Assembly (NCBI GenBank): GCA_963703285.1
Contig: OY969807.1
Location: forward strand, 1,600,001 to 1,664,000
Length of the DNA stretch: 64,000 nucleotides
Reading direction: 5' to 3'
Source of the DNA: an uncultured Nitrososphaerota archaeon
GTDB taxonomy: Archaea; Thermoproteota; Nitrososphaeria; Nitrososphaerales; Gagatemarchaeaceae
Below, one piece after another: positions 1-64,000 of this stretch (within the stretch, counting starts at the first letter, position 1; each line of letters opens with the position of its first letter). The notes beneath the pieces were generated by a model. That model was not told the DNA's origin. It was given only the letters and a program-made list of their open reading frames with translations, and did not search any database. A program made the position numbers and the translations under genes.

Positions 1-285
1 CCTGACCCGCTTCGTCGTTGGGCCGAAGAGGCCTGCCAGGCTGGGAGGTACCACGAAACACCACTCGGTCCCGATCTCGCGGAAGAAGCCCTGGACACGC
101 CGCAGCACATTGGATTCGACCCCTTCTCCGCCTCCTAGAAAGGCCAGATTGAAGCCAGATGACCTGGAGGGGTGGCGGACGCAGGTGACGCCGGGGAAAC
201 CCTCCACCCTCTCGCCGCACGCCCTCGAGTAGATGGCGAACGCGTCCCTGAGGTTCGCGGCGATGGCTGAATCCGGAGCTGTCAT
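1..285 (-). CDS. Probable GNAT-family acetyltransferase, N-terminal part (runs off window edge)
   Basis: Manual translation from ATG at 285: MTAPDSAIAANLRDAFAIYSRACG...SGFNLAFL...VQGFFREIGTEWCFVVP, resembling the N-terminal half of two-domain GNATs; not in ORF track. Confidence 0.45.
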   Translation of the reverse strand, partial: MTAPDSAIAANLRDAFAIYSRACGERVEGFPGVTCVRHPSRSSGFNLAFLGGGEGVESNVLRRVQGFFREIGTEWCFVVPPSLAGLFGPTTKRVR

Positions 286-304
286 GTCGCACGTTCCCCC
301 GGTT

Positions 305-865
305 TCAAAGCGCGTAGGCATCCCTGTTCAGCCAGGGGATGAGCGCCATGCTGACGCACTGCTCGGTCATCTGGATTCTGGACACCCTGCCCTTGGAGAC
401 GTGGTAGACGATGCCCTCCTCCTCGCTTATCCTCTCGGCGCCCGTCAGCTCGTGAGAGTACCTGTCGAGTTCCAGTCCCTCCTTCTGCATCCTCTCGACG
501 AACCTCTCGGGGATGAGGAAACCGCATGAGAAGCCCGTCCCGGAGCGGCCCTCGTTGTCCACTATGACCGCGGCCTGCACGTTGATGTGCTGGTGGGGAG
601 CGATGGAGATTATCCCGGCCTCCGCGCCCACGCCGAATGAGGCCGCCGTGTGGGAGAGGGCGAATTCGGCTCTCTTCGAGGCTCCGGCGAGTATCTGTTC
701 GATGCCGACGGGCTGGGACGCGACGACGGACGACGTGTCGACCTCGACGAACCTGCACCCCTGGAAGAAGAAAGGGAAGACGTTCCTCACGCCCCTGGTC
801 TTCGCCGGGTTGAGGGAGCCTATGGCGACGAGCGGGTACTCGGGCGGAGGGGGGCTTCCTGGCAC
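305..865 (-). CDS. yjjX: Inosine/xanthosine triphosphatase (YjjX/DUF84 family)
   Basis: C-terminal part of ORF 305..1828: AIGSLNPAK, SSVVASQP, GASKRA, GVGAEAG, EEGIVYHVSKGRVSR; probable GTG start at 865. Confidence 0.85.
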   Translation of the reverse strand: MPGSPPPPEYPLVAIGSLNPAKTRGVRNVFPFFFQGCRFVEVDTSSVVASQPVGIEQILAGASKRAEFALSHTAASFGVGAEAGIISIAPHQHINVQAAVIVDNEGRSGTGFSCGFLIPERFVERMQKEGLELDRYSHELTGAERISEEEGIVYHVSKGRVSRIQMTEQCVSMALIPWLNRDAYAL

Positions 866-906
866 GGGCAGGGTTGCGGCCGGCGTTTTATAGCTCTGAG
901 TGCTCC

Positions 907-3820
<2,914 letters not shown>

Positions 3821-3897
3821 AAACAGTCGAAGTTCGACTCGTCAAGTGGCGTAATAAGAATATGGTATATAGAGTAGTGGACAATAAGCACCACGAT

Positions 3898-4929
3898 ATG
3901 AGCGAACTAAGGAAGCTTCAGAGCGTCGGATACTCAACGCTTTCCGTCTCGATCCCGGCCGACTACGTGGATGATCTCAAGCTTCGTAAGGGTGATAGCG
4001 TTCTGGTCAGAGAGGAGGCAGACGGGTCGCTCAGGCTCATCCCCACGGCGAGGAACCTCAAGTCGGTGAAGGCCTCGATCAAGTCGGAACAGGTCGAGAA
4101 CGACGAACTGCTCTCCAAGCTGATTATCAGCTGCTACATGCTAGGCTACGACTCGATAGAGCTCTCCTCAAAGGACCGAATCGGGGCGACGCGACTGGGC
4201 CGCGCCAGCAGGACCATGAGGGACCTGCGGGGGCTTGAGATAGTGGAATCCTCCGAGAACAAGCTGCTGGCCCAGAGCTTCATGGACCCGACGAAGTTTC
4301 CGGTCGACTCGCTCATCAAACGACTCCAGCTGCTGGTCTCAAGAAGCCTCAAGGACTCGATCGACGCACTGCGGGGCGGAAGTCCTGGAATCCTCAACGA
4401 GATGAGAAGAATCCAGCAGGAGATAGACGAGCTCTATTGGCTCATAGTTCGACAGCTCCTCGTTGCGCTCAGCAACAGGGACATTTCGAACAAGATAGGG
4501 CTGGAGAGTCCCCTCCACACCTCAGGAGACAGGGTCTCCGCGAAGACGATAGAGGAGATAGGAAGGATAATTCTCGAAGTGACCGAGGAGATTATCGCCT
4601 TCAAGGAGACGGGCACGAAGGTCGAGAAGAGCGTCCTCGACAGCATCGAGAGCCTCGCCCACAAGGCCCAGGACTCGTTCGACGTCACGATGGAGAGCCT
4701 CCTCACGCCCGACGCCAAGACCATCGAGAAGGCCATGAGGACAATCGACGAATCGCTTCAGCTCGAGAAGAAGGTCATGCTCGAGCTCTTCGAGTTCGGG
4801 AATCCTAGCATCAGGAGGATAATCTCGGGTTTTGGACAGCTCGCGCGCTATTGCAGCATAATCGTCGAGATAGCGCTCAACAGGCTCCTCAGGAAGACGA
4901 GCCGAATCTGTGTGATAACGAGTCAGTGA
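3898..4929 (+). CDS. Phosphate uptake regulator (AbrB N-domain plus PhoU domains)
   Basis: N-terminal RKLQSVGYSTLSVSIP AbrB-like motif, IISCYMLGYDSI, PhoU-like helical repeats; ATG at 3898 preferred over 3862. Confidence 0.85.
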   Translation: MSELRKLQSVGYSTLSVSIPADYVDDLKLRKGDSVLVREEADGSLRLIPTARNLKSVKASIKSEQVENDELLSKLIISCYMLGYDSIELSSKDRIGATRLGRASRTMRDLRGLEIVESSENKLLAQSFMDPTKFPVDSLIKRLQLLVSRSLKDSIDALRGGSPGILNEMRRIQQEIDELYWLIVRQLLVALSNRDISNKIGLESPLHTSGDRVSAKTIEEIGRIILEVTEEIIAFKETGTKVEKSVLDSIESLAHKAQDSFDVTMESLLTPDAKTIEKAMRTIDESLQLEKKVMLELFEFGNPSIRRIISGFGQLARYCSIIVEIALNRLLRKTSRICVITSQ

Positions 4930-4999
4930 TGGCGCCTGCTGGTGATTGGGCGGATTCAGAAACCCTTTTGAAAGCTGCGCGAATGGTCGGGACAAGAGC

Positions 5000-5121
5000 G
5001 CCGGGGTAACGAAGCCTGGCCAACCGTGCGGGACCGCGGTCACCCGACTCAAGATCTGGCCACGCCGCCGTGGGACATCCCGTCCCTTAGGGGTTCGTGG
5101 GTTCAAATCCCACCCCCGGCA
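5000..5121 (+). tRNA. tRNA-Leu(CAA) with two introns (32/33, 14 nt; 37/38, 23 nt)
   Basis: Acceptor GCCGGGG/CCCCGGC-A, anticodon stem CGGGA/TCCCG, loop CTCAAGA at 5048-5054, long variable arm, GTTCAAAT; both inserts fit BHB geometry; mature length 85 nt. Confidence 0.9.
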
Positions 5122-5204
5122 CTCAACGTACGCCCATCGTAAGCGAAGGCACACCCTGGGAGCGTACAATCATTATAAGAGATGCAAGCATCGCTTGCGC
5201 GGCC

Positions 5205-6107
5205 TTGCCGAGAAGTCGTAGGAGAACGAAGACCAGCGCCTTCGGCTCCCCTGGAAGGATAAGCCACGAGTCGGCGGCCTTCTACGGCGGCAGGCTATAC
5301 GAAGGCGTGCAGAAGGAAGAATCCGTGAAGTACACGGAGAGACAAATCCCGAAGAAGTTCCTAGACAGAATCATCTGCAGGTCGAGCGAGAAGATGGAGG
5401 AGCTCCCAGACAGCAGCGTCCACTTGATGGTCACCTCGCCGCCCTACAACGTCGGGAAGGAATACGACAGGAACCTCACGATGCCCGAATATCTCGAGTT
5501 CCTCCAGAGAGTGTGGGCGGAGACGTTGAGGGTCCTGGTCCCCGGAGGGAGGTGCTGCATCAACATCGCCAACCTCGGACGCAGGCCGTACATCCCGCTC
5601 CATTCGTTCATAATCAGGGATATGACGAAGCTCGGGTTCCTCATGCGGGGCGAGGTGATATGGGCCAAGGACTCGAGCAGCAGCCCGTCGACCGCCTGGG
5701 GTAGCTGGTTGTCAGCCACCAATCCCACGTTGAGGGACACCCACGAGTACGTCCTGGTCTTCTCGAAATCGACGTTCGCGAGGGATGCGAGGGGAAAGAG
5801 GAGCACGATCACGCGCGACGAGTTCCTGGAGTTCACCAAGAGCGTCTGGAGGTTCGACGCCGAGCGCGCTAAAGGAGTCGGGCATCCTGCTCCCTTCCCG
5901 GTTGAGTTGCCGTACCGCTGCATCCAATTGTATACGTTCGAGGGCGATGTCGTCCTCGACCCGTTCATCGGGTCGGGCCAGACCGCAATCGCCGCCATCA
6001 AGTCCCGGCGGCACTTCGTAGGGTACGAGCTGGACCAAGACTACACCCGTCTCAGCGAGCAGAGGATCGCCCAGTTCACGGGGCGCGCGCTGGTCGGCGG
6101 AGACTAG
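5205..6107 (+). CDS. Orphan beta-class N4-cytosine/N6-adenine DNA methyltransferase
   Basis: TSPPY motif IV precedes DPFIGSG motif I; HPAPFP; probable TTG start at 5205, since the track start lies inside the tRNA. Confidence 0.9.
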   Translation: MPRSRRRTKTSAFGSPGRISHESAAFYGGRLYEGVQKEESVKYTERQIPKKFLDRIICRSSEKMEELPDSSVHLMVTSPPYNVGKEYDRNLTMPEYLEFLQRVWAETLRVLVPGGRCCINIANLGRRPYIPLHSFIIRDMTKLGFLMRGEVIWAKDSSSSPSTAWGSWLSATNPTLRDTHEYVLVFSKSTFARDARGKRSTITRDEFLEFTKSVWRFDAERAKGVGHPAPFPVELPYRCIQLYTFEGDVVLDPFIGSGQTAIAAIKSRRHFVGYELDQDYTRLSEQRIAQFTGRALVGGD

Positions 6108-6418
6108 TACTCTGACGCCACGAGCGGCTTGGCGATGACTTCGCTCAGAAACTTCTCGAGGTCTAGGACCGTCCCGAAATCCTTGGCAAGGAGCCGCTTG
6201 TCCGGGAGGTTCTCCTTGCCAGCGCGCTTCATGCTGCAGAGGATGGACGTGAAACCCTGCGCTGACCTTGTGACGAAGACGAAGCATTTCTTCCCCTTGT
6301 ACTTCCCGATGATTCGTACACCCGCGTCGAGGTCTATGATGTCCAGCTCGCGGATGAGCCCCGGGAACGAGCCAATCTTCTTCTCGTAGAGCAACGAGCC
6401 TACCACCGATTGACTCAC
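6104..6418 (-). CDS. Hypothetical protein
   Basis: 104-aa ORF with ATG filling the gap between the MTase and cysS. Confidence 0.65.
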   Translation of the reverse strand: MSQSVVGSLLYEKKIGSFPGLIRELDIIDLDAGVRIIGKYKGKKCFVFVTRSAQGFTSILCSMKRAGKENLPDKRLLAKDFGTVLDLEKFLSEVIAKPLVASEY

Positions 6419-6459
6419 ATTTATACTTCAAAAAGCTAAGATAGAGTAAGGAAACTCCC

Positions 6460-7692
6460 GTGGCGAGCAGCTTCAAGATGCAACCCGACCTCAAGTTATA
6501 CAACACGATGACCATGCAGAAGGAATCCTTCCAGCCCAGGGTGCCGGGGAAGGTCTCGATGTTCGTGTGCGGGCCGACGGTACAGGCGGATATCCACGTC
6601 GGGCACGCCAGGACCTACACGTTCTACGACGTCGTCGCCAGATATCTTTCGCATCTGGGATTCGAGGTCAACTTCCTGATGAACGTCACCGACATCGACG
6701 ACAGGATTACCAGCGCGGCCAAACAGGAAGGCATGGACCCGGTGAGGTTGGCAGAGAAGTACACCAAAGCATTCCTCGAAGACACGGACAGCCTCAAAAT
6801 CTACACCGTCACAAAGTATGAGAGGGTCTCGAACTACGTGCAGGAGACCCTCAACCAGATATCCGCCCTGATAAGAGATGGCAACGCGTACGTCGTCGAC
6901 GGGACCGTGTTCTTCAACGCGAAGGCCTTCCCGGACTATGGAAGGCTCTCGCACGTGACCACCAACGAGCTCTCGCTGAGGCCGCTGGAACTCTCGGTCA
7001 AGAAGAAGAACCTGCTCGACTTCGCCCTGTGGCGTCCCGTTGTCCTGGTAGAAGGCAGGTGGGACAGCCCCTGGGGGAGGGGGTCGCCCGGTTGGCACAT
7101 ACAGGACACCGCGGTGACACTCACGAACTTCGGGCCCCAGTACGACATCCACGGAGGGGCGCGCGATCTGATCTATCCGCACCATGAGGCGGAGATAGCA
7201 CAGGGAGAGTCCCTCACGAAGATCAAGCCTATGGTCAAGTACTGGGTGCACACCGGGCTCGTGAACTTCGAGGGAAGCAAGATGTCGAAGTCGGTTGGCA
7301 ACGTCCTGACCGTCCGTGACATCCTCAAGGAGTATGGGCCCGACACGCTTAGGATGTACCTGCTCTCTCACCACTACAGGGAAGACATGGAATTCGAGGA
7401 GAAGGAGCTGAAGAAGGCTCACGCAATCTACCTGTCGATGAGGGACAAGTCGAGGATTATGGAGGAGAGGAGGGCGACCAAAGCCCGCAGGCGCGATTCA
7501 GGGAAGGTCCTGGGCCAGTTCTACGCCCTGCTCAACGACGACTTCGACACTCCCCAGGCGATGGCGTTCATGAAGAAGCTTGTCGAGGACGGAGCCTCAG
7601 AGAAGGACCAGAACCAGGTCGAGCTGTACTACGAGGCCCTGAGGATCACCTCGAACATCCTCGGCGTGAACTTCTTTGGCAGGCTCCAGTGA
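6460..7692 (+). CDS. cysS: Cysteine--tRNA ligase
   Basis: CGPT, HVGH, TDIDD, PGWHI, HHEAE, KMSKS. Confidence 0.95.
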   Translation: MASSFKMQPDLKLYNTMTMQKESFQPRVPGKVSMFVCGPTVQADIHVGHARTYTFYDVVARYLSHLGFEVNFLMNVTDIDDRITSAAKQEGMDPVRLAEKYTKAFLEDTDSLKIYTVTKYERVSNYVQETLNQISALIRDGNAYVVDGTVFFNAKAFPDYGRLSHVTTNELSLRPLELSVKKKNLLDFALWRPVVLVEGRWDSPWGRGSPGWHIQDTAVTLTNFGPQYDIHGGARDLIYPHHEAEIAQGESLTKIKPMVKYWVHTGLVNFEGSKMSKSVGNVLTVRDILKEYGPDTLRMYLLSHHYREDMEFEEKELKKAHAIYLSMRDKSRIMEERRATKARRRDSGKVLGQFYALLNDDFDTPQAMAFMKKLVEDGASEKDQNQVELYYEALRITSNILGVNFFGRLQ

Positions 7693-8449
7693 GAAATCGT
7701 ACGAAACAAACGAGGTGTCGTGGTGGTCCAACTGGGCCGAGGTAAGGTGGTTGGACGAGAACGCCTACCTGCTCTTCTCGCAGAAGTTTGGGGAGTATTT
7801 CTTCAACCGAGGAGGTTTCCTGCAGACAACCCCCGGGTCTAGGTCGTCAATAGAGCCGATGGAGAGGGAGTTCGCGGCCCGGAAGCGCAGGCCACACCTC
7901 TTCCTTCGGAGCGACCGCCTGGACTCGAAGCTGCTGCAGACGCTGGAAGACAGAAGCTACCGGATAGCCGACCAGATGGCCGTCATGGAGATGGGTGAGC
8001 CGTCATTCAGGGTCAACCCCAATCTGAAGGTGGCGCAGGTAACGGAGAGCGAGCTGGAAGCTTGGTCGGAAGTCTACCTGGACTCCTTCTATGGGAACCT
8101 GGGCCACATCCGGACGGTCGTTCCCATAGTCAGAGGCCTCGCGAAGGTGAAGGAGGCGAGCCTTCTCCTCGGAAAGATCGGGGGAAAGCCGGCGGGCGTT
8201 CTGGCGCTCTACAGGACGGGGAAGGTCTGTGGGGTATATTGTGTCGGGACCCATCGTGACTGGAGGAGGAGGAACGTAGCCAGCACCATGCTCGAGTCCT
8301 GCTACAGGCTGGCGGAGGGGGAGGGGAGGAGGGTAGTCTTGCAGACGAAACTCTCCGACTCCGTGGAAGGACTCTACCTGAAGCTCGGGTTCAAGAGGGC
8401 CTACCTCAAGGAACTATTCGTCAAAGACGTTGAGAGGGTGTCGAAGTGA
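7676..8449 (+). CDS. GNAT family N-acetyltransferase
   Basis: C-terminal VGTHRDWRRRNVA and LYLKLGF acetyl-CoA-binding motifs. Confidence 0.8.
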   Translation: MAGSSEKSYETNEVSWWSNWAEVRWLDENAYLLFSQKFGEYFFNRGGFLQTTPGSRSSIEPMEREFAARKRRPHLFLRSDRLDSKLLQTLEDRSYRIADQMAVMEMGEPSFRVNPNLKVAQVTESELEAWSEVYLDSFYGNLGHIRTVVPIVRGLAKVKEASLLLGKIGGKPAGVLALYRTGKVCGVYCVGTHRDWRRRNVASTMLESCYRLAEGEGRRVVLQTKLSDSVEGLYLKLGFKRAYLKELFVKDVERVSK

Positions 8450-8973
8450 CCAGAAAGCAAGGTGAGGGAAAGAGGTCTTCTGGCCACAGCATCAACAGGA
8501 TGGCGAAGACGGGCTCGTTATCCTTCGTGGAGGTCTTCCTGGGCTTCGAGACCGTCGAGGCGGTCAGGTCGATATTCAGTGACCGCACCGAGGAGATTCT
8601 GGCGGACCTCAGGGTCGACGTTCTCCCGCGGTCGGGATATCTCAGGGTCGATGATGAGACCGGCAACATCGTCGTCAGCTCCGAGTACCTCAAGACCGGT
8701 GATGAGAGATACCTGTACCTCGACGTCATTCACGAGCTCGTCCACATCAAGCAGTTCATGCAGGGCAAGGAGCTCTTCGACAGGAGATACAGCTATGTCG
8801 ACAGACCGACGGAGATAGAGGCGTATGGCGCGGCCGTAAGGGAGGCCAAGAGGATTGGGATGAAGAGGGAGGAGATCCTGGATTACCTGAAGGTGGAGTG
8901 GATCACAGATGAGGAATTCGAGAGGTTGCTGCTGTCGGTGGGGATGCAGACGGAGCCGAGACCGAATCCGTAG
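8446..8973 (+). CDS. Hypothetical zincin-like metalloprotein
   Basis: IHELVH (HExxH) followed by PTEIEAY; overlapping start/stop with upstream gene. Confidence 0.7.
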   Translation: MTRKQGEGKRSSGHSINRMAKTGSLSFVEVFLGFETVEAVRSIFSDRTEEILADLRVDVLPRSGYLRVDDETGNIVVSSEYLKTGDERYLYLDVIHELVHIKQFMQGKELFDRRYSYVDRPTEIEAYGAAVREAKRIGMKREEILDYLKVEWITDEEFERLLLSVGMQTEPRPNP

Positions 8974-9024
8974 CGGGTACGGCAGTCAACCTTATACCGA
9001 TGCCGTCGGGGAACCGCAGTTCTC

Positions 9025-9345
9025 ATGAGCAGGGTGAAGGTTATCGACGTGGTCTATGCCAACTGGTGTCCTCATTGCGTTCCGACCACCGTGGAACCGA
9101 TGAAGGCGGCCGGGCAGCATCTTGGCGTGCCCGTTAGGCTGCTGGACATAGACACGGCTGACGTCGCGAAGGCCGATGAGCTGGTCAAGAAGTACGGGGA
9201 TTGGTCGCCGGATTACATCATCCCGCAGGTCTTCTTGGAGCTGGATGATGGAGCGGTCAAGCACGTCTTGACGGGTCATCCAGGAGGGATAGCTCTCACC
9301 AGGAAGGATGCGGAGAACCTCCTGAAGAGCCTCTCGGGCAGCTAG
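9025..9345 (+). CDS. Thioredoxin/glutaredoxin-like protein
   Basis: WCPHC active site and IIPQV cis-Pro motif. Confidence 0.8.
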   Translation: MSRVKVIDVVYANWCPHCVPTTVEPMKAAGQHLGVPVRLLDIDTADVAKADELVKKYGDWSPDYIIPQVFLELDDGAVKHVLTGHPGGIALTRKDAENLLKSLSGS

Positions 9346-9418
9346 CCGAAGTCTCCGGGATGTCTCGGGGTCATCTTAATTATCCAAGCCGGGGAAAACT
9401 TGGACAAAGGAATCGGGG

Positions 9419-10789
9419 ATGCACATAGAGAACGCCTCCGAACTGGTCGAGAACGGCGAGAGGCCGGCCGAGAGGCTTGCAAGGCGGCTCGCCCTAGAGG
9501 CGACCGAAGCCGCCCTGGTGGCGGTGGAACCGGAGCGACTGGTCACATCCAAGGTCAAGATCGTGAGCGGTCAGCTCGCAGTCGGGGGAGAGAGGTTCGA
9601 CCTATCCAAGTTCAGGCGAGTCCTGGTCATGGGAGGCGGAAAAGCGGGCGGTCCGATGGCCCGGACTCTGGAGTCTCTGCTCGGAGACAGACTCACGGCC
9701 GGTCTAGTCAACGTGCCGGACTCGGAGTCCAGCGGCAAAAACCGCTCGGGTAGAATCAAGCTGCACCGGGCCACCCACCCGCTGCCCAGCAAGGCTGGTC
9801 TCGACGGAGTCGAGCGGATGCTCGAAATGGTGGGAACTCCCGCCAAGGACGACCTCGTAATCTGCCTGATATCCGGGGGAGGGTCGTCGCTCCTCCCGAT
9901 GCCCAGAGAGGGAATCTCGCTTGCCGACAAGATGGAGGTGACTCGGGACCTTCAGCTGGCCGGCGCCACTATACAGGAGCTCAACATAGTCAGGAAGCAC
10001 CTGTCCGGCCTCAAGGGAGGGTGGCTCGCGGAGAAGCTCCATCCTGCGGCCGTCCTGTCGCTGGTGATTTCGGATGTGGTCGGAGACCCGCTGGACTCGA
10101 TAGCCTCGGGTCCGCTCTACCCCGACCCATCCACGTTCGACGACGCGGTCCGTGTCCTGAAGAAGTACGGGTTGTGGGACGCGGCGCCCAGCGCCGTGGT
10201 GAACCTCCTGAAGAGGGGCGCCGGGGGCAAGCTTCCGGAGACACCGAAACCAGGTTCTGGAAGCTTCAAGAAGGTCACGAACGTGATAATAGGCAGCAAC
10301 GAGGACGCCAGCAACGCCGCCGTACGCTACCTCAGATCGAAAGGCCAGAGGCCGACCCTGCTGACGACCAGCCTGGAGGGGGAAGCGCGGTTCGCTGGTA
10401 TGTTCATGGGCTCGGTGCTCCTGTATGCGAACAGGCGGCCGAGGCCCTCGAGTTACGTGTTGGGAGGAGAGACGACCGTGACGGTCCGGGGCAAGGGCAG
10501 GGGTGGAAGGAACCAAGAGTTCGCTCTCGGTGCGGCCATGAAAATGGATGGAAATCACGGGGTTGCGCTGGTCGCTCTCGGTACCGATGGTCTGGACGGC
10601 TCGACCGAGGCAGCCGGGGCGGTGATAGACGGCCACACGATCAGCAGGGGGACAGCCCTCGGCCTCTCCTCCGATGATATCCTGCTCGAAAACGACAGCT
10701 TCAGGTTCTTCGGAGCGCTCGGCGACCTCGTAATGACCGGACCTACCGGGACCAACGTCAACGATATCGCCGTCGCGTCGGTTGCCTAG
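9419..10789 (+). CDS. Glycerate 2-kinase (MOFRL family)
   Basis: GGGKA, HPLP, LISGGGSSL, ISDVVGD, GGETTV, GGRNQE, GTDGLDG, TGTNVND. Confidence 0.93.
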   Translation: MHIENASELVENGERPAERLARRLALEATEAALVAVEPERLVTSKVKIVSGQLAVGGERFDLSKFRRVLVMGGGKAGGPMARTLESLLGDRLTAGLVNVPDSESSGKNRSGRIKLHRATHPLPSKAGLDGVERMLEMVGTPAKDDLVICLISGGGSSLLPMPREGISLADKMEVTRDLQLAGATIQELNIVRKHLSGLKGGWLAEKLHPAAVLSLVISDVVGDPLDSIASGPLYPDPSTFDDAVRVLKKYGLWDAAPSAVVNLLKRGAGGKLPETPKPGSGSFKKVTNVIIGSNEDASNAAVRYLRSKGQRPTLLTTSLEGEARFAGMFMGSVLLYANRRPRPSSYVLGGETTVTVRGKGRGGRNQEFALGAAMKMDGNHGVALVALGTDGLDGSTEAAGAVIDGHTISRGTALGLSSDDILLENDSFRFFGALGDLVMTGPTGTNVNDIAVASVA

Positions 10790-11448
10790 TACACGGTCGT
10801 GCCTACCGGGTCCCCGTTGATAGCGGAGAGCACGTTCTCCGGGTTGCCGCCGTTAACCACCACGAGCTTGATCCTGTGCTTCACTATCCTCTCGACCGCC
10901 ACTGGGTCGACTATGCTGTGGATTCCCGGAGTGTACTTGACGCCGAGAATCGCCTCCAGCATCGGATAGGAGACTCTGGGGAGCAGCTGGGCTCTCTTGT
11001 GCACACGGGGGTCTGCTGTGTAGATTCCCTCTTGGTTTGATGCCTTGATCATCATGTCCGACCGCCACGCCTCGGCGACAAGCGTGGCCACCGTATCGGT
11101 TGTGATTCCCGGCCTCAAGCCTCCCATCGCGACGACGCCATCCTTGGTCACCTTTGAGACGGCTGTCTCTATCGCGACGGGCACGTCGGGAACACCGAGC
11201 TTCATCCCGACGAGCTTCGCGTTCAACCTCGATGCCTGTATGGCGACCAGATCCTGTTCCTGGGTGCCGAGCCCCGATTGCTTCGCGGCCTCGATGTACT
11301 GCCTGGCGACGGATCCTCCTCCGACGATGATGACGACCTTGTGTCTCTCCTTCAGGACCCTTTCGACTACAGCAGCGTAGCTCGAGATAACCCCACCGTC
11401 CGGCGGCGAACCCAGTATCGAGCCGCCAATCCTCAGGACTATTTTCAA
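10786..11448 (-). CDS. pyrH: UMP kinase
   Basis: IVLRIGGS, VGGG..AR.YI, PGITTD, GIYTADP, GT near the C-terminus. Confidence 0.93.
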   Translation of the reverse strand: MKIVLRIGGSILGSPPDGGVISSYAAVVERVLKERHKVVIIVGGGSVARQYIEAAKQSGLGTQEQDLVAIQASRLNAKLVGMKLGVPDVPVAIETAVSKVTKDGVVAMGGLRPGITTDTVATLVAEAWRSDMMIKASNQEGIYTADPRVHKRAQLLPRVSYPMLEAILGVKYTPGIHSIVDPVAVERIVKHRIKLVVVNGGNPENVLSAINGDPVGTTVY

Positions 11449-11588
11449 TCCGGCGTCACGAGCGAGGCCTTCGGTTATTTAGTGATATGTTTTATAAAGC
11501 ACCGGCAAGCGGAACTCGTCGTCCGTGTTAGGCGCCTGCTTCGTCCTGGATGCTCGTTCTCTGAGCTGACTTAGGGGTAATCATATTC

Positions 11589-14354
11589 TTGCTTAGCAAA
11601 GCTGACTCTGTCAGATTATACAAGATTAGAAAGGCCATCTCCGAGCTCTCGAGCAAGGAGGGGAGGGGGACAGAACTCGTCTCCCTCTACATACCTCCGA
11701 AGAAGCCAATCCATGAGGTCATCGCGTACCTGAGGAACGAGTGGGGGACGGCGGGGAACATAAAATCGGATACGACAAGAAACCACGTTCAGGACGCGCT
11801 GACGAAGACGATGCAGCGCCTGAAGCTGTACAGGGAGACGCCGGAGACGGGGCTCGTGATATTCGCGGGGGCCCTCCCGACGAACGGACCGGGGAGCGAG
11901 GTGATACGGTTGAACGAGATCATTCCACCGAAACCCGTGAACACGTTTCTGTATACCTGCGTGGCACCTGAAACCAAGGTGCTGATGGGCGATGGAAATC
12001 AGAGGACGATAGGGGCGCTTAAGAGTTCTTGGACCAAGGAGAGGGTGATGTCTTGGAATGGCGAGAAGCGGGAACTGCAGGGAAACGCCATCAAAGAGTA
12101 CCTGAGCATCCCTGTGGGAGGAAGGAGGACCTACAGGCTGACTATCGAGAGCGGGCGAAGCATTGTAGCGACCATGGACCACCCGTTCCAGACGACCAAG
12201 GGTTGGGTCAGGCTCGAGAAGCTGAGGAGGGGAGACCTTGTGTGCATCTTCCCAGTAGCCGACATCGAGCCTCCCACACGGTTCAACGAGGACCGTCCGA
12301 GGAAGGTGCTCTTCGATGAAGAGTCCGTTCTGAGGGTTCCCTATCCACCAAGGAACGCCGGACTTGCCATCAAGAGGCTGAAGAAACAGGGATTGCTGCC
12401 GCTACATTCGGACGATTCAAGGCTCCCGACCATTGCAAGGATTCTCGGGCACCTGTTCAGCGACGGTTCGTTCTATCTGACGTCCGAGGATCGGCGATCC
12501 GGCACATACCGCTCCTATACTTTTGACTTCTGTGTCGGGACCATGTCAGACGAACGAGAGCTCCGCGAGGATTTCGCGAAGTTGGGCAGGAAGCTTCCGA
12601 AGGGCTTCGAAACAGTCCACGAAATGAATGTGGATGGAAGAGCGTACATCACCCGCACGAGGCACGTGAAGCTCTGGGACGCTGGTCTGGCCGCGCTGTT
12701 CAGCGCGCTAGGGGCGCCGACAGGTGACAAGGTGAAGAACGGCACACAAATTCCATCTTGGCTGCTTGAGAGCTCTGTGGACGTTCAGCGCGAGTTCCTC
12801 GCCGCGTACTTCGGAGGCGATGGAACGATTCCGAGGATAATCGGGCGCAGCGTCGTCAGTCAGTCGAGCGCAGGTTTCCACCGGATAGTACAAGTAGCCG
12901 ATTCGGGCCAGACGTTCGCGGATCAACTCAAGCTCCTCTTCTCAAATCTCGGAGTCCGCACCGATCCGGTAGAGCGCAAGCCGGGATATGTGCGGAAAGA
13001 TGGTCACGCGACCTTGGAGTTCCGAATTAGATTCAAGATGTCAGAAGAGAACATCTTGAGACTGTGTCATGGCATCGGGGTAAGGTACTGTTCAAGGAAG
13101 GCTCTCAGCACAGGTATGACTGGGGAGTACCTGCGAATCAAGTCACGGTTGCGCAGCGGGAACGAACAGAAGGCTCAAAGGGCAAGGGCCATGAGGAAGG
13201 AGGGCCTCCAGATTAGGCAGGTCGGTGAGCTCCTAGCTTCTCCCCAGACAACGGTGACGAACTGGTTTCAAGGAACCACTCGGCGTCAGCTGGTCAAATC
13301 AAGTCAGCTGCCAACTTTCAAGGAGTGGTCCAACGTCGCGAGGACCGGTTTGCAAGAGCCTCTAGTCTGGGAGAGCATCGTCTCAATCGAGGAAGAGGCC
13401 GTCCCCGACGTCAGGGACCTGACCGTAGACAGCGACGATCATAGTTTCTTCGCAAACGGCTTCCTTGTCCACAACTGTGACGATCACTTCCACGTCGAAT
13501 TCCTAAAGGACATGCTGAAGGCCGAAAAGGTCTATGGCATCCTCTCGATCGACTCGAACGAGGCCGGCATAGGAATCCTGTCCGGCGATAGGCTGGACGT
13601 GGAGGACCTCATGACGTCTGGAATATCGGGGAAGACGAGGAAGGGAGGGCAGAGCGCGCGAAGGTACGAACGGGGCCGGGAGATGGAGCTCACGTACTTC
13701 TTCAATCGAGTCGCTGAGCACGTCACCCGCATCTTCATCACCGACCGCAGCGTGAGTGGTGTCATCGTCGGAGGCCCGGGGCCGACGAAGGAGAACTTCC
13801 TGAAGGGAGGGTACCTCGACTACAGGCTGCAGAAGAACATCGTGGAGATTGTCGATACCTCCTACTCGGGAAGAGAGGGGATACGCGAAATCGCCGAGAA
13901 GGCAGCGGACAAGCTCCAGGACGTGCGGTACATAGAAGAGAGGAAGCTCGTCCAGAAGTTCCTCGCAGAGATAAACAGGCCCAACGGAGTGGCCGTCTAT
14001 GGTCTTCCCAAGATAATCGACGCCCTGAACCGGGGCAACATGGACACCATGCTGATCTCGGACGACATCAACATCACCAGAGTCCAGATGACGTGCAAGA
14101 ACTGCGGGACGGTGAAGGAGAAAATCGTGGAGAACCAGAAGAAGATACAGACGATGCAGGAGATGCTCAGCGAGCCCTGCTCAAAGTGCGGCGCCCTGAA
14201 CTACGAGGTGGACGAGTCGGACGTCGTCGACTTGCTGGAGGAGAAGGCCATCCAGGTTGGCGCCAAGGTCGAGATGATATCCTCCGGGACAGAGGAGGGG
14301 GCGATGCTGAAGTCCTTCGGCGGGGCCGCCGGCTTCCTGAGGTACAGGATGTGA
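11589..14354 (+). CDS. prf1: Peptide chain release factor aRF1 with an intein (415-aa extein)
   Basis: GTELVSLYIP, NIKS, GGQS and a YTC/DDHF motif split by the intein; C-terminal FGG.AGFLRY. Confidence 0.95.
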   Translation: MLSKADSVRLYKIRKAISELSSKEGRGTELVSLYIPPKKPIHEVIAYLRNEWGTAGNIKSDTTRNHVQDALTKTMQRLKLYRETPETGLVIFAGALPTNGPGSEVIRLNEIIPPKPVNTFLYTCVAPETKVLMGDGNQRTIGALKSSWTKERVMSWNGEKRELQGNAIKEYLSIPVGGRRTYRLTIESGRSIVATMDHPFQTTKGWVRLEKLRRGDLVCIFPVADIEPPTRFNEDRPRKVLFDEESVLRVPYPPRNAGLAIKRLKKQGLLPLHSDDSRLPTIARILGHLFSDGSFYLTSEDRRSGTYRSYTFDFCVGTMSDERELREDFAKLGRKLPKGFETVHEMNVDGRAYITRTRHVKLWDAGLAALFSALGAPTGDKVKNGTQIPSWLLESSVDVQREFLAAYFGGDGTIPRIIGRSVVSQSSAGFHRIVQVADSGQTFADQLKLLFSNLGVRTDPVERKPGYVRKDGHATLEFRIRFKMSEENILRLCHGIGVRYCSRKALSTGMTGEYLRIKSRLRSGNEQKAQRARAMRKEGLQIRQVGELLASPQTTVTNWFQGTTRRQLVKSSQLPTFKEWSNVARTGLQEPLVWESIVSIEEEAVPDVRDLTVDSDDHSFFANGFLVHNCDDHFHVEFLKDMLKAEKVYGILSIDSNEAGIGILSGDRLDVEDLMTSGISGKTRKGGQSARRYERGREMELTYFFNRVAEHVTRIFITDRSVSGVIVGGPGPTKENFLKGGYLDYRLQKNIVEIVDTSYSGREGIREIAEKAADKLQDVRYIEERKLVQKFLAEINRPNGVAVYGLPKIIDALNRGNMDTMLISDDINITRVQMTCKNCGTVKEKIVENQKKIQTMQEMLSEPCSKCGALNYEVDESDVVDLLEEKAIQVGAKVEMISSGTEEGAMLKSFGGAAGFLRYRM
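11958..13475 (+). mobile_element. Intein with LAGLIDADG homing endonuclease (506 aa) in aRF1
   Basis: Block A CVAPETKVLM, block B ATMDHPF, LAGLIDADG blocks ILGHLFSDG and FLAAYFGGDG, block F/G VRDLTV...FFANGFLVHN followed by Cys +1. Confidence 0.95.
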
Positions 14355-14442
14355 CCGCCCGAAGGCGGCGGGGACCTCCGGTCACCGACTACGCTATTCT
14401 TCAACTATAAGTAGAGCGACCCGAACAAACTGGCGAACTTGC

Positions 14443-15657
14443 ATGATTCGGATTGGAATTATCGGCAAGACCAACGCGGGGAAGACCACGCTCTTCAACT
14501 CGATGACGCTGCAGTCAGCCGAGGTATCGAACTACCCCTTCACGACCAAGTCTCCGAACACTGGCATCGCCCAGGTGGTGACGCTCTGCGTCCACAAGGA
14601 GTTCGGGGTGCAGGACAATCCGAAGAACTCGAGGTGTGAGGAAGGATGGAGGTTCATCCCCATCGAGGTGACCGACCTTCCAGGCCTCATCAAGGGGGCG
14701 TACCTCGGGAAGGGGCTCGGTAACCAGTTCCTCTCTGTGGCCGCGCAGTCAGACGCCCTGCTCCATGTGGTGGACGCATCTGGCAGCGTCGACAAGGAGG
14801 GGAGGGTCACCGAGACCGGCATCGGCGACCCGATTGCGGACCTGGCCGACGTCGAGCTGGAACTCGTCCTCTGGTACACCAAGATGTTCTCCAGCAACCT
14901 GGGGAAGATTGGCAAGGCCGCGAAGCTGCCTGGAGGGGACATCAGCACGGCCGTCGCCGAAGTCATGAGGGGGATAGGCGTGAGGAAGGAGCACGTAAAC
15001 CACGCCCTGAAGGAGGCGCTCTTGGAGGGGAAGGATGTGGAGAGCTGGAAGGAGAAGGAGACCCAGAACTTCTGCTGGATCCTCCGGGACGTCTCGAAGC
15101 CCACCCTCATAATCGCGAACAAGATGGACCTGCCGAACGCCGCTGAGAATTTCAAGAAGCTGAGGGAGCACTACAAGGACCTGATAGTGGTCCCGACAAG
15201 CGGAGAGGCCGAGCTTTCCCTGAGACGGGCCGAGTCGAAGGGATACATCAAGTACGTACCCGGCGAGGAGAGGTTCGACGTCATCAAGCCGCAGGAGCTT
15301 ACGGGCGCCCAGCAGACCGCCCTCGCCTACATCAGGAGGAAGGTCTTCGGCGAGTACCTGAGGACAGGGGTCCAGTTCGCTCTGAACATCACGATATTCA
15401 AGCTGCTGAAGATGAACGCCGTCTACCCGGTCGCCGACCCGGAGAAGTTGACCGACAAGGGTGGGAACGTCCTGCCCGACGTGTACCTCCTCCCGGCGGG
15501 GTCCACCCTCGACGACCTTGCGAGGACCGTGCACTCCGACCTGCACAAGGGCCTCCTCTACGCCATCGACGTCAGGACGGGCATCCATCTTCCGACCGAC
15601 TACGCTCTGAGGGACAGAGACGTGCTCTCGATTGTCTCCACGGCTAGACGGGGTTAG
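14443..15657 (+). CDS. ychF: Obg-like ATPase/GTPase YchF/OLA1 with TGS domain
   Basis: GKTNAGKTT, NYPFTT, DLPGL, GLGNQFL, NKMD, C-terminal TGS. Confidence 0.92.
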   Translation: MIRIGIIGKTNAGKTTLFNSMTLQSAEVSNYPFTTKSPNTGIAQVVTLCVHKEFGVQDNPKNSRCEEGWRFIPIEVTDLPGLIKGAYLGKGLGNQFLSVAAQSDALLHVVDASGSVDKEGRVTETGIGDPIADLADVELELVLWYTKMFSSNLGKIGKAAKLPGGDISTAVAEVMRGIGVRKEHVNHALKEALLEGKDVESWKEKETQNFCWILRDVSKPTLIIANKMDLPNAAENFKKLREHYKDLIVVPTSGEAELSLRRAESKGYIKYVPGEERFDVIKPQELTGAQQTALAYIRRKVFGEYLRTGVQFALNITIFKLLKMNAVYPVADPEKLTDKGGNVLPDVYLLPAGSTLDDLARTVHSDLHKGLLYAIDVRTGIHLPTDYALRDRDVLSIVSTARRG

Positions 15658-15733
15658 GAAGTCCTCCTCGGGCGTGCCAACCTCATCGAAAGGACGGGTT
15701 GGCCACCCTTTCTTCCGTTTCCAAGGTCATGAA

Positions 15734-15748
15734 ATGATTAATAATCAT
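15734..15748. promoter_or_regulatory. 7-1-7 inverted repeat ATGATTA-A-TAATCAT overlapping the probable TATA box of queE-queC
   Basis: Perfect inverted repeat containing TTAATAA about 30 nt upstream of a GTG at 15773. Confidence 0.45.
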
Positions 15749-15772
15749 CGGATGAGGGCGCCACTTCGGCGG

Positions 15773-16537
15773 GTGAGAGGGCCTCCGCCCGTTCCGCCAC
15801 AGACAAACCCCGGAGTTGGAGGAGAGAAAACGCAAAGGCACGAGAACGAGCTGCCGATAGCCGAGATATTCCTCAGCGTGCAGGGTGAAGGGGTCCACGC
15901 AGGGACTCCCAGCGTCTTCCTGCGGACGTACTTCTGCAACCTGACGTGCACCTGGTGCGACACCAAGTACACCTGGCAGAACCAGGACGCGTCGGAATCC
16001 GGCGTCGATTACCAGCCGATGGCCGCCGATGCCGTCTTCGAGAAGGTCATGAGTTACGACCGCGGGCATCTCGTCGTGACGGGAGGCGAGCCGCTGCTTC
16101 ATCAGAAAACCCTCCTTCCGGTCTTGTCCGCCCTGAAGAAGGCGGGTGTATACATCGAGGTCGAGACCAACGGTACGCTCCGGCCGGGCGCGGAGATCTT
16201 GCAGGTCGTGGACTGCTTCAATGTATCTCCGAAGACCTCGAACAGCCTCGTCGATGCGAGGTTGAGGATCCGTCGCGGACCCCTGGAGGCATTCGTTCGC
16301 TCCGGGAAGGCTTGGTTCAAGTTCGTTATCGCCAACTCGCACGACATCGACGAAGTGGAAGAATTGATATCCGCGCATGGACTCCCTCGCGGCCGAGTGA
16401 TCCTCATGCCCGAGGGAGTAGACTCTGACGCTCTTCTGATCAAGAGCAGGTGGCTGGTGGATGTCTGCAAGGAAAGGCGGTTCCGTTTCACGCCACGGCT
16501 CCAGATACTTCTCTTTGGCAACAAGAGGGGCACCTGA
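15773..16537 (+). CDS. queE: 7-carboxy-7-deazaguanine synthase (radical SAM)
   Basis: EIFLSVQGEG, CNLTCTWCDT, VTGGEP, ETNG, SPK; start codon uncertain (15752 or 15773). Confidence 0.9.
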   Translation: MRGPPPVPPQTNPGVGGEKTQRHENELPIAEIFLSVQGEGVHAGTPSVFLRTYFCNLTCTWCDTKYTWQNQDASESGVDYQPMAADAVFEKVMSYDRGHLVVTGGEPLLHQKTLLPVLSALKKAGVYIEVETNGTLRPGAEILQVVDCFNVSPKTSNSLVDARLRIRRGPLEAFVRSGKAWFKFVIANSHDIDEVEELISAHGLPRGRVILMPEGVDSDALLIKSRWLVDVCKERRFRFTPRLQILLFGNKRGT

Positions 16538-17367
16538 TGCAAACCAGCGCTCGGCCGGCAGTCGTCCTGACCTCAGGCGGAGCCGATTCGGTCACAACGG
16601 CGTACTACGTGAAGCACAGGCTCAAGGCGCCGAAGATCATCCTGGTCTTCGCCGACTACAAGCAGCGCACCTACGACTACGAGGAGTTCTGCATCAAGGC
16701 GGTAGGAAAGGAACTCGGAGCCCCTGTGAAACTGATAGACCTGCGGTGGCTGGGCGATCTTAGTACGAGCGTCCTGACGAAACCCGGGATGGCAATCGCC
16801 GAGACGAAGGAGGAAGACCTCTGGAACGCCAGGAAGGCTGAGGAGCGCATATTGAGATGGTGGGATGTGGTCCGCAACCTGGAACTGGTCACGGTCGGCT
16901 TGGCCCACGCGGAGTCCATGGACCTCCATCAGTACCTTTCTTCCGGCCAGCGTGAAATCTGGGATGTCTACATCGGAATCAGGAGGGAGACGCCGGTGGC
17001 TATGAAGGACAACACTCCAGAGTTCCTGGAGCTCATGGACAAGGTAGCCCAGCAGTCAACTCACTTCGGCGGTTATCACGTGATGGCTCCTCTCATAACC
17101 TACGACAAAGACATGGTCGTGAAGCTGGGTGCAGAGCTCGGCGTCCCGTGGAAGTACACCTACAGCTGCTATTCCGGGTACGGGTTCAGTACGGTAGACG
17201 GGGAGAAGCTACCGGTCCACTGCGGAATCTGTTCCAATGACAAGAGACGGGCCCTCGCTTTCAAGGTGGCGGGCATTTACGATCCCAGCCTCTATGCGGT
17301 GCCTCCGATCGCCGATGTCCAGTACGAGCTGAACGATAAGGTCTACACGCAGAAGCGAATGAGTTAG
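16537..17367 (+). CDS. queC: QueC-like 7-cyano-7-deazaguanine synthase (divergent)
   Basis: SGGADS PP-loop, YKQR, RN, TYSCY, HCGIC; TGATG overlap with queE. Confidence 0.8.
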   Translation: MQTSARPAVVLTSGGADSVTTAYYVKHRLKAPKIILVFADYKQRTYDYEEFCIKAVGKELGAPVKLIDLRWLGDLSTSVLTKPGMAIAETKEEDLWNARKAEERILRWWDVVRNLELVTVGLAHAESMDLHQYLSSGQREIWDVYIGIRRETPVAMKDNTPEFLELMDKVAQQSTHFGGYHVMAPLITYDKDMVVKLGAELGVPWKYTYSCYSGYGFSTVDGEKLPVHCGICSNDKRRALAFKVAGIYDPSLYAVPPIADVQYELNDKVYTQKRMS

Positions 17368-17446
17368 GTCCAGGCAGATTCCCTAATCGAGTAGGTGTGC
17401 CGGAGGGAGTCGATGCCTCCCGAAGGACATGACGTTCGCTGCTTAA

Positions 17447-19819
17447 TTGCTAAATACCCCTCGAATCGAGATTTTGAAGACTTTGGAAACCCCGGCCACC
17501 CCCAAGCTCGAGGCCAAGAGCTGGAATCCGGGTCTGGAGGAAGCGACGAGGGTCCTCTGGGAATCCGAGGCAGGCTTTGAGTTCCAGCCAGGCGACACGA
17601 AGAGGCGCGTCTTCGTGATAGACACTCCACCTCCGTACCCATCCGGCAGGCCATGGCATCCCGGGGCGCTCACCCAGTATTCACAGATAGACATGGTGGC
17701 GCGCTCGGCGAGGATGAGGGGCTACAACGTCCTCTACCCCGTCGGCATCGACAGAAACGGGCTGCCTGTCGAGATAGCTACCGAGCGGAAGTACAGAATC
17801 CAGCTCAGGAAGACTCCCCGCGCCGAGTTCATCGAGCTCTGCGAGCACGTGCTCGACGACATTGAGGCCTACATGGTCGAGCTACTCAAGAGGCTTGGAA
17901 TCTCGGGTGACTTCAAGAACAAGTACCGGACCGACTCGGAAGAGTACCGAACGATCACCCAGTGGTCGTTCATAGATTTGTGGAACAAGGGGCTGGTCCA
18001 CATAGCGAACAGGCCGAACAACTACTGCACAGACTGCGGGACGACGATCGCCGACGCGGAGATCGAATACGAGGAGCTCCCGACCTACCTCGTGACGAAC
18101 AGGTTCGAGGTGAAGGGTGGTGGAGGGATTCCAGTCGCCACGACGAGACCAGAGCTGCTGGAGGCTTGTCAGATTATCTTGGTTCATCCGGACGACGATA
18201 GGTACAGGGAGCTGGTTGGCAAGACGGCGATTACCCCTATCTTCGGCAACGAGGTCACGATAGCGACTCACAAGAGCGTGGACATGTCGTTTGGGACGGG
18301 CGCCGTCATGATCTGCAGCTACGGGGACTATCACGACGTTCAGATCATCAGGGAGCTGAAGCTACACGAAGTCGTAGCCATAGACACAGACGGCAAGATG
18401 ACCGCGGCGGCTGGCAAGTACACCGGGATGGCGGTAAAGGACGCGCGCTCGCAGATCATCCTGGATCTCCAGCAGAGCAAAGCAGCCACGAAGATCGAAC
18501 AGATACAGCACCGGACGCCGCTGTGCGAAAGGAGCCACACCCCCGTCGAGATCATACCCATGCAGGAGTTCTATCTCAAGCAGCTCGATTTCGTTCCGAA
18601 GCTCAGGGAGCTCGCTGACGCGATGAGGTTCTACCCCGACATGCACAGGCAGATACTTCTGAACTGGATAAACTCGCTCACAACAGACTACCCAATCTCG
18701 AGGAGGAGGTACTACGCGACAGAGATTCCGATTTGGTACTGCAGCAGGTGCAACGAACCGCACCTGCCCGAGCCTGGGAAGTACTACAGGCCGTGGAGGG
18801 ACCCCGCGCCCTTCCCGAGCTGCAAGAAGTGCGGGAACGAGAAGTTCGTCGGGGAGACGAAGACCTTCGACACCTGGATGGACTCGAGCATCTCCGCTCT
18901 CTTCATCACGAAGTGGATGAGGGACCAGCCCTTCCACAGCGCCACCTATCCGACCACAATCCGGACCCAGGGCAAGGACATCGTCAGGACGTGGCTCTAC
19001 TACTCGCTGCTGAGGTGCTATCTTCTCACAGGTGAGGCTCCCTTTGGGTCGGCGTGGGTGGGCGGACTGGGGCAAGACGCACAGGGACGGGCGATGAGGA
19101 AGAGCCTGGGCAACTTCGTCGACCCTGAGTCCCTCCTGCAGAAGTATGGGAGCGACACCTTCAGGTTCTGGGGGGCCGCCGAGGCCAACCAGGGCTATGA
19201 CTTCAGGCTGAGCGAGGACAGGGTGGCCGGCGCGGGCAAGTTCCTGACCAAGCTCTGGAACACGGCGCGCTACATAGGATTGTTCCCGGAACCCGAGTCT
19301 GCGACCCTCATGGAGTCGGACAAGTGGATTCTCGCCGAGCTCGACAGGCTCGTGGAGGACTGCAACAGGGGATATGAGGAGTTCAATGTGTTCGTGCCCG
19401 CCACGAAGATCAGGGAGTTCATGTGGAACGTCTTCACGGCCCACTACCTCGAAATGACGAAGGCACGGGCCTATGGGGACTCGGGGAACCGGGAAGAACG
19501 CGAGGCGGCGTGCTATACGCTCCACCGGGTAATGAGGTCCCTTCTGCTCCTGCTGGCCCCGATAACGCCTCATATCACGGACTACATATGGAGGAGGCTG
19601 TACGGGACGGGGTCAATCCACAATGAGCTGTTCCCGAAGGCGGGAGACCATCGCGTCCCGGATGGGGTGACCGAAAGTCTTGTGGGTTTCAATGTGCAGG
19701 TCTGGAAGTCGAAGAAAGACAGGGGCCTGGCGCTCAAGGAATCGATCCACGTGGAGGTTCCGAAGGAGCTTCAGCCCTACGCATCAGACCTCGTCAGGAT
19801 GCATCACATTACTGCGTAA
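17447..19819 (+). CDS. valS: Valine--tRNA ligase
   Basis: DTPPPYPSG, TTRPE, GTGAVM, ISRRR, DTWMDS, MRKSLGN. Confidence 0.95.
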   Translation: MLNTPRIEILKTLETPATPKLEAKSWNPGLEEATRVLWESEAGFEFQPGDTKRRVFVIDTPPPYPSGRPWHPGALTQYSQIDMVARSARMRGYNVLYPVGIDRNGLPVEIATERKYRIQLRKTPRAEFIELCEHVLDDIEAYMVELLKRLGISGDFKNKYRTDSEEYRTITQWSFIDLWNKGLVHIANRPNNYCTDCGTTIADAEIEYEELPTYLVTNRFEVKGGGGIPVATTRPELLEACQIILVHPDDDRYRELVGKTAITPIFGNEVTIATHKSVDMSFGTGAVMICSYGDYHDVQIIRELKLHEVVAIDTDGKMTAAAGKYTGMAVKDARSQIILDLQQSKAATKIEQIQHRTPLCERSHTPVEIIPMQEFYLKQLDFVPKLRELADAMRFYPDMHRQILLNWINSLTTDYPISRRRYYATEIPIWYCSRCNEPHLPEPGKYYRPWRDPAPFPSCKKCGNEKFVGETKTFDTWMDSSISALFITKWMRDQPFHSATYPTTIRTQGKDIVRTWLYYSLLRCYLLTGEAPFGSAWVGGLGQDAQGRAMRKSLGNFVDPESLLQKYGSDTFRFWGAAEANQGYDFRLSEDRVAGAGKFLTKLWNTARYIGLFPEPESATLMESDKWILAELDRLVEDCNRGYEEFNVFVPATKIREFMWNVFTAHYLEMTKARAYGDSGNREEREAACYTLHRVMRSLLLLLAPITPHITDYIWRRLYGTGSIHNELFPKAGDHRVPDGVTESLVGFNVQVWKSKKDRGLALKESIHVEVPKELQPYASDLVRMHHITA

Positions 19820-20630
19820 TCACTCGAACTTCCTTGAGAGCGAGTCGTAGTCGGCTTGCGAGATTCTCACGTCGACAGAGTCGCGCGTTCTCTTCGACGT
19901 GGGACACCCTCCCCGCCTTGGGTATCGTGACCACCGGTTCCCTGTACGTCACCCAGTTCAGCATAAGCTGTGCAGGTGTCATCTCGTATTTCGCGAGCAT
20001 GTCCTTGGGGATCCTTCCGATGGGCATGTTACCCGTGTCGAGGGGGCTATATGCGATCAAGGTAATCCTCTCCTTGTCGCAGAACGGAAGCAGGTCGGCC
20101 TCGATGGAGCGCGATGTGATGCTGTACCTCACCTGGTTCGAGACAAGCTCGCTTCTGGGAAGCGCCTCCTGCGCCTGAGTCGTCTGCTCGACCGAGAAGT
20201 TGCTCACGCCGACGTATCTGGTCTTCCCGGTCTCGACCAGCTCCTCCATCGCCCGCATCGTCTCCCCTATGGGGATGCGGGGGTTGGGCCAGTGCAGCTG
20301 GTACAGATCGACGAACTTTACCCCCAGCCTCTGTATGCTCGTCTCGCAAGACCTTATGACGTCGTCGTAGGCGAAGTTCTCGGGAGCGACCTTGGTGGCG
20401 AGGAAGACCTCGTCTCTGTATTCTCTTATCGCGTCTCCCACGAGGCTCTCGGACCTTCCATGACCATAGACCTCCGCCGTGTCGATGAACGTCAGCCCGA
20501 GCTCAATCCCCTTCTGGATAGCCTTGATCTCCTCCCGGCGCTGCTCTCCGCTCGAGTTTCCGATGGCCCAGGTGCCCATCCCGACGACGGGAATCTTCTC
20601 CCCTGACCTTCCAAGCTGCCTGAATTCCAA
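19809..20630 (-). CDS. Aldo/keto reductase (probable 1-nt frameshift near the 3' end)
   Basis: GMGTW, DTAEVYG, ATK, DLYQLHWP, GVSNF, AYSPL, IPKA; an AKR-like tail DSVDVRISQADYDSL lies in an alternative frame after ~19884. Confidence 0.9.
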   Translation of the reverse strand: MEFRQLGRSGEKIPVVGMGTWAIGNSSGEQRREEIKAIQKGIELGLTFIDTAEVYGHGRSESLVGDAIREYRDEVFLATKVAPENFAYDDVIRSCETSIQRLGVKFVDLYQLHWPNPRIPIGETMRAMEELVETGKTRYVGVSNFSVEQTTQAQEALPRSELVSNQVRYSITSRSIEADLLPFCDKERITLIAYSPLDTGNMPIGRIPKDMLAKYEMTPAQLMLNWVTYREPVVTIPKAGRVSHVEENARLCRRENLASRLRLALKEVRVITQ

Positions 20631-20723
20631 CCTGTGACGGGAGTAAGCACTCTTGTTTTAGTCTATCTGATATGCGACGATTGCTATGGACGCGCCGGCA
20701 AAGGTTAAAAGAATTGGGAATAG

Positions 20724-21536
20724 TTGAAGGCGGGAAGAATGCCAATCCTGGAAAGCCCCACAGAGGAGGCGAAGAGGATTATCGAAGTCGCGCAGCAGAA
20801 AAAGATAATCCTGAGGCTTTTCGGCGGCGTCTCCTTCTATTTTCGCTGCCCCTCGGCGAAGCACAGGGCCCTCCAGAGGAACTACGTAGACATCGACTTC
20901 ATGGGGCGCGCCAAACAATCCAAGGAGATTAAGCAGCTCTTCGATGAGCTCGGGTATGTGCCCAGAGACAGGTTCAACGCGATGCAGGGCTATAGGAGGC
21001 TGATCTTCAATGACATCGAGCACCAGAGGCGCGTCGACATATTCTTGGACGTCTTCGAGATGTGTCACAAGTTCAACTTCAAGGACAGGCTCGACATCGA
21101 CCAGCAGACCATCCCCCTCGCCGACATGATGGCGACCAAGCTCCAAATCGTCGAGATAAACCAGAAGGACCTGAAGGATATCGTTAGCATGTTCCTGGAC
21201 CATGACGTAGGGAGCGAGGATGCGCCCGACGTGATCAATGGGGCATACCTTGCAAAGCTCTGTTCCGACGACTGGGGAATCTACAAGACCTTCGTGACGA
21301 ACCTCGACCGCATCCTCGGCATGCTGAACGACTTCGGGCTGGAGGACGGCGAGAAGAAAATCGTCGGAGACCGGGTAGCCAGGCTGAAGAAGATGATCGA
21401 GGACGCTCCCAAGAGCTTCAGGTGGAAGATGAGGGCGAGGGTCGGCGAGAAGGTGCAGTGGTACGAGCTTCCCGAAGCCGACAAGGAGGTGGTCGACTCC
21501 CGCGTGGGGACGGGAACCGAGCCGCCCGCCACGTGA
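20724..21536 (+). CDS. Putative nucleotidyltransferase-fold protein
   Basis: LFGG...RNYVDIDF (GG/DxD), VDIFLD, ATKLQI...KDLKD. Confidence 0.65.
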   Translation: MKAGRMPILESPTEEAKRIIEVAQQKKIILRLFGGVSFYFRCPSAKHRALQRNYVDIDFMGRAKQSKEIKQLFDELGYVPRDRFNAMQGYRRLIFNDIEHQRRVDIFLDVFEMCHKFNFKDRLDIDQQTIPLADMMATKLQIVEINQKDLKDIVSMFLDHDVGSEDAPDVINGAYLAKLCSDDWGIYKTFVTNLDRILGMLNDFGLEDGEKKIVGDRVARLKKMIEDAPKSFRWKMRARVGEKVQWYELPEADKEVVDSRVGTGTEPPAT

Positions 21537-21568
21537 AGTTTAAAACCGCCTCGAAGGATGTCTCGACA

Positions 21569-22522
21569 TTGGCAAAGACGAGGCTCTTCTTTGTTACGGA
21601 CGTCCATGGTTCGGATAGGTGCTTCCGCAAATTCATCAACGCCGGGAAGTTCTACAACGCCGGCGTCCTGGTGCTCGGCGGCGACATAACGGGGAAGATG
21701 ATCGTCCCCATCGTCAAGCAGCCGGATGGGACCAGCAAGGCCGAGTTCGGTGGGACGGAGTACGACCTCAAATCGCAGGATCAGGTGAACGAGACGGTTA
21801 AGACCATTCGGGACTCCGGGTTCTATCCGTACTTGACCGAGCCCAAGGAGGTGGATGAGCTTACGGCGAAGCCTGAGCTCGTAAAGGACTTGTTCAAGAA
21901 GCTCATGAAGGAGAGCATTGACGGCTGGATGAAGCTGGCGGAGGAGAGGTTGAAGGGGACCGGGATCAAGTGTTACGTCTCGCCCGGCAACGACGACTTC
22001 TTCGAGATCGACCAGGCGCTCGACGCCGCGACGTACGTGATCAATCCAGAGGAGAAGACGTTGTACATAGACGACGAGCACGAGATGATAACTTTGGGAT
22101 ACGCCAACCACACCCCCTGGAACAGCCCCAGGGAAGTGGACGAGGACGTGCTTCAGCAGAAGATCGACAGGATGGTAGCTCAGGTCAAGAACATGAAGAC
22201 GACCTTGTTCAACCTGCACGTCCCCCCGATCAACACCGTAATCGACCAGGCACCAAAGCTCGACGAGAACCTGAAGCCGGTCATCTCTGGAGGAAACATG
22301 GTCATGACATCAGCCGGGAGCACCGCCGTGAGGGCAAGCATCGAGAAGTACCAGCCTCTCGCTGGGATACATGGCCACATCCACGAATCGAGGGGGATGG
22401 TGAAGATCGGACAGACGATGTGCTTCAACCCTGGCAGCGAGTACAACTCTGGCATCCTCAAGGGGTTGCTCTGCGACGTCGACAAGGACAAGGTCAAGTC
22501 ATACATGCTGACGTCTGGGTGA
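21569..22522 (+). CDS. Calcineurin-like metallophosphoesterase
   Basis: TDVHGS, GGD, PGNDD, HVPP, GHIHE, NPGS; probable TTG start. Confidence 0.9.
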   Translation: MAKTRLFFVTDVHGSDRCFRKFINAGKFYNAGVLVLGGDITGKMIVPIVKQPDGTSKAEFGGTEYDLKSQDQVNETVKTIRDSGFYPYLTEPKEVDELTAKPELVKDLFKKLMKESIDGWMKLAEERLKGTGIKCYVSPGNDDFFEIDQALDAATYVINPEEKTLYIDDEHEMITLGYANHTPWNSPREVDEDVLQQKIDRMVAQVKNMKTTLFNLHVPPINTVIDQAPKLDENLKPVISGGNMVMTSAGSTAVRASIEKYQPLAGIHGHIHESRGMVKIGQTMCFNPGSEYNSGILKGLLCDVDKDKVKSYMLTSG

Positions 22523-22600
22523 AGACGAGCTACGAAGGCTTTAGACGCGTGGCTTGGCCTATGGTTGGACAGTCGCCAATCTAACTGAAAGAGAGTGAAG

Positions 22601-22720
22601 AGCCACGGGAGGGATTCCCCACCGCTATGCAACCTTCTCGTTACGTTGCATCTCGTGATTTTTGGGCCCTCGACCACCTGCTTACAAGGCAGGTGCTCTA
22701 CCAGGCTGAGCTACCGTGGC
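22601..22720 (-). tRNA. tRNA-Thr(TGT) with a 46-nt T-loop intron (best fit 59/60) and atypical T-loop CCCAAAT
   Basis: Acceptor GCCACGG/CCGTGGC, D-arm TAGCTCAGCCTGGTAGAGC, CCTGC-CTTGTAA-GCAGG, T-stem GAGGG/CCCTC; mature length 74 nt. Confidence 0.85.
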
Positions 22721-23139
22721 GCGCTCTCATACTGCTCAAAATTGTCCTTATCTTCTTTGTCCCTCGAACGGGCCATCAGGTCTAACGCCAACATCTTGAT
22801 GAAGGTACCGAACTCCTCGTCGTGCATCTCCACCTGATCGACGAACTGAGCGTCCTTTGCCATCTCGTAGGCTAACAGGTGGTAGCATGTGAGGTCCCTT
22901 CCTCCGAGGACCCTGAAGAAGAAGTGCCTGCAGGAGCAGAAGGGTTTGTCCGGGTCGATGAACTCGTCGCCGCTCCGGCCGACCACGGTCAGCAAGACCC
23001 TGCCGCTGGGGAGGAAGAGTTGCTTCTTGACGCATCCGTCGCTGACGGCCTCCGCGGCCCTCCTCAGGTGGGTCTGGTGATTGGAGAGGTGGACGAAGCG
23101 GGAGGCGAGCTCGTCCGCGCTTGGTCTTGACGTCGCCAT
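22711..23139 (-). CDS. SWIM zinc-finger protein
   Basis: FCSC...TCYHLL (CxC-xn-CxH); stop overlaps the tRNA 5' end. Confidence 0.75.
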   Translation of the reverse strand: MATSRPSADELASRFVHLSNHQTHLRRAAEAVSDGCVKKQLFLPSGRVLLTVVGRSGDEFIDPDKPFCSCRHFFFRVLGGRDLTCYHLLAYEMAKDAQFVDQVEMHDEEFGTFIKMLALDLMARSRDKEDKDNFEQYESAPR

Positions 23140-23144
23140 CTCCC

Positions 23145-24233
23145 TCAGCCCAAGAACTCGGCGAGGGAGCTCTGTTCCCTCGATTCTTCGAAGTCCCCGA
23201 CCCTGACACCCACTCGCCTCAGCTCGCCCGTCTCCCCGACGAGAGAGGCCAGTAGTTCAGACGCCGCCAGGTTCAAAGTCGAAGATTCGCTGGTTGGCGT
23301 CTCCAAGGTCTTCGTGCGGGTCCTGATGGACAGGTCCCTCAATATGCCGATGACCGAGACGGACCTGAAGAACAGTCCGTTCTCGACCACCCTCCTGTGA
23401 ACGTCTCCGAGCGCGGGTGCGAGTTGTGAGAGAATCTCTCCCGTGTCGCGCGAGTCCCTCTTGAGCGTGATTATCCTGCTAATCTGTGTCGCAGGGCCTC
23501 TCTCACGCACGGGTTCCTCATCCTCACCGTTGCTGGCGTTGTGAAGGTAGACTCCCAGCTTGTTCCCGAAGACGTCGCCCAGCTCGGACGCTTGCTTTCT
23601 TGCGAGGTCTCCAATCGTCACCACCCCGATCTCCCGCAGCGATTTTGCCGTCTTGGCGCCTATCCCATAGAGCTTGTTGACGGGCATCGGCTCCATGAAG
23701 CTCCTCAGCTCGCCGGGTGTGACTACGGTAAGTCCGTCGGGTTTCTTGAAGTCGGAGGCGAGCTTGGCGACGACTTTGTTGGGTGCGACCCCCACAGAAC
23801 AGGTCAGCTTCTCGCGCTGCAGCATCTGGAGTTTTATTCCGGAAGCTATCTCGGCGCCTGCCTCGAAACTGCCGCCGGACCTCCTCGTGATGTCGAAGAA
23901 AGCCTCGTCTATACCTGTCTGCTCCATCACGTCCACGTTCTCTCGCAGAATCTCCATCACCCTCACAGAGTAGGATTCGTACTTCTCACGATTCATAGGT
24001 ATAAACGCAGCTTCGATCCCTGCTAGGTGCTTCTTGGCGAGCGCGATGGGGATTCCCGAATGGATTCCCAGCTCTCTCGCCTTGTAGTTGGCGGTGCTTA
24101 CGACCCCGCTGTCATCCGTGCGGCCGGAGTAGACACAGACCAGCACCGGCATGTTCCTCAGAGAACCGTTCTCGAGCTCCTCGACCTGCGCGTAGAAGTA
24201 ATCCATGTCGAGATGGCCCACCAATCGGGACAA
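23145..24233 (-). CDS. dinB: Y-family DNA polymerase IV (DinB/Dpo4)
   Basis: HLDMDYFYAQVE, STANYKAR, GIDEAFFD, AKLASDFKKPDG, GIG HhH. Confidence 0.95.
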   Translation of the reverse strand: MSRLVGHLDMDYFYAQVEELENGSLRNMPVLVCVYSGRTDDSGVVSTANYKARELGIHSGIPIALAKKHLAGIEAAFIPMNREKYESYSVRVMEILRENVDVMEQTGIDEAFFDITRRSGGSFEAGAEIASGIKLQMLQREKLTCSVGVAPNKVVAKLASDFKKPDGLTVVTPGELRSFMEPMPVNKLYGIGAKTAKSLREIGVVTIGDLARKQASELGDVFGNKLGVYLHNASNGEDEEPVRERGPATQISRIITLKRDSRDTGEILSQLAPALGDVHRRVVENGLFFRSVSVIGILRDLSIRTRTKTLETPTSESSTLNLAASELLASLVGETGELRRVGVRVGDFEESREQSSLAEFLG

Positions 24234-24279
24234 ACCTCGGCAAGTGCCTCCGCGTTCGATTTAAGGGTGTTATGTTTGA

Positions 24280-24403
24280 TGGGGTCGGCCGGATTTGAAC
24301 CGGCGCTCTCAAGCGGTCCCGAGACAGACTGCGGACAATCTGTCTCTTCCCGAGGCATCTTCCGATTCCGTTTGAAGCCTGGACCAGACTAGCCGACGAC
24401 CCC
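24280..24403 (-). tRNA. tRNA-Pro(CGG) with two introns (~29/30, 15 nt; 37/38, 33 nt)
   Basis: Acceptor GGGGTCG/CGACCCC-A, reconstructed CAAGC-CTCGGGC-GCTTG, GGTTCAAATCC; mature length 76 nt. Confidence 0.88.
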
Positions 24404-24510
24404 AGCAGGCAGACCTCTGCCGAAGCTTGTATCTCAATCTTTGGTTGGTCAGACCGCTCTCACTCGTGACTACGTAGGCGTTATAAGCAAGGGGCTTTAC
24501 GGTCGGGCCC

Positions 24511-24813
24511 ATGCCGGAAGGTACGAAGATGGTAATCGTCGGCCAATCCAAACCACTCCTCAACTACGTCACGGCGTGCATAACCATGTTCAACGGAGGC
24601 GCTGAGCATGTGGTACTCCGCTCCAGGGGCGAGGCCATAAACATGGCAGTGGACGTCACACAGCTTCTCAGGAAGAGATTCTTCAGCCAGGTGCAGATCT
24701 CCAAGATCCAAATCGACGGCGAGAACGTCGTCGCGAGGGATGGCAGACAGCTCAATCTTCCGGTCCTAGAAATCGAGTTGTCGATGCCAAAGGCACGAAC
24801 GACGACCGCCTGA
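24511..24813 (+). CDS. albA: DNA/RNA-binding protein Alba
   Basis: VGQSKPLLNYV, RSRGEAINMAVDV, LEIEL. Confidence 0.9.
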   Translation: MPEGTKMVIVGQSKPLLNYVTACITMFNGGAEHVVLRSRGEAINMAVDVTQLLRKRFFSQVQISKIQIDGENVVARDGRQLNLPVLEIELSMPKARTTTA

Positions 24814-24905
24814 CCCCTCCTCTTGGCCGAATGAGCGGTTACGCGTAGGGCGACCGTCCTTGCCATCAAGAGAGCCCTCTCGCGAGATTGACGCCTCAAT
24901 GGGAG

Positions 24906-26087
24906 ATGACACTAACGTACGACTTTGATTCGCTTCTCGACGAGATTCTGAGGAGCAGGCCCGAGCTAACGCGGGATCAGATACTCGAGAAAATCCAGGA
25001 GAAGAAGCGGGACGTTGGGGCCGGATTCCTGACCGACCAAGGTGCGCTCTTCTTGATAGCGGGGGAGCTTGGTGTCCAGCTGAGGCAGATGACCTCGACG
25101 GATTTGACACTGAAGGACATCTACGTGGGGGCTAACGACATCACGATTGTCGCCAGGGTCTTGGCCGTCTATCCCGTGAGCGAATACACCAAGAAGGACG
25201 GCGGCGTTGGGAGGTACAGGAGGCTCGGCCTCTTTGACAGGAACAATGTGGGGAGGCTCACAATCTGGGACGACAACCAGGACGCCATCAAACTCGAAGG
25301 GATAACCGTAGACACGCCGGTAAGGATATCCAACGCCTATGTGAGGGCCGGACTGGACGGAAAACCGAACCTGAATCTGGGTAAGAGGGGCAAGATTGAG
25401 GTCCTCGATGATGAGAGCTTGGTATCGCGGCTGGTGCCTCTCTCGAAACTGGTAAAGAGGGTTGACGAGGTTGAGGATGATGATCAGAGCGTTGCTGCGG
25501 TCGGTGGTACTGTCTACTCTGCGAGCAGATTCTCCAGCTTCACCAGGAGCGATGGTTCGGGTGGATCACTGACGCAGTTTGAACTCACCGGTGAAGAGGG
25601 GAAGGGAAGAATCAGGGTGGTGGTGTGGAATCCCGTCTCAATTGAGGCCAAGGCCGGTCAGAGCGTCATGGTTACCAACCTGAGGGTGCGGAAGAGCACG
25701 AACGGCGAGCGAGAACTTCACGGGGACAGCGGGAGCATTGTACGGGCCCTCGGTTCAGAACCCGAATCTAGCCGAACGCTCGTCAAGGTGAACCGGGTGA
25801 AGGACCTGGCCGGACGCGTCAACCTAGAGGTGATGGCGCTCTCGAAGGCGAGTACGCACGATGCGTCTATGAGTGACGGCTCGAGCGTGAAGAAGGCGGA
25901 GATGATTATTGGGGACGATACGGGCGAGATAACTCTCGTCGGCTGGAGGGATTCGGCCGATAGGCTGGTCGAAATCGAGGTGGGTCAGAAGATTAGAGTT
26001 CTGGGTGTTACTAGGCAGGTCTCGAAGATGGGTATGGTCATCCTAGAGTTGGAAGATGCGTCTCTGATTGAGAAGGTTCTAGGCTAG
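24906..26087 (+). CDS. Replication protein A / OB-fold ssDNA-binding protein
   Basis: N-terminal GFLTDQGALFLIA and repeated OB folds (LTIWD, VVVWN, GDDTGEITLVGW). Confidence 0.85.
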   Translation: MTLTYDFDSLLDEILRSRPELTRDQILEKIQEKKRDVGAGFLTDQGALFLIAGELGVQLRQMTSTDLTLKDIYVGANDITIVARVLAVYPVSEYTKKDGGVGRYRRLGLFDRNNVGRLTIWDDNQDAIKLEGITVDTPVRISNAYVRAGLDGKPNLNLGKRGKIEVLDDESLVSRLVPLSKLVKRVDEVEDDDQSVAAVGGTVYSASRFSSFTRSDGSGGSLTQFELTGEEGKGRIRVVVWNPVSIEAKAGQSVMVTNLRVRKSTNGERELHGDSGSIVRALGSEPESSRTLVKVNRVKDLAGRVNLEVMALSKASTHDASMSDGSSVKKAEMIIGDDTGEITLVGWRDSADRLVEIEVGQKIRVLGVTRQVSKMGMVILELEDASLIEKVLG

Positions 26088-26224
26088 CTCTGGTTCTGAC
26101 TCTTCGGCCTTCTCAAGACTTCGTACTCGTAAACGAAGATTACAATCAGCGCAACGACGAAGAGTGCGATCATGATACCGTCGATGAAGTTGTAGTAACT
26201 GGTAGCGTCGAGAGTCGGTATCAT
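26084..26224 (-). CDS. Small single-TM membrane protein (46 aa)
   Basis: Manual translation MIPTLDATSYYNFIDGIMIALFVVALIVIFVYEYEVLRRPKSQNQS; TATA-like CTTATA about 30 nt upstream. Confidence 0.55.
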   Translation of the reverse strand: MIPTLDATSYYNFIDGIMIALFVVALIVIFVYEYEVLRRPKSQNQS

Positions 26225-26357
26225 CGCTGATTTTGCGGTCGAGATTAGTATGGTATAAGTTTTCTGAATGCAAGGGAGGTTGTGGCTGAACGCAACTGCG
26301 TCGACTGCCGAGATTCCTTTTGCAGTAATTGCACGGAATCAGGATTGAGAAAGTGAG

Positions 26358-26489
26358 TGCCGGGGGCGGGATTCTCGCGTTCCGCATTTCGAGCCCGCGA
26401 CCTCCGGATTTCGCATCCGAGCTTGGGATTATGAGTTTCGCCCACCTGAGGCGTGCCCGGCGCAATGAGCCAAGCTATGCTACCCCGGC
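26358..26489 (-). tRNA. Elongator tRNA-Met(CAT) with three introns (30/31, 20 nt; 37/38, 20 nt; 59/60, 16 nt)
   Basis: Acceptor GCCGGGG/CCCCGGC-A, reconstructed CCGGA-CTCATAA-TCCGG, T-stem GCGGG/CCCGC; BHB helices CGCC/GGCG and CTCG/CGAG; mature length 76 nt. Confidence 0.9.
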
Positions 26490-26535
26490 ACGCACGCAAA
26501 CAAAATGAGAGGTGATTTAAGTTGCACTGCGCTTG

Positions 26536-26609
26536 CGTGCGCTTAGGCCCCGAGGGAGGGCAGGGCGGCCACCGCCGATGCGATGTGTGGTCGCGGTTCT
26601 CGCATGACA
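26536..26609 (+). ncRNA. Candidate H/ACA-like guide RNA
   Basis: Basal stem CGTGCG/CGCATG immediately followed by ACA, upper stem GCGGCCAC/GTGGTCGC, GA-containing apical loop; lies between two divergent tRNA genes. Confidence 0.35.
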
Positions 26610-26658
26610 AGACTACCAAACACTAAAGAATCTCATTTTGCGGTGCCATGGCACCTAC

Positions 26659-26745
26659 GCCTCGGTAGCTCAGCCTGGTAGAGCACTGCCTTGGTAAGGA
26701 AATCCAGAGAGGCAGGGGTCCCGGGATCAAATCCCGGCCGAGGCT
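26659..26745 (+). tRNA. tRNA-Thr(GGT) with a 13-nt intron at 37/38
   Basis: GCCTCGG/CCGAGGC, CTGCC-TTGGTAA-GGCAG after removing AGGAAATCCAGAG; T-loop ATCAAAT; mature length 74 nt. Confidence 0.92.
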
Positions 26746-26811
26746 CCTAATCATCCCAGCTGCTTTCTCTCCCGAACGCTTTTAGTGAACGGGCGCTCCA
26801 CCTGTGTCGGA

Positions 26812-27198
26812 ATGAACAAGAAGGAACTCGCGTTTCTCAAGAAGCGGGAGCTCTGCAGGATGGCGACTGTATCGAGCGACGGCATGCCGCACGTAATCCC
26901 CGTGATGTATGCCATGGATGGGGAGAAGGTCATCGTCGCCATTGATTACCACACAAAGAAGCTCAAGAACCTGAAGGAGAATCCCAAGGTCTCGCTCGTA
27001 GTTGATGATTACGAACCAAACAGGGCGGTCTTCATCCAGGGGACGTCTACAATCCTTGAAAGGGGTCCAGAGTATCTCCGCCTCCTCAACCTCCTCTTCA
27101 AGAGGTTCGAAGTATACCGGAAGAACCCGTGGGGTGAAGGGGAATCACCAATTCTCACGATAACGCCCCTCAAGGTCGTCAGCTGGGGGTTGCGTTAG
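26812..27198 (+). CDS. Pyridoxamine 5'-phosphate oxidase family flavin-binding protein
   Basis: MATVSSDGMPHVIPV, KLKNLKENPKVSLVVD. Confidence 0.88.
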   Translation: MNKKELAFLKKRELCRMATVSSDGMPHVIPVMYAMDGEKVIVAIDYHTKKLKNLKENPKVSLVVDDYEPNRAVFIQGTSTILERGPEYLRLLNLLFKRFEVYRKNPWGEGESPILTITPLKVVSWGLR

Positions 27199-27268
27199 CC
27201 GACCGAGTTTGGGCCGAAACAAAGAATCGGATTGCTTTAAAACGGGTTTCTCGGGCAAAGGCTCGTCT

Positions 27269-27353
27269 GCGGGGGTCGCCCAGCCTGGTCAACGGCGCGA
27301 GGCTCAGGACCTCGTCCCTTAGGGGTTCGTGGGTTCGAATCCCACCCCCCGCA
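27269..27353 (+). tRNA. tRNA-Leu(CAG), intron-free; integration target
   Basis: GCGGGGG/CCCCCGC-A, CGAGG-CTCAGGA-CCTCG, long variable arm, GTTCGAAT; 85 nt. Confidence 0.95.
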
Positions 27354-27362
27354 CCTTATGCC

Positions 27363-28601
27363 ATGAGTCAGAATCTCCGACCGTTAAATGCAGGTCTCCT
27401 CCAATACGGCATGAAGGACGCAATCAGGGAAGTTTACGATTACGAGGGGCACCTCTCAAACGCGGAGAAGCGCCTGGACGAGTCGGAATCAGTTTGCAAC
27501 GAAGACAAGGAGACGATCAGGAGATTTGTCCAGCATCTCAGGGCGCAGGGCGTATCGACAGGAAGGCTCGCCAAGTATACCTACCATCTGAAGAACGCAA
27601 TCGAGCGCCTCGGAACGAGCGTCAAGCTAGCCAAGCGGCCAGACATCGAGCGACTAGTCTCATGGTTGCAACACGACTCGGGCTATACTCCGCACACGGT
27701 CTCAGATTACCTCTTCGCGATAAAGAGGTTCTTCAAGTTCGCCAGATACGGGAACGTGGACAGAGAGACGCCCTATCCAGAGGAAGTAAGGTGGATTAGG
27801 ACGGCGATGAAGGCGAACGAGAGAAAGGAACCTCTTTTCTTCACTAGCGAGGAAATCGAGACCATGATCAAGGCGGCGATCAGTCTAAGGGACAAGGCGA
27901 TGCTGGCTGTCGGATATGAGGCAGGGCTTCGCGCCACAGAACTGCTCACCCTGAACGTCGGAAGCTTGGTCTTTGACGACAGGGGCGCTAGGCTGCACAT
28001 CGAGAGGGGGAAGACGGGAAGCAGGGTAGTCAGACTGATAACATCGGTGAGTCTGCTCGCTCGATACCTAGAGGTTCACCCTCTCAGGAAAGAGCCATCT
28101 TCTCCTCTTTGGCTTACGGAGAGCACCAACTACATGAACCATCGGTTGAGCTGGATCAGGTGGAATCGCTGCTTGAAGCAGGTAGCGCAGCGCGCTGGAG
28201 TGAAGAAGAGGGTCTTCAACCATATGCTGAGGCATGGTTCTGCTACGAGAAACGCCAAGTTCCTCACAGACTCGGAACTCAAGCTGATGTATGGGTGGTC
28301 GATGAGCAGCAAGATGCCCGCTGTATACGTTCATCTCTCTGGTAGAGACTTAGACGACAAACTTACCGCGATCTATACTGGCGAGAGAATAGAACCTATC
28401 AAGCCAGACTTTGCACCAGTGATCTGTCCTCGCTGCAACGAGAAGGCTTCGAGAGGTATGGTGTTCTGTCCGAAGTGTGCCACCCCTCTCGACCCAAGGG
28501 AAAGGAGCAAGATGACTGTGGAGGATGAGGGCGCGAAGAACGAGTTGAGGGAACTCAGGAAGCTCGTCGAGAAGTATCTAGCTGGCCCTCAAGCCTCTTG
28601 A
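27363..28601 (+). CDS. Tyrosine recombinase/integrase with C-terminal zinc ribbon
   Basis: GLRATEL (R), GKT (K), HMLRH (HxxR), YGW, VYVHL (Y), CPRC...CPKC. Confidence 0.95.
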   Translation: MSQNLRPLNAGLLQYGMKDAIREVYDYEGHLSNAEKRLDESESVCNEDKETIRRFVQHLRAQGVSTGRLAKYTYHLKNAIERLGTSVKLAKRPDIERLVSWLQHDSGYTPHTVSDYLFAIKRFFKFARYGNVDRETPYPEEVRWIRTAMKANERKEPLFFTSEEIETMIKAAISLRDKAMLAVGYEAGLRATELLTLNVGSLVFDDRGARLHIERGKTGSRVVRLITSVSLLARYLEVHPLRKEPSSPLWLTESTNYMNHRLSWIRWNRCLKQVAQRAGVKKRVFNHMLRHGSATRNAKFLTDSELKLMYGWSMSSKMPAVYVHLSGRDLDDKLTAIYTGERIEPIKPDFAPVICPRCNEKASRGMVFCPKCATPLDPRERSKMTVEDEGAKNELRELRKLVEKYLAGPQAS

Positions 28602-28680
28602 TTATGGCAAGAATCTGCTCCATGTCTTCCCTTCTTACGAGCACGAACTCATCTTTTGAGACGGTCTTCGATTGACTCAT
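28555..28680 (-). CDS. Small hypothetical protein (41 aa) convergent with the integrase
   Basis: Manual translation MSQSKTVSKDEFVLVRREDMEQILAIIKRLEGQLDTSRRAS; TTTAAG about 25 nt upstream. Confidence 0.35.
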   Translation of the reverse strand: MSQSKTVSKDEFVLVRREDMEQILAIIKRLEGQLDTSRRAS

Positions 28681-28713
28681 GCCAGACTTGGCGATGGCAG
28701 CTTAAAACACAGG

Positions 28714-29628
28714 CTATGAGTTGCCTACCCCTAGAGCCTGCGCTACCTTCTTCCTGAGGCCGTCCACCTCGCTGCTCGACTGCTCCAGCGCGCGTCTTAT
28801 CTTCTCGCGTTCTTCCTTAGCCCGCTCCTCCGACTCCCGCCATGCGCCCCAGTCGATCTCTTCCTCAACTGCGTCCCTGACCCACTGTGCTAGCGCGTTC
28901 GGTGGAACGGCGTCGAGCTCCCAGCACTCGTCCCCATACTTTGCGGTGTACTCTCGGGCTCTCGAATCTGCTTTCTTGGTCGGGTTCGGCGGGAGCGCCA
29001 ATTCTCTTACCTGCTCGATTCCGAGGGCTATCCTTTTTACGACTAGTCCCCCGTTGTTGGTGCCAGAGTATCCGTCGAGCCTCGAACTCAAATCTCTCGA
29101 CATGTCGAGCCCGCTCGGGTCGTGGTCTCCGAAGTGCAGGATGACTATGTTCTTGCGCCGCGGGAACCTTTCCAGTGCCTCCATGACCTTGGTATAGCTG
29201 CTGTATCCCCGTGAAGGGAAAACCACGATTCGGTATTGCTTTACCGCCCTCTCGAAGAGGGTGCTGAGGGCGTCCTTCTCGACCCAGACCTCGACGTGGC
29301 TGGGCTGGCTTTCCCAGTATGACTTGTCGTAGTATCGCTCGTTAAGCTCCCGAAAGAGCCAGTCTACATATCCCTCTGGAGAGTCGAAAACGTTCTTCTC
29401 TCCTCCCAGTATGCTCCTCGCCCTGTCTTCGATTCTCCTCCAGTCCACCTCCTTCCTTTCCCTCGCCTTCGTGAGAATCTTGTCGAACGTCTTGTAGTTG
29501 GTCGCGGTGTTCGGAAAGAGTTGATAGGGCGGTGAGATGAGACGGTAGTAGACCTGCCTTACCGTCAGGCGGTAGGCGTATTCTCCGAGGATGTGTTTTG
29601 TCGCCTCGACGACTTCTGCGTATCTCAT
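28714..29628 (-). CDS. Top6A/Spo11-like wHTH-TOPRIM protein
   Basis: LTVRQVYYRL (wHTH with Tyr), VEVWVEKDAL, SRGY, GDHDPSG (DxD), ELDA; ATG at 29628 or 29634. Confidence 0.75.
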   Translation of the reverse strand: MRYAEVVEATKHILGEYAYRLTVRQVYYRLISPPYQLFPNTATNYKTFDKILTKARERKEVDWRRIEDRARSILGGEKNVFDSPEGYVDWLFRELNERYYDKSYWESQPSHVEVWVEKDALSTLFERAVKQYRIVVFPSRGYSSYTKVMEALERFPRRKNIVILHFGDHDPSGLDMSRDLSSRLDGYSGTNNGGLVVKRIALGIEQVRELALPPNPTKKADSRAREYTAKYGDECWELDAVPPNALAQWVRDAVEEEIDWGAWRESEERAKEEREKIRRALEQSSSEVDGLRKKVAQALGVGNS

Positions 29629-29752
29629 ACCCATACAGGATGAATGAGTATTTAACGGGAGCCGAGTCATGCAGGTCAAGTCCCCCAATCGTCACTGCTT
29701 TTTGCTCACCACTCTGCTCCTTGCGTTATAAGCAACGGCCTGCTCGGAGGGC

Positions 29753-31681
29753 ATGAACGTCTCAACATTCACGAAGAAGACCAAGCACGAGATTATCGGC
29801 TTCCTGATCCTGATAGCCTCCCTGCTGGTCTACAGCCGCAAGCCCGCGCTGATTCTCGTCGCTTTCGTTCCCATCGCTCTGGCCGCGCTCCTGATTATGA
29901 GAACGAGAATACTGAAGAAGTTCGCCCGAACCCCGATCAGGCAGGTTCCCTTCGCCGACCTCCTGGAGCCCATCACAGAATACAGACAATCCTCTTCGGG
30001 TAGAAGCGGTCCCGAGATAGTCAGATACGGGAGGCGTGAGATACCTCTCGTCAGACGGATAGACCACTGCTACGTGAACTTTGGCGAATACATCGGGCGA
30101 AAAGGGAACCCTTCCGTGATGGTCTGCGGACGCTCCGGCATGGGCAAGAGCGAGCTGATGAACGTCCTCTTGCTCTCCGCGAAGGAACCGAAGACAGTCT
30201 TCTCATTCAAGTCGAACGATACCTACCTTCGCATGCCGTACCAGGTGATAGATGTCTCCAAGCACATTCCTGACCCATTCCAGGATGCGGATGCGTTCTC
30301 GATAGCCTTCACCTTGGCCTTTCCAGCGAACGTGAGGGGCATCACCTTCTCACAGGTGAGGGCGATTGTCAAGAGTGCGGCACGCGAAAGCAAGAACTGG
30401 GTAGAGTTCAAGGACAACCTCAAGCGCACGGAGAGGAAGGCCACGGACATACAGAAGGAGGCGCTGGCGCTGATAGAGGCTCAGATTGGTGGTCTAGTCA
30501 TCGGGGAGGGTTCCTTTAGCATAGACCTTGCCACGGATACCGTTCTAGATTTCTCTCATCTGGACGAGAGCGCGAAGACGTTCTACGCCGAAATTGCTCT
30601 GAGGCAGATATGGAGTTCGCTGACTGACAGACTTGGCGCCCAAGAGAAGAGAAGGACGCTCATCGTGATAGACGAGGTTCACAGACTCACCCAGCTCTAT
30701 GAGACGGAAGCGAGGACGATAGTTGATACTCTCATGCGGCAGGTCAGACAGTTCGGCGCCCTCTACACGGCCACCCAGAACTACTCGGACATACCGGACG
30801 CACTCAGGAACCAGTTTGCGACGCAGCTTACCTTCAACACCACATCAGAGAGGGATTTGGAGGCGATACGCAAGATAGACTCCGCTTACGTCTGGATAGT
30901 GAAGGAACTTCGCCCGCATCAGTTCATGGACCTCACTTTTCGGGTGGGGAACGGCGGCATAGTCCCAATCTTCAGGGCGGACAGGGTTGAGCTTCCAGAG
31001 CGGCAGACGCAGTATGACAAGCCCGCCAACGTCGCCCTCATCCAGCAGAAGACCATAGACGCCATTGACTATGAGAGCGAGATACTGGCCATACTGAGGA
31101 AGGAACCGCTACACCAGACGGGGATAGACCGCGCCCTCGGCATCGAGAGGGAGGACAGCAGGAGACTAGTCGTGAAGAAGGAGCTGAAGAAGCTGCTCGA
31201 CGGAGACGAGATAGGGCGCATTCGATATCTCGACTCGACCGGAAAGGGGAAGGTTCTGTATTACCTCAGGGACCCGAACCTCTCGCCCATCCACGACTAC
31301 ATGCAGAGGGATGCGGTGAGCATACTCACGGCTAGCGGCGTGCGGGTATCGAGGATGAACGCCACTGGTGACGGGTCAGTTCCAGACATCGAGACGCCAG
31401 AATTTGACATAGAGATAGAGACGGGATTGAAGCACTCAGGAGCAGACTTGCAGGAACGACTCTCCAAGAGCACTAAGAGGGTGATCATCCTGGCACCAAA
31501 CTACGAGGAAGCGGGACGGTATTCGCGCTACGCCTCGGAGAGAGTCAAGGTAGCAACAATGCCCGAGCTGAAGGAAGCTATTGGAGCAGGAGCAGGAGCA
31601 AACGAGAGCCAAGCCGAGCCCCCTCACGCCCCCCTGAAGGAGGGAGGGGAGCCGACCCGTAGGGTCGGGGAGGGAACGTAA
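29753..31681 (+). CDS. Membrane-anchored HerA/VirD4-like ATPase fused to wHTH and a PD-(D/E)xK-like domain
   Basis: Two N-terminal hydrophobic helices, GRSGMGKS, IVIDEVH, R-QFG, ATQ; C-terminal PDIE...DIEIETG. Confidence 0.75.
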   Translation: MNVSTFTKKTKHEIIGFLILIASLLVYSRKPALILVAFVPIALAALLIMRTRILKKFARTPIRQVPFADLLEPITEYRQSSSGRSGPEIVRYGRREIPLVRRIDHCYVNFGEYIGRKGNPSVMVCGRSGMGKSELMNVLLLSAKEPKTVFSFKSNDTYLRMPYQVIDVSKHIPDPFQDADAFSIAFTLAFPANVRGITFSQVRAIVKSAARESKNWVEFKDNLKRTERKATDIQKEALALIEAQIGGLVIGEGSFSIDLATDTVLDFSHLDESAKTFYAEIALRQIWSSLTDRLGAQEKRRTLIVIDEVHRLTQLYETEARTIVDTLMRQVRQFGALYTATQNYSDIPDALRNQFATQLTFNTTSERDLEAIRKIDSAYVWIVKELRPHQFMDLTFRVGNGGIVPIFRADRVELPERQTQYDKPANVALIQQKTIDAIDYESEILAILRKEPLHQTGIDRALGIEREDSRRLVVKKELKKLLDGDEIGRIRYLDSTGKGKVLYYLRDPNLSPIHDYMQRDAVSILTASGVRVSRMNATGDGSVPDIETPEFDIEIETGLKHSGADLQERLSKSTKRVIILAPNYEEAGRYSRYASERVKVATMPELKEAIGAGAGANESQAEPPHAPLKEGGEPTRRVGEGT

Positions 31682-31690
31682 GTGCCCTCA

Positions 31691-31842
31691 CCGCTTCGAT
31701 AGTAGAGGGCTCACGGAGCCCGACGTTAGGAGGGCGAACCCCGCAGCTTTAGCGGAGGGTCGAACGAGCGGAGGCGGAAGAGGGGGCAGGGGGTGAATTC
31801 CGCCGTAGCGAGCGAGAGTGAGAACTCTACTATCGAGAGCGG
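31691..31842. repeat. Long inverted repeat enclosing GC-rich hairpins (possible oriT or replication origin)
   Basis: CCGCTTCGATAGTAGAG (31691-31707) and CTCTACTATCGAGAGCGG (31825-31842); internal GGGCTC-ACG-GAGCCC hairpin; non-coding. Confidence 0.6.
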
Positions 31843-31932
31843 CTCAGGATCTGTAATCAGAGCTCAATCGGCATTTGGACTTCAGATAAACTGCCATTTG
31901 CTTAAAAGTGGTCACTAATAATCCAAAACTGA

Positions 31933-32289
31933 ATGGCAAGTGATACAGGTGAAGATACTTGGTTGACCGCTAGAGAAATCATAATTGGAGTCGGATTTCT
32001 CAGCGGTCTCGGCGCTGAACCTATCACAGTTGCATCTAACGCATTTCAGAAATACTTCGCGGTTTTAGCTCCGCAATATTCGTGGATTTTCTTTATCGCT
32101 CCTTACCTGTTGATAATCGTTTCAGTCCTTATCATGTATGGAATAAGCGAACCTCACTGGCTTGGTCTATTGGCTCTCTTTCTTGGTTTTGTTTCAGGCG
32201 TCCTCACTCTGAAGGTCAGTGATTACTTCGTCTTCTTGGCATTTGGTGCACTATTCATCGGAGCTGTGGCGACAAATCATCAATCGTGA
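31933..32289 (+). CDS. Hypothetical membrane protein (element cargo)
   Basis: 118 aa with about 4 hydrophobic segments; low GC. Confidence 0.7.
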   Translation: MASDTGEDTWLTAREIIIGVGFLSGLGAEPITVASNAFQKYFAVLAPQYSWIFFIAPYLLIIVSVLIMYGISEPHWLGLLALFLGFVSGVLTLKVSDYFVFLAFGALFIGAVATNHQS

Positions 32290-32399
32290 CGATGATATCT
32301 GTCTCAGTGGCAATTAAATCGGATTCGAAGATATTAAATCAGACTAAACATGGTTAAGGGCCCAAGGGAGAAGTCTGCCCAAGAGACCAAACAGGGTTC

Positions 32400-33356
32400 G
32401 TGCCATTGCCATCAGTAATTAAGATACTGAGACTCAGACAGATAATTCTTCATTCAAGTCCCGAAGTCAGAGAAATAACAGATGAATACACGTTCTACAA
32501 CGACTCCAAGCAGAGCCAGAATTTCATAGTGATTGAAGCTTATGCATACAAAATTAACTTGCACATCTACGACAATGATGGATCCGAATTGCCTGTCTAC
32601 CCTAACGACTTCGTGAGACACTTGTTAGGGCAATTTCGTGAGGAATGGGCAACCAGTCTTCTTACCGATATAAATCAACGCAAACGCTATGTTCAGATTA
32701 TTCCGCTTCCTCCTGAAAGGCCGATTCATGCGGGAGAAGCCCGAGTAATTCGGTTCACCTATCAAGACGCGAGCATTACAAAAAATGTATCTCGGAAAAG
32801 AGCCCTCCTCAACATACCGAAGTTCAAAGTCCAAGTCGAGAAGGCTGCTAACGAAGGATTCCTTACGCACATTCTAATCTCATCTCCCGCTGATTTCGAC
32901 TTGCGAAATCAAAAGCCAATCCTGTACAAAATCGAATCAGACGGCAGTAAGTCGCCGCTCACTATGACAGACCATTATCATGTCTCAGTTTTTAATCACG
33001 TAGCCGAATTTACCGTTCCGGACGCGACCTTTCCATTGTCTTTCGATGCCACATACTACATCTATCCAAACCGAGTGGAATCGATACTCTTTCGAGGTCT
33101 ATTTTATGCTCTAACTGCATTCGCCTTGTTTGCATTTCTGTCCGTGGTAGGCTGCCTAAACGACATACTTGTTCTGCGAGCGTTGGTTAGCGGCATCAAT
33201 AAGTCGGATTACATCTTGACCGGGACAATAGTTGCGATTTACCTAGGCTTCTTTGGTCTCATAACCAACCCGCTCACGCACAGGATAAAATTGTGGATGT
33301 TGTTCCCATTAGCTGTATCCATTGTGACGCTTATAGTTGGCAATCAATTACACTAG
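32400..33356 (+). CDS. Hypothetical protein with three C-terminal TM helices (element cargo)
   Basis: 318-aa ORF with a beta-rich soluble part and a hydrophobic C-terminus; low GC. Confidence 0.7.
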   Translation: MPLPSVIKILRLRQIILHSSPEVREITDEYTFYNDSKQSQNFIVIEAYAYKINLHIYDNDGSELPVYPNDFVRHLLGQFREEWATSLLTDINQRKRYVQIIPLPPERPIHAGEARVIRFTYQDASITKNVSRKRALLNIPKFKVQVEKAANEGFLTHILISSPADFDLRNQKPILYKIESDGSKSPLTMTDHYHVSVFNHVAEFTVPDATFPLSFDATYYIYPNRVESILFRGLFYALTAFALFAFLSVVGCLNDILVLRALVSGINKSDYILTGTIVAIYLGFFGLITNPLTHRIKLWMLFPLAVSIVTLIVGNQLH

Positions 33357-33644
33357 ACTCGCTGACAGTTATCATGTTTCATGCACGAAGGTACTGAACC
33401 TGTATCAATCAACGAAATGGTTTCACGCGCCATACGAAAACAATAATAGGTGCACATCTTCGTCTAATGCTATGGCAGAGCGGAAGAAGATGGAATTGAC
33501 AAGCGCGAAGTTTCAAGAACTACTGATAAAAGTAACTCCGCCGCAAACCGAGCCCGGCGGAAAGGATCCATGAGATCTAGAAAAGTAACCGAGTCGTAGC
33601 AAACTCCTTAACTGTTAAATATAAACCATCATCAATCGAGATTC

Positions 33645-34190
33645 TTGGTCTCCACTCTCCTTCAGGGAGATTGCGTCATCTGGAGAAATAATGTTGGTGG
33701 CCGCAAGATGTTTAGCTCCTTATGGTTCGATGAAAAGATACAGAAATTTCAAATTATGGCAAATGGGGTCACGGTGACCAGTTTTTCCCCATATATTGTT
33801 ACCTCGATTCGAGTTTCAGAAACGGGAGCTCTCCGAAAGAAAGCGACACTCGCGCTTGTCGTAAAATTCTCTGATGGAGACGTAACCTTCGCGTACACGG
33901 TTCCAAACAAGAGCGAGCCCCAAGCGATAAAGACAAACCTTGAAAGAATTGTACGCGCGTCCGTTGCAACAGAAAATGTGATTCGCTTGCTGGGTGGAAA
34001 AGAGACCACGTCCATCTTAGAGGTGACTGAAATGCTCTCAAAGTTTTATTCACCCGCAACTGATATCATGGCCCGAAAAATCATAGAGGACGGCATATCG
34101 TCGGGAAGAGTAGAGGGAATTCTCGAAGGACAGATGTTTGTTAGCAAATATGCTTTGCAGAAACGAAGTAAGCATTCCGGGATTGCCTAG
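33645..34190 (+). CDS. Hypothetical protein, possible PH-like plus PCI/winged-helix domains
   Basis: C-terminal ARKIIEDGISSGRVEGIL resembles the end of PCI wHTH domains. Confidence 0.55.
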   Translation: MVSTLLQGDCVIWRNNVGGRKMFSSLWFDEKIQKFQIMANGVTVTSFSPYIVTSIRVSETGALRKKATLALVVKFSDGDVTFAYTVPNKSEPQAIKTNLERIVRASVATENVIRLLGGKETTSILEVTEMLSKFYSPATDIMARKIIEDGISSGRVEGILEGQMFVSKYALQKRSKHSGIA

Positions 34191-34202
34191 CGCAGGAGCC
34201 TC

Positions 34203-34892
34203 CTAACTCGGACTTGACGTTGCCACAGGCCATAATGTCTTGTAGATTGGAAGCAGCCCGATTCTTTGCTCTCGGGCTTTTTCGTCCAACACTTTGTAGC
34301 TAGAAAACAAGTAGTAGGTTTGACCATCGTCTCGTAGTCCAGAGCCCGACCAGAAACGCCCTCCAAGGACGTGCTTCGCACTGGTCACAAGGTTGGCAAG
34401 ATTCGGCACTTGTTCGAGTTCTTTCAAATCTGTTATCTTCTTTGTGTTTTTGGGTACTGCGCAAGAAAGCTTGTAATGTACGCGTTTGTTGCCGCTTTTG
34501 GTATCGAATGTGGTTTCTATCGGAATTGTGACCTCCGCCACTTCCAATGCAGATAATGCAGTCGAGACCTGTGAGATCGGCTTATTCTTTATTGCGCCTG
34601 GATACCAAGCGCCAACCTGGAGTGCGATTGGTCCGATGTAGAAACTTTGAACGTACAATTTGAGTAAAGCAGGATTCCCCTTCTGAACTTGTCTTGGTCC
34701 TAACGTGCCATTGTAAATCAAACCATCATGTCTGAAGGCAACCTTGAATCCGAGTTGTGATATCCAGTTTGGGAACTCTCCCTTGAGGCTGTTGAGCAAG
34801 AGATCAAGAGGAAAGAGGAGAATCGTAGAGCATTTAGGGCATCTCTGAATTGTTGGAGCAGAATACAATCCGCACTTGGGACAAGAGGGCAC
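34203..34892 (-). CDS. Zinc-ribbon-containing hypothetical protein
   Basis: N-terminal CPKC...CPKC. Confidence 0.65.
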   Translation of the reverse strand: MPSCPKCGLYSAPTIQRCPKCSTILLFPLDLLLNSLKGEFPNWISQLGFKVAFRHDGLIYNGTLGPRQVQKGNPALLKLYVQSFYIGPIALQVGAWYPGAIKNKPISQVSTALSALEVAEVTIPIETTFDTKSGNKRVHYKLSCAVPKNTKKITDLKELEQVPNLANLVTSAKHVLGGRFWSGSGLRDDGQTYYLFSSYKVLDEKAREQRIGLLPIYKTLWPVATSSPS

Positions 34893-35054
34893 ATCTTTTA
34901 TTCTAAGGATTGTTATATGAGTCTAATGCCTGATTCCCTACAATGACTCTTTTGCTGACCAAGATGTAGATGCAAGGAGGATGCTGAGGATCGCATGTAA
35001 TGATTTACTAGCTAGATTTTTTTAGATTACCGATTCGAACCCGAAGGAATAAAT

Positions 35055-35070
35055 TCCCACCCCCCGCACC
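35055..35070 (+). repeat. attR: duplicated 3' end of tRNA-Leu(CAG)
   Basis: Identical to 27340-27355. Confidence 0.9.
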
Positions 35071-35283
35071 AAACATCTGAATCGCCCGAGTGTTGGTACT
35101 CCCTCCAGCGAGCTGGAGTCTAGCAACCTGTTCAATCGTTCGCTGATTGTACCTGAGACGAAACGCTTGGGACCGTTCATTGATTGGCGGGTACGGGGGA
35201 TTGAAATGGTTTAACGATTGTATCAATTGTTTTTCGTCTGACCGGTGAAATGAGGTCATGATGGAAGTGACATTTGGTCGTCA

Positions 35284-35541
35284 TTGGAAGCAGTTGCACA
35301 ATACGTGGACCATAAGACAGAGCTCGAAGGACGGATTGAAGCGCTCGAGGCGGAGCAGGCATCGCTCATCGCGGACATCTCAGCCCTGAAGGAGAAATTA
35401 GCAACGCTGGAGTTGGAGAGGCATGTCTCTTCGCTCGCCAGCGATGTTGAGGCACTTCGCACTGAGAAGACAGTCCTGGAGGAGAAGATCGCGTCCTACG
35501 CCGTCGAGTCAACGGCTCCGAACGAAGGCTATCAGGTTTAA
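35284..35541 (+). CDS. Small coiled-coil protein
   Basis: Heptad pattern across 85 aa. Confidence 0.65.
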   Translation: MEAVAQYVDHKTELEGRIEALEAEQASLIADISALKEKLATLELERHVSSLASDVEALRTEKTVLEEKIASYAVESTAPNEGYQV

Positions 35542-35963
35542 CGGAACTTCGATACCTTCTCTTCGAGCTCTCCCTTCTCTTTTCTGAGATAGGAGACTTG
35601 GCCTTCCAGCGCGCTCACCTTGATTTCCAGTTGCTTGAGTTGGGATTCCTTCTCCTTTTGCTTTAGGGCTTCCTGCAACTCCTCTTGGTCCTTCACCAGA
35701 CCGTTGACCCTCTGCTCCAGTTCTTGGTTGGTTGTACGCATGTCACGAAGGTCGCTTTGAATCTTCTTCAGCTGATCCTCGGCGACAACCAGATATTTTT
35801 GGCGACTGACTATCACAGGAAACTTCGTATTGCACTTCGAGCATTGGTACATCCCGACCTTCCTCTGGGTAAGTCCGTGTTCTCCCTCGTTAGGCTCGAC
35901 TATGACGGTGAAGACCTTTGAGGGCGTATCGGCGGCGGTTCCACAACTGGGACATGCTGGCAA
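35538..35963 (-). CDS. Zinc-ribbon plus coiled-coil protein
   Basis: CPSC...CSKC followed by long heptad repeats. Confidence 0.7.
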   Translation of the reverse strand: MPACPSCGTAADTPSKVFTVIVEPNEGEHGLTQRKVGMYQCSKCNTKFPVIVSRQKYLVVAEDQLKKIQSDLRDMRTTNQELEQRVNGLVKDQEELQEALKQKEKESQLKQLEIKVSALEGQVSYLRKEKGELEEKVSKFR

Positions 35964-36008
35964 CTTCTAGCGCGTCCGGTACAGCTTGGCCTGTTGTGTT
36001 AAGTCTTG

Positions 36009-36290
36009 CTACTCGCGGATTGATTCGAGTTCTGAGACGGCCGACCAGAGCGTAACCCTGGCGAAGGAGGGCATGTTCGGGTCCTGTGCTACTTCATCCA
36101 GCATGCTAATCGCGTTCGCCGCTCTCACAGCGACGCTCAGCTTGGAATCCTGGAGGACGACCATTGAGTCCTTGACGATTTTTCGGATGTTTCTGGGAGT
36201 GATGTTCGAGTCGGCGATTTGTTGAAGGCTCGCGCTCGCCTTCATGAGCCTGCTGTCATTCTCTTGTTGTTTCTTGATTTTTGTGCTCAA
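36009..36290 (-). CDS. UPF0147 family protein
   Basis: DSNITPRNIR, DPNMPSFAR...SELES. Confidence 0.88.
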   Translation of the reverse strand: MSTKIKKQQENDSRLMKASASLQQIADSNITPRNIRKIVKDSMVVLQDSKLSVAVRAANAISMLDEVAQDPNMPSFARVTLWSAVSELESIRE

Positions 36291-36421
36291 ATGTAACGCC
36301 TAGTGCGAGTTTCCACAGCCTTCTTTTGGGGGCATATGTGGTTTTCCATTGAGGAACACCGCTTCCCGAGAGCGGCTCTCGTGCGAATGATTAATAGGTT
36401 GGGCCCAGCAAACGAATCCAG

Positions 36422-36763
36422 ATGAGCAAATCGCGCGAGAAGATGCAGCTCACGGTAGAGTTGATGAGGCGCGGAGCTGTGATGATGAAAGAACCGTGCG
36501 CTCTCGACAATGGGGTCCAGATGAGGTACAAAGGGAAGGTCTACTGTACCACGCATGACGACCTTGATGCGGCGCTCTCGGCTAAGGAAATCACGTTTGG
36601 TGACGTGGCAGTGACCATGACGGACATGCTGCTAATCAAGATCAAGGAGAATATGGCTTCGCTCCAGAACGAGAAGGACCCTCAGAAGCAGGATCAGATT
36701 GTCTCCCTGATGGCAAAGTGCGTGGACCTGCTGAACAAGCTGGAATCAGCACAAAGAACTTAA
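36422..36763 (+). CDS. UPF0148 / SSSCA1-like zinc-ribbon protein
   Basis: ELMRRGAVMMKEPC...KGKVYC; divergent from UPF0147 as usual in archaea. Confidence 0.75.
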   Translation: MSKSREKMQLTVELMRRGAVMMKEPCALDNGVQMRYKGKVYCTTHDDLDAALSAKEITFGDVAVTMTDMLLIKIKENMASLQNEKDPQKQDQIVSLMAKCVDLLNKLESAQRT

Positions 36764-36787
36764 GATTACGGAACGTCTGGGCACAAC

Positions 36788-37261
36788 ATGGTCCTTAGAG
36801 TCGGCCAGCGTGTCCCGGACTTCGTTCTCCCCGACCAGTCAAAACAGGACCGGAGACTTTCTGAGTTCGTCCAGAAGGGGAATGTGGTTCTTGCGTTCTT
36901 TCCGTTCGCCTTCTCCGGAACGTGTGACAGAGAGATGTGCACCTTCAGGGACAGCATGACCAAGCTGAACGGATTACAGGCGAGCGTTGTCGGCATCAGC
37001 GTGGACAGCCTATTCACTCTCAGGGTGTTTGCGCAGACTTACAGCCTGGAATATACTCTCCTGAGCGATTTCAACAAGAAGGTCTCCCGGGCCTTCCATG
37101 TGTTGCAGGATCCTTGGGTGGATTTCGGCTACAGGGGGGTCGCAAAGCGTTCGGTGTTCGTGCTGGACCGGAAGGGGATACTGCGATACAGATGGGTCAC
37201 CGACGTGCCCAGCGAAGAGCCGCCGTACGACGAAGTGATGGCGTCGCTGACGAAACTGTAG
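36788..37261 (+). CDS. Peroxiredoxin (AhpE/BCP-like)
   Basis: FFPFAFSGTCDREMC, GISVDS, LLSDFN, KRSVFV. Confidence 0.9.
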   Translation: MVLRVGQRVPDFVLPDQSKQDRRLSEFVQKGNVVLAFFPFAFSGTCDREMCTFRDSMTKLNGLQASVVGISVDSLFTLRVFAQTYSLEYTLLSDFNKKVSRAFHVLQDPWVDFGYRGVAKRSVFVLDRKGILRYRWVTDVPSEEPPYDEVMASLTKL

Positions 37262-37300
37262 GCTTGTTTTTATAGCACTGGTGAGGGGAATCCGAGAAAG

Positions 37301-37660
37301 ATGTCCCAGGAAGTCAAGGAGATCAAGCCGGTCGTCGAGATAACACCCGCGGCAGCTCAGGAACTCAGGGTGTATCTTGAAAAGCAAGGCAAGGCCGATG
37401 GCGGTTTGCGAGTCTTCGTCTCCGCGGGTGGTTGTTCTGGGCTTTCCTACGGGATGGTCCCGGAAGACAAGACCACCGAGGATGACTACGTCATTACGCA
37501 GCACGGTGCAAGGCTGATAGTCGACAAGTCCAGCATGCCTTTCATAGCAGGTTCGCTCATCGACTTCCAGTCCGACAAGCTCATGGGCGGCGGTTTTGTG
37601 GTCAAGAACCCCAACGCCGTCTCTACTTGTGGATGTGGGGAATCGTTCAAGACCGCCTAG
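37301..37660 (+). CDS. HesB/IscA Fe-S cluster carrier
   Basis: GGCSGLSY, NPNAVSTCGCGESF. Confidence 0.93.
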   Translation: MSQEVKEIKPVVEITPAAAQELRVYLEKQGKADGGLRVFVSAGGCSGLSYGMVPEDKTTEDDYVITQHGARLIVDKSSMPFIAGSLIDFQSDKLMGGGFVVKNPNAVSTCGCGESFKTA

Positions 37661-37704
37661 TTCCATTTCGAATCAGATAAAGCGCAAACTGCATGCGAAG
37701 GAGG

Positions 37705-37875
37705 CGCCGGGAGTGGGACTTTCACCCATCGAGAAACTCGCTCATCGAGTTTCCTCCTGGGATTTGAACCCACATGCCCCAGAGGGGCACGGGCTGACTT
37801 GCCAGTCGATCTCGAGTTGCGTATTCGCCTCGTCGGCGAATTGCCCGCGCGTTGGCCAGACTCCGCCATCCCGGC
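37705..37875 (-). tRNA. tRNA-Ser(CGA) with three introns (31/32, 26 nt; ~37/38, 15 nt; 59/60, 44 nt)
   Basis: GCCGGGA/TCCCGGC-G, reconstructed CGGGC-CTCGAGA-GCCCG, variable arm TGCCCC-TCT-GGGGCA, BHB at 59/60 (TTCA/TGAA); mature length 86 nt. Confidence 0.9.
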
Positions 37876-37965
37876 AAAGCTACCGGTCATCGTGCCCTCT
37901 TTATCCTTTGCAGATGAGATACGGTTCGATCTTGAGAGCGGCGGGCCTTGGGCCCGTGTGCGAGA

Positions 37966-38760
37966 TTAGACCTTGACGAACTTGGGGCGCCAGCTTCTGG
38001 TCTTGTCAGGTAGCTCCGTGAACTCGAAGTCTGCGTAGATTAGCGGAAACTTCTCCTTCATGATGCGCGCGACCTTGTCGAAGACGTATCTTATCTCGAC
38101 TTCGGCTGCTTCGGCCGTGCGCATTGTGATTACGTGCCTGATCGTGCGATGGTTGGCGGTCCAGACTATCGACGTGGCCATCCCGTCGGGCGCAATCCGC
38201 CTCAGGGCGGACGTCACACGCTTCTTGGCGTCGAAGTTCATGCTCTCCCAGTCGAACTCCCGTTCGAGCTCCCTGTAGTTTCCTTCGATGTTCTCGACAA
38301 TGGTCTTGAGCTGGGCTCTCCGGTCGGCGAGTTCCGGTGGGAGCCAGAACCCCAACTCGGAGGGGCGCACGTACCTGAGGGACTCCTGGCTGATTGCCGT
38401 CCCGACCCTGTGCCTGACGAGCTCGTGTGTGAAAACCCTGCTAACGTTGACGAAGGCGAAGGTGCAACTGGAGTGCTCGAAAATCGATCCGTCGCCCTTC
38501 GATAGCGTGTTCTGGATGTATTCCTCCGAGCTCTGACGAATCTTCGTGACGTTCGGGTTGAGCCCGACGCCGAAGCTCTTGTAGCAAACCCGTCCTGCAA
38601 CCTCGGTCAGCAACTCTCCCTCTGACTTCGACACCTTCTGGGTCTTTGAGAGCCACGCCAGCGCTGTAGTCCCGCCAATCGCTCTCAGCATCTCTTGGAG
38701 TTGTGTTGGGTCGATCTTGGTCTCGCCTATCATGTAGACTTGGGGTTCGACGAACTTCAT
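37966..38760 (-). CDS. thyX: FAD-dependent thymidylate synthase
   Basis: SIFEH, THELVRHR...SQESLRY, AEVEIR. Confidence 0.95.
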   Translation of the reverse strand: MKFVEPQVYMIGETKIDPTQLQEMLRAIGGTTALAWLSKTQKVSKSEGELLTEVAGRVCYKSFGVGLNPNVTKIRQSSEEYIQNTLSKGDGSIFEHSSCTFAFVNVSRVFTHELVRHRVGTAISQESLRYVRPSELGFWLPPELADRRAQLKTIVENIEGNYRELEREFDWESMNFDAKKRVTSALRRIAPDGMATSIVWTANHRTIRHVITMRTAEAAEVEIRYVFDKVARIMKEKFPLIYADFEFTELPDKTRSWRPKFVKV

Positions 38761-38930
38761 TCCTAGGAAGCTCCGACCGGTTGTGTTAATTAATCTGTAC
38801 TATCGTATGATGCATTTGGACTAGTGGGGCTTATCTGCGATGTTTACATTAATACGGGAATGCACCTCAGAGAGGTGGCAGCGAATGCTTTGCATTGTGA
38901 CTCATAGAAGAGTCGCGGGCTCGTGATACC

Positions 38931-40274
38931 TTGCCGGTATTCGGGACGGCCGGCGTCCGTGGCATCTTCAACTCCACACAGACACCGGAACAGGTGTACA
39001 AACTCGCGCTGACATCCGCGTTCACGTTTGGCAAGGGCCCATATGGTGTTGGGTGGGACGGACGAAAGAGTTCGGCAATGCTTGCTCGAGTGGTGGCGGC
39101 CGGGCTGTGGGCGGCCGGGAGCAAGGCGCTTGCGTTTGGACTAGTTCCCACCCCCGTGACGGCATACGGAACGAGGGAAGAGGGGTGCAAGCTCGGCTTC
39201 TCCGTAACTGCATCTCACAATCCCCCTGAGTATTCGGGGGTGAAGTTCTTCAACGGTGAAGGGATGGAGCTCTCCAAAGAAGAGGAGTTGAGGATGGAGA
39301 GGGCGATGGTGGTGGGTGCCGACATGAACTCGCGGGAGTTCGGAGAGGCGATGGGTGTTGAAGTACTGGCTTCCTATCTTGCCCGATTGATTGGGCGCTT
39401 TGAAAAATCTGAGAAGGGTCTGAAGGTAGTGGTCGACTGCGCTAACGGGCCGGGGGCCCTTGTTACTCCCAGGGCTTTGGAGGCACTCGGCCACAAGGTG
39501 ATTCCGATGAACGCGCAGATTTCTTGGCGGTTCTCTGCCCATCTGCCAGAACCGACCGCTCATAATCTGAAAGATACGGCGTCTGCTGTCGCGTCGTTGG
39601 GGGCCGATTTCGGATTTGCTCATGATGGAGATGCGGACAGGCTGGTCATCATCAACTCTGCGGGGGTAGTTGTCCCTGATTCCGTCGTATCGATACTCGC
39701 TCTCAGGGCATCCGTGCAGAAGGGGGCGGTAGTCATCCTCTCCGAGAATACGTCTTCTTCGGTAGAGGAAGAAGCGGTCAGGGTTGGTTGCCGCGTCGTG
39801 AGGGGCAGAATCGGCAAGACATTCGCAGAGATAAAGAGCGAAGGCGCGTCGTTTGCCACAGAACCAAGCAAAATCGTGGACCCGCGATGGGGGATGTGGG
39901 AGGACGGGATGTACGGTGCCCTGCTGATCGCAGACGCGGTCTCGAAGGATCCTGAACTGCTCGCCCTGATAAACCGGGAGCCGAAGTGGCACTACAAGCA
40001 GGTCAACATCCCCGTTTCGGCAAATCTATCCATACTCGCGCACACGATAGAGGAAGAATTCGCGAGGTTCCGGATAGCTGAGGTCAGGGGTCTCGACGGA
40101 CTGAAGCTGGTCTTCAAGGATGGGTCGTGGATCATGTTCCGATCCTCAGGCACAGAACCGAAGACGAGAATCTACTGCGAATCCCTCGACGAAACCAGGC
40201 TCGAGGAGCTTCTCGCGAGCGGTAGGAAAGTTCTGGAGGAGGGCCTGATGACTCCGGGAAAGAGGATGTGTTGA
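38931..40274 (+). CDS. Phosphohexomutase (PMM/PGM family)
   Basis: FGTAGVRG, TASHNP, DGDADR, RSSGTEP. Confidence 0.92.
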   Translation: MPVFGTAGVRGIFNSTQTPEQVYKLALTSAFTFGKGPYGVGWDGRKSSAMLARVVAAGLWAAGSKALAFGLVPTPVTAYGTREEGCKLGFSVTASHNPPEYSGVKFFNGEGMELSKEEELRMERAMVVGADMNSREFGEAMGVEVLASYLARLIGRFEKSEKGLKVVVDCANGPGALVTPRALEALGHKVIPMNAQISWRFSAHLPEPTAHNLKDTASAVASLGADFGFAHDGDADRLVIINSAGVVVPDSVVSILALRASVQKGAVVILSENTSSSVEEEAVRVGCRVVRGRIGKTFAEIKSEGASFATEPSKIVDPRWGMWEDGMYGALLIADAVSKDPELLALINREPKWHYKQVNIPVSANLSILAHTIEEEFARFRIAEVRGLDGLKLVFKDGSWIMFRSSGTEPKTRIYCESLDETRLEELLASGRKVLEEGLMTPGKRMC

Positions 40275-40281
40275 TCGGCTA

Positions 40282-41757
40282 ATGTCCTTGGAGTTGGCAA
40301 ACGCCGTCTCAAAGGCGCTGTCCGAGGGATACCAGATAGACGGAGAGGCGTTCGGGGTAATCTCGGCCCTCCCTGCCGGTACCGATGTAGAGCTTCTTGT
40401 CAAGAATGCGATTCGGAGGAAGACGGGGGACACTGACAGGGTGATTCGCAAGGCGGACATCGAAACGGTGATCCCTCAGGAGCTGCTGGCGGTCCAGGAA
40501 CCTGTCTTGCGTGTCTCGGGTGAAACCGGAGAAATCGAAGTGATGAGTGACCCAACCTCCCAGATTGCTCCTGCCGAGGCGGATATCGGGTTCAAGAAAC
40601 TGTTCCAAGACAGATACTGGAGGCTACTGGGCATAGCCAGAAGGAGGCCTGACTCGAGAAACATCTCCAACATAGAATCGATCAAGGGAAAGAAGGTTGA
40701 CAAGGTAAAGATCGCTGGTCTCCTCTCCTCGAAGAACAGCAGGCACGGAAACGTCGAGCTCGTTCTGGATGACCCGACCGGGAGCGCGCGGATCCAATGC
40801 ACCGATGAGTTCGCCGGTGCCGCCCTGAGGATTCCACTAGACAGTTTCGTGGTGGTGGAGCTGTCTGGCGGGAAGGGAGGGCAGACGTATGCGACGTCCC
40901 TGACCATGCCGGACGTCCCGAGTCGGAAGCCGGTGACAACGTCCCACCGCGCCTACGCGGTCCTGCTCTCGGATCTACACATAGGTAGCAAGATGTTCCT
41001 CCAAGAAGACTTCGGGAGGTTCATCTTGTGGCTCAACGGGAAGCTGGGCGACCTGGATATCGTGAGTAGAATCAAATATGTGATAATCGCAGGCGACGCC
41101 ATCGACGGCATAGGCGTCTATCCCGGCCAGGAGTACCAGCTCAGCGAGACGAACCTCAGCAAGCAATACTCTCTTGCAGCTCAGCTGATTTCGCAGATCC
41201 CCAAGCACGTCAAGGTGCTGCTGTCGCCGGGCAACCACGACTGCGTCCGCCAAGCGCTCCCTCAACCTGCGGTTCCGGTCGATGTTGCCGAGCCCTTGTA
41301 CAAGCTGGAGAACCTGAAGAATGTGGGCAACCCGTCCTATGTGAAGCTGGACGGCGTAAGCTTCCTCGTTTATCATGGAAGAAGTCTAGACGATATCATC
41401 GCGACCATTCCCAATCTTAGCTACGACAGGCCTGCGGCGGCTATGCAGGTCCTCTTGAAGGCTAGGCATCTGGCGCCCATGTATGGCAAGAGGACTCCCC
41501 TCTCCCCGGAGCTGAGGGACATGCTGGTGATTGACCCCGTCCCAGACGTGTTCCACTCCGGGCATGTCCATGCCATCGACGTGCTCGAATACCGAGGTAC
41601 TCTCATTGTGAACTCGGGGACCTTCCAAGCGCAGACGCCCTTTCAGGCAAACATGGGGATGGAACCGACGTGCTCGATCGTTCCAATCGTAGACCTCTCG
41701 ACCCTGGAGGTGGTCAAGAGGAGCTTCAGGAAGCAAGGTTTCGGTCTCGGGAACTAG
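40282..41757 (+). CDS. polB: DNA polymerase D small subunit DP1
   Basis: SDLHIGS, AGDAIDGIGVYPGQ, PGNHD, YHG, RHLAP, HSGHVH, NSGTFQ. Confidence 0.95.
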   Translation: MSLELANAVSKALSEGYQIDGEAFGVISALPAGTDVELLVKNAIRRKTGDTDRVIRKADIETVIPQELLAVQEPVLRVSGETGEIEVMSDPTSQIAPAEADIGFKKLFQDRYWRLLGIARRRPDSRNISNIESIKGKKVDKVKIAGLLSSKNSRHGNVELVLDDPTGSARIQCTDEFAGAALRIPLDSFVVVELSGGKGGQTYATSLTMPDVPSRKPVTTSHRAYAVLLSDLHIGSKMFLQEDFGRFILWLNGKLGDLDIVSRIKYVIIAGDAIDGIGVYPGQEYQLSETNLSKQYSLAAQLISQIPKHVKVLLSPGNHDCVRQALPQPAVPVDVAEPLYKLENLKNVGNPSYVKLDGVSFLVYHGRSLDDIIATIPNLSYDRPAAAMQVLLKARHLAPMYGKRTPLSPELRDMLVIDPVPDVFHSGHVHAIDVLEYRGTLIVNSGTFQAQTPFQANMGMEPTCSIVPIVDLSTLEVVKRSFRKQGFGLGN

Positions 41758-42944
41758 ACCAGGTCGAGCAGACGCGCATCCTCGCCGATGACGCGCGCGA
41801 GGGTGTCGTTGTCGACGAGGAGCTTGATTCGTTTCGTCCTGCCCCTCCTCCCCTTGCTGACGACGGCTGCGTCGATGAGCCCGAGCACGTCCAGTTCCGC
41901 TAGTATGCCGCTAACCCTTCTCTGTGTGAGGACCTCCACGCTCGATTTCCTCGCGAGGTTGGTATAGGCAAGGTAGACCTCCCCCGTGTTCGTCCCGCCG
42001 GGGAACTTCGAGGTTGCAATGATGATGACCTTCGTCTGGAGCGGGAGCGAGTGAAGAGCTTCCTCGACCGTGTCTCGCTCGATTTTGTCCGAGGCCTTGC
42101 GGATGCTCTCTTCGTCCACCAGCTGACGGCCTTCGCGCTCGGCGACTTCGCCGGCCACTCTCAGCAGGTCGACCGCCCTTCGGGCGTCCCCGTGTTCTGA
42201 CCCGGCCAGCGCTGCGCACAGGTTGATGGCTGATTCTGGTACCACCCCGGGCTTGAACGCTACCTTGACTCTCCCGGCGAGAATCGAACGCAGCTCTTCT
42301 GTGGTGTACGGCGGGAAGACTAGCTCCTCTTCGCCCAGGCTGCTCAGCACCCTCGGGTCGAGCGACTCCTTGAATCTCAAATCGTTCGAGATTCCTATGA
42401 TCGTCAGGAAGCCCGGGGCGACCTGCTCGCCAGCCCTCGTGAACTGGTAGAGGGTGTCGTCATCGGAGTTGACCAGATAGTCAATCTCGTCCAAGACGAG
42501 GATGAAGCGGATAGCGTGTTTGGAGATTGTCTTGAAGATGCGTTGGACGACTTCGGCTATGGAGAGTCCGGTGAGCGGTATCTTCTTGTCCTCGTCCAAG
42601 GGAAGGCTCTCGGCAATCTTGGCGAGCGTGAGGTATTGGTTCCTCGCCAGCCTGGAGTTCACGTACGCCGTAACTATCTGTTTCGATTCGTCCTGATTCT
42701 CGAGCTTGCCGACGACCAGCCTCGCCACGGCCGTCTTTCCGGTCCCTGTCTTACCGTAAAGCAGGACGTTTGATGGTTTGGAACCGAGAAGAGCCGGAGC
42801 AAGTATCTGTGCCACGCTAGCTATCTGCGTCTCTCTGAAAGGCAGGTGGTCGGGGACAAACTCGGTCGATAGAGCCTTCCTGTCCTGGAAGAGGACCCTG
42901 CCTTGCTTCGTCTTGTTGAAGATGGCGTCGACGGCGTCGGCCAT
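41754..42944 (-). CDS. cdc6: Cdc6/Orc1 replication initiator
   Basis: YGKTGTGKT, LDEID, ISN, FPPYT, GDARRA, C-terminal wHTH with GRRGRT. Confidence 0.95.
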   Translation of the reverse strand: MADAVDAIFNKTKQGRVLFQDRKALSTEFVPDHLPFRETQIASVAQILAPALLGSKPSNVLLYGKTGTGKTAVARLVVGKLENQDESKQIVTAYVNSRLARNQYLTLAKIAESLPLDEDKKIPLTGLSIAEVVQRIFKTISKHAIRFILVLDEIDYLVNSDDDTLYQFTRAGEQVAPGFLTIIGISNDLRFKESLDPRVLSSLGEEELVFPPYTTEELRSILAGRVKVAFKPGVVPESAINLCAALAGSEHGDARRAVDLLRVAGEVAEREGRQLVDEESIRKASDKIERDTVEEALHSLPLQTKVIIIATSKFPGGTNTGEVYLAYTNLARKSSVEVLTQRRVSGILAELDVLGLIDAAVVSKGRRGRTKRIKLLVDNDTLARVIGEDARLLDLV

Positions 42945-42951
42945 GCTTGGG

Positions 42952-42966
42952 TCAGTGGAAACACTG
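42952..42966. promoter_or_regulatory. Mini-ORB-like Cdc6/Orc1 binding site just upstream of cdc6
   Basis: TCAGTGGAAAC resembles the ORB core TCCAGTGGAAAC; lies between the promoter and the ATG. Confidence 0.5.
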
Positions 42967-43176
42967 GTTAGATAAGCTCTCCGAGACTTTTGGGGCGTAG
43001 CCCCGACCTAAAAGCTGAAATTTTTGGGCTTTCTGCGTCGTCTAGGGTCGTTGGGCTGACCCCGCTCCTGCCGCTGAATCGGTTTGAACGCGTTTTGAAC
43101 GGTCCGGGTCTGAATCGTCGAACGTTTCTGCAGGTCGTTCTGTTGGTTAGTATTATATCAAGTCGGGTTCCTTACT

Positions 43177-44457
43177 TTGAGTATGAAGAGATCCGGCCTG
43201 ACCGTGGCGGCAATGGCCCTCTTGCTGATAGTGATCATAGTCGTGTCCTCGGTGGCTGTTGTGGCTGCCTTCATGGGTGGCGCGGGAAAGACCACCACCT
43301 CCTCGAGCTCGTCCATGAGTTCGTCCACGAGCGCCAAGGACGGGCTGCGGTTGAGTCTGAACGCGACGGTTTCAGAGACGGGCTCCAGCGACCGCATAGC
43401 GATCAGCATCTCGGACTTCAACACGCTCTCTACGGCTAACACGCCTGCGATTGTGGGAATGCCCTCCGTCGGAGGCACGGCGCTTGGTCTCGACCCGTGC
43501 AGCCAGCTCCCTCTGGGGTTCGCGGTAGCAGAGGGGAACTACGGTGCGAACAACGTCTCTGAGGCGTCGCCCCTGAGCCTTTGGCAGCCCGGGACCTACA
43601 TGTGCCCCGCAGAGTTCGCGGTCGACTACTTCTCGTTCTCACCGCTCAGCGACAACGTAACGCTCTACAGCCCCCAGCCCTCCGGGTCGGGCAGCTCTAC
43701 GGTCCCCACGCCAATGTGGACCGCCCCCGACGCCTTCAACCAGAGCTTCTCCGGATACTGGACGGGAGGCAGCGAGGCTTCGCTTCAGAGCGGCGCATTT
43801 AATGCCTTCCAGCCGGGAATCTATACGCTGGTGGGAGGGGACGATTATGGTCAGCTCGTGTTTGTCCACGTCGTCTTGTCTTCCCAGGCCACGGTCACTT
43901 CGACCACCGGGCAGTCGAGCAGCTCGGTGAGCACTACGGTGCCGTCGGGCGGTCAGAACATCTCGGTCGCCTCGCAGTACGGGCTAAGGCTCATGGTGAA
44001 CATGAACGCGACGGAGATTGTTCCTGGCGAGTCGGTCCAGGTGAACTTGACCGAGTTCAACACGCTTCCCAGGGTCAACAACGTCTCGGCGTCCGGGGAT
44101 TGGCCGGTAGGGGTCGCGCTCGGCCCGTGCGAGAACGAGTTCGACCAACCCTTCGGGATCGCAGTCTACGCCGGGCACGTTGACGCGCAGAATCTCTCTC
44201 AGGGTCAGCGGGTGGACATATTCCCGGCTGTGGCCTGCCCGATGTACATCAGGCTGGTCACGGGGTACGAGTTCCAGCCCCAGAGCAACCTGGCTGTGGT
44301 CCTGCCAGGGTCGGCTACGCCGTCGCCGCTGGTCGGGAGCGTGGTCCTCAGCATGAGCTACTCACCTCAGGCCCAACCGCTGCCCCCTGGCGTCTACACC
44401 GTCGTAGCTGCTGATGAATGGGGCGCCTTGGCTTTCCTCTACTTCCAGGTCAACTGA
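43177..44457 (+). CDS. Secreted/membrane-anchored protein with two copies of an unknown two-Cys domain
   Basis: N-terminal TM, Ser/Thr linkers, repeated GLRL...FNTL...PC...P.G.AV..G...CP...PG.YT.V..D.[YW]G.L. Confidence 0.8.
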   Translation: MSMKRSGLTVAAMALLLIVIIVVSSVAVVAAFMGGAGKTTTSSSSSMSSSTSAKDGLRLSLNATVSETGSSDRIAISISDFNTLSTANTPAIVGMPSVGGTALGLDPCSQLPLGFAVAEGNYGANNVSEASPLSLWQPGTYMCPAEFAVDYFSFSPLSDNVTLYSPQPSGSGSSTVPTPMWTAPDAFNQSFSGYWTGGSEASLQSGAFNAFQPGIYTLVGGDDYGQLVFVHVVLSSQATVTSTTGQSSSSVSTTVPSGGQNISVASQYGLRLMVNMNATEIVPGESVQVNLTEFNTLPRVNNVSASGDWPVGVALGPCENEFDQPFGIAVYAGHVDAQNLSQGQRVDIFPAVACPMYIRLVTGYEFQPQSNLAVVLPGSATPSPLVGSVVLSMSYSPQAQPLPPGVYTVVAADEWGALAFLYFQVN

Positions 44458-44574
44458 AAAGATGGTCGTCGGCGCCGTCGCGTTACCTTGCTCGTGGCAA
44501 CTTGACGGTTCTCAGAGAGATTAATAGTCAACTGGCTTTGCAAAAGCGGGGAAGACGGGCTGGCTACGGACATC

Positions 44575-45228
44575 TTGCTCTCCTGGAGCGGCGGGAAGGA
44601 CAGTGCGCTCGCGCTCCGCGAAGTGAGCCTGACCCGCAAGTACAACATCAAGGCGCTGCTGACTACCGTCACCTCGGATTTTGGCAGAGTCAGCATGCAC
44701 GGCGTCAGGCGGAGCCTCCTGCACGCCCAGGCTTCTTCTCTTGGCCTGCCTCTGGAGGAAGTGTTGATCCCTAAGAACTGCTCCAACGCAATCTACGAAG
44801 CGCGGATGATGGCCGTGTTGACCAAGTACAGGGAGTTGGGTGTTGAACGGGTGGCGTTCGGAGACCTCTTCCTGCGGGATGTGCGCTCGTACAGGGAGGA
44901 GAGGCTTGGGCAAATCGGCATGCGAGGTGTGTTCCCGCTGTGGGGAAGAGACACAGGCGACCTGGCGAAGGAGTTCATCGAATTAGGCTTCCGGGCTGTG
45001 GTTTGCTGCGTAGACCCGAGAAAGCTGTCAGGAGAGTTCTGCGGGAAAGAGTATGATAGGGCCTTCCTGCGTTCGATTCCTGCTACCGTCGATCCTTGTG
45101 GTGAGAATGGCGAGTTTCATACGTTCGTCTACGCTGGACCAATCTTCGGCAGAGGCATACCAGTGCGGAGGGGACGGGTTGTCCTGAGGGACGGGTTCTA
45201 CTTCGGTGATTTGATCCTTCGCAATTAG
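44575..45228 (+). CDS. Diphthine--ammonia ligase-like PP-loop ATPase (Dph6/MJ0570 family)
   Basis: SWSGGKDS, SMHGVR, FGDL, PLW, DPCGENGEFHT. Confidence 0.88.
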   Translation: MLSWSGGKDSALALREVSLTRKYNIKALLTTVTSDFGRVSMHGVRRSLLHAQASSLGLPLEEVLIPKNCSNAIYEARMMAVLTKYRELGVERVAFGDLFLRDVRSYREERLGQIGMRGVFPLWGRDTGDLAKEFIELGFRAVVCCVDPRKLSGEFCGKEYDRAFLRSIPATVDPCGENGEFHTFVYAGPIFGRGIPVRRGRVVLRDGFYFGDLILRN

Positions 45229-45263
45229 GCGTGTTGCGCTCCAAGAGGCAGGAGGTCGGTACA

Positions 45264-45659
45264 TCACTGGGCCGTTGATTCCACGATTGATACCAAGCCA
45301 GAGATGTTCTTCATTAACTCGTCTGGTATGCCGTGACGTTCCTCCAGGTACTGCGGCGAGTTGAATGACACCCAAACCTTCTCGCTTTCGTCTTCGGATA
45401 CAAGGACCTTGAGAGGAAAATCTATCGCTAGGGTCGGCGCTGCCACCATGAGGGGAGTACCCGCCTTCGGGTTCCCGAAGATGACTAGCTGGGTGGGCTT
45501 CATGTCCAGCCCCGCCCTCTTCGCGTCTCCGCTGAAGTCGATTCTAGCAAAAATCGTGAGGCTGCGCGAGGATATTGTTGACTCCAGGCGGTCCACCGTA
45601 TCAGAGAAGGAGTGTGTGCTCATGACCTGTACGATTCCTTTCTTGCTAGCGAGTGACAT
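45264..45659 (-). CDS. DUF302 domain protein
   Basis: C-terminal part of ORF 45264..46418: IFARID, VIFGNPKAGTPLM, IDFPLKVLV. Confidence 0.88.
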   Translation of the reverse strand: MSLASKKGIVQVMSTHSFSDTVDRLESTISSRSLTIFARIDFSGDAKRAGLDMKPTQLVIFGNPKAGTPLMVAAPTLAIDFPLKVLVSEDESEKVWVSFNSPQYLEERHGIPDELMKNISGLVSIVESTAQ

Positions 45660-45770
45660 GCGCGATTCTCTCCTTCTCCGTCTTCGATCCTGTCTGTTAA
45701 GCCTGTCTAATGTCCTGGCTTCGGCCGGAGAGCCCAAAGTTAAAGAGGGTTCGAGTCGTCTTGCGGTCTG

Positions 45771-45977
45771 ATGGTAGACATCGTCCTCGAGTGCGCCAAT
45801 ATCGCCTGCGCAAGAACGGGTGGTCCGCGCGAGATGATACTGAAGCACGAGTTGGACCGGCGGCTTCCGGGGCAGCGCGATGGCGCCTATTACTATGAGG
45901 TGTGGCAGTGTCACAATTGCGGGAACGCGGTGGCCCTGAAGATAAAGCGCGGAGAGCCTACGGCCGAGTCCGGTTGA
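45771..45977 (+). CDS. Small zinc-finger protein
   Basis: CANIAC...CHNC in 68 aa. Confidence 0.6.
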   Translation: MVDIVLECANIACARTGGPREMILKHELDRRLPGQRDGAYYYEVWQCHNCGNAVALKIKRGEPTAESG

Positions 45978-46023
45978 TGTCGGTGTTGTAGCGTCCTTGA
46001 ACCGCGCTATGAGGCTGTAGAAG

Positions 46024-46788
46024 ATGGTTAGGGTCGACAACCACAACCACATAATCCTGGCGGACATAGGGGACATGGTCGAATCCGCCAGGGCTAAGAA
46101 GCTCGACCGGTATTCTATCACTGAGCACGTGTCACAATTCAGAGGGCTGAGGGAATCGGTTGCCTTCGGTTCCGTGCACAGCAGGGGAAGGATCTTCGAG
46201 GACCTCAAGGAGTACAGGGAGGAGTTCTCTAGGGTCGAAGACTCCGCGCTCTCAGGGATGAAAATCAGGATGGGACTGGAGGTCGACTTCTCGCCACGCT
46301 TCGAGGCCAAGGTGGCCGAGTTCGTCAACCAGGAGAAGTGGGACGTTCTACTGTGCTCCGTCCACGAGCTAGGAGATGGGACCGATATCGAGGCCCCGAG
46401 ATTGAAGCTTGCCGACACTACCGAGGCCGGCAGGTTGTGGCGTGAGTACTTCGAGCTTCAGCAGATGGCGCTCGAGAGCGATTTCGTGCCCTTCAGCGTC
46501 TTGACCCACCCGACTAGGATGGCAAAGGGAACGAATCGATTGCCCGAGGATATGGACGGTCTCCTCCTGAACCTGGCAAAGACGGCGAGGGGGCGCGACA
46601 AGGCGCTAGAGCTCAATGGAAAAGACCTAGCTTACGCGCCGGAACTCGTCGATAGGGTCGCGAGGGCCTGCTCGAAAGCCGATTGCAAGGTGAGTCTCGG
46701 TTCGGATTCGCACCATCCGCAAGACGTCTTCAGAAACATGGAAGTTGCCGTTGCTATGGTTGAGGAGTTAGGCCTTGGACCCATCTGA
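46024..46788 (+). CDS. PHP-domain phosphoesterase (histidinol-phosphatase-like)
   Basis: DNHNH, ITEH, GLEVD, SVH, THP, LELN, GSDSH. Confidence 0.88.
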   Translation: MVRVDNHNHIILADIGDMVESARAKKLDRYSITEHVSQFRGLRESVAFGSVHSRGRIFEDLKEYREEFSRVEDSALSGMKIRMGLEVDFSPRFEAKVAEFVNQEKWDVLLCSVHELGDGTDIEAPRLKLADTTEAGRLWREYFELQQMALESDFVPFSVLTHPTRMAKGTNRLPEDMDGLLLNLAKTARGRDKALELNGKDLAYAPELVDRVARACSKADCKVSLGSDSHHPQDVFRNMEVAVAMVEELGLGPI

Positions 46789-46915
46789 GCACGGCTTTGT
46801 CGGTGCAAAACGAATGTTGGAGATAGCTACGAGCAATGCTGCAGTAGGGTGCGTCGCTGGATATAACTGAGAATTGCTCTCGACGAAGATTACTTGGATT
46901 GGTGTGTGGTGAATC

Positions 46916-47953
46916 CTACCTGGAAAGCCGGTTCAGGAAGTCCGAGAGTACGTCCAGCCCCGATTGCAGCGCCTCCTCCTGGGACGTGAAACAGAGCCTA
47001 AACGCCCTCGGGGCGCCGAAGAAGTCTCCGGGCGTGATGAGGGCGCCGGTCTCCCGCAACAAAGTCCTCGCTAGGACCACCGAACCCGGACCTCTCTTGT
47101 AGCGGACCAAGCAAAACGGGGGCGGGCCGAGCTCGGCCGACACCCCTTCGGTCTTCGCGATGAACCGGCGGACGGCGGCGATGTTTCTTGAACGGATTCT
47201 CCGCGCGCGTTCCAAGAACCGTTGCCTCTTCCTGAGTGCTTGGGCGGCGATCCATAGGGAATATTCGGAATCGTGACCGCTGACGGCCCACTTGGCGTAC
47301 AGCAGTTTTCGGGCCGTACTCTTGTCTGCAATTATCCACCCGACGCGGAGTCTGCCCAGCCCATAGAACTTGGTCATGGTGCTGCAGACGACTACGTTGC
47401 TGGCCTGGTCGAAGTGGGTGCGGGGCGAACGTGAAAAGGTGAACTCCCTGTAGGTCTCGTTGATGAAGACGGGATTGCGTCTCCCCCCAGGGGGCGCCGT
47501 CAGTCTTTCGATCAAGTCTGCGTCAAGGCTTCGGCCGGTCGGGTTGTTGGGGTCGGTGAGGCCGAGGATTGTCCCATCGGCAGCGCGTCCAGTCGGCAGG
47601 GTGTTTGTCACTCTCATACCGAGATACTTGGGCACTGTGAACATGGGTCCGTAGTTCGGAAGGGGGACGACCGCCCTTCTGGCGTTCCCTAGGACGGAGT
47701 ACACTAGAAAGATCGCTTCCGATGCACCGCTCGTAGCCACGATGTTCTCGGACTCGACGTTGTACTGGCGAGCGACCTCCTCTGCGAACAGCCTCTCGTG
47801 CTCGGTCTTCTCGGCCGCGAAGCTCTCAAACGATGTGTCGACCCCCATCGCGGACAGGTCGGGTTCGCCTAACCCGCTCGAAGTGAGGTTGTACTTGGCT
47901 TTGGGGCCGAGACTCAGTATCCAGCTGAATAGTTCGTTCTTGGCCGGTACCAA
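46916..47953 (-). CDS. PLP-dependent aminotransferase class I/II
   Basis: GASEA, PNNPTG, ETY, STMTKFYGLGRLRVGW. Confidence 0.9.
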   Translation of the reverse strand: MVPAKNELFSWILSLGPKAKYNLTSSGLGEPDLSAMGVDTSFESFAAEKTEHERLFAEEVARQYNVESENIVATSGASEAIFLVYSVLGNARRAVVPLPNYGPMFTVPKYLGMRVTNTLPTGRAADGTILGLTDPNNPTGRSLDADLIERLTAPPGGRRNPVFINETYREFTFSRSPRTHFDQASNVVVCSTMTKFYGLGRLRVGWIIADKSTARKLLYAKWAVSGHDSEYSLWIAAQALRKRQRFLERARRIRSRNIAAVRRFIAKTEGVSAELGPPPFCLVRYKRGPGSVVLARTLLRETGALITPGDFFGAPRAFRLCFTSQEEALQSGLDVLSDFLNRLSR

Positions 47954-48054
47954 GAAATTCGCTCTCCCCTCAGACCGGGGTTTCTAGTTAAACTAAACGG
48001 TGAGAAAGGTCGTGGGTTCACTTATCGCACCTCAAGTCTCTCGCGATTGGGCTC

Positions 48055-48849
48055 TTAGACTTCCCTCAGCTCCCGCCTGCGGTACAGGGCTGCGCACAGG
48101 AGCAGCGAGACGACTATGTATCCGACCATTATAGCCGCTCCCTCGGCGGGCGTCGGAAAGTACGCGGTCGTCCCGCCCAAAGACTGCACGTGCGGTGGAT
48201 ACGGCGAGCCGTACAGCGCGCCGATGACGCTGGAGGCATAGGTGAGAAGCGGCCACGGCTCGATGCTTTTCGACGCGATTATCGCCTGGATGATGGGCAT
48301 CAATAGGACGATGGTCAGAATCGAGACTAGGATCGACTGGGTCTGGCTCCGATAGAACACGGCGCTCAGGAGCATGACGAACGCTATCATCGCCAGGGTA
48401 TAGAGGAGGCTGAAGCCGGTTATCTCCGCGTAGTTGGCAATGGTTGTCCCATAGAATCCGTACATCTCGGCGGCCCCCACCGCGAAGAAGACGAGGGTGA
48501 TTGCGGTCCCGGCGGTCGCTGCCGCCATGTATCGCGTGGCGGCGACCCTCTCCCTTCCGATGGGTTGCGATAGGGTGAAGAGCCCCTGTCTGCTGAAGTC
48601 CTGCGATATCGAGTCGCCCGCGAGCACGGCGGCCCCGACGGTGGCGAGGAAGATGAAGAACCCCTGCGGGAAGGAGAAGAGCTCCCCGGCGCTCGCAGGT
48701 TTCGGCGTCACGTTGGTCAGTACCAGTATGGGTACGAGTAGGACTAGGAGGAGGTAGAAGAAGAGGAGGATGTAGAATCTCGCGCTCCGGAAGTGTAACC
48801 AGGTGTACGTCCTCAGCAGCGTGAGGTTCAGCGAGGGGGCTTCGCTCAC
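48055..48849 (-). CDS. ABC-2 type transporter permease
   Basis: About 6 TM helices, SISQDFSRQG...LSQPIGR. Confidence 0.85.
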   Translation of the reverse strand: MSEAPSLNLTLLRTYTWLHFRSARFYILLFFYLLLVLLVPILVLTNVTPKPASAGELFSFPQGFFIFLATVGAAVLAGDSISQDFSRQGLFTLSQPIGRERVAATRYMAAATAGTAITLVFFAVGAAEMYGFYGTTIANYAEITGFSLLYTLAMIAFVMLLSAVFYRSQTQSILVSILTIVLLMPIIQAIIASKSIEPWPLLTYASSVIGALYGSPYPPHVQSLGGTTAYFPTPAEGAAIMVGYIVVSLLLCAALYRRRELREV

Positions 48850-49751
48850 TGCTTCCCACCCATCAGCTCCGAATACGCCTGCTCCAGACCCAGGCCGGCG
48901 TCCTGGAGGGTCCGTATCCGCAGCTTCACGACCTCCTCGACTAACCTCTCCCTGCCCTCCTCGGTGCCGTCGAAGTCCAAGACGTAGGTCCTCTCGCTCT
49001 CCTTGGTGTATCTGGTCGCAAGCCCCCTCTGTTGCAGTGCCGCCACCGCCGACTGGTCCACGGGCCGCGTGAACTCAACCCTGATCGACTTCGAGCTGAA
49101 CCGCCTTGCCAGCTCCTCGACGCCGCCGCTCTCGACTATCCTTCCCTTGTCGATGAACGTGACCCGGTCGCACAACTGCGTCACCTCGTACAGCAGGTGC
49201 GATGAGAGGAAGACCAGCTTCTCCTTCTTCATGGTGAGTATCATCTTCCGGAATATCAGTGACTCCTTGGGGTCGAGGCCGGCCGTCGGCTCGTCCAGTA
49301 TGAGGACCTCGGGGTCCTGCGCGACCACGGCGCCCAGCAGGACCCGCCTCTTCTGGCCCTTCGAGAGCTTGTTGCACCTCGATTCGAGGGGAGGCAGGTC
49401 GAGCATCTCCTTCAGCTCGTCAAGGTGCGGGTCGGCCACCCTTCTTATCCTGGCCGCGAAAGTTATGAACTCCCTGACGTTCATCGAGCTGTAGGGCTCC
49501 GGGTCCTCCACGATGGAGCCCACGAACTTCAGCGCCTTGGTCGGTTCCTTCGTGACGTTGAACCCGTTGATGCTTGCCGTGCCGCTGTCCGGCCTGATCA
49601 GTGAGGTCAACACCTTCATGGAGGTCGTCTTGCCTGCGCCGTTCGGTCCAAGGTAGCCGAGGCAGCCCTTCCCCTCCATCCTGAGCGAGACGTTGTCGAG
49701 GATTGTGTGCTTCCCGAACTTTTTGGACACGTTGTCCAGTACGATGTCCAA
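48846..49751 (-). CDS. ABC transporter ATP-binding protein
   Basis: GPNGAGKTT, LSKGQ, ILDEP, SSH. Confidence 0.95.
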   Translation of the reverse strand: MDIVLDNVSKKFGKHTILDNVSLRMEGKGCLGYLGPNGAGKTTSMKVLTSLIRPDSGTASINGFNVTKEPTKALKFVGSIVEDPEPYSSMNVREFITFAARIRRVADPHLDELKEMLDLPPLESRCNKLSKGQKRRVLLGAVVAQDPEVLILDEPTAGLDPKESLIFRKMILTMKKEKLVFLSSHLLYEVTQLCDRVTFIDKGRIVESGGVEELARRFSSKSIRVEFTRPVDQSAVAALQQRGLATRYTKESERTYVLDFDGTEEGRERLVEEVVKLRIRTLQDAGLGLEQAYSELMGGKQ

Positions 49752-49786
49752 CGGCGGCGTTCGTCCAGCGCGCGTTATTTAGGAGT

Positions 49787-49814
49787 TATTCGGACAAAAC
49801 CGTAAATCGAAGAT
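49787..49814 (+). repeat. 28-bp repeated site, copy 1 (degenerate)
   Basis: TATTCGGACAA-AACCGT-AAATCGAAGAT. Confidence 0.65.
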
Positions 49815-49839
49815 GCTTGCCGGCTTGAAACGAAGAGCC

Positions 49840-50829
49840 ATGGAGCGACCGACGAAATTCGCTCTGGATCTAGCGATGGTGGTCTTTGGCCTAGGTCTCC
49901 TTCTCTTCCCGATGGCACCAACACAGGCGATGCAGAACCCTGGTCAGCCGAAGCCGGAGAGCGCGCCCGGCGGTTGCTGTGTTGATTCCGTAACTTTCCA
50001 CTTGACAGGGGCAAAATACGAAGTCGTCGGGGATTATGCTGGTGTGGCGGTTAGCGTGACGAATGGTTGGATCTCCAGCCTAGGGTTGGTCGTCTACGCC
50101 ACGCTCAAATCCGGTGCGAGCACCTACGTAGCGGCAGGCACCGTGACGATCGCCGCAAACGCGACCGCCTCAGTGTTCTGCGTAGACCTCCAGTTCGTTC
50201 CAGCGGGAGCTTACGCCGTCACCTTTGCGGCTGTTACGCTTTCTGATAATGCGGTGTCCGCCCCGACGGCTCCAATCTCGTTGGTCACCAGCGCTGAGTG
50301 GTCGGGTGAGGTCGGCATCTATGCGAATTCGAACAGCGGCAACCAGTTCCGCTTGTCCATAAGCTCGGACCAGGTGTACGTTGGCGACACGATCACGGTG
50401 AACGTCAGCGAGTTCAACACGAACAACGTTGCAAACAACGACACCAGGGCGGACCATTGGCAGATACCGGCAGCCCTGAACTCCTGCCCCAGCACGAACA
50501 TCCTGCCGTTCGGCATTGCAGTCTACAAGGGGTATTACACTGCGGGGAACGTGTCCCAGGGCATTCAGGTCCAGATTTTCCCCCAAGTGGTATGTCCAAC
50601 CGAAGCGACCGCAGTCACTGGGTACCTTATCCTGCCTAACAGCGACACGGCCTTCGTGCTGCCAGGCTTCTCATCGACAGCGATGGCCGCGAGCGTAGAC
50701 ATCGTCAATGGGACCTCCATCGGCATGGGGCAGTCGTTGCCGCTGAATCCGGGTTTCTATACGGTCGTTGCGGCAGACGAATGGGGCACCTTGGCGTTCC
50801 TCTACTTCCAGATCAACGGACTTCCGTAG
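49840..50829 (+). CDS. Secreted protein with the same two-Cys domain as 43177..44457
   Basis: Signal-like N-terminus; C-terminal FNT...PFGIAVYKG...CP...PGFYTVVAADEWGTLAFLYFQ; start 49813 or 49840. Confidence 0.8.
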   Translation: MERPTKFALDLAMVVFGLGLLLFPMAPTQAMQNPGQPKPESAPGGCCVDSVTFHLTGAKYEVVGDYAGVAVSVTNGWISSLGLVVYATLKSGASTYVAAGTVTIAANATASVFCVDLQFVPAGAYAVTFAAVTLSDNAVSAPTAPISLVTSAEWSGEVGIYANSNSGNQFRLSISSDQVYVGDTITVNVSEFNTNNVANNDTRADHWQIPAALNSCPSTNILPFGIAVYKGYYTAGNVSQGIQVQIFPQVVCPTEATAVTGYLILPNSDTAFVLPGFSSTAMAASVDIVNGTSIGMGQSLPLNPGFYTVVAADEWGTLAFLYFQINGLP

Positions 50830-50915
50830 GATAGGTTGGAGATTTATTCCGACCATAGCATTCAAACGCTAACAGAACTCACATGAACACCGGAGTTGGG
50901 GGATTCGGAAGTCTT

Positions 50916-51560
50916 TCATGTGGTGGTACTGGTGGTGCAGAAGAACACGTTCGCGGCGCCCTGCTCGACCTGCGCGCTCGAGAACTGGAGGATGCCGGTC
51001 GGGCTGGCTGGTATGACGACCTGGAGCACTCCGAGCTCGTCGTACGTCCAGTAACTGGTGCTCCCGCAGGGATAGAGCCTCTGGCTGCTGTACAGGATGA
51101 AGTTGAAGACGTCATACTGTCCTGTGGAGTTGGTTATCTTCGACTGGTAGGAACAGTTGCACGCGTTCGTCGCCTCGTAGGTGAAGCCGCCCTCGGCCGC
51201 GATGAACTTGGGGTTCGACTCTATGGTGGAGTCGACGATGTAGTTGGCGGGCGTGACCGGGACCGGGCACGCGTCGAGAGGGAAGAAAGCCTGCGTGCCG
51301 TTCGGGTATGTCACGGAGTATCCCTCCCACGTTGAGTTGGAGTAGCTGCTGAAGTCCGAGTCCGGCGGGACCTGCTTGAGGCAGCTGTCGTAAGCGGGTT
51401 GGGTGAGCGTGGAGGTGCGCGTGATAGTCTCGGTTGTGGTGGTTGTCGTGGTCTCAGGCGGCTTGGTGAAGACGAGCAGCACGCTCGCAGATATCAGCAC
51501 CCCGGCTATGATGATCGCCGCGACGACGGCCAGATAGCCTCGGGTCTGCTGGCTGCTCAT
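50916..51560 (-). CDS. Membrane-anchored Cys-rich secreted protein
   Basis: N-terminal TM AAIIIAGVLISAS, Thr linker, six Cys. Confidence 0.75.
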   Translation of the reverse strand: MSSQQTRGYLAVVAAIIIAGVLISASVLLVFTKPPETTTTTTTETITRTSTLTQPAYDSCLKQVPPDSDFSSYSNSTWEGYSVTYPNGTQAFFPLDACPVPVTPANYIVDSTIESNPKFIAAEGGFTYEATNACNCSYQSKITNSTGQYDVFNFILYSSQRLYPCGSTSYWTYDELGVLQVVIPASPTGILQFSSAQVEQGAANVFFCTTSTTT

Positions 51561-51583
51561 GAGAATCGTGGGAAAATCTGGCG

Positions 51584-51611
51584 TTTTGTGATTAATAGTT
51601 TTGTCCGAACG
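51584..51611 (-). repeat. 28-bp repeated site, copy 2
   Basis: CGTTCGGACAA-AACTAT-TAATCACAAAA; 7 nt after the upstream stop codon. Confidence 0.85.
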
Positions 51612-51618
51612 GACGTCC

Positions 51619-52032
51619 TTAGATTCCTCGGCCGAGCTTCTCGCTGACTACGGTTGATAGATAGTACGTGCCATCGACAATCTCAGGGCTGAGCAGGATT
51701 ACGAGGCTGCAGAGGCTGAGGAGTATGATGGCCAGACCGGGGATGATGAAAGAGGTGGTGTACCCCGTGGTCCCGATAAGGTACTGGTACGGACCGAGCA
51801 CCAGTGTTGAGAAGTAGTATCCGTGACTCTGAGACGAATAGCTCCCGCCCCAGTTGAAGAGAGCGAGCGCTATGGAGTTGAAGCCGGTGTAGTGGCCGTT
51901 GTTTGGACAGTTACCGTAAAGCCCGGAACAGATGACCCTAGTCGAGTATGGGATTATCGGCGCAAAGAACGCAAAGAGCGTCGCGAGGATGCTCGCGGCG
52001 GCGCCCCAACGAAGGCGACTCTTCCATCCCAT
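51619..52032 (-). CDS. Hypothetical membrane protein
   Basis: Two hydrophobic segments around a Cys-pair loop; fills the space between repeat copies 2 and 3. Confidence 0.7.
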   Translation of the reverse strand: MGWKSRLRWGAAASILATLFAFFAPIIPYSTRVICSGLYGNCPNNGHYTGFNSIALALFNWGGSYSSQSHGYYFSTLVLGPYQYLIGTTGYTTSFIIPGLAIILLSLCSLVILLSPEIVDGTYYLSTVVSEKLGRGI

Positions 52033-52048
52033 AATGCTGTTCGGGTGG

Positions 52049-52076
52049 GTTCGAGATTAATAGTTTTGTCCGAGCG
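52049..52076 (-). repeat. 28-bp repeated site, copy 3, preceded by a decayed AbrB 3' end (52088-52110)
   Basis: CGCTCGGACAA-AACTAT-TAATCTCGAAC. Confidence 0.85.
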
Positions 52077-52172
52077 TGAGAAACCTGCTACTCCTTCTCG
52101 GTGGCCGGCAATGTCGCTGCACGGTGGACTTCATAATTTACCATCGACTGAGTTCGATAAAATTCTGTTAAA

Positions 52173-52901
52173 TCATCCGGCACGTCTTTCGATAGTTACT
52201 CCAATCGCTTCAGTTCGCTCAGCAAGGGTCGGGTAGAATCTCGTCTGAATCCTGTACCTCATCGCCTTCCTAGTCTTCTCGCTTATCGCGCTCTCCCAAA
52301 GGGACAGGGCGCGTATCAGATCCTCGCCGTTCACGTACCTTGCAGCATCCGCGTCGCAGTTCAGCTCCGTCCGTCGTCTCCAATGAGCGTTGATCAGGCT
52401 GAGAAACGTGGAAGACAACACGAAGATGAGCACGGTAGCGACGCCTACGCCCACTTCCTCAAGGACAGCTGCAGACGCGCTGTAGGGCAGCACAGAAGAA
52501 ATCGTGATCATCAACGCGAGCGTGACAGCGAGGGATGGTAGAGGAATACGCAGGAACCTCCTAACACCGTCGTTCGACTTGATGTGAGAGAACTCGTGCG
52601 CCGCTATGGCCATTCTCTCGCCGTCGTCAAGCTTGTTCCAGTACCATCTCCCGAAGGCAACCCCGCCGGGGAAGCTGAATGCAGAATACGCGCGTCTCGC
52701 GAAGAAGTATCGCTGCTTTCTGTTCAGGCGATTGAGCACACCCATCCGCTCTGCGAGTTCATCCAATTGCGGCGAGTCGAACGGCTCGAGCTTGCGGCGG
52801 AACCTGAGAAATCGATATGCGAGGAAGCTCAAGCGAAGTCCAGCGTCAGTCGACGAAGGATATACGATTTCGTCTCCCTTTCGTGCTTGATTCTTAGCCA
52901 C
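52173..52901 (-). CDS. M48/HtpX-like zinc metallopeptidase
   Basis: AIAAHEFSHI, two TM helices, ELNCDADA, YPTLAER. Confidence 0.8.
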   Translation of the reverse strand: MAKNQARKGDEIVYPSSTDAGLRLSFLAYRFLRFRRKLEPFDSPQLDELAERMGVLNRLNRKQRYFFARRAYSAFSFPGGVAFGRWYWNKLDDGERMAIAAHEFSHIKSNDGVRRFLRIPLPSLAVTLALMITISSVLPYSASAAVLEEVGVGVATVLIFVLSSTFLSLINAHWRRRTELNCDADAARYVNGEDLIRALSLWESAISEKTRKAMRYRIQTRFYPTLAERTEAIGVTIERRAG

Positions 52902-53024
52902 TCGTCAATGCGTTGCAGACTTGAGTATCCCGTGCAGTCCGGCCCCCGCCAGGAGGAGGCCGACAAAAGCCAGCCCGTATTCTATCGGTCCGGGTCCGCC
53001 AATCGAGCTGATTCCGCGGTCGTT

Positions 53025-53855
53025 TCACGTCGCTATGCTTGGGCAAGACCGGCCGCTGTGATTAATAGCTATGTCATGTCCGAACCTGAGAAATCTGCTA
53101 GTCATTCTCGATGACCAGCTTCCCTCTCTTGAGCCTCTGCTGCAGTTCTTGGCCCAGGGTCTCGCAGACGACGATACTTGAGCGCATTCTTGCTTCGACC
53201 GTCGCTGGGGCTCGCGGGCACCCACTCGCAGGCCTACCAGCCAAGGCCGTGAGTCGGTACTTTCGGTTGCGTTCCAGCTAGACGCCGGCGGCGACGGGGT
53301 CGGTGGGGCGTGCGCTGTCGACGCCGTTTGGCCTTCGTCGCGCTTCCTGGCGCTGAACGCCTCGACCGCGAAGATGAGCAGGATGATGGCAGCAACTAGG
53401 ATGTAGTTGAGAGGCGGCGGGAACGCCTCCGAGATCCTACCCAGGAACGGCAGCGAGAAGACGACCAGCCCCTTCACGCACTCGGCGGCGACTGGAGGCC
53501 ACCCGGTCGGCTCGTCGGGTGCCGGGTTCGTTTGCCTGTTGTCGCCCTGCGTTATCAGACCCTCGCTCGTGATGCCGACGACCCTGTGCACTATGACCTC
53601 GCTCGTGCACCCTCCTCCGACGGCCGGCCGCGCGAACACAATCACGTCTCCCACGTGGATGCTGCTGTACTGGATCGGCACGACGACCACTAGGTCCCCG
53701 ACTTCGAGGGTGGGCCTCATGCTGAGGGTTGGGTAGACGTCGTAGACCTGGATGCCACCTATCCGGTCGTTGATGAGGAACGCCGCCCCGGCCACGACGA
53801 GCAGGACGACCACCGCGTAGGCGGCGGCGTGGCTTACCTTGCTCTTCGAGTTCAT
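53025..53855 (-). CDS. Signal peptidase I (Sec11/SipW type); 3' end probably reads through into a remnant
   Basis: SMRPTL, GDVIVF, IVHRV, TQGDN...PD; the last ~70 codons overlap an AbrB remnant and repeat copy 4. Confidence 0.8.
   Translation of the reverse strand: MNSKSKVSHAAAYAVVVLLVVAGAAFLINDRIGGIQVYDVYPTLSMRPTLEVGDLVVVVPIQYSSIHVGDVIVFARPAVGGGCTSEVIVHRVVGITSEGLITQGDNRQTNPAPDEPTGWPPVAAECVKGLVVFSLPFLGRISEAFPPPLNYILVAAIILLIFAVEAFSARKRDEGQTASTAHAPPTPSPPASSWNATESTDSRPWLVGLRVGAREPQRRSKQECAQVSSSARPWAKNCSRGSREGSWSSRMTSRFLRFGHDIAINHSGRSCPSIAT
53054..53086 (-). repeat. 28-bp repeated site, copy 4 (with a 5-nt tandem duplication)
   Basis: GGTTCGGACAT-(GACAT)-AGCTAT-TAATCACAGCG. Confidence 0.75.
53098..53157 (-). 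pseudogene. Remnant of the small AbrB-like gene
   Basis: Translates as GQELQQRLKRGKLVIEND*, versus GQELRQRLKKGKLVIEKD* in 60776..60937. Confidence 0.8.
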
Positions 53856-53975
53856 GTGCACCGGAAGCGTGCTAGTCAGCAGGGGTGGGAGATGAGGTTG
53901 TCGATGGGCTCGTGGGGGCCCTGGGACGTGTAGTCGCCAACGCTTATCTCCAGATAGAGGACGGGCCTCCCTTCC

Positions 53976-55252
53976 TTGAAAGCGGGCGGCGCGCTCCGTA
54001 ACCGGGACTTCGCGCGACTCTTCTTCGCGGGCGCTGCGTCTATCGGGGGATTCTCAATAGGTCAGGTCGCCGTAAATTATCTGGTCTTCACCAGAACTCG
54101 CTCTTCGATAGACCTCGCCGAAGTCGGAGTGGCCTTCACTATCGGCTTGGTCACTCTAAGTCTCTTCGCGGGGACACTTGCCGATAGGCAAGATTGGCGG
54201 GTACTCATGATAGTCTGCGATGTGGTCAGGGCCGCGGCACTTGGCCTCGGGACGCTCTGGCTCCTCTTGATCGGGTTCAACCTGTCGCTGGTCCTCGTGG
54301 TGAGCTTCATTCTCGGCTCGTTCACCGCGTTATTCCAGCCCGCGGAGCGCGCGATGATGCCAACAATCCTGCAGAAGCACCTGCTCGCGGAAGGTAATGG
54401 TCTGGTCCAGCTGACCAGCTCCCTTGCCCAGGCTATCTCGAACGCTCTCGGCGGGGCCCTCGTCGTCGCAGTCGGGGCCATCCTGGCCATTGGATTGAAC
54501 TCCGTAACCTTCCTCGTGTCCGGCCTGCTCATCGTGACGCTGACGATAAGGAGACCGCAGGCGGACCCCGGCGGCAGACCGTCGCATGAAGCGAGGCCCA
54601 GCTTCATCGAGGACACTCGGGAGGGCGCCAGGTACCTGAGGGGCAACAGGCCACTCTTCCTGCTGACGATTTCGGCGGGCTTCGTGAATTTCTTCTTCTA
54701 TATGATGCTCCCCTATTTCGTAATCTACACGACCGACGTTCTGCATGGTGACGCGACCATCTACGGGCTCTTCCTCGGCGCCTTCGCGCTTGGCGCGGCC
54801 CGGGATCGCTGATGGTTGGAAGGTTCGGCATGGTCAAGCGCGCGGGTCTCGTGTGGACGGTTTCCGGGGTGGTGGGTGGAGCCCTTCTTCTATCGCTCAT
54901 ACTCGTCCCCGTCCCGGCGGTTGCCTTTGGAGCTATCTTCGCATTCGGAGTAGTGCTCGGAATCTCCAATACTACCTGGCTCTCGATCGTTCAGATAATC
55001 GTCCCCAACGAGATGCAGGGGCGCTACTTCGGGATCGACCAGCTCGGGAGCGTCGCTCTCCTCCCGGTCGGTCAGGCGCTAGGAGGCCTCGCCATCGCCT
55101 CGTTCGGACTTCCATGGACCTATGAGTTCGCTGGCGGCGCCTTCCTTCTAAGCGGCCTTGTCTTCCTTGGATTCCCCGCGCTCAGGAACCTTGGATACTC
55201 GAGCGGCGCGGAGCACGAGAAGGGAATGGGGCCAGGTTCGGGTCAAAATTGA
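53976..55252 (+). CDS. MFS transporter, split by a 1-nt frameshift at ~54795
   Basis: ORFs 53976..54812 and 54812..55252 are consecutive MFS halves (GTLADRQDWR; VPNEMQGRYFG). Confidence 0.85.
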
Positions 55253-55303
55253 GGGAGCAGACGCATGGCCGAAGGCGGGCGTTCTTTGCTGTTAGGCCAA
55301 GGT

Positions 55304-55612
55304 CTATGGACCGTTGGGAGTGGGCCGGTGTTTCGCAAGAGCCGCTCTTTCTTCCTCACTAATGGAATCCGAGTGTTTGATTAGTTCGTGGACGTAATCT
55401 TCGGCTTCGATCAACATTTTTTTGATTCCGTCCAGTGTCTTCACTTTGGTCATGTGTTCTATGTCATCAGCCAGCCCGATCAAACTCCTTGCCTCAACAA
55501 GGAGATATTTCAACTCTGGGTTCTCACTAGTTGACTTGGATAAGGCTTCGACTACTTGTCTTCGAATCTCTTCAGTCCTATCTTTAGACACTTGTGGCAT
55601 TCGCGTTATCAA
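55304..55612 (-). CDS. Putative immunity protein for the RHS toxin
   Basis: Small helical low-GC ORF overlapping or abutting the toxin stop codon. Confidence 0.6.
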   Translation of the reverse strand: MITRMPQVSKDRTEEIRRQVVEALSKSTSENPELKYLLVEARSLIGLADDIEHMTKVKTLDGIKKMLIEAEDYVHELIKHSDSISEEERAALAKHRPTPNGP

Positions 55613-58569
55613 AGTGTCATTTGAATATAACTAATTCCGTAGTCTTCGAGTGCTTGCCTGAAAGCTTGTCCTGCAAATGTTCCTGACCATGGATTGTCAA
55701 GCAGGATGAACAGAACCCTCGATGTTTGACCGGACATCTGTGCGAGCGCGTACTTGGCCATCTGTGTATCTGCGAAGTCACTGACCGATTGAGAACCGAC
55801 TTTGACGTCAACGCTTATTTCCGTGTCTGGATTGAAGAAATCTGGATAGAGCTTCCCGGCAAAAGTCGGAATCATCTTGCCTTCGATGAACCCAAGGGAT
55901 TTCATCAGTGGCCTCATGAAAGTCTTCCCCCACTCTCCTGTTGCTTGGGAATTGTCGGCTTTGGGACCGAGATCTTCCAGCATTGATGCCATTTCAGTAT
56001 TAACGCTGTCCTGTAGTACGCCGCCTGTTTCGTCCGAAATGGTTGCTTGGACAGGTAGCTCCTCTTGTGCTGCTGCCGCGGCTACCCCTGATATTGCACC
56101 TCCGACAAATGATGATGTTAGCGCAGATTCTGCTACGACCTCGCTTGCATCTGTAATAGGATCCAAACCGAGCTGAAACACATTAGCTATGGTAAGCCCT
56201 ATGACTGCGCTGAGAAGAATTGCTTGGGTCGGGGTCCATGAGAGGGGATTCCACCATGTCAGTCCTGAAGGATCGATTATCGCGAGGGGATTGTCCCGGG
56301 CATAAGCGTAAGCGTTCATGCTTTGTGGGTCCGACTGGACTCCGCCGATTGGGTCTGCCGTTAGGAACTTCCCGGTGCTCGGATTGTAGAACCTTGCGTT
56401 ATCGTAATAGAGGCCGCTCGCCGCGTCGAAGAGCATTCCGGCGTACATGAACTCCTCGCTGCCCGTCGCCCCGTACTGGATGCCGTACGGCACGTAGTCG
56501 CTGCTGAAGACCGGGGAGCCCCCGCTGGTCACTAGCCTCGTGCTCTCGAGCTCGTCCTGGTGGAGGAAGAGCGTCGACGATGTCGTGATGCTGGCCACCT
56601 GCATCCCGCTCGCGTAGGCGTATTTGGTAGCCACGCCCGTCTGGAGGCTCTTCTGGTAGACCACGTTCAGCCCCGAGTAGAGGTAGAGAGTAGTCCCGGC
56701 GCTCGTGGTCTGTTCGACGCGCCTCCCGTCCCCGTCGTAGTAGTTCTGCTGGACCAGCACGCCGTTATCGAACGCCTTCGTCATCTCGCTCTGGGTGTTG
56801 TACTCGTACGTCCAGACGTTGGTTCCATCGTTCTGCATCACGAGGTCGCCGTCTCCGTCGTAGGAGTACGTCGTCGTCCCGCTCGCGGTGGTAGACCTTA
56901 CGAGCTCGTCCATGCTGTTGTAGGTGTACTCGACCGTCGCCGACGAGTTCTGCTCCTTGACCATGTTCCCCGCCGCGTCGTAGGAGTAGGTGGTAGTCCC
57001 CCAGGGGCCTGTCGAGCTGGTGAGCCTGTCCAGCGCGTCGTACCCGAACTTCTCGGAGCCAATCGACATCACGTTGCCGTCTGCGTCGTACGTATACGAG
57101 AGGCTCAGCTCCTGCGTGGACCCCTTCGTGGTCGTGATGCTCGTCGGCTGGTCCATGCTGTCGTAGGCGTAGCTCGTTACCTCCCCGTTGCCGTAGGTTA
57201 TCGCGCTCGATCGTGTCGTCTGGGTTGTAGGTTAACGAGGCGTAGGTCGTCCCGCCGCTGGAGACCTTCGTCACCCTGTCGAGGGCATCGTACGAATATG
57301 ATACCTTGGTGGTGTCTGGGTACGTGATCGACTGCACGTCTCCGTCCACGTTGTAGGCGTACGAGGCGGTGTACGAGGCGGTGTACGAGGCGGTGTACGA
57401 GGCGGTGTACGAGGTACCGCCGATGATGTCGGTCTCGGACGTCTCCTCGTTAAGGGCGTTGTAGGAGTACTTGATCTGGTCGACGCCGTTCGTGACGGTG
57501 AGCTCGTTCCCGTTCTTGTCGTAGGTGTAGCTCGTGCTCGTGCCGTCTGGGTAGTTCACCGTAGCCAGCCGGTAGAGAAAGTCGTAGGAGTACGTCGTGA
57601 CGCGGCCCTCTTCATCCGTCGTGCTGACCACGTTGCCCACGGAGTCGTAGCTGGTCTTCTCGGTCGTGCCGTCCGGGTTGACGGTCTCGACCAAGCGGTT
57701 GAGGTCGTCATAGGAGTAGCGTGTGACTTGGTTCGCATCAGGCCCCACAACCTTCACGAGGTTTCCGGCGCCGTCGTATGTGTATGTGGTCGCGTTGTAG
57801 CCGCTGCCCCAGTACTCCCTGACCGCGACCAGGTTCTGCATGAAGTCGTAGACGTCCTGCGTGACGTGGTCGTCGCCGTCGGTCGTCGTCTCGGTGTTCG
57901 TCGTGTCGTTGTATGCCATTGATTCGTGCGACCCGTTGGGGTTAGTCACCCCGGTCTGCCTCCCGAGGCTGTCGTAGGTGTACCTGTAGGTCGCCCCGTT
58001 CGGCGCCTGTTCCGTCAGGACCTCGTTGAGCCAGTTGTAGGTGTAGTACTCGGCGGAGTAGGGCGCGGAGGGGGAGGAGTACGTCTGCTCTTCCGTGAGC
58101 CTCCCCAGCCCGTCGTAGTAGTACTTCGTCATGTTGCCGCTCGGATTGGTCTCGGTGACTACGTTGCTCGCGTCGTTGTAGGAGTAAGATGTGGTCGCGA
58201 CCACCCCATCGACGGCTGGAGAGGTCTCGGACGTGAGGCGCCCCAGCGCGTCGTACGTGTAGGTAGTCGTGTTCCCCTCGCCGTTGGTCTGGGACGTCAT
58301 ATCCCCGGTCGCGAAGTTGTAGGTGTAGGAGACCGTGTCGTCTGGCGCCGCGTAGCAGTTTGAGGTCCCCGACGAGGTCTCCGAGGTCACGTATGCGCTC
58401 TCGTAGGTCGAGGAGTAGGTGTAGCAGGTCTCGTGGTGAAGCGGGTCCGTCATCGTCTGCACATTAGCGAGGACGTCGTAGGTATAGGAGGTGATGAGCC
58501 ACGTGTTCACGCCGGGGGAGGGACTGTAGAGCTGCGCTTGCCTGAGCACCTCGCTGTTGCTGTAGTATC
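55609..58569 (-). pseudogene. RHS/YD-repeat polymorphic toxin, 5'-truncated, frameshift at ~57205, with a C-terminal PD-(D/E)xK nuclease-like tip
   Basis: Many YxYD..G repeats; RHS core YYDNARFYNPSTGKFLTADP...YAYARDNPLAIIDPSG; tip YPDF...SVDVKVG; in-frame stop just upstream of YYSNSEV with no plausible N-terminus. Confidence 0.88.
57359..57414. repeat. 12-bp tandem repeat GTACGAGGCGGT x4.7 (encodes SYTA repeats in RHS)
   Basis: Perfect repeat units read directly from the sequence. Confidence 0.95.
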
Positions 58570-59335
58570 AGAGTGGATTGCATCGACTGTAGGCCTCCTT
58601 GAATTAGAAGGAATCCTTGCTGGCGCAAGTTTCCTCGCCTATTTTACGTTACACGAACAGAAAGACAAATCCGTTAAGAGATTGGAAAAACTCAGGCTCC
58701 AACGAGTCAGATTAAGACTCTCAGATATGATAAAAGAGAATGCCAATTCTAAGGAGATAACCAAGGAGACCGAAGATAAGTTCCAAAATCTGTTTGAGAA
58801 CGAATACTCCGAAGCCTCTGAACCTTCGGGAACTCTCCGTACGATGGATGCGGCATTTCTATTCTCAGGGGTGCTTCTCTCTGTCGCCGCTCTCATAGAT
58901 TGGGCACAATCTAATCCCTCGCTCGTGCTACCGGCAGGGTCGCTTGTGCCGGTCGAAGCCGAGACTTTCGGGCTCGGGGTGTTACTCCTTGGCGTAGGAA
59001 TCTTCGAACTTGAAGGGCTTCGTAGAATGAGCGACAAGGAGCCAGACCTCGACCCTGCGCCCTTCGGCTATATCCTAATCTTTGGGTTGATATTCGCCAC
59101 CGACGCATATTTCCTATGGTTGACAACGACCTACTATAGCCAGCTCACACAGTTCGGTCAAACCCTCTTCTTTGCTTCTTTCTTGCCGATTGCCGGAATC
59201 ATTCTAGTTATCACGACATGGGAGGACGAAGATTGGAGGCGCATTCTGGGAATGATTCTTTTGTTTGCCCCATATGTGGTATACGCTATTTGGATTCTCG
59301 CCTATTCCTTGAGTTCGGTCGTTCACCTTGGTTAG
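58570..59335 (+). pseudogene. 5'-truncated multi-TM membrane protein, back-to-back with the truncated RHS gene
   Basis: Low-GC reading frame SEWIASTVG... begins at the RHS break; the upstream part of track ORF 58433 is antisense RHS. Confidence 0.55.
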
Positions 59336-59391
59336 CCCTTCGCCAGATACTCGCTCAGTATGTATCGAATCGTCTCCGGTATCGACTTCGA

Positions 59392-59647
59392 TCATGGGGA
59401 TGTCCGACGCATGTCGGAGAGCTCAGTCTTCGCGATAGCTTCGCGCTCTTCGGGTGTCGCAAACGAATCGTGGAAGAAAGAGATGGTCACTGAGGGGTTC
59501 TGCGGATCCGGCATTCTGATTTCGCCGCCGCCCCAGCCGTCGCAGACCTGGGTGAGCAGGACGAGTGCGGAGTAGGACATGCAAACTGTGCCGAGCTCGC
59601 CGAGCTGCCTCGAGTGGCGGCAGTTAGCGCAGGAGGCTTCCATAATC
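59392..59647 (-). CDS. Small Cys-rich hypothetical protein
   Basis: CANCRH...C...CDGW motif; frame stays open for 20 codons after the TGA. Confidence 0.45.
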
Positions 59648-59822
59648 ATGCCTCGCTTCTCTCTGGATGCTCTGTAGTGCGGCGGCTCCATGGCGAACTA
59701 GGTCGGAGGGCTACAAAAGGACCAACGTGTCTTGGATTCGTCTAGTCGCCGACGCTCTAGCCTGTGTAATTCTTCCACTCTGCCACAGGTTAATCGTTAA
59801 GAGCCCCCGATTCCGCTAGAGG

Positions 59823-60059
59823 ATGGAGGGCACCGGGTTGGATACCAGGAGGCTCAAGAATGGTCCCGAAATCGTCTTCCTGCTCGGGCTGATCGGCTTC
59901 CTTGTCTGGCTCTACTGGATGCTCTCCAGCCACCCCGCCCCCAATCCCTTCGTGACCTACACCATTCTCCTGATCTTCGTCTGGCTGATGATAATCTCCG
60001 CCGTCGAGATAGTCTACTCGTTCCGGGCAAGGCGGACCGCCGCGCAAAAGCCGAGGTGA
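59823..60059 (+). CDS. Small two-TM membrane protein
   Basis: 78 aa, two hydrophobic helices, TTAAG upstream. Confidence 0.65.
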   Translation: MEGTGLDTRRLKNGPEIVFLLGLIGFLVWLYWMLSSHPAPNPFVTYTILLIFVWLMIISAVEIVYSFRARRTAAQKPR

Positions 60060-60127
60060 GCCCTAGACGTTGTTCGCGACGAGGATGAAAAGCGCCAGCG
60101 AAGAACACGGCAGGCAGGACACACCTT

Positions 60128-60155
60128 CGTTCGGACAAAACTATTAATCAAAAAC
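60128..60155 (+). repeat. 28-bp repeated site, copy 5
   Basis: CGTTCGGACAA-AACTAT-TAATCAAAAAC. Confidence 0.85.
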
Positions 60156-60186
60156 TCGGAGGAGCGCCTAGCGGGCGCTTTCAGTC

Positions 60187-60684
60187 GTGAACCCCCAGTC
60201 CACCCGGCCCCAACTGGTCATACCCGCGGCGATTATCATAGCGGCCATCCTGATTGCCGTGAGTATATCCGTCGCGGTCGGGGGAGAAAGGACGACGACG
60301 GTCACAGTCACCCCCACGAACTCAACTGGCGAAGTGGTCTACAAGGTGACTTTCCAGCAGGTCCAGTACTGCGGCCTGTACAATATCCTGCCCTGGGCGG
60401 TGACTGTCGGCGGCCTGACGCAGGTCCAGCCGTCCAACCAGACTCTTCCATTGCCGACGAACACGTTCTCCACGGTCGTTCCGGACCAGAGCCTCACACG
60501 GATGACGTTCTACCTCCCCCCGGGCGCCTACAGCTACATCGTGTACGGTGGTTCGGGCAACGGCCCCGGGGGGCAGCTTTACCCGACCAGCGGGACCTTC
60601 CAGGTTGTCGGGTCGAACCTCGTCCTCAACGAGGACGTCTACCTGAGCTTCACGTGCGCGCCGACGACCAGTAGTATTGCATGA
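60187..60684 (+). CDS. Membrane-anchored secreted protein with a thermopsin/S-layer-like beta domain
   Basis: TM AAIIIAAILIAVS (similar to 50916..51560), YKVTFQQ...WAVTV...FYLPPGAYSY...SGTFQV. Confidence 0.7.
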   Translation: MNPQSTRPQLVIPAAIIIAAILIAVSISVAVGGERTTTVTVTPTNSTGEVVYKVTFQQVQYCGLYNILPWAVTVGGLTQVQPSNQTLPLPTNTFSTVVPDQSLTRMTFYLPPGAYSYIVYGGSGNGPGGQLYPTSGTFQVVGSNLVLNEDVYLSFTCAPTTSSIA

Positions 60685-60722
60685 GAGACCAGAAACCCGA
60701 CCTCAGATGCCCAAGACCGGAT

Positions 60723-60756
60723 TTTAGGGCCCTAAACGCGCTTATTAGGCATCTAA
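60723..60756. promoter_or_regulatory. Palindromic operator pair upstream of the AbrB gene
   Basis: TTTAGGGCCCTAAA (perfect palindrome) and TTAGGCATCTAA; degenerate copy at 60997-61030. Confidence 0.6.
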
Positions 60757-60775
60757 ACCAACACCTGGTCGTCAG

Positions 60776-60937
60776 ATGCGCCTGCAGAAGCAGAAGACGC
60801 GGGTCGTCAAGGGCAAGGAGTACTTCCGGTGGACGGTCGTCATTCCTCCGTCCAAGGTCAGGGAGCTCGGATGGAAGGAGGGGCAGGAGCTCCGCCAGAG
60901 GCTGAAGAAGGGGAAGCTGGTCATCGAGAAGGATTAG
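60776..60937 (+). CDS. AbrB/MazE/SpoVT-family DNA-binding protein (53 aa)
   Basis: Manual translation MRLQKQKTRVVKGKEYFRWTVVIPPSKVRELGWKEGQELRQRLKKGKLVIEKD. Confidence 0.85.
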   Translation: MRLQKQKTRVVKGKEYFRWTVVIPPSKVRELGWKEGQELRQRLKKGKLVIEKD

Positions 60938-60948
60938 CGGGCTTCTTG

Positions 60949-60976
60949 CGTTCGGACAAAACTGTTAATGAGAAGT
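60949..60976 (+). repeat. 28-bp repeated site, copy 6
   Basis: CGTTCGGACAA-AACTGT-TAATGAGAAGT; 11 nt after the AbrB stop; no gene downstream on this strand. Confidence 0.8.
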
Positions 60977-61106
60977 AGTGTAGCTTTTCATTGAGATTTA
61001 GGGTTCTAAACTTGGCCATTTGGTATCTAAGATCAATCTACGTCGTCGCTTTCTGATTCTGCTCTGGAAGTGAAAGGGGCGTAAGAACTTACCTATTATG
61101 AATTGT

Positions 61107-61853
61107 CTACTTGATTGCTTTGACTATAGCGGCCAGCTTCTCCTCGAAGTCCTTGGTCTGGAGCAGGTTGCCGATTACTACTAAGTCAGCTCCGGCCCTG
61201 GAGGCTGCCGAGGCGGTTTCTGGGGTTGTGACCCCACCCCCCACGATGAGAAACCCGGGGTACGACGCCCGAACGTCGGCTATCACGCCGGGTAGGATGG
61301 CCCTGTCGGCCCCGCTCCCCGCCTCGAGGTAGAGGAAGCGCATCCCAAGGTAGTGCGCAGCCATGGCGTACATGAGAGCGATGGCGGGCTTGTCGAGCGG
61401 GATGCCCCTCACCTGACCGACGAAGCCGGTCGTGCTGAACTCCCCGAAGACGAGATAGCCCATTGGAATAGCCTCGAGGCCTGTTTTCATGACCTGGATG
61501 GATCCGATGGCCTGGGCGCCGACGATGAAGTAGGGATTTGTGGAATTCAGGAGGGAACTGAAAAGAATTGCATCGGCGTGCGGTGAGATACCTGTGATGT
61601 TGCCTGGAAAGAGGATGACAGGGAGTGTGATGTCACGCTTCAGACGCATCACAACCTCGTCTAAACGTCCCTGATCGGCTATTGTTGAGCCTCCGATGAA
61701 GATGCAGGAGACTCCGAGCTCCTGGACCTTCTTGCCGAGCGCCGCGGCAGCATCTGGAGTGAACTCCTCGGGATCTATCAGAGCGGCTATCAGGGTGCCC
61801 TTCTCCTTCCTCACGCTCAGAAGAGCCCTCTCAGTAGGTCCAGGCTGGCTCAA
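61107..61853 (-). CDS. Geranylgeranylglyceryl phosphate synthase
   Basis: LIDPE, IGGST, ILFPG, SLLNS, YLEAGSGA, VGGG. Confidence 0.92.
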   Translation of the reverse strand: MSQPGPTERALLSVRKEKGTLIAALIDPEEFTPDAAAALGKKVQELGVSCIFIGGSTIADQGRLDEVVMRLKRDITLPVILFPGNITGISPHADAILFSSLLNSTNPYFIVGAQAIGSIQVMKTGLEAIPMGYLVFGEFSTTGFVGQVRGIPLDKPAIALMYAMAAHYLGMRFLYLEAGSGADRAILPGVIADVRASYPGFLIVGGGVTTPETASAASRAGADLVVIGNLLQTKDFEEKLAAIVKAIK

Positions 61854-61856
61854 AGG

Positions 61857-62111
61857 TTACGCACCGGTCTTGGCGAAGTCGTCCACGAAGGTGTTGTAGA
61901 CGTCGATGTCCGGCTTCTGGGTGGCGAACCTGAACTCGCGCCTAAGCTTGCAATTACTGTTTCCGCAGGCCACGACGGTTACGAAATCTTGTGATACTTC
62001 GTCCTGTTGTGATGTGATTCTGACGGCAACAACTCCGCAACGAGGGCAGCTGAATACTTTTGGAAGCGAACGCTTGTTGGCTCGTAGAACTTTCCTTCTT
62101 CTTCTCCCCAT
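61857..62111 (-). CDS. elf1: Transcription elongation factor Elf1
   Basis: MGRRRRK...LPKVFSCPRCG...CGNSNC...IDVYNTFVD; true start at the ATG at 62111. Confidence 0.88.
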   Translation of the reverse strand: MGRRRRKVLRANKRSLPKVFSCPRCGVVAVRITSQQDEVSQDFVTVVACGNSNCKLRREFRFATQKPDIDVYNTFVDDFAKTGA

Positions 62112-62317
62112 TTTGCTCGTCCAAGCCCTTTCACGCTCATATATAATATGGTTTTGCGAGGGAACTGTAGTCAATCGAAGCCCGGGCGAAGCCGATTTCT
62201 TGCAGATAACAGTCCAGAATACCAATATATTATACGGATAGATGCGAGAGTTGCTAAGATGTGTGCTAGACGGGTCCAGAAACACTAATACAGATTCGTA
62301 GATGCAGCTCTGGTCGG

Positions 62318-62674
62318 ATGCCATCTCAACTCGACGACTTCCTCGCGTCGCAGTCTTCGCTCACGCGTGTTCAAATCGAGCGGCTGCTGCTCCAGTTTTC
62401 GCTTCAAAACGACACGTCTGAAGGGGAAAGCAGGCCCAAAATCAGCGGCGTGAGCCCCGGAGCGTACTACCGGGTGCTGGGCCAGGCGAAGTCCAACATA
62501 GATCAGGCGCTCTACACCGTGCTGCTGTGCTCGAGGATTGGAGTGCTCCAGATGGACGATCTGCGGCGCCTGCTGGACCTGGTGAGCAAGGTTCCATCCG
62601 ATGTTGCGGACGTCGAGGCCCAGCAAGTGACCCAGCTCGTCGAGGCCCTCGTGAAGAAGATTGTGATGCTATGA
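62318..62674 (+). CDS. Conserved hypothetical protein (HTH-like)
   Basis: SSLTRVQ...VSPGAYYRVLGQAKSNI. Confidence 0.7.
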   Translation: MPSQLDDFLASQSSLTRVQIERLLLQFSLQNDTSEGESRPKISGVSPGAYYRVLGQAKSNIDQALYTVLLCSRIGVLQMDDLRRLLDLVSKVPSDVADVEAQQVTQLVEALVKKIVML

Positions 62675-62695
62675 TACGCACGCTTATATCATGTT

Positions 62696-63310
62696 GTGTC
62701 ACAGCCCCTTTTCGGGGTCGCGTTGGTCCTTATCGATGATGTAGTCGTCTCCATAGCCGCGGCCGTCACGACTGCGACCCTGGTCGTCCTCGTCGTCCTC
62801 CTCGCGAGGTACAGGGCTCTTGTAAAAGATGCAACCAAGTCTACGGATCTTGCGAAGAACCTCTGGGACGCCATGAATGAGAGGCTCACGACCCAGGACT
62901 CTCGTATCGTCGACATGATGGCGAAGTTCGAGGTGTACTCCGTGAGGAAGGGGGTAGGGCTCCCGCCGCCCGCGAGGCCACCCCCAACGTCCACAAACGT
63001 CCCCAGGTCGCCCGAGACTCGAGCTCAAGAGATGAGACTAGAGACATCACACCCAGTATCACAGGCCTCTCAGGCTCCGTCACAGTCAGGAATCACTACC
63101 AGGGAGAGGGAAAACCAGATTCTGCGCGCCCTTCTGGACGGTCCGAGGACCTCCAACGACATCCGGGCCGTGCTGGATGTGTCTAGGGAGCACAACGCGA
63201 GGCTGCTGAAGGCTCTTTACGGACGCGGGTTACTCCTGCGGAACGACGAGCACAAGCCCTTCGTGTACGAGATAACTGAGGCCGGCCGGCGCTATCTCGG
63301 TGCCGCCTGA
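62696..63310 (+). CDS. Membrane-anchored winged-helix protein
   Basis: N-terminal TM; C-terminal SREHNARLLKALY.RGLL.R...KPFVYEITEAG. Confidence 0.75.
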   Translation: MSQPLFGVALVLIDDVVVSIAAAVTTATLVVLVVLLARYRALVKDATKSTDLAKNLWDAMNERLTTQDSRIVDMMAKFEVYSVRKGVGLPPPARPPPTSTNVPRSPETRAQEMRLETSHPVSQASQAPSQSGITTRERENQILRALLDGPRTSNDIRAVLDVSREHNARLLKALYGRGLLLRNDEHKPFVYEITEAGRRYLGAA

Positions 63311-63526
63311 AGTACCTCCGTGCGTGCGCGCGTCAGGAGAGAGCGAAGCTTCGATTACCTTCCTGGATGCAGTCCAGTGAGTTCCGGGCTTTTACGTGCG
63401 AACCGTGTCGGGCCGCGGGGCCTTCCAGGCTGTTTTTCTGAAAAGGCTCAGGGTAGGCAGGTCCACTCCGCCGAGGTTGTTCCTTATATCGGAGAACCAC
63501 AACATACGATAAGGAGCTGCCAGAGA

Positions 63527-63877
63527 GTGGGAATAACCAAGGCATCAATCACCATTTTGGGCGACTCGGCCCATTCCGAAGTCGAGTTGGTTGTGGACAC
63601 AGGCTCCATCTTGACGTGGGTCAAATCCGACCGATTGAAGTCGATAGGGAGCAGGCCAAGGAGAGAGAAGGAATTCAGGACGATTGAGGGCAAAATCATT
63701 CACAGGAAGACAGGTCCGGCGACCGTTCGTTACGATGGAGTAGAAGCCGATGTCGAAGTCGTCTTCGGGGAGGAAGGCGACGCTGAAGTGCTTGGCGTTA
63801 CCGCCCTGGAGTCTCTGGGACTCCAGATAGATCCAGTGACTCTCAAGATAAACCGGTCGAGTCTTCTAGCTCTGTGA
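63527..63877 (+). CDS. Clan AA (retropepsin-like) aspartic protease
   Basis: LVVDTGS, LGVTALESLGLQIDP; GTG start at 63527. Confidence 0.85.
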   Translation: MGITKASITILGDSAHSEVELVVDTGSILTWVKSDRLKSIGSRPRREKEFRTIEGKIIHRKTGPATVRYDGVEADVEVVFGEEGDAEVLGVTALESLGLQIDPVTLKINRSSLLAL

Positions 63878-64000
63878 TTAGGGAGAAGACGCCAATCGCC
63901 CCAAAGAAGGGAGATGGGTTCAGATTCACCGGCAGTCAGCAGTTCCCATTCATGGACGTGATATGAATGACGCTACCTGAGGAGATGAGAAGGGTCGCGC

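Follow-up and report, generated by a model that had tools for sequence, protein, structure and literature searches.

Short, similar repeats separate single genes in an accessory region of the 64-kb window analysed here (the whole stretch of archaeal DNA under study), which raises the question of whether they are recombination sites that move gene cassettes, as the first-pass annotation proposed, or serve some other function. The host belongs to the phylum Nitrososphaerota (Thaumarchaeota), and 'Candidatus Gagatemarchaeum' is among its named relatives. The most likely answer is that the motif is not a dif-like site but a lineage-specific promoter preceding genes for membrane-anchored surface proteins, and that the genes behind it are exchanged unusually often among related genomes. 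We give this reading as a whole (composite core promoter, mosaic arrays and motif copies as block junctions) a probability of roughly 0.6. The promoter part taken alone, with activity inferred from sequence, is highly probable; that motif copies act as junctions, through the recombination mechanism suggested below, falls a little short of an even chance.

Occurrence of the motif

Searches of the window with the 20-mer core TTCGGACAAAACTATTAATC revealed copies at 49789(+), 51590(-), 52055(-), 60130(+) and 60951(+), each with 0-3 mismatches, while none of 100 dinucleotide shuffles of the window contained a match at ≤3 mismatches. The copy at 53054-53086(-) is a T-variant that carries a 5-nt tandem duplication (GACAT GACAT) and was therefore overlooked by the ungapped search. 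All six copies originally listed are thus real, and since no further copy was found within the 64-kb window, the statement that its housekeeping part has none is correct for this window. The span conserved over 133 copies is about 27 nt (-2 to +24; cG-TTCGGACAWAACTATTAATC-RnRAA), in agreement with the consensus drawn from the window, and the flanks outside it show no conservation, thus indicating a discrete element and not a duplicated region. Neighbouring copies in the window are spaced by 465, 1005 and 821 nt, and the units that they bracket are present as described, namely a 137-aa membrane ORF, an M48 peptidase with AbrB remnants, and a 165-aa ORF with an AbrB-like gene (Table 1). The reported 7-11 nt between a stop codon and the following motif is right for the 51590 copy (7 nt), but the gap is 11-13 nt for three copies and about 70 nt for that at 60128, and does not apply to that at 49787.

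Table 1. Coordinates of the motif copies and associated genes in the window.
Feature	Position	Strand	Remarks
Tyrosine recombinase	27363-28601		Adjoins tRNA-Leu, resembling an element integrase; 21 kb from the array
Degenerate motif copy TATTCGGACAAAACCGTAAATCGAAGA	49787-49813	+	3 mismatches; 21.3 bits (relatives-only matrix); upstream of secreted-protein ORF 49813/49840-50829; in-frame ATG 49840 lies 31 nt past the 20-mer
338-aa ORF (329 aa from ATG 49840)	49813-50829	+	N-terminal signal-like helix; paralogue at 43177-44457; no Pfam family matched
Perfect motif copy, putative promoter of ORF 50916-51560(-)	51585-51611	-	0 mismatches; 50.5 bits; ATG 29 nt past the 20-mer; spanned by an independent short-read contig
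214-aa ORF	50916-51560	-	Charged N-terminus, membrane helix, Thr-rich linker; no Pfam family matched
Motif copy, putative promoter of ORF 51619-52032(-)	52050-52076	-	1 mismatch; 38.8 bits; ATG 22 nt past the 20-mer; preceded by a short AbrB 3′-end remnant
137-aa membrane ORF	51619-52032	-	Homologue also behind the motif in another genome (L001)
Motif copy with 5-nt tandem duplication, probably a decayed promoter	53054-53086	-	Preceded by a 19-codon AbrB remnant (53101-53154); downstream of it lie a frameshifted ORF remnant and the M48 peptidase gene
M48 peptidase gene	52173-52901	-	Behind motif copy 53054-53086 and the frameshifted ORF remnant
Perfect motif copy, putative promoter of ORF 60187-60684(+)	60128-60154	+	50.2 bits; GTG 37 nt past the 20-mer
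165-aa ORF	60187-60684	+	N-terminal membrane helix, Thr-rich linker; two other genomes carry homologues (66-68% aa identity) behind the motif
53-aa AbrB/MazE-like gene	60776-60937	+	PF04014, E 6.6e-4, below cut-off; own TATA; 14-nt palindrome 60723-60736 upstream; adjacent here but not generally associated with the motif
Orphan motif copy	60949-60975	+	2 mismatches; sole copy among 133 without a downstream ORF; next come a degenerate AbrB operator region copy (60997-61010) and, in convergent orientation, the PcrB gene

The motif also occurs outside this accessory locus. The genome holds 23 copies at ≤3 mismatches, against 0 for the reversed pattern, and a matrix built solely from 117 copies in relatives detects 26 sites of ≥14 bits and none in reversed controls. 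Of these 26 sites, 22 fall outside crude ORF calls, which cover 83% of the genome. The motif recurs in 20 of the 22 other genomes of the genus and in none of 18 genomes outside it (0/2 from other genera of the family, 0/16 from other families of the order). When one genome for each of 185,579 species was scanned for exact matches, 75 stretches with the motif were returned, whose taxon-bearing titles all name thaumarchaeal groups, two titles reading just 'uncultured archaeon'.

Position and gene class

A same-strand ORF lies within 130 nt downstream of 132 of the 133 non-redundant copies. With start codons taken from crude ORF calls, this ORF starts 20-39 nt past the 20-mer in 96/132 cases, whereas random positions give a flat distribution; the embedded TATTAAT correspondingly begins 28-47 nt ahead of the start codon. 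In this genome, ordinary TATA-like hexamers show a 16-24 fold enrichment ahead of genes, with a maximum at -40 to -26 relative to the start codon; TATTAAT falls in the zone of these ordinary TATA boxes and points toward the gene. A fixed distance from starts was one of three patterns that the first-pass annotation had listed against its own proposal, and it is seen here for gene starts. Its suggestion that TATTAAT might double as the promoter of the downstream gene is, by position, very probable, and promotion would be the main function and not a side effect. The start of the PMT gene of this genome is called 129 nt downstream of its motif.

Analysis of the downstream proteins revealed a strong N-terminal hydrophobic helix in 116/132, compared with 412/2245 crude genes genome-wide and 54/797 control ORFs at random positions. 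Their median Ser+Thr content over residues 31-130 is 28.5%, and they form at least 54 clusters and therefore more than a single paralogue family. A PMT_2 glycosyltransferase gene carries the motif in 4 genomes, so that related genes, and orthologues across species, share the element. The motif also stands before some genes whose products are not secreted, such as a MetE-like ORF at genome position 321461.

A mechanism is proposed in which the motif acts as a composite core promoter specific to the genus. From 5′ to 3′, its four parts would be cGTTCGGAC as upstream element, AWAAC as a BRE-like stretch rich in A, TATTAATC as TATA box and RnRAA as a short proximal element, also A-rich. With TBP and TFB assembled on the TATA/BRE portion, transcription would start about 20-25 nt downstream, leaving short 5′ leaders, while the extra conserved bases may be read by a dedicated regulator or by one of the TFB paralogues, of which the genome encodes five. 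Conservation amounts to about 40 bits over 27 nt, far above the typical need of an archaeal BRE/TATA, which leaves scope for a further function. In this genome, about 26 genes could be co-regulated as a surface-protein regulon, nearly all of whose products are predicted to begin with a short charged segment and to contain one membrane helix and a Ser/Thr-rich linker. One gene encodes a putative PMT-type protein mannosyltransferase. The cassette-like appearance would arise because the genes sit in co-oriented tandem arrays, each with its own promoter copy. Such arrays may be mosaic accessory regions in which species gain, lose and exchange blocks of gene size, with identical promoter copies as one kind of block junction, probably through homology-driven recombination or slippage and with no dedicated Xer-type enzyme. 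Recombination on just 27 nt of identity is hypothetical for this lineage.

Turnover behind the motif

Comparison of related genomes revealed that gene content behind the motif is unstable, as the first-pass annotation had expected. Homology blocks of 85-100% identity lie on one side of the motif with unrelated sequence on the other. At ≥85% identity, downstream sequence is shared in 0/6 pairs with similar upstream flanks, the proteins encoded there being unrelated, and upstream sequence in 2/8 pairs with similar downstream flanks. Five assemblies have an orthologous upstream gene in common and five unrelated first genes past the motif. Two genomes with PcrB regions that are 70.5-76.5% identical share one motif-plus-gene unit at 96.3% identity over 1202 nt. 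In a comparison of genomes L024 and L094, a 1374-nt unit of motif and gene is absent exactly between two direct copies, in surroundings that are 99.8-100% identical. The one-sided blocks stop at the 5′ edge (-1/-2) or the 3′ edge (+19 to +24) of the motif. No motif marks the right-hand ends of exchanged units.

These boundaries could also reflect general gene-scale mosaicism and alignment extension through the 27-mer, the motif being a promoter only and inert in recombination, an account that we consider somewhat unlikely. Just 9 of 36 distinct block boundaries fall in motif-bearing spacers, with 11 inside genes and 16 in motif-less spacers. Motif-bearing spacers thus hold 9/25 intergenic boundaries, compared with 18% of intervals (P = 0.03) or 27% of intergenic bases (P = 0.20), a modest enrichment over the intergenic null. 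Also consistent with an inert motif, the one well-supported structural variant in the window's population, from 57805 to 59530 (two runs), lies away from any motif, and independent contigs span the copies at 49789, 51590 and 53054 without change. Against it, 6 of the 9 boundaries in motif-bearing spacers are on the motif itself, where about 15-20% would be expected (P = 6e-4), although part of this excess is alignment extension through the invariant motif. The precise 1374-nt deletion between direct copies also argues for participation of the motif, as does an AbrB 3′ fragment plus motif common to three window copies, in which similarity ends at the motif.

Tests for a recombination site

The original proposal, in which a tyrosine recombinase moves cassettes at a dif-, pdif- or attC-like site and promoter use is secondary, draws on the same block edges and precise unit indel, on the bracketing of single genes by same-orientation copies, on 96% identical units in differing contexts between species whose core DNA is about 76% identical, on the unrelated first genes past the motif in the five assemblies with an orthologous upstream gene, and on conservation above what a promoter needs. 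A 455-aa tyrosine recombinase also adjoins one motif array in L045. We nevertheless regard this proposal as quite improbable. In the 11-6-11 layout a mean of 4.26/11 positions are complementary over the 133 copies (consensus 5/11; chance P = 0.11), and the best of all layouts tried reaches only 6/10. DNA folding of the six window copies gave -0.3 to -2.1 kcal/mol (z +0.29 to +1.53 against shuffles) and hence no hairpin. The matches of 7/11 and 6/11 to the E. coli arms are arithmetically correct, but the resemblance is weak and comes without inverted-repeat arms.

An enzyme of the expected kind is likewise missing. No genome of the genus (0/23, many of them incomplete at 54-96%) has a match to the archaeal XerA model NF040815 above cut-off, and the best match in a genome with 22 motif copies, at 77% completeness, scores only 21 bits. 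The first-pass annotation had placed an XerA-like host partner elsewhere and no tyrosine recombinase in the window; the window does encode one (Table 1), which is the sole PF00589 match in the genome and scores 96.1 bits against the NF040815 cut-off of 220 and 40.3 bits against that of 265 for the integron integrase model TIGR02249, so that a XerA-like partner is not supported. The one serine recombinase in this genome lies far from the array. In single-origin archaea, Xer/dif sites lie in the replication terminus region. Here, Orc1/Cdc6 (41754-42944) is encoded 7-18 kb away from the array, and cumulative GC skew peaks at the array (~1.66 Mb; other extremum ~0.59 Mb), which suggests a position next to the replication origin and not the terminus. 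Moreover, 16/25 intergenic boundaries fall in spacers that lack the motif, and a single functional class accounts for 88% of the downstream genes, as is typical of a regulon and not of captured cargo.

That the 27-mer is instead a mobile promoter, spreading by itself or as the outward-facing end of a small mobile module placed before unrelated genes, is very improbable: four copies do share an upstream flank of at least 150 nt, part of a ~1.4-kb module of small genes that is 94-96% identical among three assemblies and then followed by four different genes, and the same element precedes at least 54 unrelated protein clusters, but the upstream flanks of most copies are unrelated, the far end of the module has neither motif nor terminal repeat, no transposase was found in it, and 27 nt is shorter than the 50-nt minimum for putative mobile promoters (PMC3575422).

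Comparison with known systems

The dif site consists of two 11-nt inverted repeats around a 6-nt spacer and is present in single copy, according to the description given in PMC8371274. Like dif and pdif sites, the motif is about 28 nt long, can be written as 11-6-11 and has the E. coli arm matches noted above; a Xer/dif site was rejected because the motif lacks dyad symmetry, occurs in 26 copies, has no XerA partner above cut-off in the 23 genomes of the genus and lies beside Orc1/Cdc6.

Integrons are defined by IntI and attC clusters, attC being an imperfect inverted repeat whose single strand folds into a hairpin. Cassette arrays have been reported in archaeal MAGs by Ghaly et al. (2022, PMC9668308), where a criterion of at least two sites less than 4 kb apart is given. 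The window copies are spaced in this way, which by itself is uninformative on the kind of site. Common to both are repeats 465-1005 nt apart that separate single genes, a short distance from repeat to next start codon, and content that varies among relatives. The motif, however, contains a TATA box and forms the 5′ end of each gene, and its cargo is of one functional class; an integron attC was rejected since neither a hairpin-forming imperfect palindrome nor IntI is present.

The published definition of putative mobile promoters (Nijveen, Matus-Garcia and van Passel 2012, PMC3575422) asks for ≥80% identity along ≥50 nt between -150 and -50, and that study describes no archaeal example with a defined gene class. 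Here too, highly similar upstream sequence precedes coding sequences that are unrelated to each other, both in one genome and among related taxa, but it covers 27 nt at about -60 to -25, between unconserved flanks.

For the favoured reading, a promoter before surface-protein genes, the counterparts are archaeal regulon promoters that combine BRE/TATA with a regulator site, such as the Thermococcales glycolytic motif and the EarA site of archaellum operons. EarA is mentioned, for instance, in PMC13286277. Shared features are an A/T-rich box at TATA distance, gene-ward orientation, an intergenic location, a coherent gene set and restriction to one lineage. In contrast to those systems, the motif is a candidate promoter recognized from sequence alone, its whole 27-nt span, TATA box included, is near-invariant in dozens of copies and at least 20 species, and the regulated set would be the anchored surface proteome.

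Results

A discrete 27-mer confined to one genus

Searching the window for the core TTCGGACAAAACTATTAATC at ≤3 mismatches revealed five copies (49789+, 51590−, 52055−, 60130+ and 60951+), and no core match was found in any of 100 dinucleotide shuffles of the window. A sixth copy, at 53054-53086(−), is also genuine and carries a 5-nt tandem duplication within the motif; all six copies claimed in the first-pass annotation are therefore real, and there is no other anywhere in the 64-kb window. We aligned 133 non-redundant copies from the source genome and its relatives, leaving out copies less than 40 nt from a locus start or less than 400 nt from a locus end and merging those with identical 120-nt contexts before counting. 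Conservation extends past the 20-mer: −1 is G in 109/133 copies, +20 is A or G in 132, +22 is a purine in 116 and +23 is A in 114. Positions outside −2 and +24 are not conserved in this alignment, thus indicating a discrete 27-mer and bearing out the extent of the consensus first proposed. The sole polymorphic position is position 9 (A or T), where the A:T ratio is 15:1 in the source genome and 4:14 and 10:18 elsewhere, a bias that fits within-genome homogenization or co-evolution with a factor. A variant motif, TTCGGACAAAGGTATTAATG, occurs as two inverted copies ~155 kb apart (genome 1885350-1885376(−) and 2040033-2040059(+)), which have identical flanks on either side and the same 188-aa ORF; this pair is a segmental inverted duplication.

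The window lies in a single 2.25-Mb contig of 60.6% G+C, which holds 23 copies at ≤3 mismatches, 17 forward and 6 reverse, and none of the reversed pattern. The genome-wide matrix scan suggested as a check was run with a matrix trained solely on 117 copies of relatives and a threshold of 14 bits; it found 26 sites (reversed controls, 0), most of them at 1.28-1.75 Mb, and 22 lie outside crude ORF calls, which cover 83% of the genome. At ≤2 mismatches, the motif is present in 20/22 congeners, with up to 41 copies per genome, and in 0/2 other genera of the family and 0/16 other families of the order. An exact scan covering 185,579 species, with a single genome for each, matched 75 stretches; all taxon-bearing titles among them are Nitrososphaerota/Thaumarchaeota, including 'Candidatus Gagatemarchaeum stordalenia', and two stretches are titled merely 'uncultured archaeon'. 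The PcrB/GGGP synthase gene of the window (61107-61853) is consistent with archaeal DNA.

The motif as a probable promoter

In the source genome, the TATA-like hexamers TAAATA, TTATAT and TTAAAT are enriched 16-24 fold within 60 nt ahead of genes; their maximum lies 40 to 26 nt ahead of start codons, with an A-rich stretch and a C before them. The TATTAAT of the motif begins 28-47 nt ahead of start codons, in the zone of these ordinary hexamers, and the AWAAC ahead of it agrees with the BRE-like positions, so in position, orientation and composition the motif matches a core promoter. All copies but one (132/133) are followed within 130 nt by the start of a same-strand ORF of at least 40 aa, the sole exception being the window copy at 60951. 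In 96 of these 132 cases the start lies 20-39 nt past the 20-mer, as against a flat distribution from 1000 random positions treated by the same procedure. This spacing and orientation speak for the earlier suggestion that TATTAAT may act as the promoter of the downstream gene. Beyond the core-promoter parts, the motif has ~9 conserved bases upstream and 5 downstream; since the source genome has five TFB genes, a dedicated TFB paralogue or regulator could read these extra bases, with TTCGGACA as the candidate bound sequence.

The products of the downstream genes share a marked N-terminal character. A strongly hydrophobic 17-residue stretch occurs in the first 70 residues of 116/132 products, compared with 412/2245 for all crude genes and 54/797 for ORFs at random positions. 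The proteins begin with a brief charged segment whose last residue is R or K, followed by a ~20-residue helix and a Ser/Thr-rich linker, the median Ser+Thr content being 28.5% over residues 31-130. These products fall into at least 54 clusters and most have no Pfam family; a PQQ-like beta-propeller, a MetE-like ORF that follows a weak copy and a PMT_2 protein mannosyltransferase form the exceptions, and the motif ahead of the PMT_2 gene is kept in four genomes. Twelve loci from relatives have the equivalent motif-gene arrangement. Most motif-marked genes likely code for anchored glycoproteins. The 338-aa protein behind a window copy has a 426-aa paralogue (80% nucleotide identity in the 3′ part).

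From these sequence features we propose, with a probability of about 0.9, that the motif is the composite promoter of a surface-protein regulon; it would thus belong among lineage-specific regulon promoters. A scan for sigma-70 promoters and terminators gave no excess, such models being irrelevant to an archaeon, and an Rfam search at the gathering threshold matched only a tRNA. Among the papers returned by full-text literature searches, none describes the motif in its title or abstract, and the word 'promoter' is absent from the Gagatemarchaeaceae family paper (PMC10640624).

Features of the window discussed in the text
Feature	Position	Strand	Remarks
tRNA-Leu region	27269-31681		tRNA, recombinase, then 324-aa ORF and 642-aa VirB4/TraC/HerA-like ATPase
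tRNA-Leu (CAG)	27269-27355		directly before tyrosine recombinase
Tyrosine recombinase (PF00589)	27363-28601		412 aa; genome's only one; C-terminal zinc-ribbon-like CPRC...CPKC
DNA_pol_E_B/metallophosphatase gene	40282-41757		adjoins Orc1/Cdc6
Orc1/Cdc6	41754-42944	−	
426-aa paralogue gene	43177-44457		ordinary TATTATAT box in place of motif
338-aa protein gene	49813-50829		motif-driven (predicted)
Signal peptidase S26-like ORF	53025-53861	−	extends in another frame through AbrB remnant and 53054 copy
RHS-repeat protein region	56765-59530		594 aa, 7 repeats; 12-nt tandem repeats at 57356-57415
Perfect 14-nt palindrome TTTAGGGCCCTAAA	60723-60736		just upstream of TATA box of AbrB-like gene
AbrB-like gene	60776-60937	+	
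Degenerate palindrome TTTAGGGTTCTAAA	60997-61010		after orphan motif; no gene behind
PcrB/GGGP synthase gene	61107-61853		

Gene turnover at the motif

The motif had also been read as the punctuation of a cassette array. Genes behind it do differ between assemblies, as cassette-like turnover would have it, but breakpoint enrichment is modest and the far ends of exchanged units do not lie at motifs. Among copy pairs across assemblies, 42 share the upstream flank, 310 the downstream flank and just 2 both; at ≥85% identity, downstream similarity is found in 0/6 upstream-similar pairs and upstream similarity in 2/8 downstream-similar pairs. Shared upstream flanks have unrelated proteins behind them, and in five assemblies with an orthologous divergent membrane-protein gene the first gene after it is a different one each time. 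In the window, copies 52055, 53054 and 60951 share an AbrB-like 3′ end plus motif, with similarity ending at the motif, and two of these three units have decayed. The loci L024 and L094 are 99.8% identical over 1016 nt (motif-gene-motif); a 1374-nt motif-plus-gene unit is absent, with the gap exactly between two direct copies, and past the next motif copy the sequence is unrelated. In two genomes whose PcrB regions are 70.5-76.5% identical, another unit of motif plus gene reaches 96.3% identity over 1202 nt, which suggests exchange between species. Comparison of L094 (14432-19014), from a congener, with the window (60128-63310) shows in L094 a homologue of the 165-aa gene and then the motif with a gene behind; this locus has its PcrB block in the opposite orientation to that of the window and lacks the AbrB-like gene.

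A random-position null for breakpoints (11/64 boundaries against 1.2%; 46/472 against 0.9%) overstates the enrichment, and the 11/64 count takes reciprocal alignments twice; the final test used distinct alignments and an intergenic null. Of the 36 distinct boundaries, coding sequence contains 11, motif-less spacers 16 and motif-bearing spacers 9; because motif-bearing spacers make up 115/626 intervals, or 27% of intergenic bases, they are only modestly enriched for boundaries (P = 0.03 or 0.20). The motif itself is hit by 6 of these 9 boundaries (P = 6e-4), a concentration that in part reflects alignments running through the invariant 27-mer. Logan contigs, which drop rare forms, contained no joint between motif copies in four DNA runs of one study; independent contigs span copies 49789, 51590 and 53054 unaltered. 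The sole well-supported structural variant in the window population (57805 to 59530, two runs) lies in the RHS-repeat gene, where contigs of two DNA runs skip 57806-59529 and one has a 24-nt deletion at 57359.

Discussion

The motif-bearing genes are arranged in tandem co-oriented arrays within mosaic accessory regions, and such arrays account for the site-gene-site look. Identical promoter copies would be one type of junction at which units are deleted, duplicated or exchanged, with homology-driven recombination or slippage as the simplest mechanism, an account to which we give slightly less than an even chance. A further proposal is that the 27-mer is both promoter and true recombination site, a putative enzyme or an unusually efficient short-homology pathway excising and re-inserting promoter-plus-gene units at any copy. 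We consider this unlikely; if true, soil Thaumarchaeota would have integron-like, self-expressing cassettes through which genes for surface proteins are reshuffled and transferred from one species to another. A dedicated recombinase acting on the motif is improbable.

The specific form of that idea in the first-pass annotation, a dif-like 11-6-11 site served by a host XerA-like enzyme, is not supported. In the part of a review that deals with dif, the site has two 11-nt inverted repeats and a 6-nt spacer, is single copy, and dyad symmetry is stressed (PMC8371274). The arms of the motif are complementary at 4.26/11 positions on average and 5/11 in the consensus (chance P = 0.11), other arm layouts give nothing above 6/10, and all six window copies fold no better than their shuffles (z +0.29 to +1.53). 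The noted matches to the E. coli dif arms (7/11 and 6/11) are correct but weak. Contrary to the earlier statement, the window does contain a tyrosine recombinase, which scores 96 bits against the archaeal XerA cut-off of 220 and 40 against the integron integrase cut-off of 265; the XerA cut-off is reached in 0/23 genomes of the genus. The array lies 7-18 kb from Orc1/Cdc6, at a cumulative GC-skew extremum, and is thus probably near the origin, not the terminus. Membership in the dif, pdif or attC families was rejected on their defining features, which the motif lacks, and a false lead is thereby removed.

The surroundings of the recombinase gene look like an integrated mobile element; a search with seed 12 gave no attR repeat. 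The cumulative GC skew has its maximum near 1.66 Mb and its minimum near 0.59 Mb, and the Orc1/Cdc6 neighbourhood (window 40282-42944, genome ~1.66 Mb) is probably the replication origin region.

Three further candidates were rejected. The first was the motif as attachment site of an integrating element: the far end of a shared ~1.4-kb upstream module bears neither a motif nor a repeat, and no recombinase domain was found in the genes of the module. This module (L016 3439-4847, L042 1458-2877 and L051 2885-4232, 94-96% identical among three assemblies) contains four short ORFs, of 62, 95, 114 and 97 aa, all below the Pfam cut-offs, and adjoins a copy of the motif at several sites; in L045, a 455-aa tyrosine recombinase lies next to the end of the module, which there has no motif. 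The second was half-sites as recombination products: in the source genome the right half never occurs alone, and matches to the left half by itself (79, compared with 42 for the reversed pattern) represent degenerate copies or chance hits. The third was AbrB as a partner or regulator of motif copies in general: the source genome has a single full copy, some remnants and one distant relative, and in relatives the gene lies 995 and 4173 nt from the next motif copy. Near the AbrB-like gene, the gene-less palindrome TTTAGGGTTCTAAA looks as if a unit had been deleted, and at 53054 the native 3′ end of the S26-like ORF may have been replaced by an inserted fragment.

Read as a promoter, a single 27-nt sequence marks ~26 genes per genome, and up to 41 in a relative, offering a ready handle on the surface proteome of uncultured, abundant acid-soil archaea. 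It predicts a dedicated factor, a TFB paralogue or regulator, that could be sought, and offers a natural, predicted strong promoter for future genetics in this lineage. The motif genes lie in mosaic arrays and form units that are 96% identical in species sharing ~76% identity in their core DNA, which points to a cell surface that turns over fast and in part horizontally.

Among known systems, integrons have been reported in archaeal MAGs of nine phyla and, in the section of the report bearing on them, are defined by IntI and attC (PMC9668308); the present element is different. 'Putative mobile promoters', which are defined with a length criterion, are alike in concept, but the motif falls outside that length (PMC3575422). 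In its predicted mode of working, the motif resembles an archaeal promoter of the BRE/TATA kind that has a regulatory site next to it.

Follow-up and report, generated by a model that had tools for sequence, protein, structure and literature searches.

A 53-residue AbrB-fold protein gene in an uncultured archaeon: a probable orphan repressor of transposon descent beside dispersed putative surface-protein promoters

A solo gene for a small AbrB/MazE/SpoVT-fold DNA-binding protein is probably a domesticated or orphan autorepressor, derived from a regulator encoded by an archaeal DDE transposon. The motif that follows the gene would be a surface-protein promoter, and the junction between the two would have been copied twice nearby. 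The gene lies in a 64,000-nucleotide stretch of DNA from an uncultured Nitrososphaerota archaeon, referred to here as the window. It is read as a domesticated or orphan repressor because it is maintained by purifying selection while the other parts of the element are gone. The coordinates of all features are collected in Table 1.

Table 1. Features of the AbrB locus, its 3'-end relics and the promoter copies, in window coordinates
Feature	Position	Strand	Remarks
AbrB/MazE/SpoVT-fold DNA-binding protein gene	60776..60937	+	intact; 53 aa; solo, without transposase
O1/O2 operator pair	60724..60756	+	upstream of AbrB gene
Operator O1, TTAGGGCCCTAA	60724-60735	+	only perfect TTAGGnnCCTAA in the genome
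Operator O2, TTAGGCATCTAA	60745-60756	+	overlaps TATA-like TTATTA
Second operator pair, O1' TTAGGGTTCTAA (60998) and O2' TTTGGTATCTAA (61019)	60998..61030	+
13-nt linker CGGGCTTCTTGCG, AbrB stop to promoter motif	60938..60950	+	common only to the three copies
TTCGGAC-type BRE/TATA promoter copy TTCGGACAAAACTGTTAAT	60951..60969	+	orphan
AbrB 3'-end relic, copy 2	53098..53157	-	18 codons and stop, still translating as GQELQQRLKRGKLVIEND plus stop
Linker CAGATTTCTCAGG and altered promoter copy	53054..53097	-	TTCGGACA at 53084-53077, TATTAAT at 53067-53061
AbrB 3'-end relic, copy 3	52088..52109	-	about 6 codons and stop (...GAGAAGGAGTAG)
Linker CAGGTTTCTCACG and intact promoter copy CTCGGACAAAACTATTAAT (52056-52074)	52056..52087	-
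Junction matches	60932-60958 (+), 53077-53103 (-), 52067-52093 (-)		degenerate pattern
Exact promoter copy, without AbrB fragment	51591..51609	-	ends 30 nt before ATG of 214-aa Thr-rich anchored protein gene (50916-51560)
Exact promoter copy, without AbrB fragment	60130..60148	+	ends 38 nt before GTG of 165-aa anchored protein gene (60187-60684)
Diverged promoter copy	49789..49807	+	3 mismatches; before 338-aa secreted protein gene (49813-50829)

The gene product and its fold

The intact gene announced by an earlier note on this DNA is present as an open reading frame. Its 53-aa product matches Pfam PF04014 with an E-value of 6.6e-4 at 20.0 bits, which is below the 24.7-bit cut-off, and 37 of the 41 family members match this profile. 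The AF2 model (pLDDT 93.9) has the order beta-beta-alpha-beta-beta, and the ten best Foldseek matches are MazE, AbrB, SpoVT, C56 or C68 throughout, with weak E-values (0.07-1). The dN/dS ratios, 0.02-0.25 for the 10 of 15 pairs with a computable dS, indicate that purifying selection maintains the gene.

Transposon-borne relatives

In related loci the gene has company. A DDE transposase gene is divergently adjacent to the AbrB family gene in 20 of 37 loci, and a proteasome-like gene lies downstream of it in 15. Three genome copies (L023, L024 and L025), in three different core-gene contexts, have a 17-bp terminal inverted repeat (TIR), GTTCTGTTCCGTTGATT, and 9-10-bp target-site duplications (TSDs), namely TTACAAACG, CCGGAGGCGG and GTATTTAGG. 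The palindrome TTAGGnnCCTAA covers promoters in these transposon-borne relatives. Their transposase (338-398 aa) has a helix-turn-helix (HTH) and a DDE core, with additional SWIM-like and zinc-ribbon parts at its N-terminus; it matches Pfam DDE_Tnp_IS240, and its best NCBIfam match is IS6, at 98.9 bits and thus below the 125-bit cut-off. On these arrangements, the family supplies the small regulator gene of a genuine transposon in the relatives. The earlier note had suggested that AbrB might regulate a mobile element and not act as an antitoxin, which holds for the family; the copy in the window is a stand-alone derivative.

The cassette in the window would descend from such a regulator gene. 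In that element a member of this family is located between the transposase and proteasome-like genes, with the same palindromes over all three promoters; in the window the regulator is left without transposase, peptidase or inverted ends. Neither inverted ends nor target duplications flank the AbrB gene in the window, and the relatives' TIR is absent from its vicinity. In the family tree (56 columns, midpoint root), the window's gene groups with five orthologues, all of them solo (support 97/84), and this clade lies within a larger one of 12 rows (95/87), of which the remaining six are transposon-borne. The reverse, in which a transposon captured a host regulator, is a less favoured alternative. 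A close full-length transposase was found in none of the five genomes searched, four with an intact solo gene (G001, G002, G010 and G014) and one with only a degenerate copy (G012), but the relatives' genomes are only 54-96% complete and insertion sequences often remain unassembled, which makes this absence weak evidence.

An orphan type II antitoxin of the MazE/VapB/PrlF kind, its toxin lost or encoded elsewhere, is a very improbable reading of the gene. The PF04014 family bears the name MazE_antitoxin, relatives carry MazEF or PrlF antitoxin labels in some sources, and MazE is among the best fold matches. However, the gene has no adjacent toxin, as the earlier note had observed: it is flanked by genes for a 165-aa membrane protein, which has no Pfam match, and for the PcrB/GGGP synthase, and no toxin-like neighbour was found. 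The protein stops directly after the fold and lacks a C-terminal toxin-binding tail. Across the 37 loci, none of the 22 same-strand downstream ORFs matches a toxin family, PIN and MazF types included, and at 18 loci an ORF of this kind is lacking altogether; PIN or MazF is likewise absent from the 109 ORFs within ∼4.5 kb at 11 loci. The conserved partners are instead the transposase and the peptidase.

Operator pairs

Upstream of the gene are the two palindromes O1 and O2, 21 nt apart; O2 overlaps a TATA-like TTATTA (60742-60747), the end of which is 28 nt before the AbrB ATG. The stretch 60724-60937 would form a self-contained, autoregulated cassette. The protein most likely binds the two TTAGGnnCCTAA palindromes as a dimer of dimers and, since these overlie the BRE/TATA of the AbrB promoter, binding is expected to repress its own transcription. 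The position and conservation of the palindromes are consistent with such self-repression. A pair of the O1/O2 type is also found upstream of the solo AbrB orthologues, and among the 37 related loci TTAGGnnCCTAA sites are ∼240-fold enriched within 130 nt upstream of the AbrB gene, with 71 sites in 4.7 kb of upstream windows and 15 in the remaining 240 kb. Of these 15, 13 fall at +876 to +1105, at the start of the convergent proteasome-like gene. Perfect TTAGGnnCCTAA sites number 0-4 per genome and lie at the promoters of AbrB genes or around the GGGP synthase block.

The operator was also said to recur at 60997-61030 with no gene behind it, and this is borne out as a matched pair, O1'/O2', which has the same 21-nt spacing as O1/O2 and neither a TATA box nor a gene behind it. 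The local alignment of the two pairs extends over 34 nt with a score of 23, which is reached by 1 of 300 shuffles. O1'/O2' lies next to the GGGP synthase gene, at its 3' end, and keeps this place in three other species (G001, G012 and G002), whose flanks differ and whose AbrB gene is located elsewhere. The pair probably marks a host target or an anchoring site.

A dispersed promoter behind the gene

The motif after the AbrB gene, TTCGGACAAAACTATTAAT, is of the BRE/TATA type and is unrelated to the AbrB cassette. It had been taken for the 28-bp site of the module, beside which a repeatedly inserted small element ends. This is not supported: the motif is not confined to the three copies, as the genome contains 24 copies at up to three mismatches, five of them in the window against none expected, and it reads as a promoter and not as an element end. 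A role of the motif as an insertion or recombination site was considered and rejected, the copies being dispersed promoter copies of which only 3 of 24 have an AbrB fragment upstream.

The motif is found in 21 of the 23 genomes of the genus, in up to 43 copies, and the control gives 0 matches. For 20 of the 24 copies the distance to a following ATG, GTG or TTG is 14-39 nt, most commonly 30-31 nt, and 19 of the 23 ORFs downstream encode an N-terminal hydrophobic segment; the proteins behind the motif are mostly membrane-anchored. Position and conservation together suggest a genus-wide promoter of surface-protein genes, with TTCGGAC as the putative upstream half-site, AAAAC as the BRE and TATTAAT as the TATA box. 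The tRNA genes of the same genome have AAAAC and TTATTA/TTAATA-like boxes 25-35 nt upstream. No ORF follows the copy directly behind the AbrB gene at the normal spacing; the first to follow, at 141 nt, is antisense to the gene for the GGGP synthase.

The 3'-end relics and the origin of the junction

Minus-strand sequence homologous to the gene's 3' end is present at 53.1 and 52.1 kb, as previously described. For copy 2, the arms 53077-53155/60880-60958 (79 nt) are 78% complementary, and for copy 3, the arms 52056-52109/60916-60969 (54 nt) are 81% complementary. The two had been described as decayed copies of the whole module, and here the description needs correction: where copies 2 and 3 should match the gene's 5' half, they are no more similar to it than shuffles (228 and 128 of 300 shuffles, respectively, score at least as high as observed), so both are 3' fragments. 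No remnant of the operators, nor of the gene's 5' 104 nt, is present in either. The tail of a signal-peptidase ORF reads through the copy 2 relic in another frame.

The junction was searched as a degenerate pattern comprising the AbrB stop, the 13-nt linker and TTCGGACA, with the reversed pattern as a control. The 2.25-Mb genome (G000) has exactly three matches and the control none; there are 0 matches in the other 22 genomes searched from the genus and 0 in the metagenome contigs. By this search, the junction is private to this genome. In four other species, the homology of the solo orthologues extends only from operator to stop (60724/60734 to 60936-60939), and the promoter motif is absent behind all of them. 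Homologues elsewhere are thus not linked to the site, which counts against the earlier expectation that they would always abut it. Since this genome alone has the junction, and the orthologues share no more than the operator-to-stop stretch, the relics are best read as a promoter and the DNA just upstream of it that were duplicated locally, and not as element insertions.

The cassette would have come to lie directly upstream of one TTCGGAC promoter in this lineage, and a short segment of AbrB 3' end, linker and promoter would later have been copied twice nearby, either by segmental duplication or by gene conversion, with the repeated promoter as the seed. The two supposed decayed copies would then serve, or once have served, only as promoters. 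The promoter in copy 3 stops 23 nt short of the ATG of a 137-aa membrane protein gene (51619-52032) and would be the promoter of that gene; copy 2, now damaged, with an altered BRE spacer 5 nt longer, is ∼160 nt upstream of an M48 peptidase gene (52173-52901). Whole-cassette copies with later 5' loss would leave identical relics.

The genomic location of the solo cassette differs among five species, and the borders of homology are sharp; its neighbour is the GGGP synthase gene here, an alpha/beta-hydrolase gene in three species and a response regulator gene in one. This scatter hints at a mobility that lies outside the best explanation. A reading in which the ∼215-bp cassette of operators and AbrB gene is still mobile in its own right, as a small non-autonomous unit, is unlikely. 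It would be moved in trans, or operator pairs would recombine with each other, and copies 2 and 3 would be decayed whole-cassette insertions beside promoters. Such a unit would account for the varied contexts, for homology that runs from O1 to the stop codon and for operator pairs on both sides of the window's gene, and the family is transposon-borne elsewhere. Yet inverted ends, target duplications and the relatives' TIR are missing near all three copies, the relics lack the 5' parts noted above, and the downstream operator pair exists where the gene is elsewhere. Moreover, the three copies share the linker and promoter, which are outside the cassette in other species, so the copied segment includes host promoter DNA.

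Less likely still is a functional role for the AbrB 3' end and linker as an upstream element, for example an activator site, of some TTCGGAC promoters, kept by selection at three promoters and with the gene's 3' end doubling as the element. The three copies do stand directly before the promoter motif at equal distance, and copy 3 precedes an intact gene at normal spacing. The element is nevertheless missing from 21 of the 24 promoter copies and from the promoters of homologous genes in G012, the 78-81% identity with scattered substitutions resembles neutral decay, and the promoter of copy 2 is damaged by its longer spacer. No significant RNA structure was detected (z-scores 0.42, -1.27 and 0.30).

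Comparison with known systems

The modelled half-barrel of the window's protein (beta-beta-alpha-beta-beta) and its size equal those of the AbrB/MazE/SpoVT swapped-hairpin proteins (PF04014; PDB 1yfb, 2k1n, 1mvf, 2mrn and 2w1t). Bacillus AbrB recognises loose sites, whereas the predicted target here is a short exact palindrome, TTAGGnnCCTAA, present as a pair; unlike MazE, the AbrB family in related loci has no toxin partner. C68 of pSSVx (PDB 3o27), C56 of pSSVi (7xi6) and Sso7c4 (2l66) are small archaeal AbrB-fold proteins (50-70 aa) of mobile elements and chromatin; mobile elements encode two of the three. All three are among the Foldseek matches, at ∼20% sequence identity. Their sources are Sulfolobus plasmid or virus hybrids, and DDE transposons are not among them.

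Transposon-encoded repressors of transposase promoters include InsA of IS1 and TnpR of the Tn3 family, which acts at res or the promoter. The relatives' element similarly encodes a small DNA-binding protein with sites over divergent transposase and regulator promoters. It differs in that the protein has an AbrB fold and is neither an HTH protein nor a serine recombinase, in its archaeal promoter architecture, and in a third regulated gene, for the proteasome-like peptidase; the window's copy has in addition lost its element.

The relatives' transposase resembles that of the IS6/IS26 group in its HTH and DDE core and its best NCBIfam match, and departs from it in the sub-threshold score and the N-terminal additions. 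The IS6 family has 14-bp inverted repeats and 8-bp direct repeats (Varani et al. 2021, PMC7986276), in contrast with the 17-bp TIR and 9-10-bp TSDs of the relatives' element. A single IS6 member is named in that review as carrying one passenger gene (PMC7986276), whereas the relatives' element has two.

An intact gene and two copies of its 3′ end

The 53-aa AbrB protein encoded in the window appears to be an orphan autorepressor, probably domesticated, whose gene lies next to copies of a promoter of host surface-protein genes. The genome that carries it (G000) is a complete archaeal genome of 2.25 Mb with 60.6% G+C, in which the window spans C1:1600001-1664000. Two minus-strand stretches, termed copies 2 and 3, are homologous to the 3′ end of the gene and to the sequence that follows it (copy 1). 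A degenerate pattern consisting of the last codon, the stop, a 13-nt linker and TTCGGACA has exactly three matches in the genome, at copies 1, 2 and 3, and its reversed control has none. The observation of an intact gene, two related minus-strand stretches and a recurring operator, made in an earlier note on this DNA, is therefore sound: besides the identities in the table and the three junctions, the score of the 34-nt alignment of the two operator regions is reached by only 1 of 300 shuffles. The note's description of both stretches as decayed copies of a whole module holds for their 3′ ends but not for the remainder. Where copies 2 and 3 would be expected to match the upstream region and the initial 104 nt of the gene, they resemble it no better than shuffled sequence does (228 and 128 of 300 shuffles, respectively, score as well or better), so both are 3′ fragments only.

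Positions of the AbrB gene, its relics and the operator pairs (window coordinates)
Feature	Position	Strand	Sequence or match	Remark
AbrB gene	60776-60937	+		intact ORF, 53 aa
Copy 2	53077-53155	minus	vs 60880-60958; 79 nt, 78%	relic
Copy 3	52056-52109	minus	vs 60916-60969; 54 nt, 81%	relic
O1	60724		TTAGGGCCCTAA	upstream of AbrB gene
O2	60745		TTAGGCATCTAA	upstream of AbrB gene
O1′	60998		TTAGGGTTCTAA	downstream of AbrB gene
O2′	61019		TTTGGTATCTAA	downstream of AbrB gene
G001 pair			TTAGGTGCCTAA, 10 nt, TTTGGTATCTAA	beside GGGP synthase gene
G012 pair				degenerate version
G002 pair				different spacing

Neither the metagenome contig collection nor any of the other 22 genomes in the genus contains the junction of AbrB stop, linker and promoter, and orthologous AbrB cassettes run into unrelated sequence at their 3′ end. 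The junction thus arose in this lineage, where two further copies of it were later made within 9 kb. Today copy 3 lies 23 nt before the ATG of a gene for a 137-aa membrane protein; copy 2, ∼160 nt before an M48 peptidase gene, has a spacer 5 nt longer, which destroys the BRE. The region from the M48 gene to the GGGP synthase gene is not syntenic with that of the congener G012, yet the order and strand of both genes are kept there, and this loss of synteny marks the neighbourhood as a variable island rich in promoters of this TTCGGAC type. The favoured origin of the relics is a duplication or gene conversion that would have been seeded in the repeated promoter and would have carried along 20-60 nt of upstream flank; they would then illustrate how a dispersed promoter takes neighbouring coding sequence with it when copied. 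Copying of whole AbrB cassettes with later truncation would look identical today and is less favoured. An inversion of about 53158-61075, splitting a second AbrB copy into operators at 60998 and a 3′ end at 53157, is neither supported nor needed: the sequence after 61030 bears no similarity to the 5′ part of the gene, no inversion joint occurs in the DNA contigs of four soil runs, and comparison with the congeners G012, G002 and G001 indicates only that synteny ends at the GGGP synthase gene.

The end of the AbrB gene holds no hairpin or terminator that folds better than shuffled sequence (z-scores 0.42, -1.27 and 0.30), and no Rfam family matches 49000-64000 at E ≤ 0.1; among RNA sequencing runs, none is listed for 59900-62000. 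Around copy 2, an ORF for an S26 signal peptidase (53025-53861, minus strand) continues for ∼100 aa of low-complexity sequence beyond its last membrane helix and reads through the relic in a different frame; the arrival of the relic may have displaced the original 3′ end of the ORF. On the downstream side of copy 2's damaged promoter, two frames at 52894-53046 (minus strand) resemble one small protein (ending in IEYGLAFVGLLLAGAGLHGILKSATH) with a charged N-terminus and one membrane helix, separated by a frameshift, and may be the former gene of that promoter. Between relics and intact gene, a YD/RHS-repeat gene (55609-58549, minus strand) is split into overlapping ORFs at 56765-58549 and 55609-57156. 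One base at 57208 is absent from contigs of two soil runs (X1 and X2), so either a strain difference or a misassembly may account for the frameshift. Run X1 also lacks 24 nt of a 12-nt tandem repeat at 57359, and one of its contigs skips 57806-59529 (1724 bp). Further along, the C-terminal part of an ORF at 63515-63877 (plus strand) contains a DTGS motif and, by eye, reads like a retropepsin-type aspartic protease.

The repeated site reads as a promoter

The TTCGGAC-type motif TTCGGACAAAACTATTAAT, the supposed insertion site of the earlier note, occurs 24 times in the genome at up to three mismatches, with five copies in the window against none expected. In 20 of the 24 cases an ORF of at least 50 aa begins 14-39 nt after the motif, most often at 30-31 nt, and the products of 19 of 23 downstream ORFs begin with a hydrophobic stretch (residues 6-18), which often precedes a part rich in Thr and Ser. 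Upstream of tRNA genes in this genome, at 25-35 nt, stand boxes resembling AAAAC and TTATTA/TTAATA, by which ACAAAAC-TATTAAT reads as BRE plus TATA and TTCGGAC as an extra upstream half-site. Within the genus, 21 of the 23 genomes contain the motif, in as many as 43 copies, and the control has no match. AbrB sequence lies upstream of only 3 of the 24 copies, and in G012 the motif precedes homologues of the 137-aa protein without any AbrB fragment.

Boxes at a set distance before gene starts, conserved across species, are what an archaeal BRE/TATA promoter would display, and on this pattern the motif is a putative promoter. An attachment site for site-specific recombination fits poorly: the 24 copies of the motif are dispersed, 20 of them shortly ahead of an ORF; copies 2 and 3 of the junction lie in the opposite orientation to copy 1 and are no direct repeats of it; and no integrase was found among the ORFs listed for 50-64 kb, seven of which were scanned against Pfam. 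The false lead of a recombination site is thereby removed. A sequence one mismatch from the AbrB operator consensus, TTAGGTAGCTAA, lies 32 nt upstream of two paralogous promoters of this type at C1:1664946 and 1672357, just past the end of the window; coincidence followed by duplication may explain it, or the two systems may be linked.

A three-gene transposon in related genomes

In three copies from two congeners (L023, L024 and L025), the AbrB gene is part of a 2.4-2.8-kb unit bounded by a 17-bp terminal inverted repeat, GTTCTGTTCCGTTGATT, and its inverse. Each copy is flanked by a 9-10-bp target duplication (TTACAAACG, CCGGAGGCGG and GTATTTAGG), and the three insertions separate core genes unrelated to one another: NAC from ATP synthase, AsnC from a DEAD helicase, and isopropylmalate dehydrogenase from an aminotransferase. 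With a transposase in all three, these units are transposons. In 15 transposon loci that are more distant, inverted ends were sought automatically; the matches were of low complexity only, without target duplications, and did not resolve the ends there.

The element reads, in order, a DDE transposase gene, four palindromes, the AbrB gene and a convergent gene for a proteasome-beta-like protein of ∼280-330 aa. The transposase (338-398 aa) has a zinc ribbon, an HTH, DDE_Tnp_IS240/rve_3 domains and, by eye, a SWIM-like CxC...CxH motif. The proteasome-like gene is highly divergent among copies: DNA similarity ends at the AbrB stop and returns only at the far end. The ORFs of this gene (L023 8216-9214 and relatives) probably start at an internal Met directly before a Thr, in sequences such as …MTCIVAQ…, …MTTVFA… and …MTTVIA…, with an operator ∼17-28 nt ahead; with such a start, no propeptide would cover the N-terminal Thr nucleophile.

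When one genome per species is scanned, 37 loci encode AbrB relatives, spread over Nitrososphaerota, Woesearchaeota, Aenigmatarchaeota, Methanocellaceae and Methanosarcinales; some coincide with places found in the other genome search, so the two sets are not independent. A transposase homologue is present in 22 of the 37, divergently adjacent in 20, and a proteasome-like gene lies downstream in 15. The operator palindrome, consensus TTAGGnnCCTAA, stands upstream of the AbrB gene in 29 loci, with at least two sites in 24. It is enriched there: 71 sites fall within 4.7 kb of upstream windows, against 15 in the other 240 kb. Of those 15, 13 fall between +876 and +1105, at the start of the convergent peptidase gene, so that palindromes mark all three promoters of the element. 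In three loci (L067 4001-7666, L026 and L027), a solo AbrB gene, that is, one without a transposase, adjoins the gene for the large subunit of DNA polymerase D (DP2), co-directionally in one and divergently in two. The family has two variant architectures: in L017 (G017:C7:1039458), an AbrB-like gene is followed by a proteasome-beta-like gene on the same strand, and in L029 8091-8498 (G014:C8), an AbrB domain is joined to a C-terminal domain of ∼80 aa (136 aa in total; no Pfam or NCBIfam match).

The window copy stands alone

The window gene belongs to the family of probable regulators of this three-gene transposon, and is itself no insertion sequence or transposon. DNA homology with four solo orthologues extends only from 60724 or 60734 to 60936-60939, a stretch with the first operator at one end and the stop codon at the other. 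The flanking genes vary between species: an alpha/beta-hydrolase gene lies within ∼1.3 kb in three species, directly adjoining in two, and the neighbour is a response regulator in one and GGGP synthase in the window. No inverted repeats bracket 60724-60937, no transposase is encoded in the window, and the relatives' 17-bp repeat has no match in the region of the gene and its relics, the nearest (up to three mismatches) lying at 23169. The earlier proposal of a repeatedly inserted element linked to the TTCGGAC site, which by its own terms called for homologues beside that site elsewhere, thus fails, as homology stops at the stop codon and the junction is private to this genome.

The only close transposase homologue in the genome, at C1:319459-320604 (62% identity), lies in an A+T-rich patch, and four proteasome-like queries have no match. 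At C1:319100-320604 this homologue is divergently paired with a small zinc-ribbon ORF, not with AbrB, and accompanied by a different palindrome, ATACCTATTAGGTAT; it may be a sister element with a swapped regulator. Of five congeners searched, G001, G002, G010 and G014 have an intact solo gene and G012 a degenerate copy only; their transposase homologues are distant (34-39%) or fragmentary, in incomplete assemblies.

In a midpoint-rooted maximum-likelihood tree of 38 proteins and 56 columns, the window protein groups with five solo orthologues in a clade made up of solo genes alone (support 97/84), which is nested in a larger one of 12 rows (95/87), where the six remaining members are all transposon-borne. 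Ten of the other 22 genomes in the genus have AbrB orthologues, and a closer relative (P0001) is 98% identical. The gene is under purifying selection: among six solo genes (the window gene and those of five loci), dS could be computed for 10 of the 15 pairs, and dN/dS in these is 0.02-0.25. The stand-alone context, the nested clade and the purifying selection point to a repressor kept after its element was lost. In the reverse direction, a host gene would have been captured by a transposon; on an alignment as short as 56 columns, this is the less likely but still conceivable course. The window would thus show what remains when an element goes and its repressor stays, a compact gene under purifying selection.

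The earlier note had also proposed a mobile-element regulator rather than an antitoxin, which fits the family, though the window copy stands alone. It had correctly seen no adjacent toxin: the neighbours encode a membrane protein and GGGP synthase, and neither is a co-directional toxin. No toxin family (PIN, MazF/PemK, Doc and similar) matches any of 22 same-strand downstream ORFs in the 37 loci, and there is no toxin gene among 109 neighbouring ORFs in 11 loci. In the AlphaFold2 model the 53-aa protein stops one residue past its last strand, and the C-terminal tails of its relatives are short, basic and unconserved. With neither an adjacent toxin nor a toxin-binding C-terminal extension, it does not qualify as a type II antitoxin.

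Operators and a possible host function

Both operator pairs have a spacing of 21 nt. O2 overlaps a TATA-like TTATTA that ends 28 nt before the ATG, a distance that agrees with other promoters. Paired palindromes at this spacing suggest that the protein may bind DNA as a homodimer, and the readiest interpretation is autorepression, in which it would keep TBP and TFB off the promoter. Genome-wide, TTAGGnnCCTAA has 16 sites at up to one mismatch, which does not exceed a rough composition-based expectation of ∼40; this argues against a large regulon, and only the clustering at the module is meaningful. Perfect sites number 0-4 per genome and are located at AbrB promoters and around the GGGP synthase gene block.

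The second pair, O1′/O2′, is separated by 76 nt from the GGGP synthase stop codon, and no TATA-like box or ORF stands behind it in the window. A matching pair accompanies the orthologous gene in three species (G001, G012 and G002), where the AbrB gene is on another contig and the bases around the operators are not conserved. Conservation of the sites without their surroundings suggests that O1′/O2′ are in use. In G002 (L061 12123-12156) and G001 (L062 12055-12088), another pair, spaced 22 nt, stands at the opposite end of the conserved gene block; it has no counterpart at the corresponding position in the window (about 63310-63380).

It is possible, if rather unlikely, that the host keeps the solo protein, as a domesticated transposon repressor, for immunity and for a new host function at the GGGP synthase-side operators. 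In its immunity role it would silence any incoming element that bears TTAGGnnCCTAA operators, at the promoters of transposase, regulator and peptidase alike; in its second role it would act at the conserved pair beside the GGGP synthase gene. If so, an archaeal mobile-element regulator would have been turned into a factor of genome defence and host regulation, and an orphan class of proteasome homologues would be tied to transposon biology. The operator is a precisely defined 12-bp palindrome with a second pair conserved between species. One 53-aa protein and two 33-bp DNA sites make a simple, testable system for archaeal repression and for the domestication of mobile-element regulators.

Relation to known systems

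The three-gene archaeal transposon, with its DDE transposase, AbrB-type repressor and proteasome-like peptidase, is apparently undescribed: full-text literature searches, which covered PMC4158269, PMC13343696, PMC7986276 and PMC8665760, gave no account of a DDE transposon that carries both an AbrB gene and a proteasome homologue. For new proteasome homologues, PMC8665760 reports that no informative genomic context was found. The best NCBIfam match of the transposase is IS6, at 98.9 bits and under the 125-bit cut-off.

A distant AbrB-domain paralogue at C1:1567458-1567574 (minus strand), 44% identical over 39 aa and lying inside a 110-aa frame, is conserved in G003 and G008.

The window protein matches PF04014 at 20.0 bits (E 6.6e-4), below the gathering cut-off of 24.7. 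Of 41 aligned family members, 37 match this Pfam profile at E ≤ 0.01, the best at 2.7e-8; when the PDB is searched with a profile, AbrB appears at no better than E 0.8. The AlphaFold2 model, built on the alignment, has a pLDDT of 93.9 and the order beta-beta-alpha-beta-beta (strands 2-11, 14-22, 39-44 and 47-52; helix 25-31). It forms the half of a swapped-hairpin barrel that characterises the AbrB/MazE/SpoVT fold, and this predicted structure places the protein in that class. The ten best Foldseek matches in the PDB, weak ones with probabilities of 0.28-1.00 and E of 0.07-1, all belong to the same superfamily, and beside MazE, AbrB and SpoVT they include two proteins of archaeal elements, C56 of pSSVi and C68 of pSSVx.
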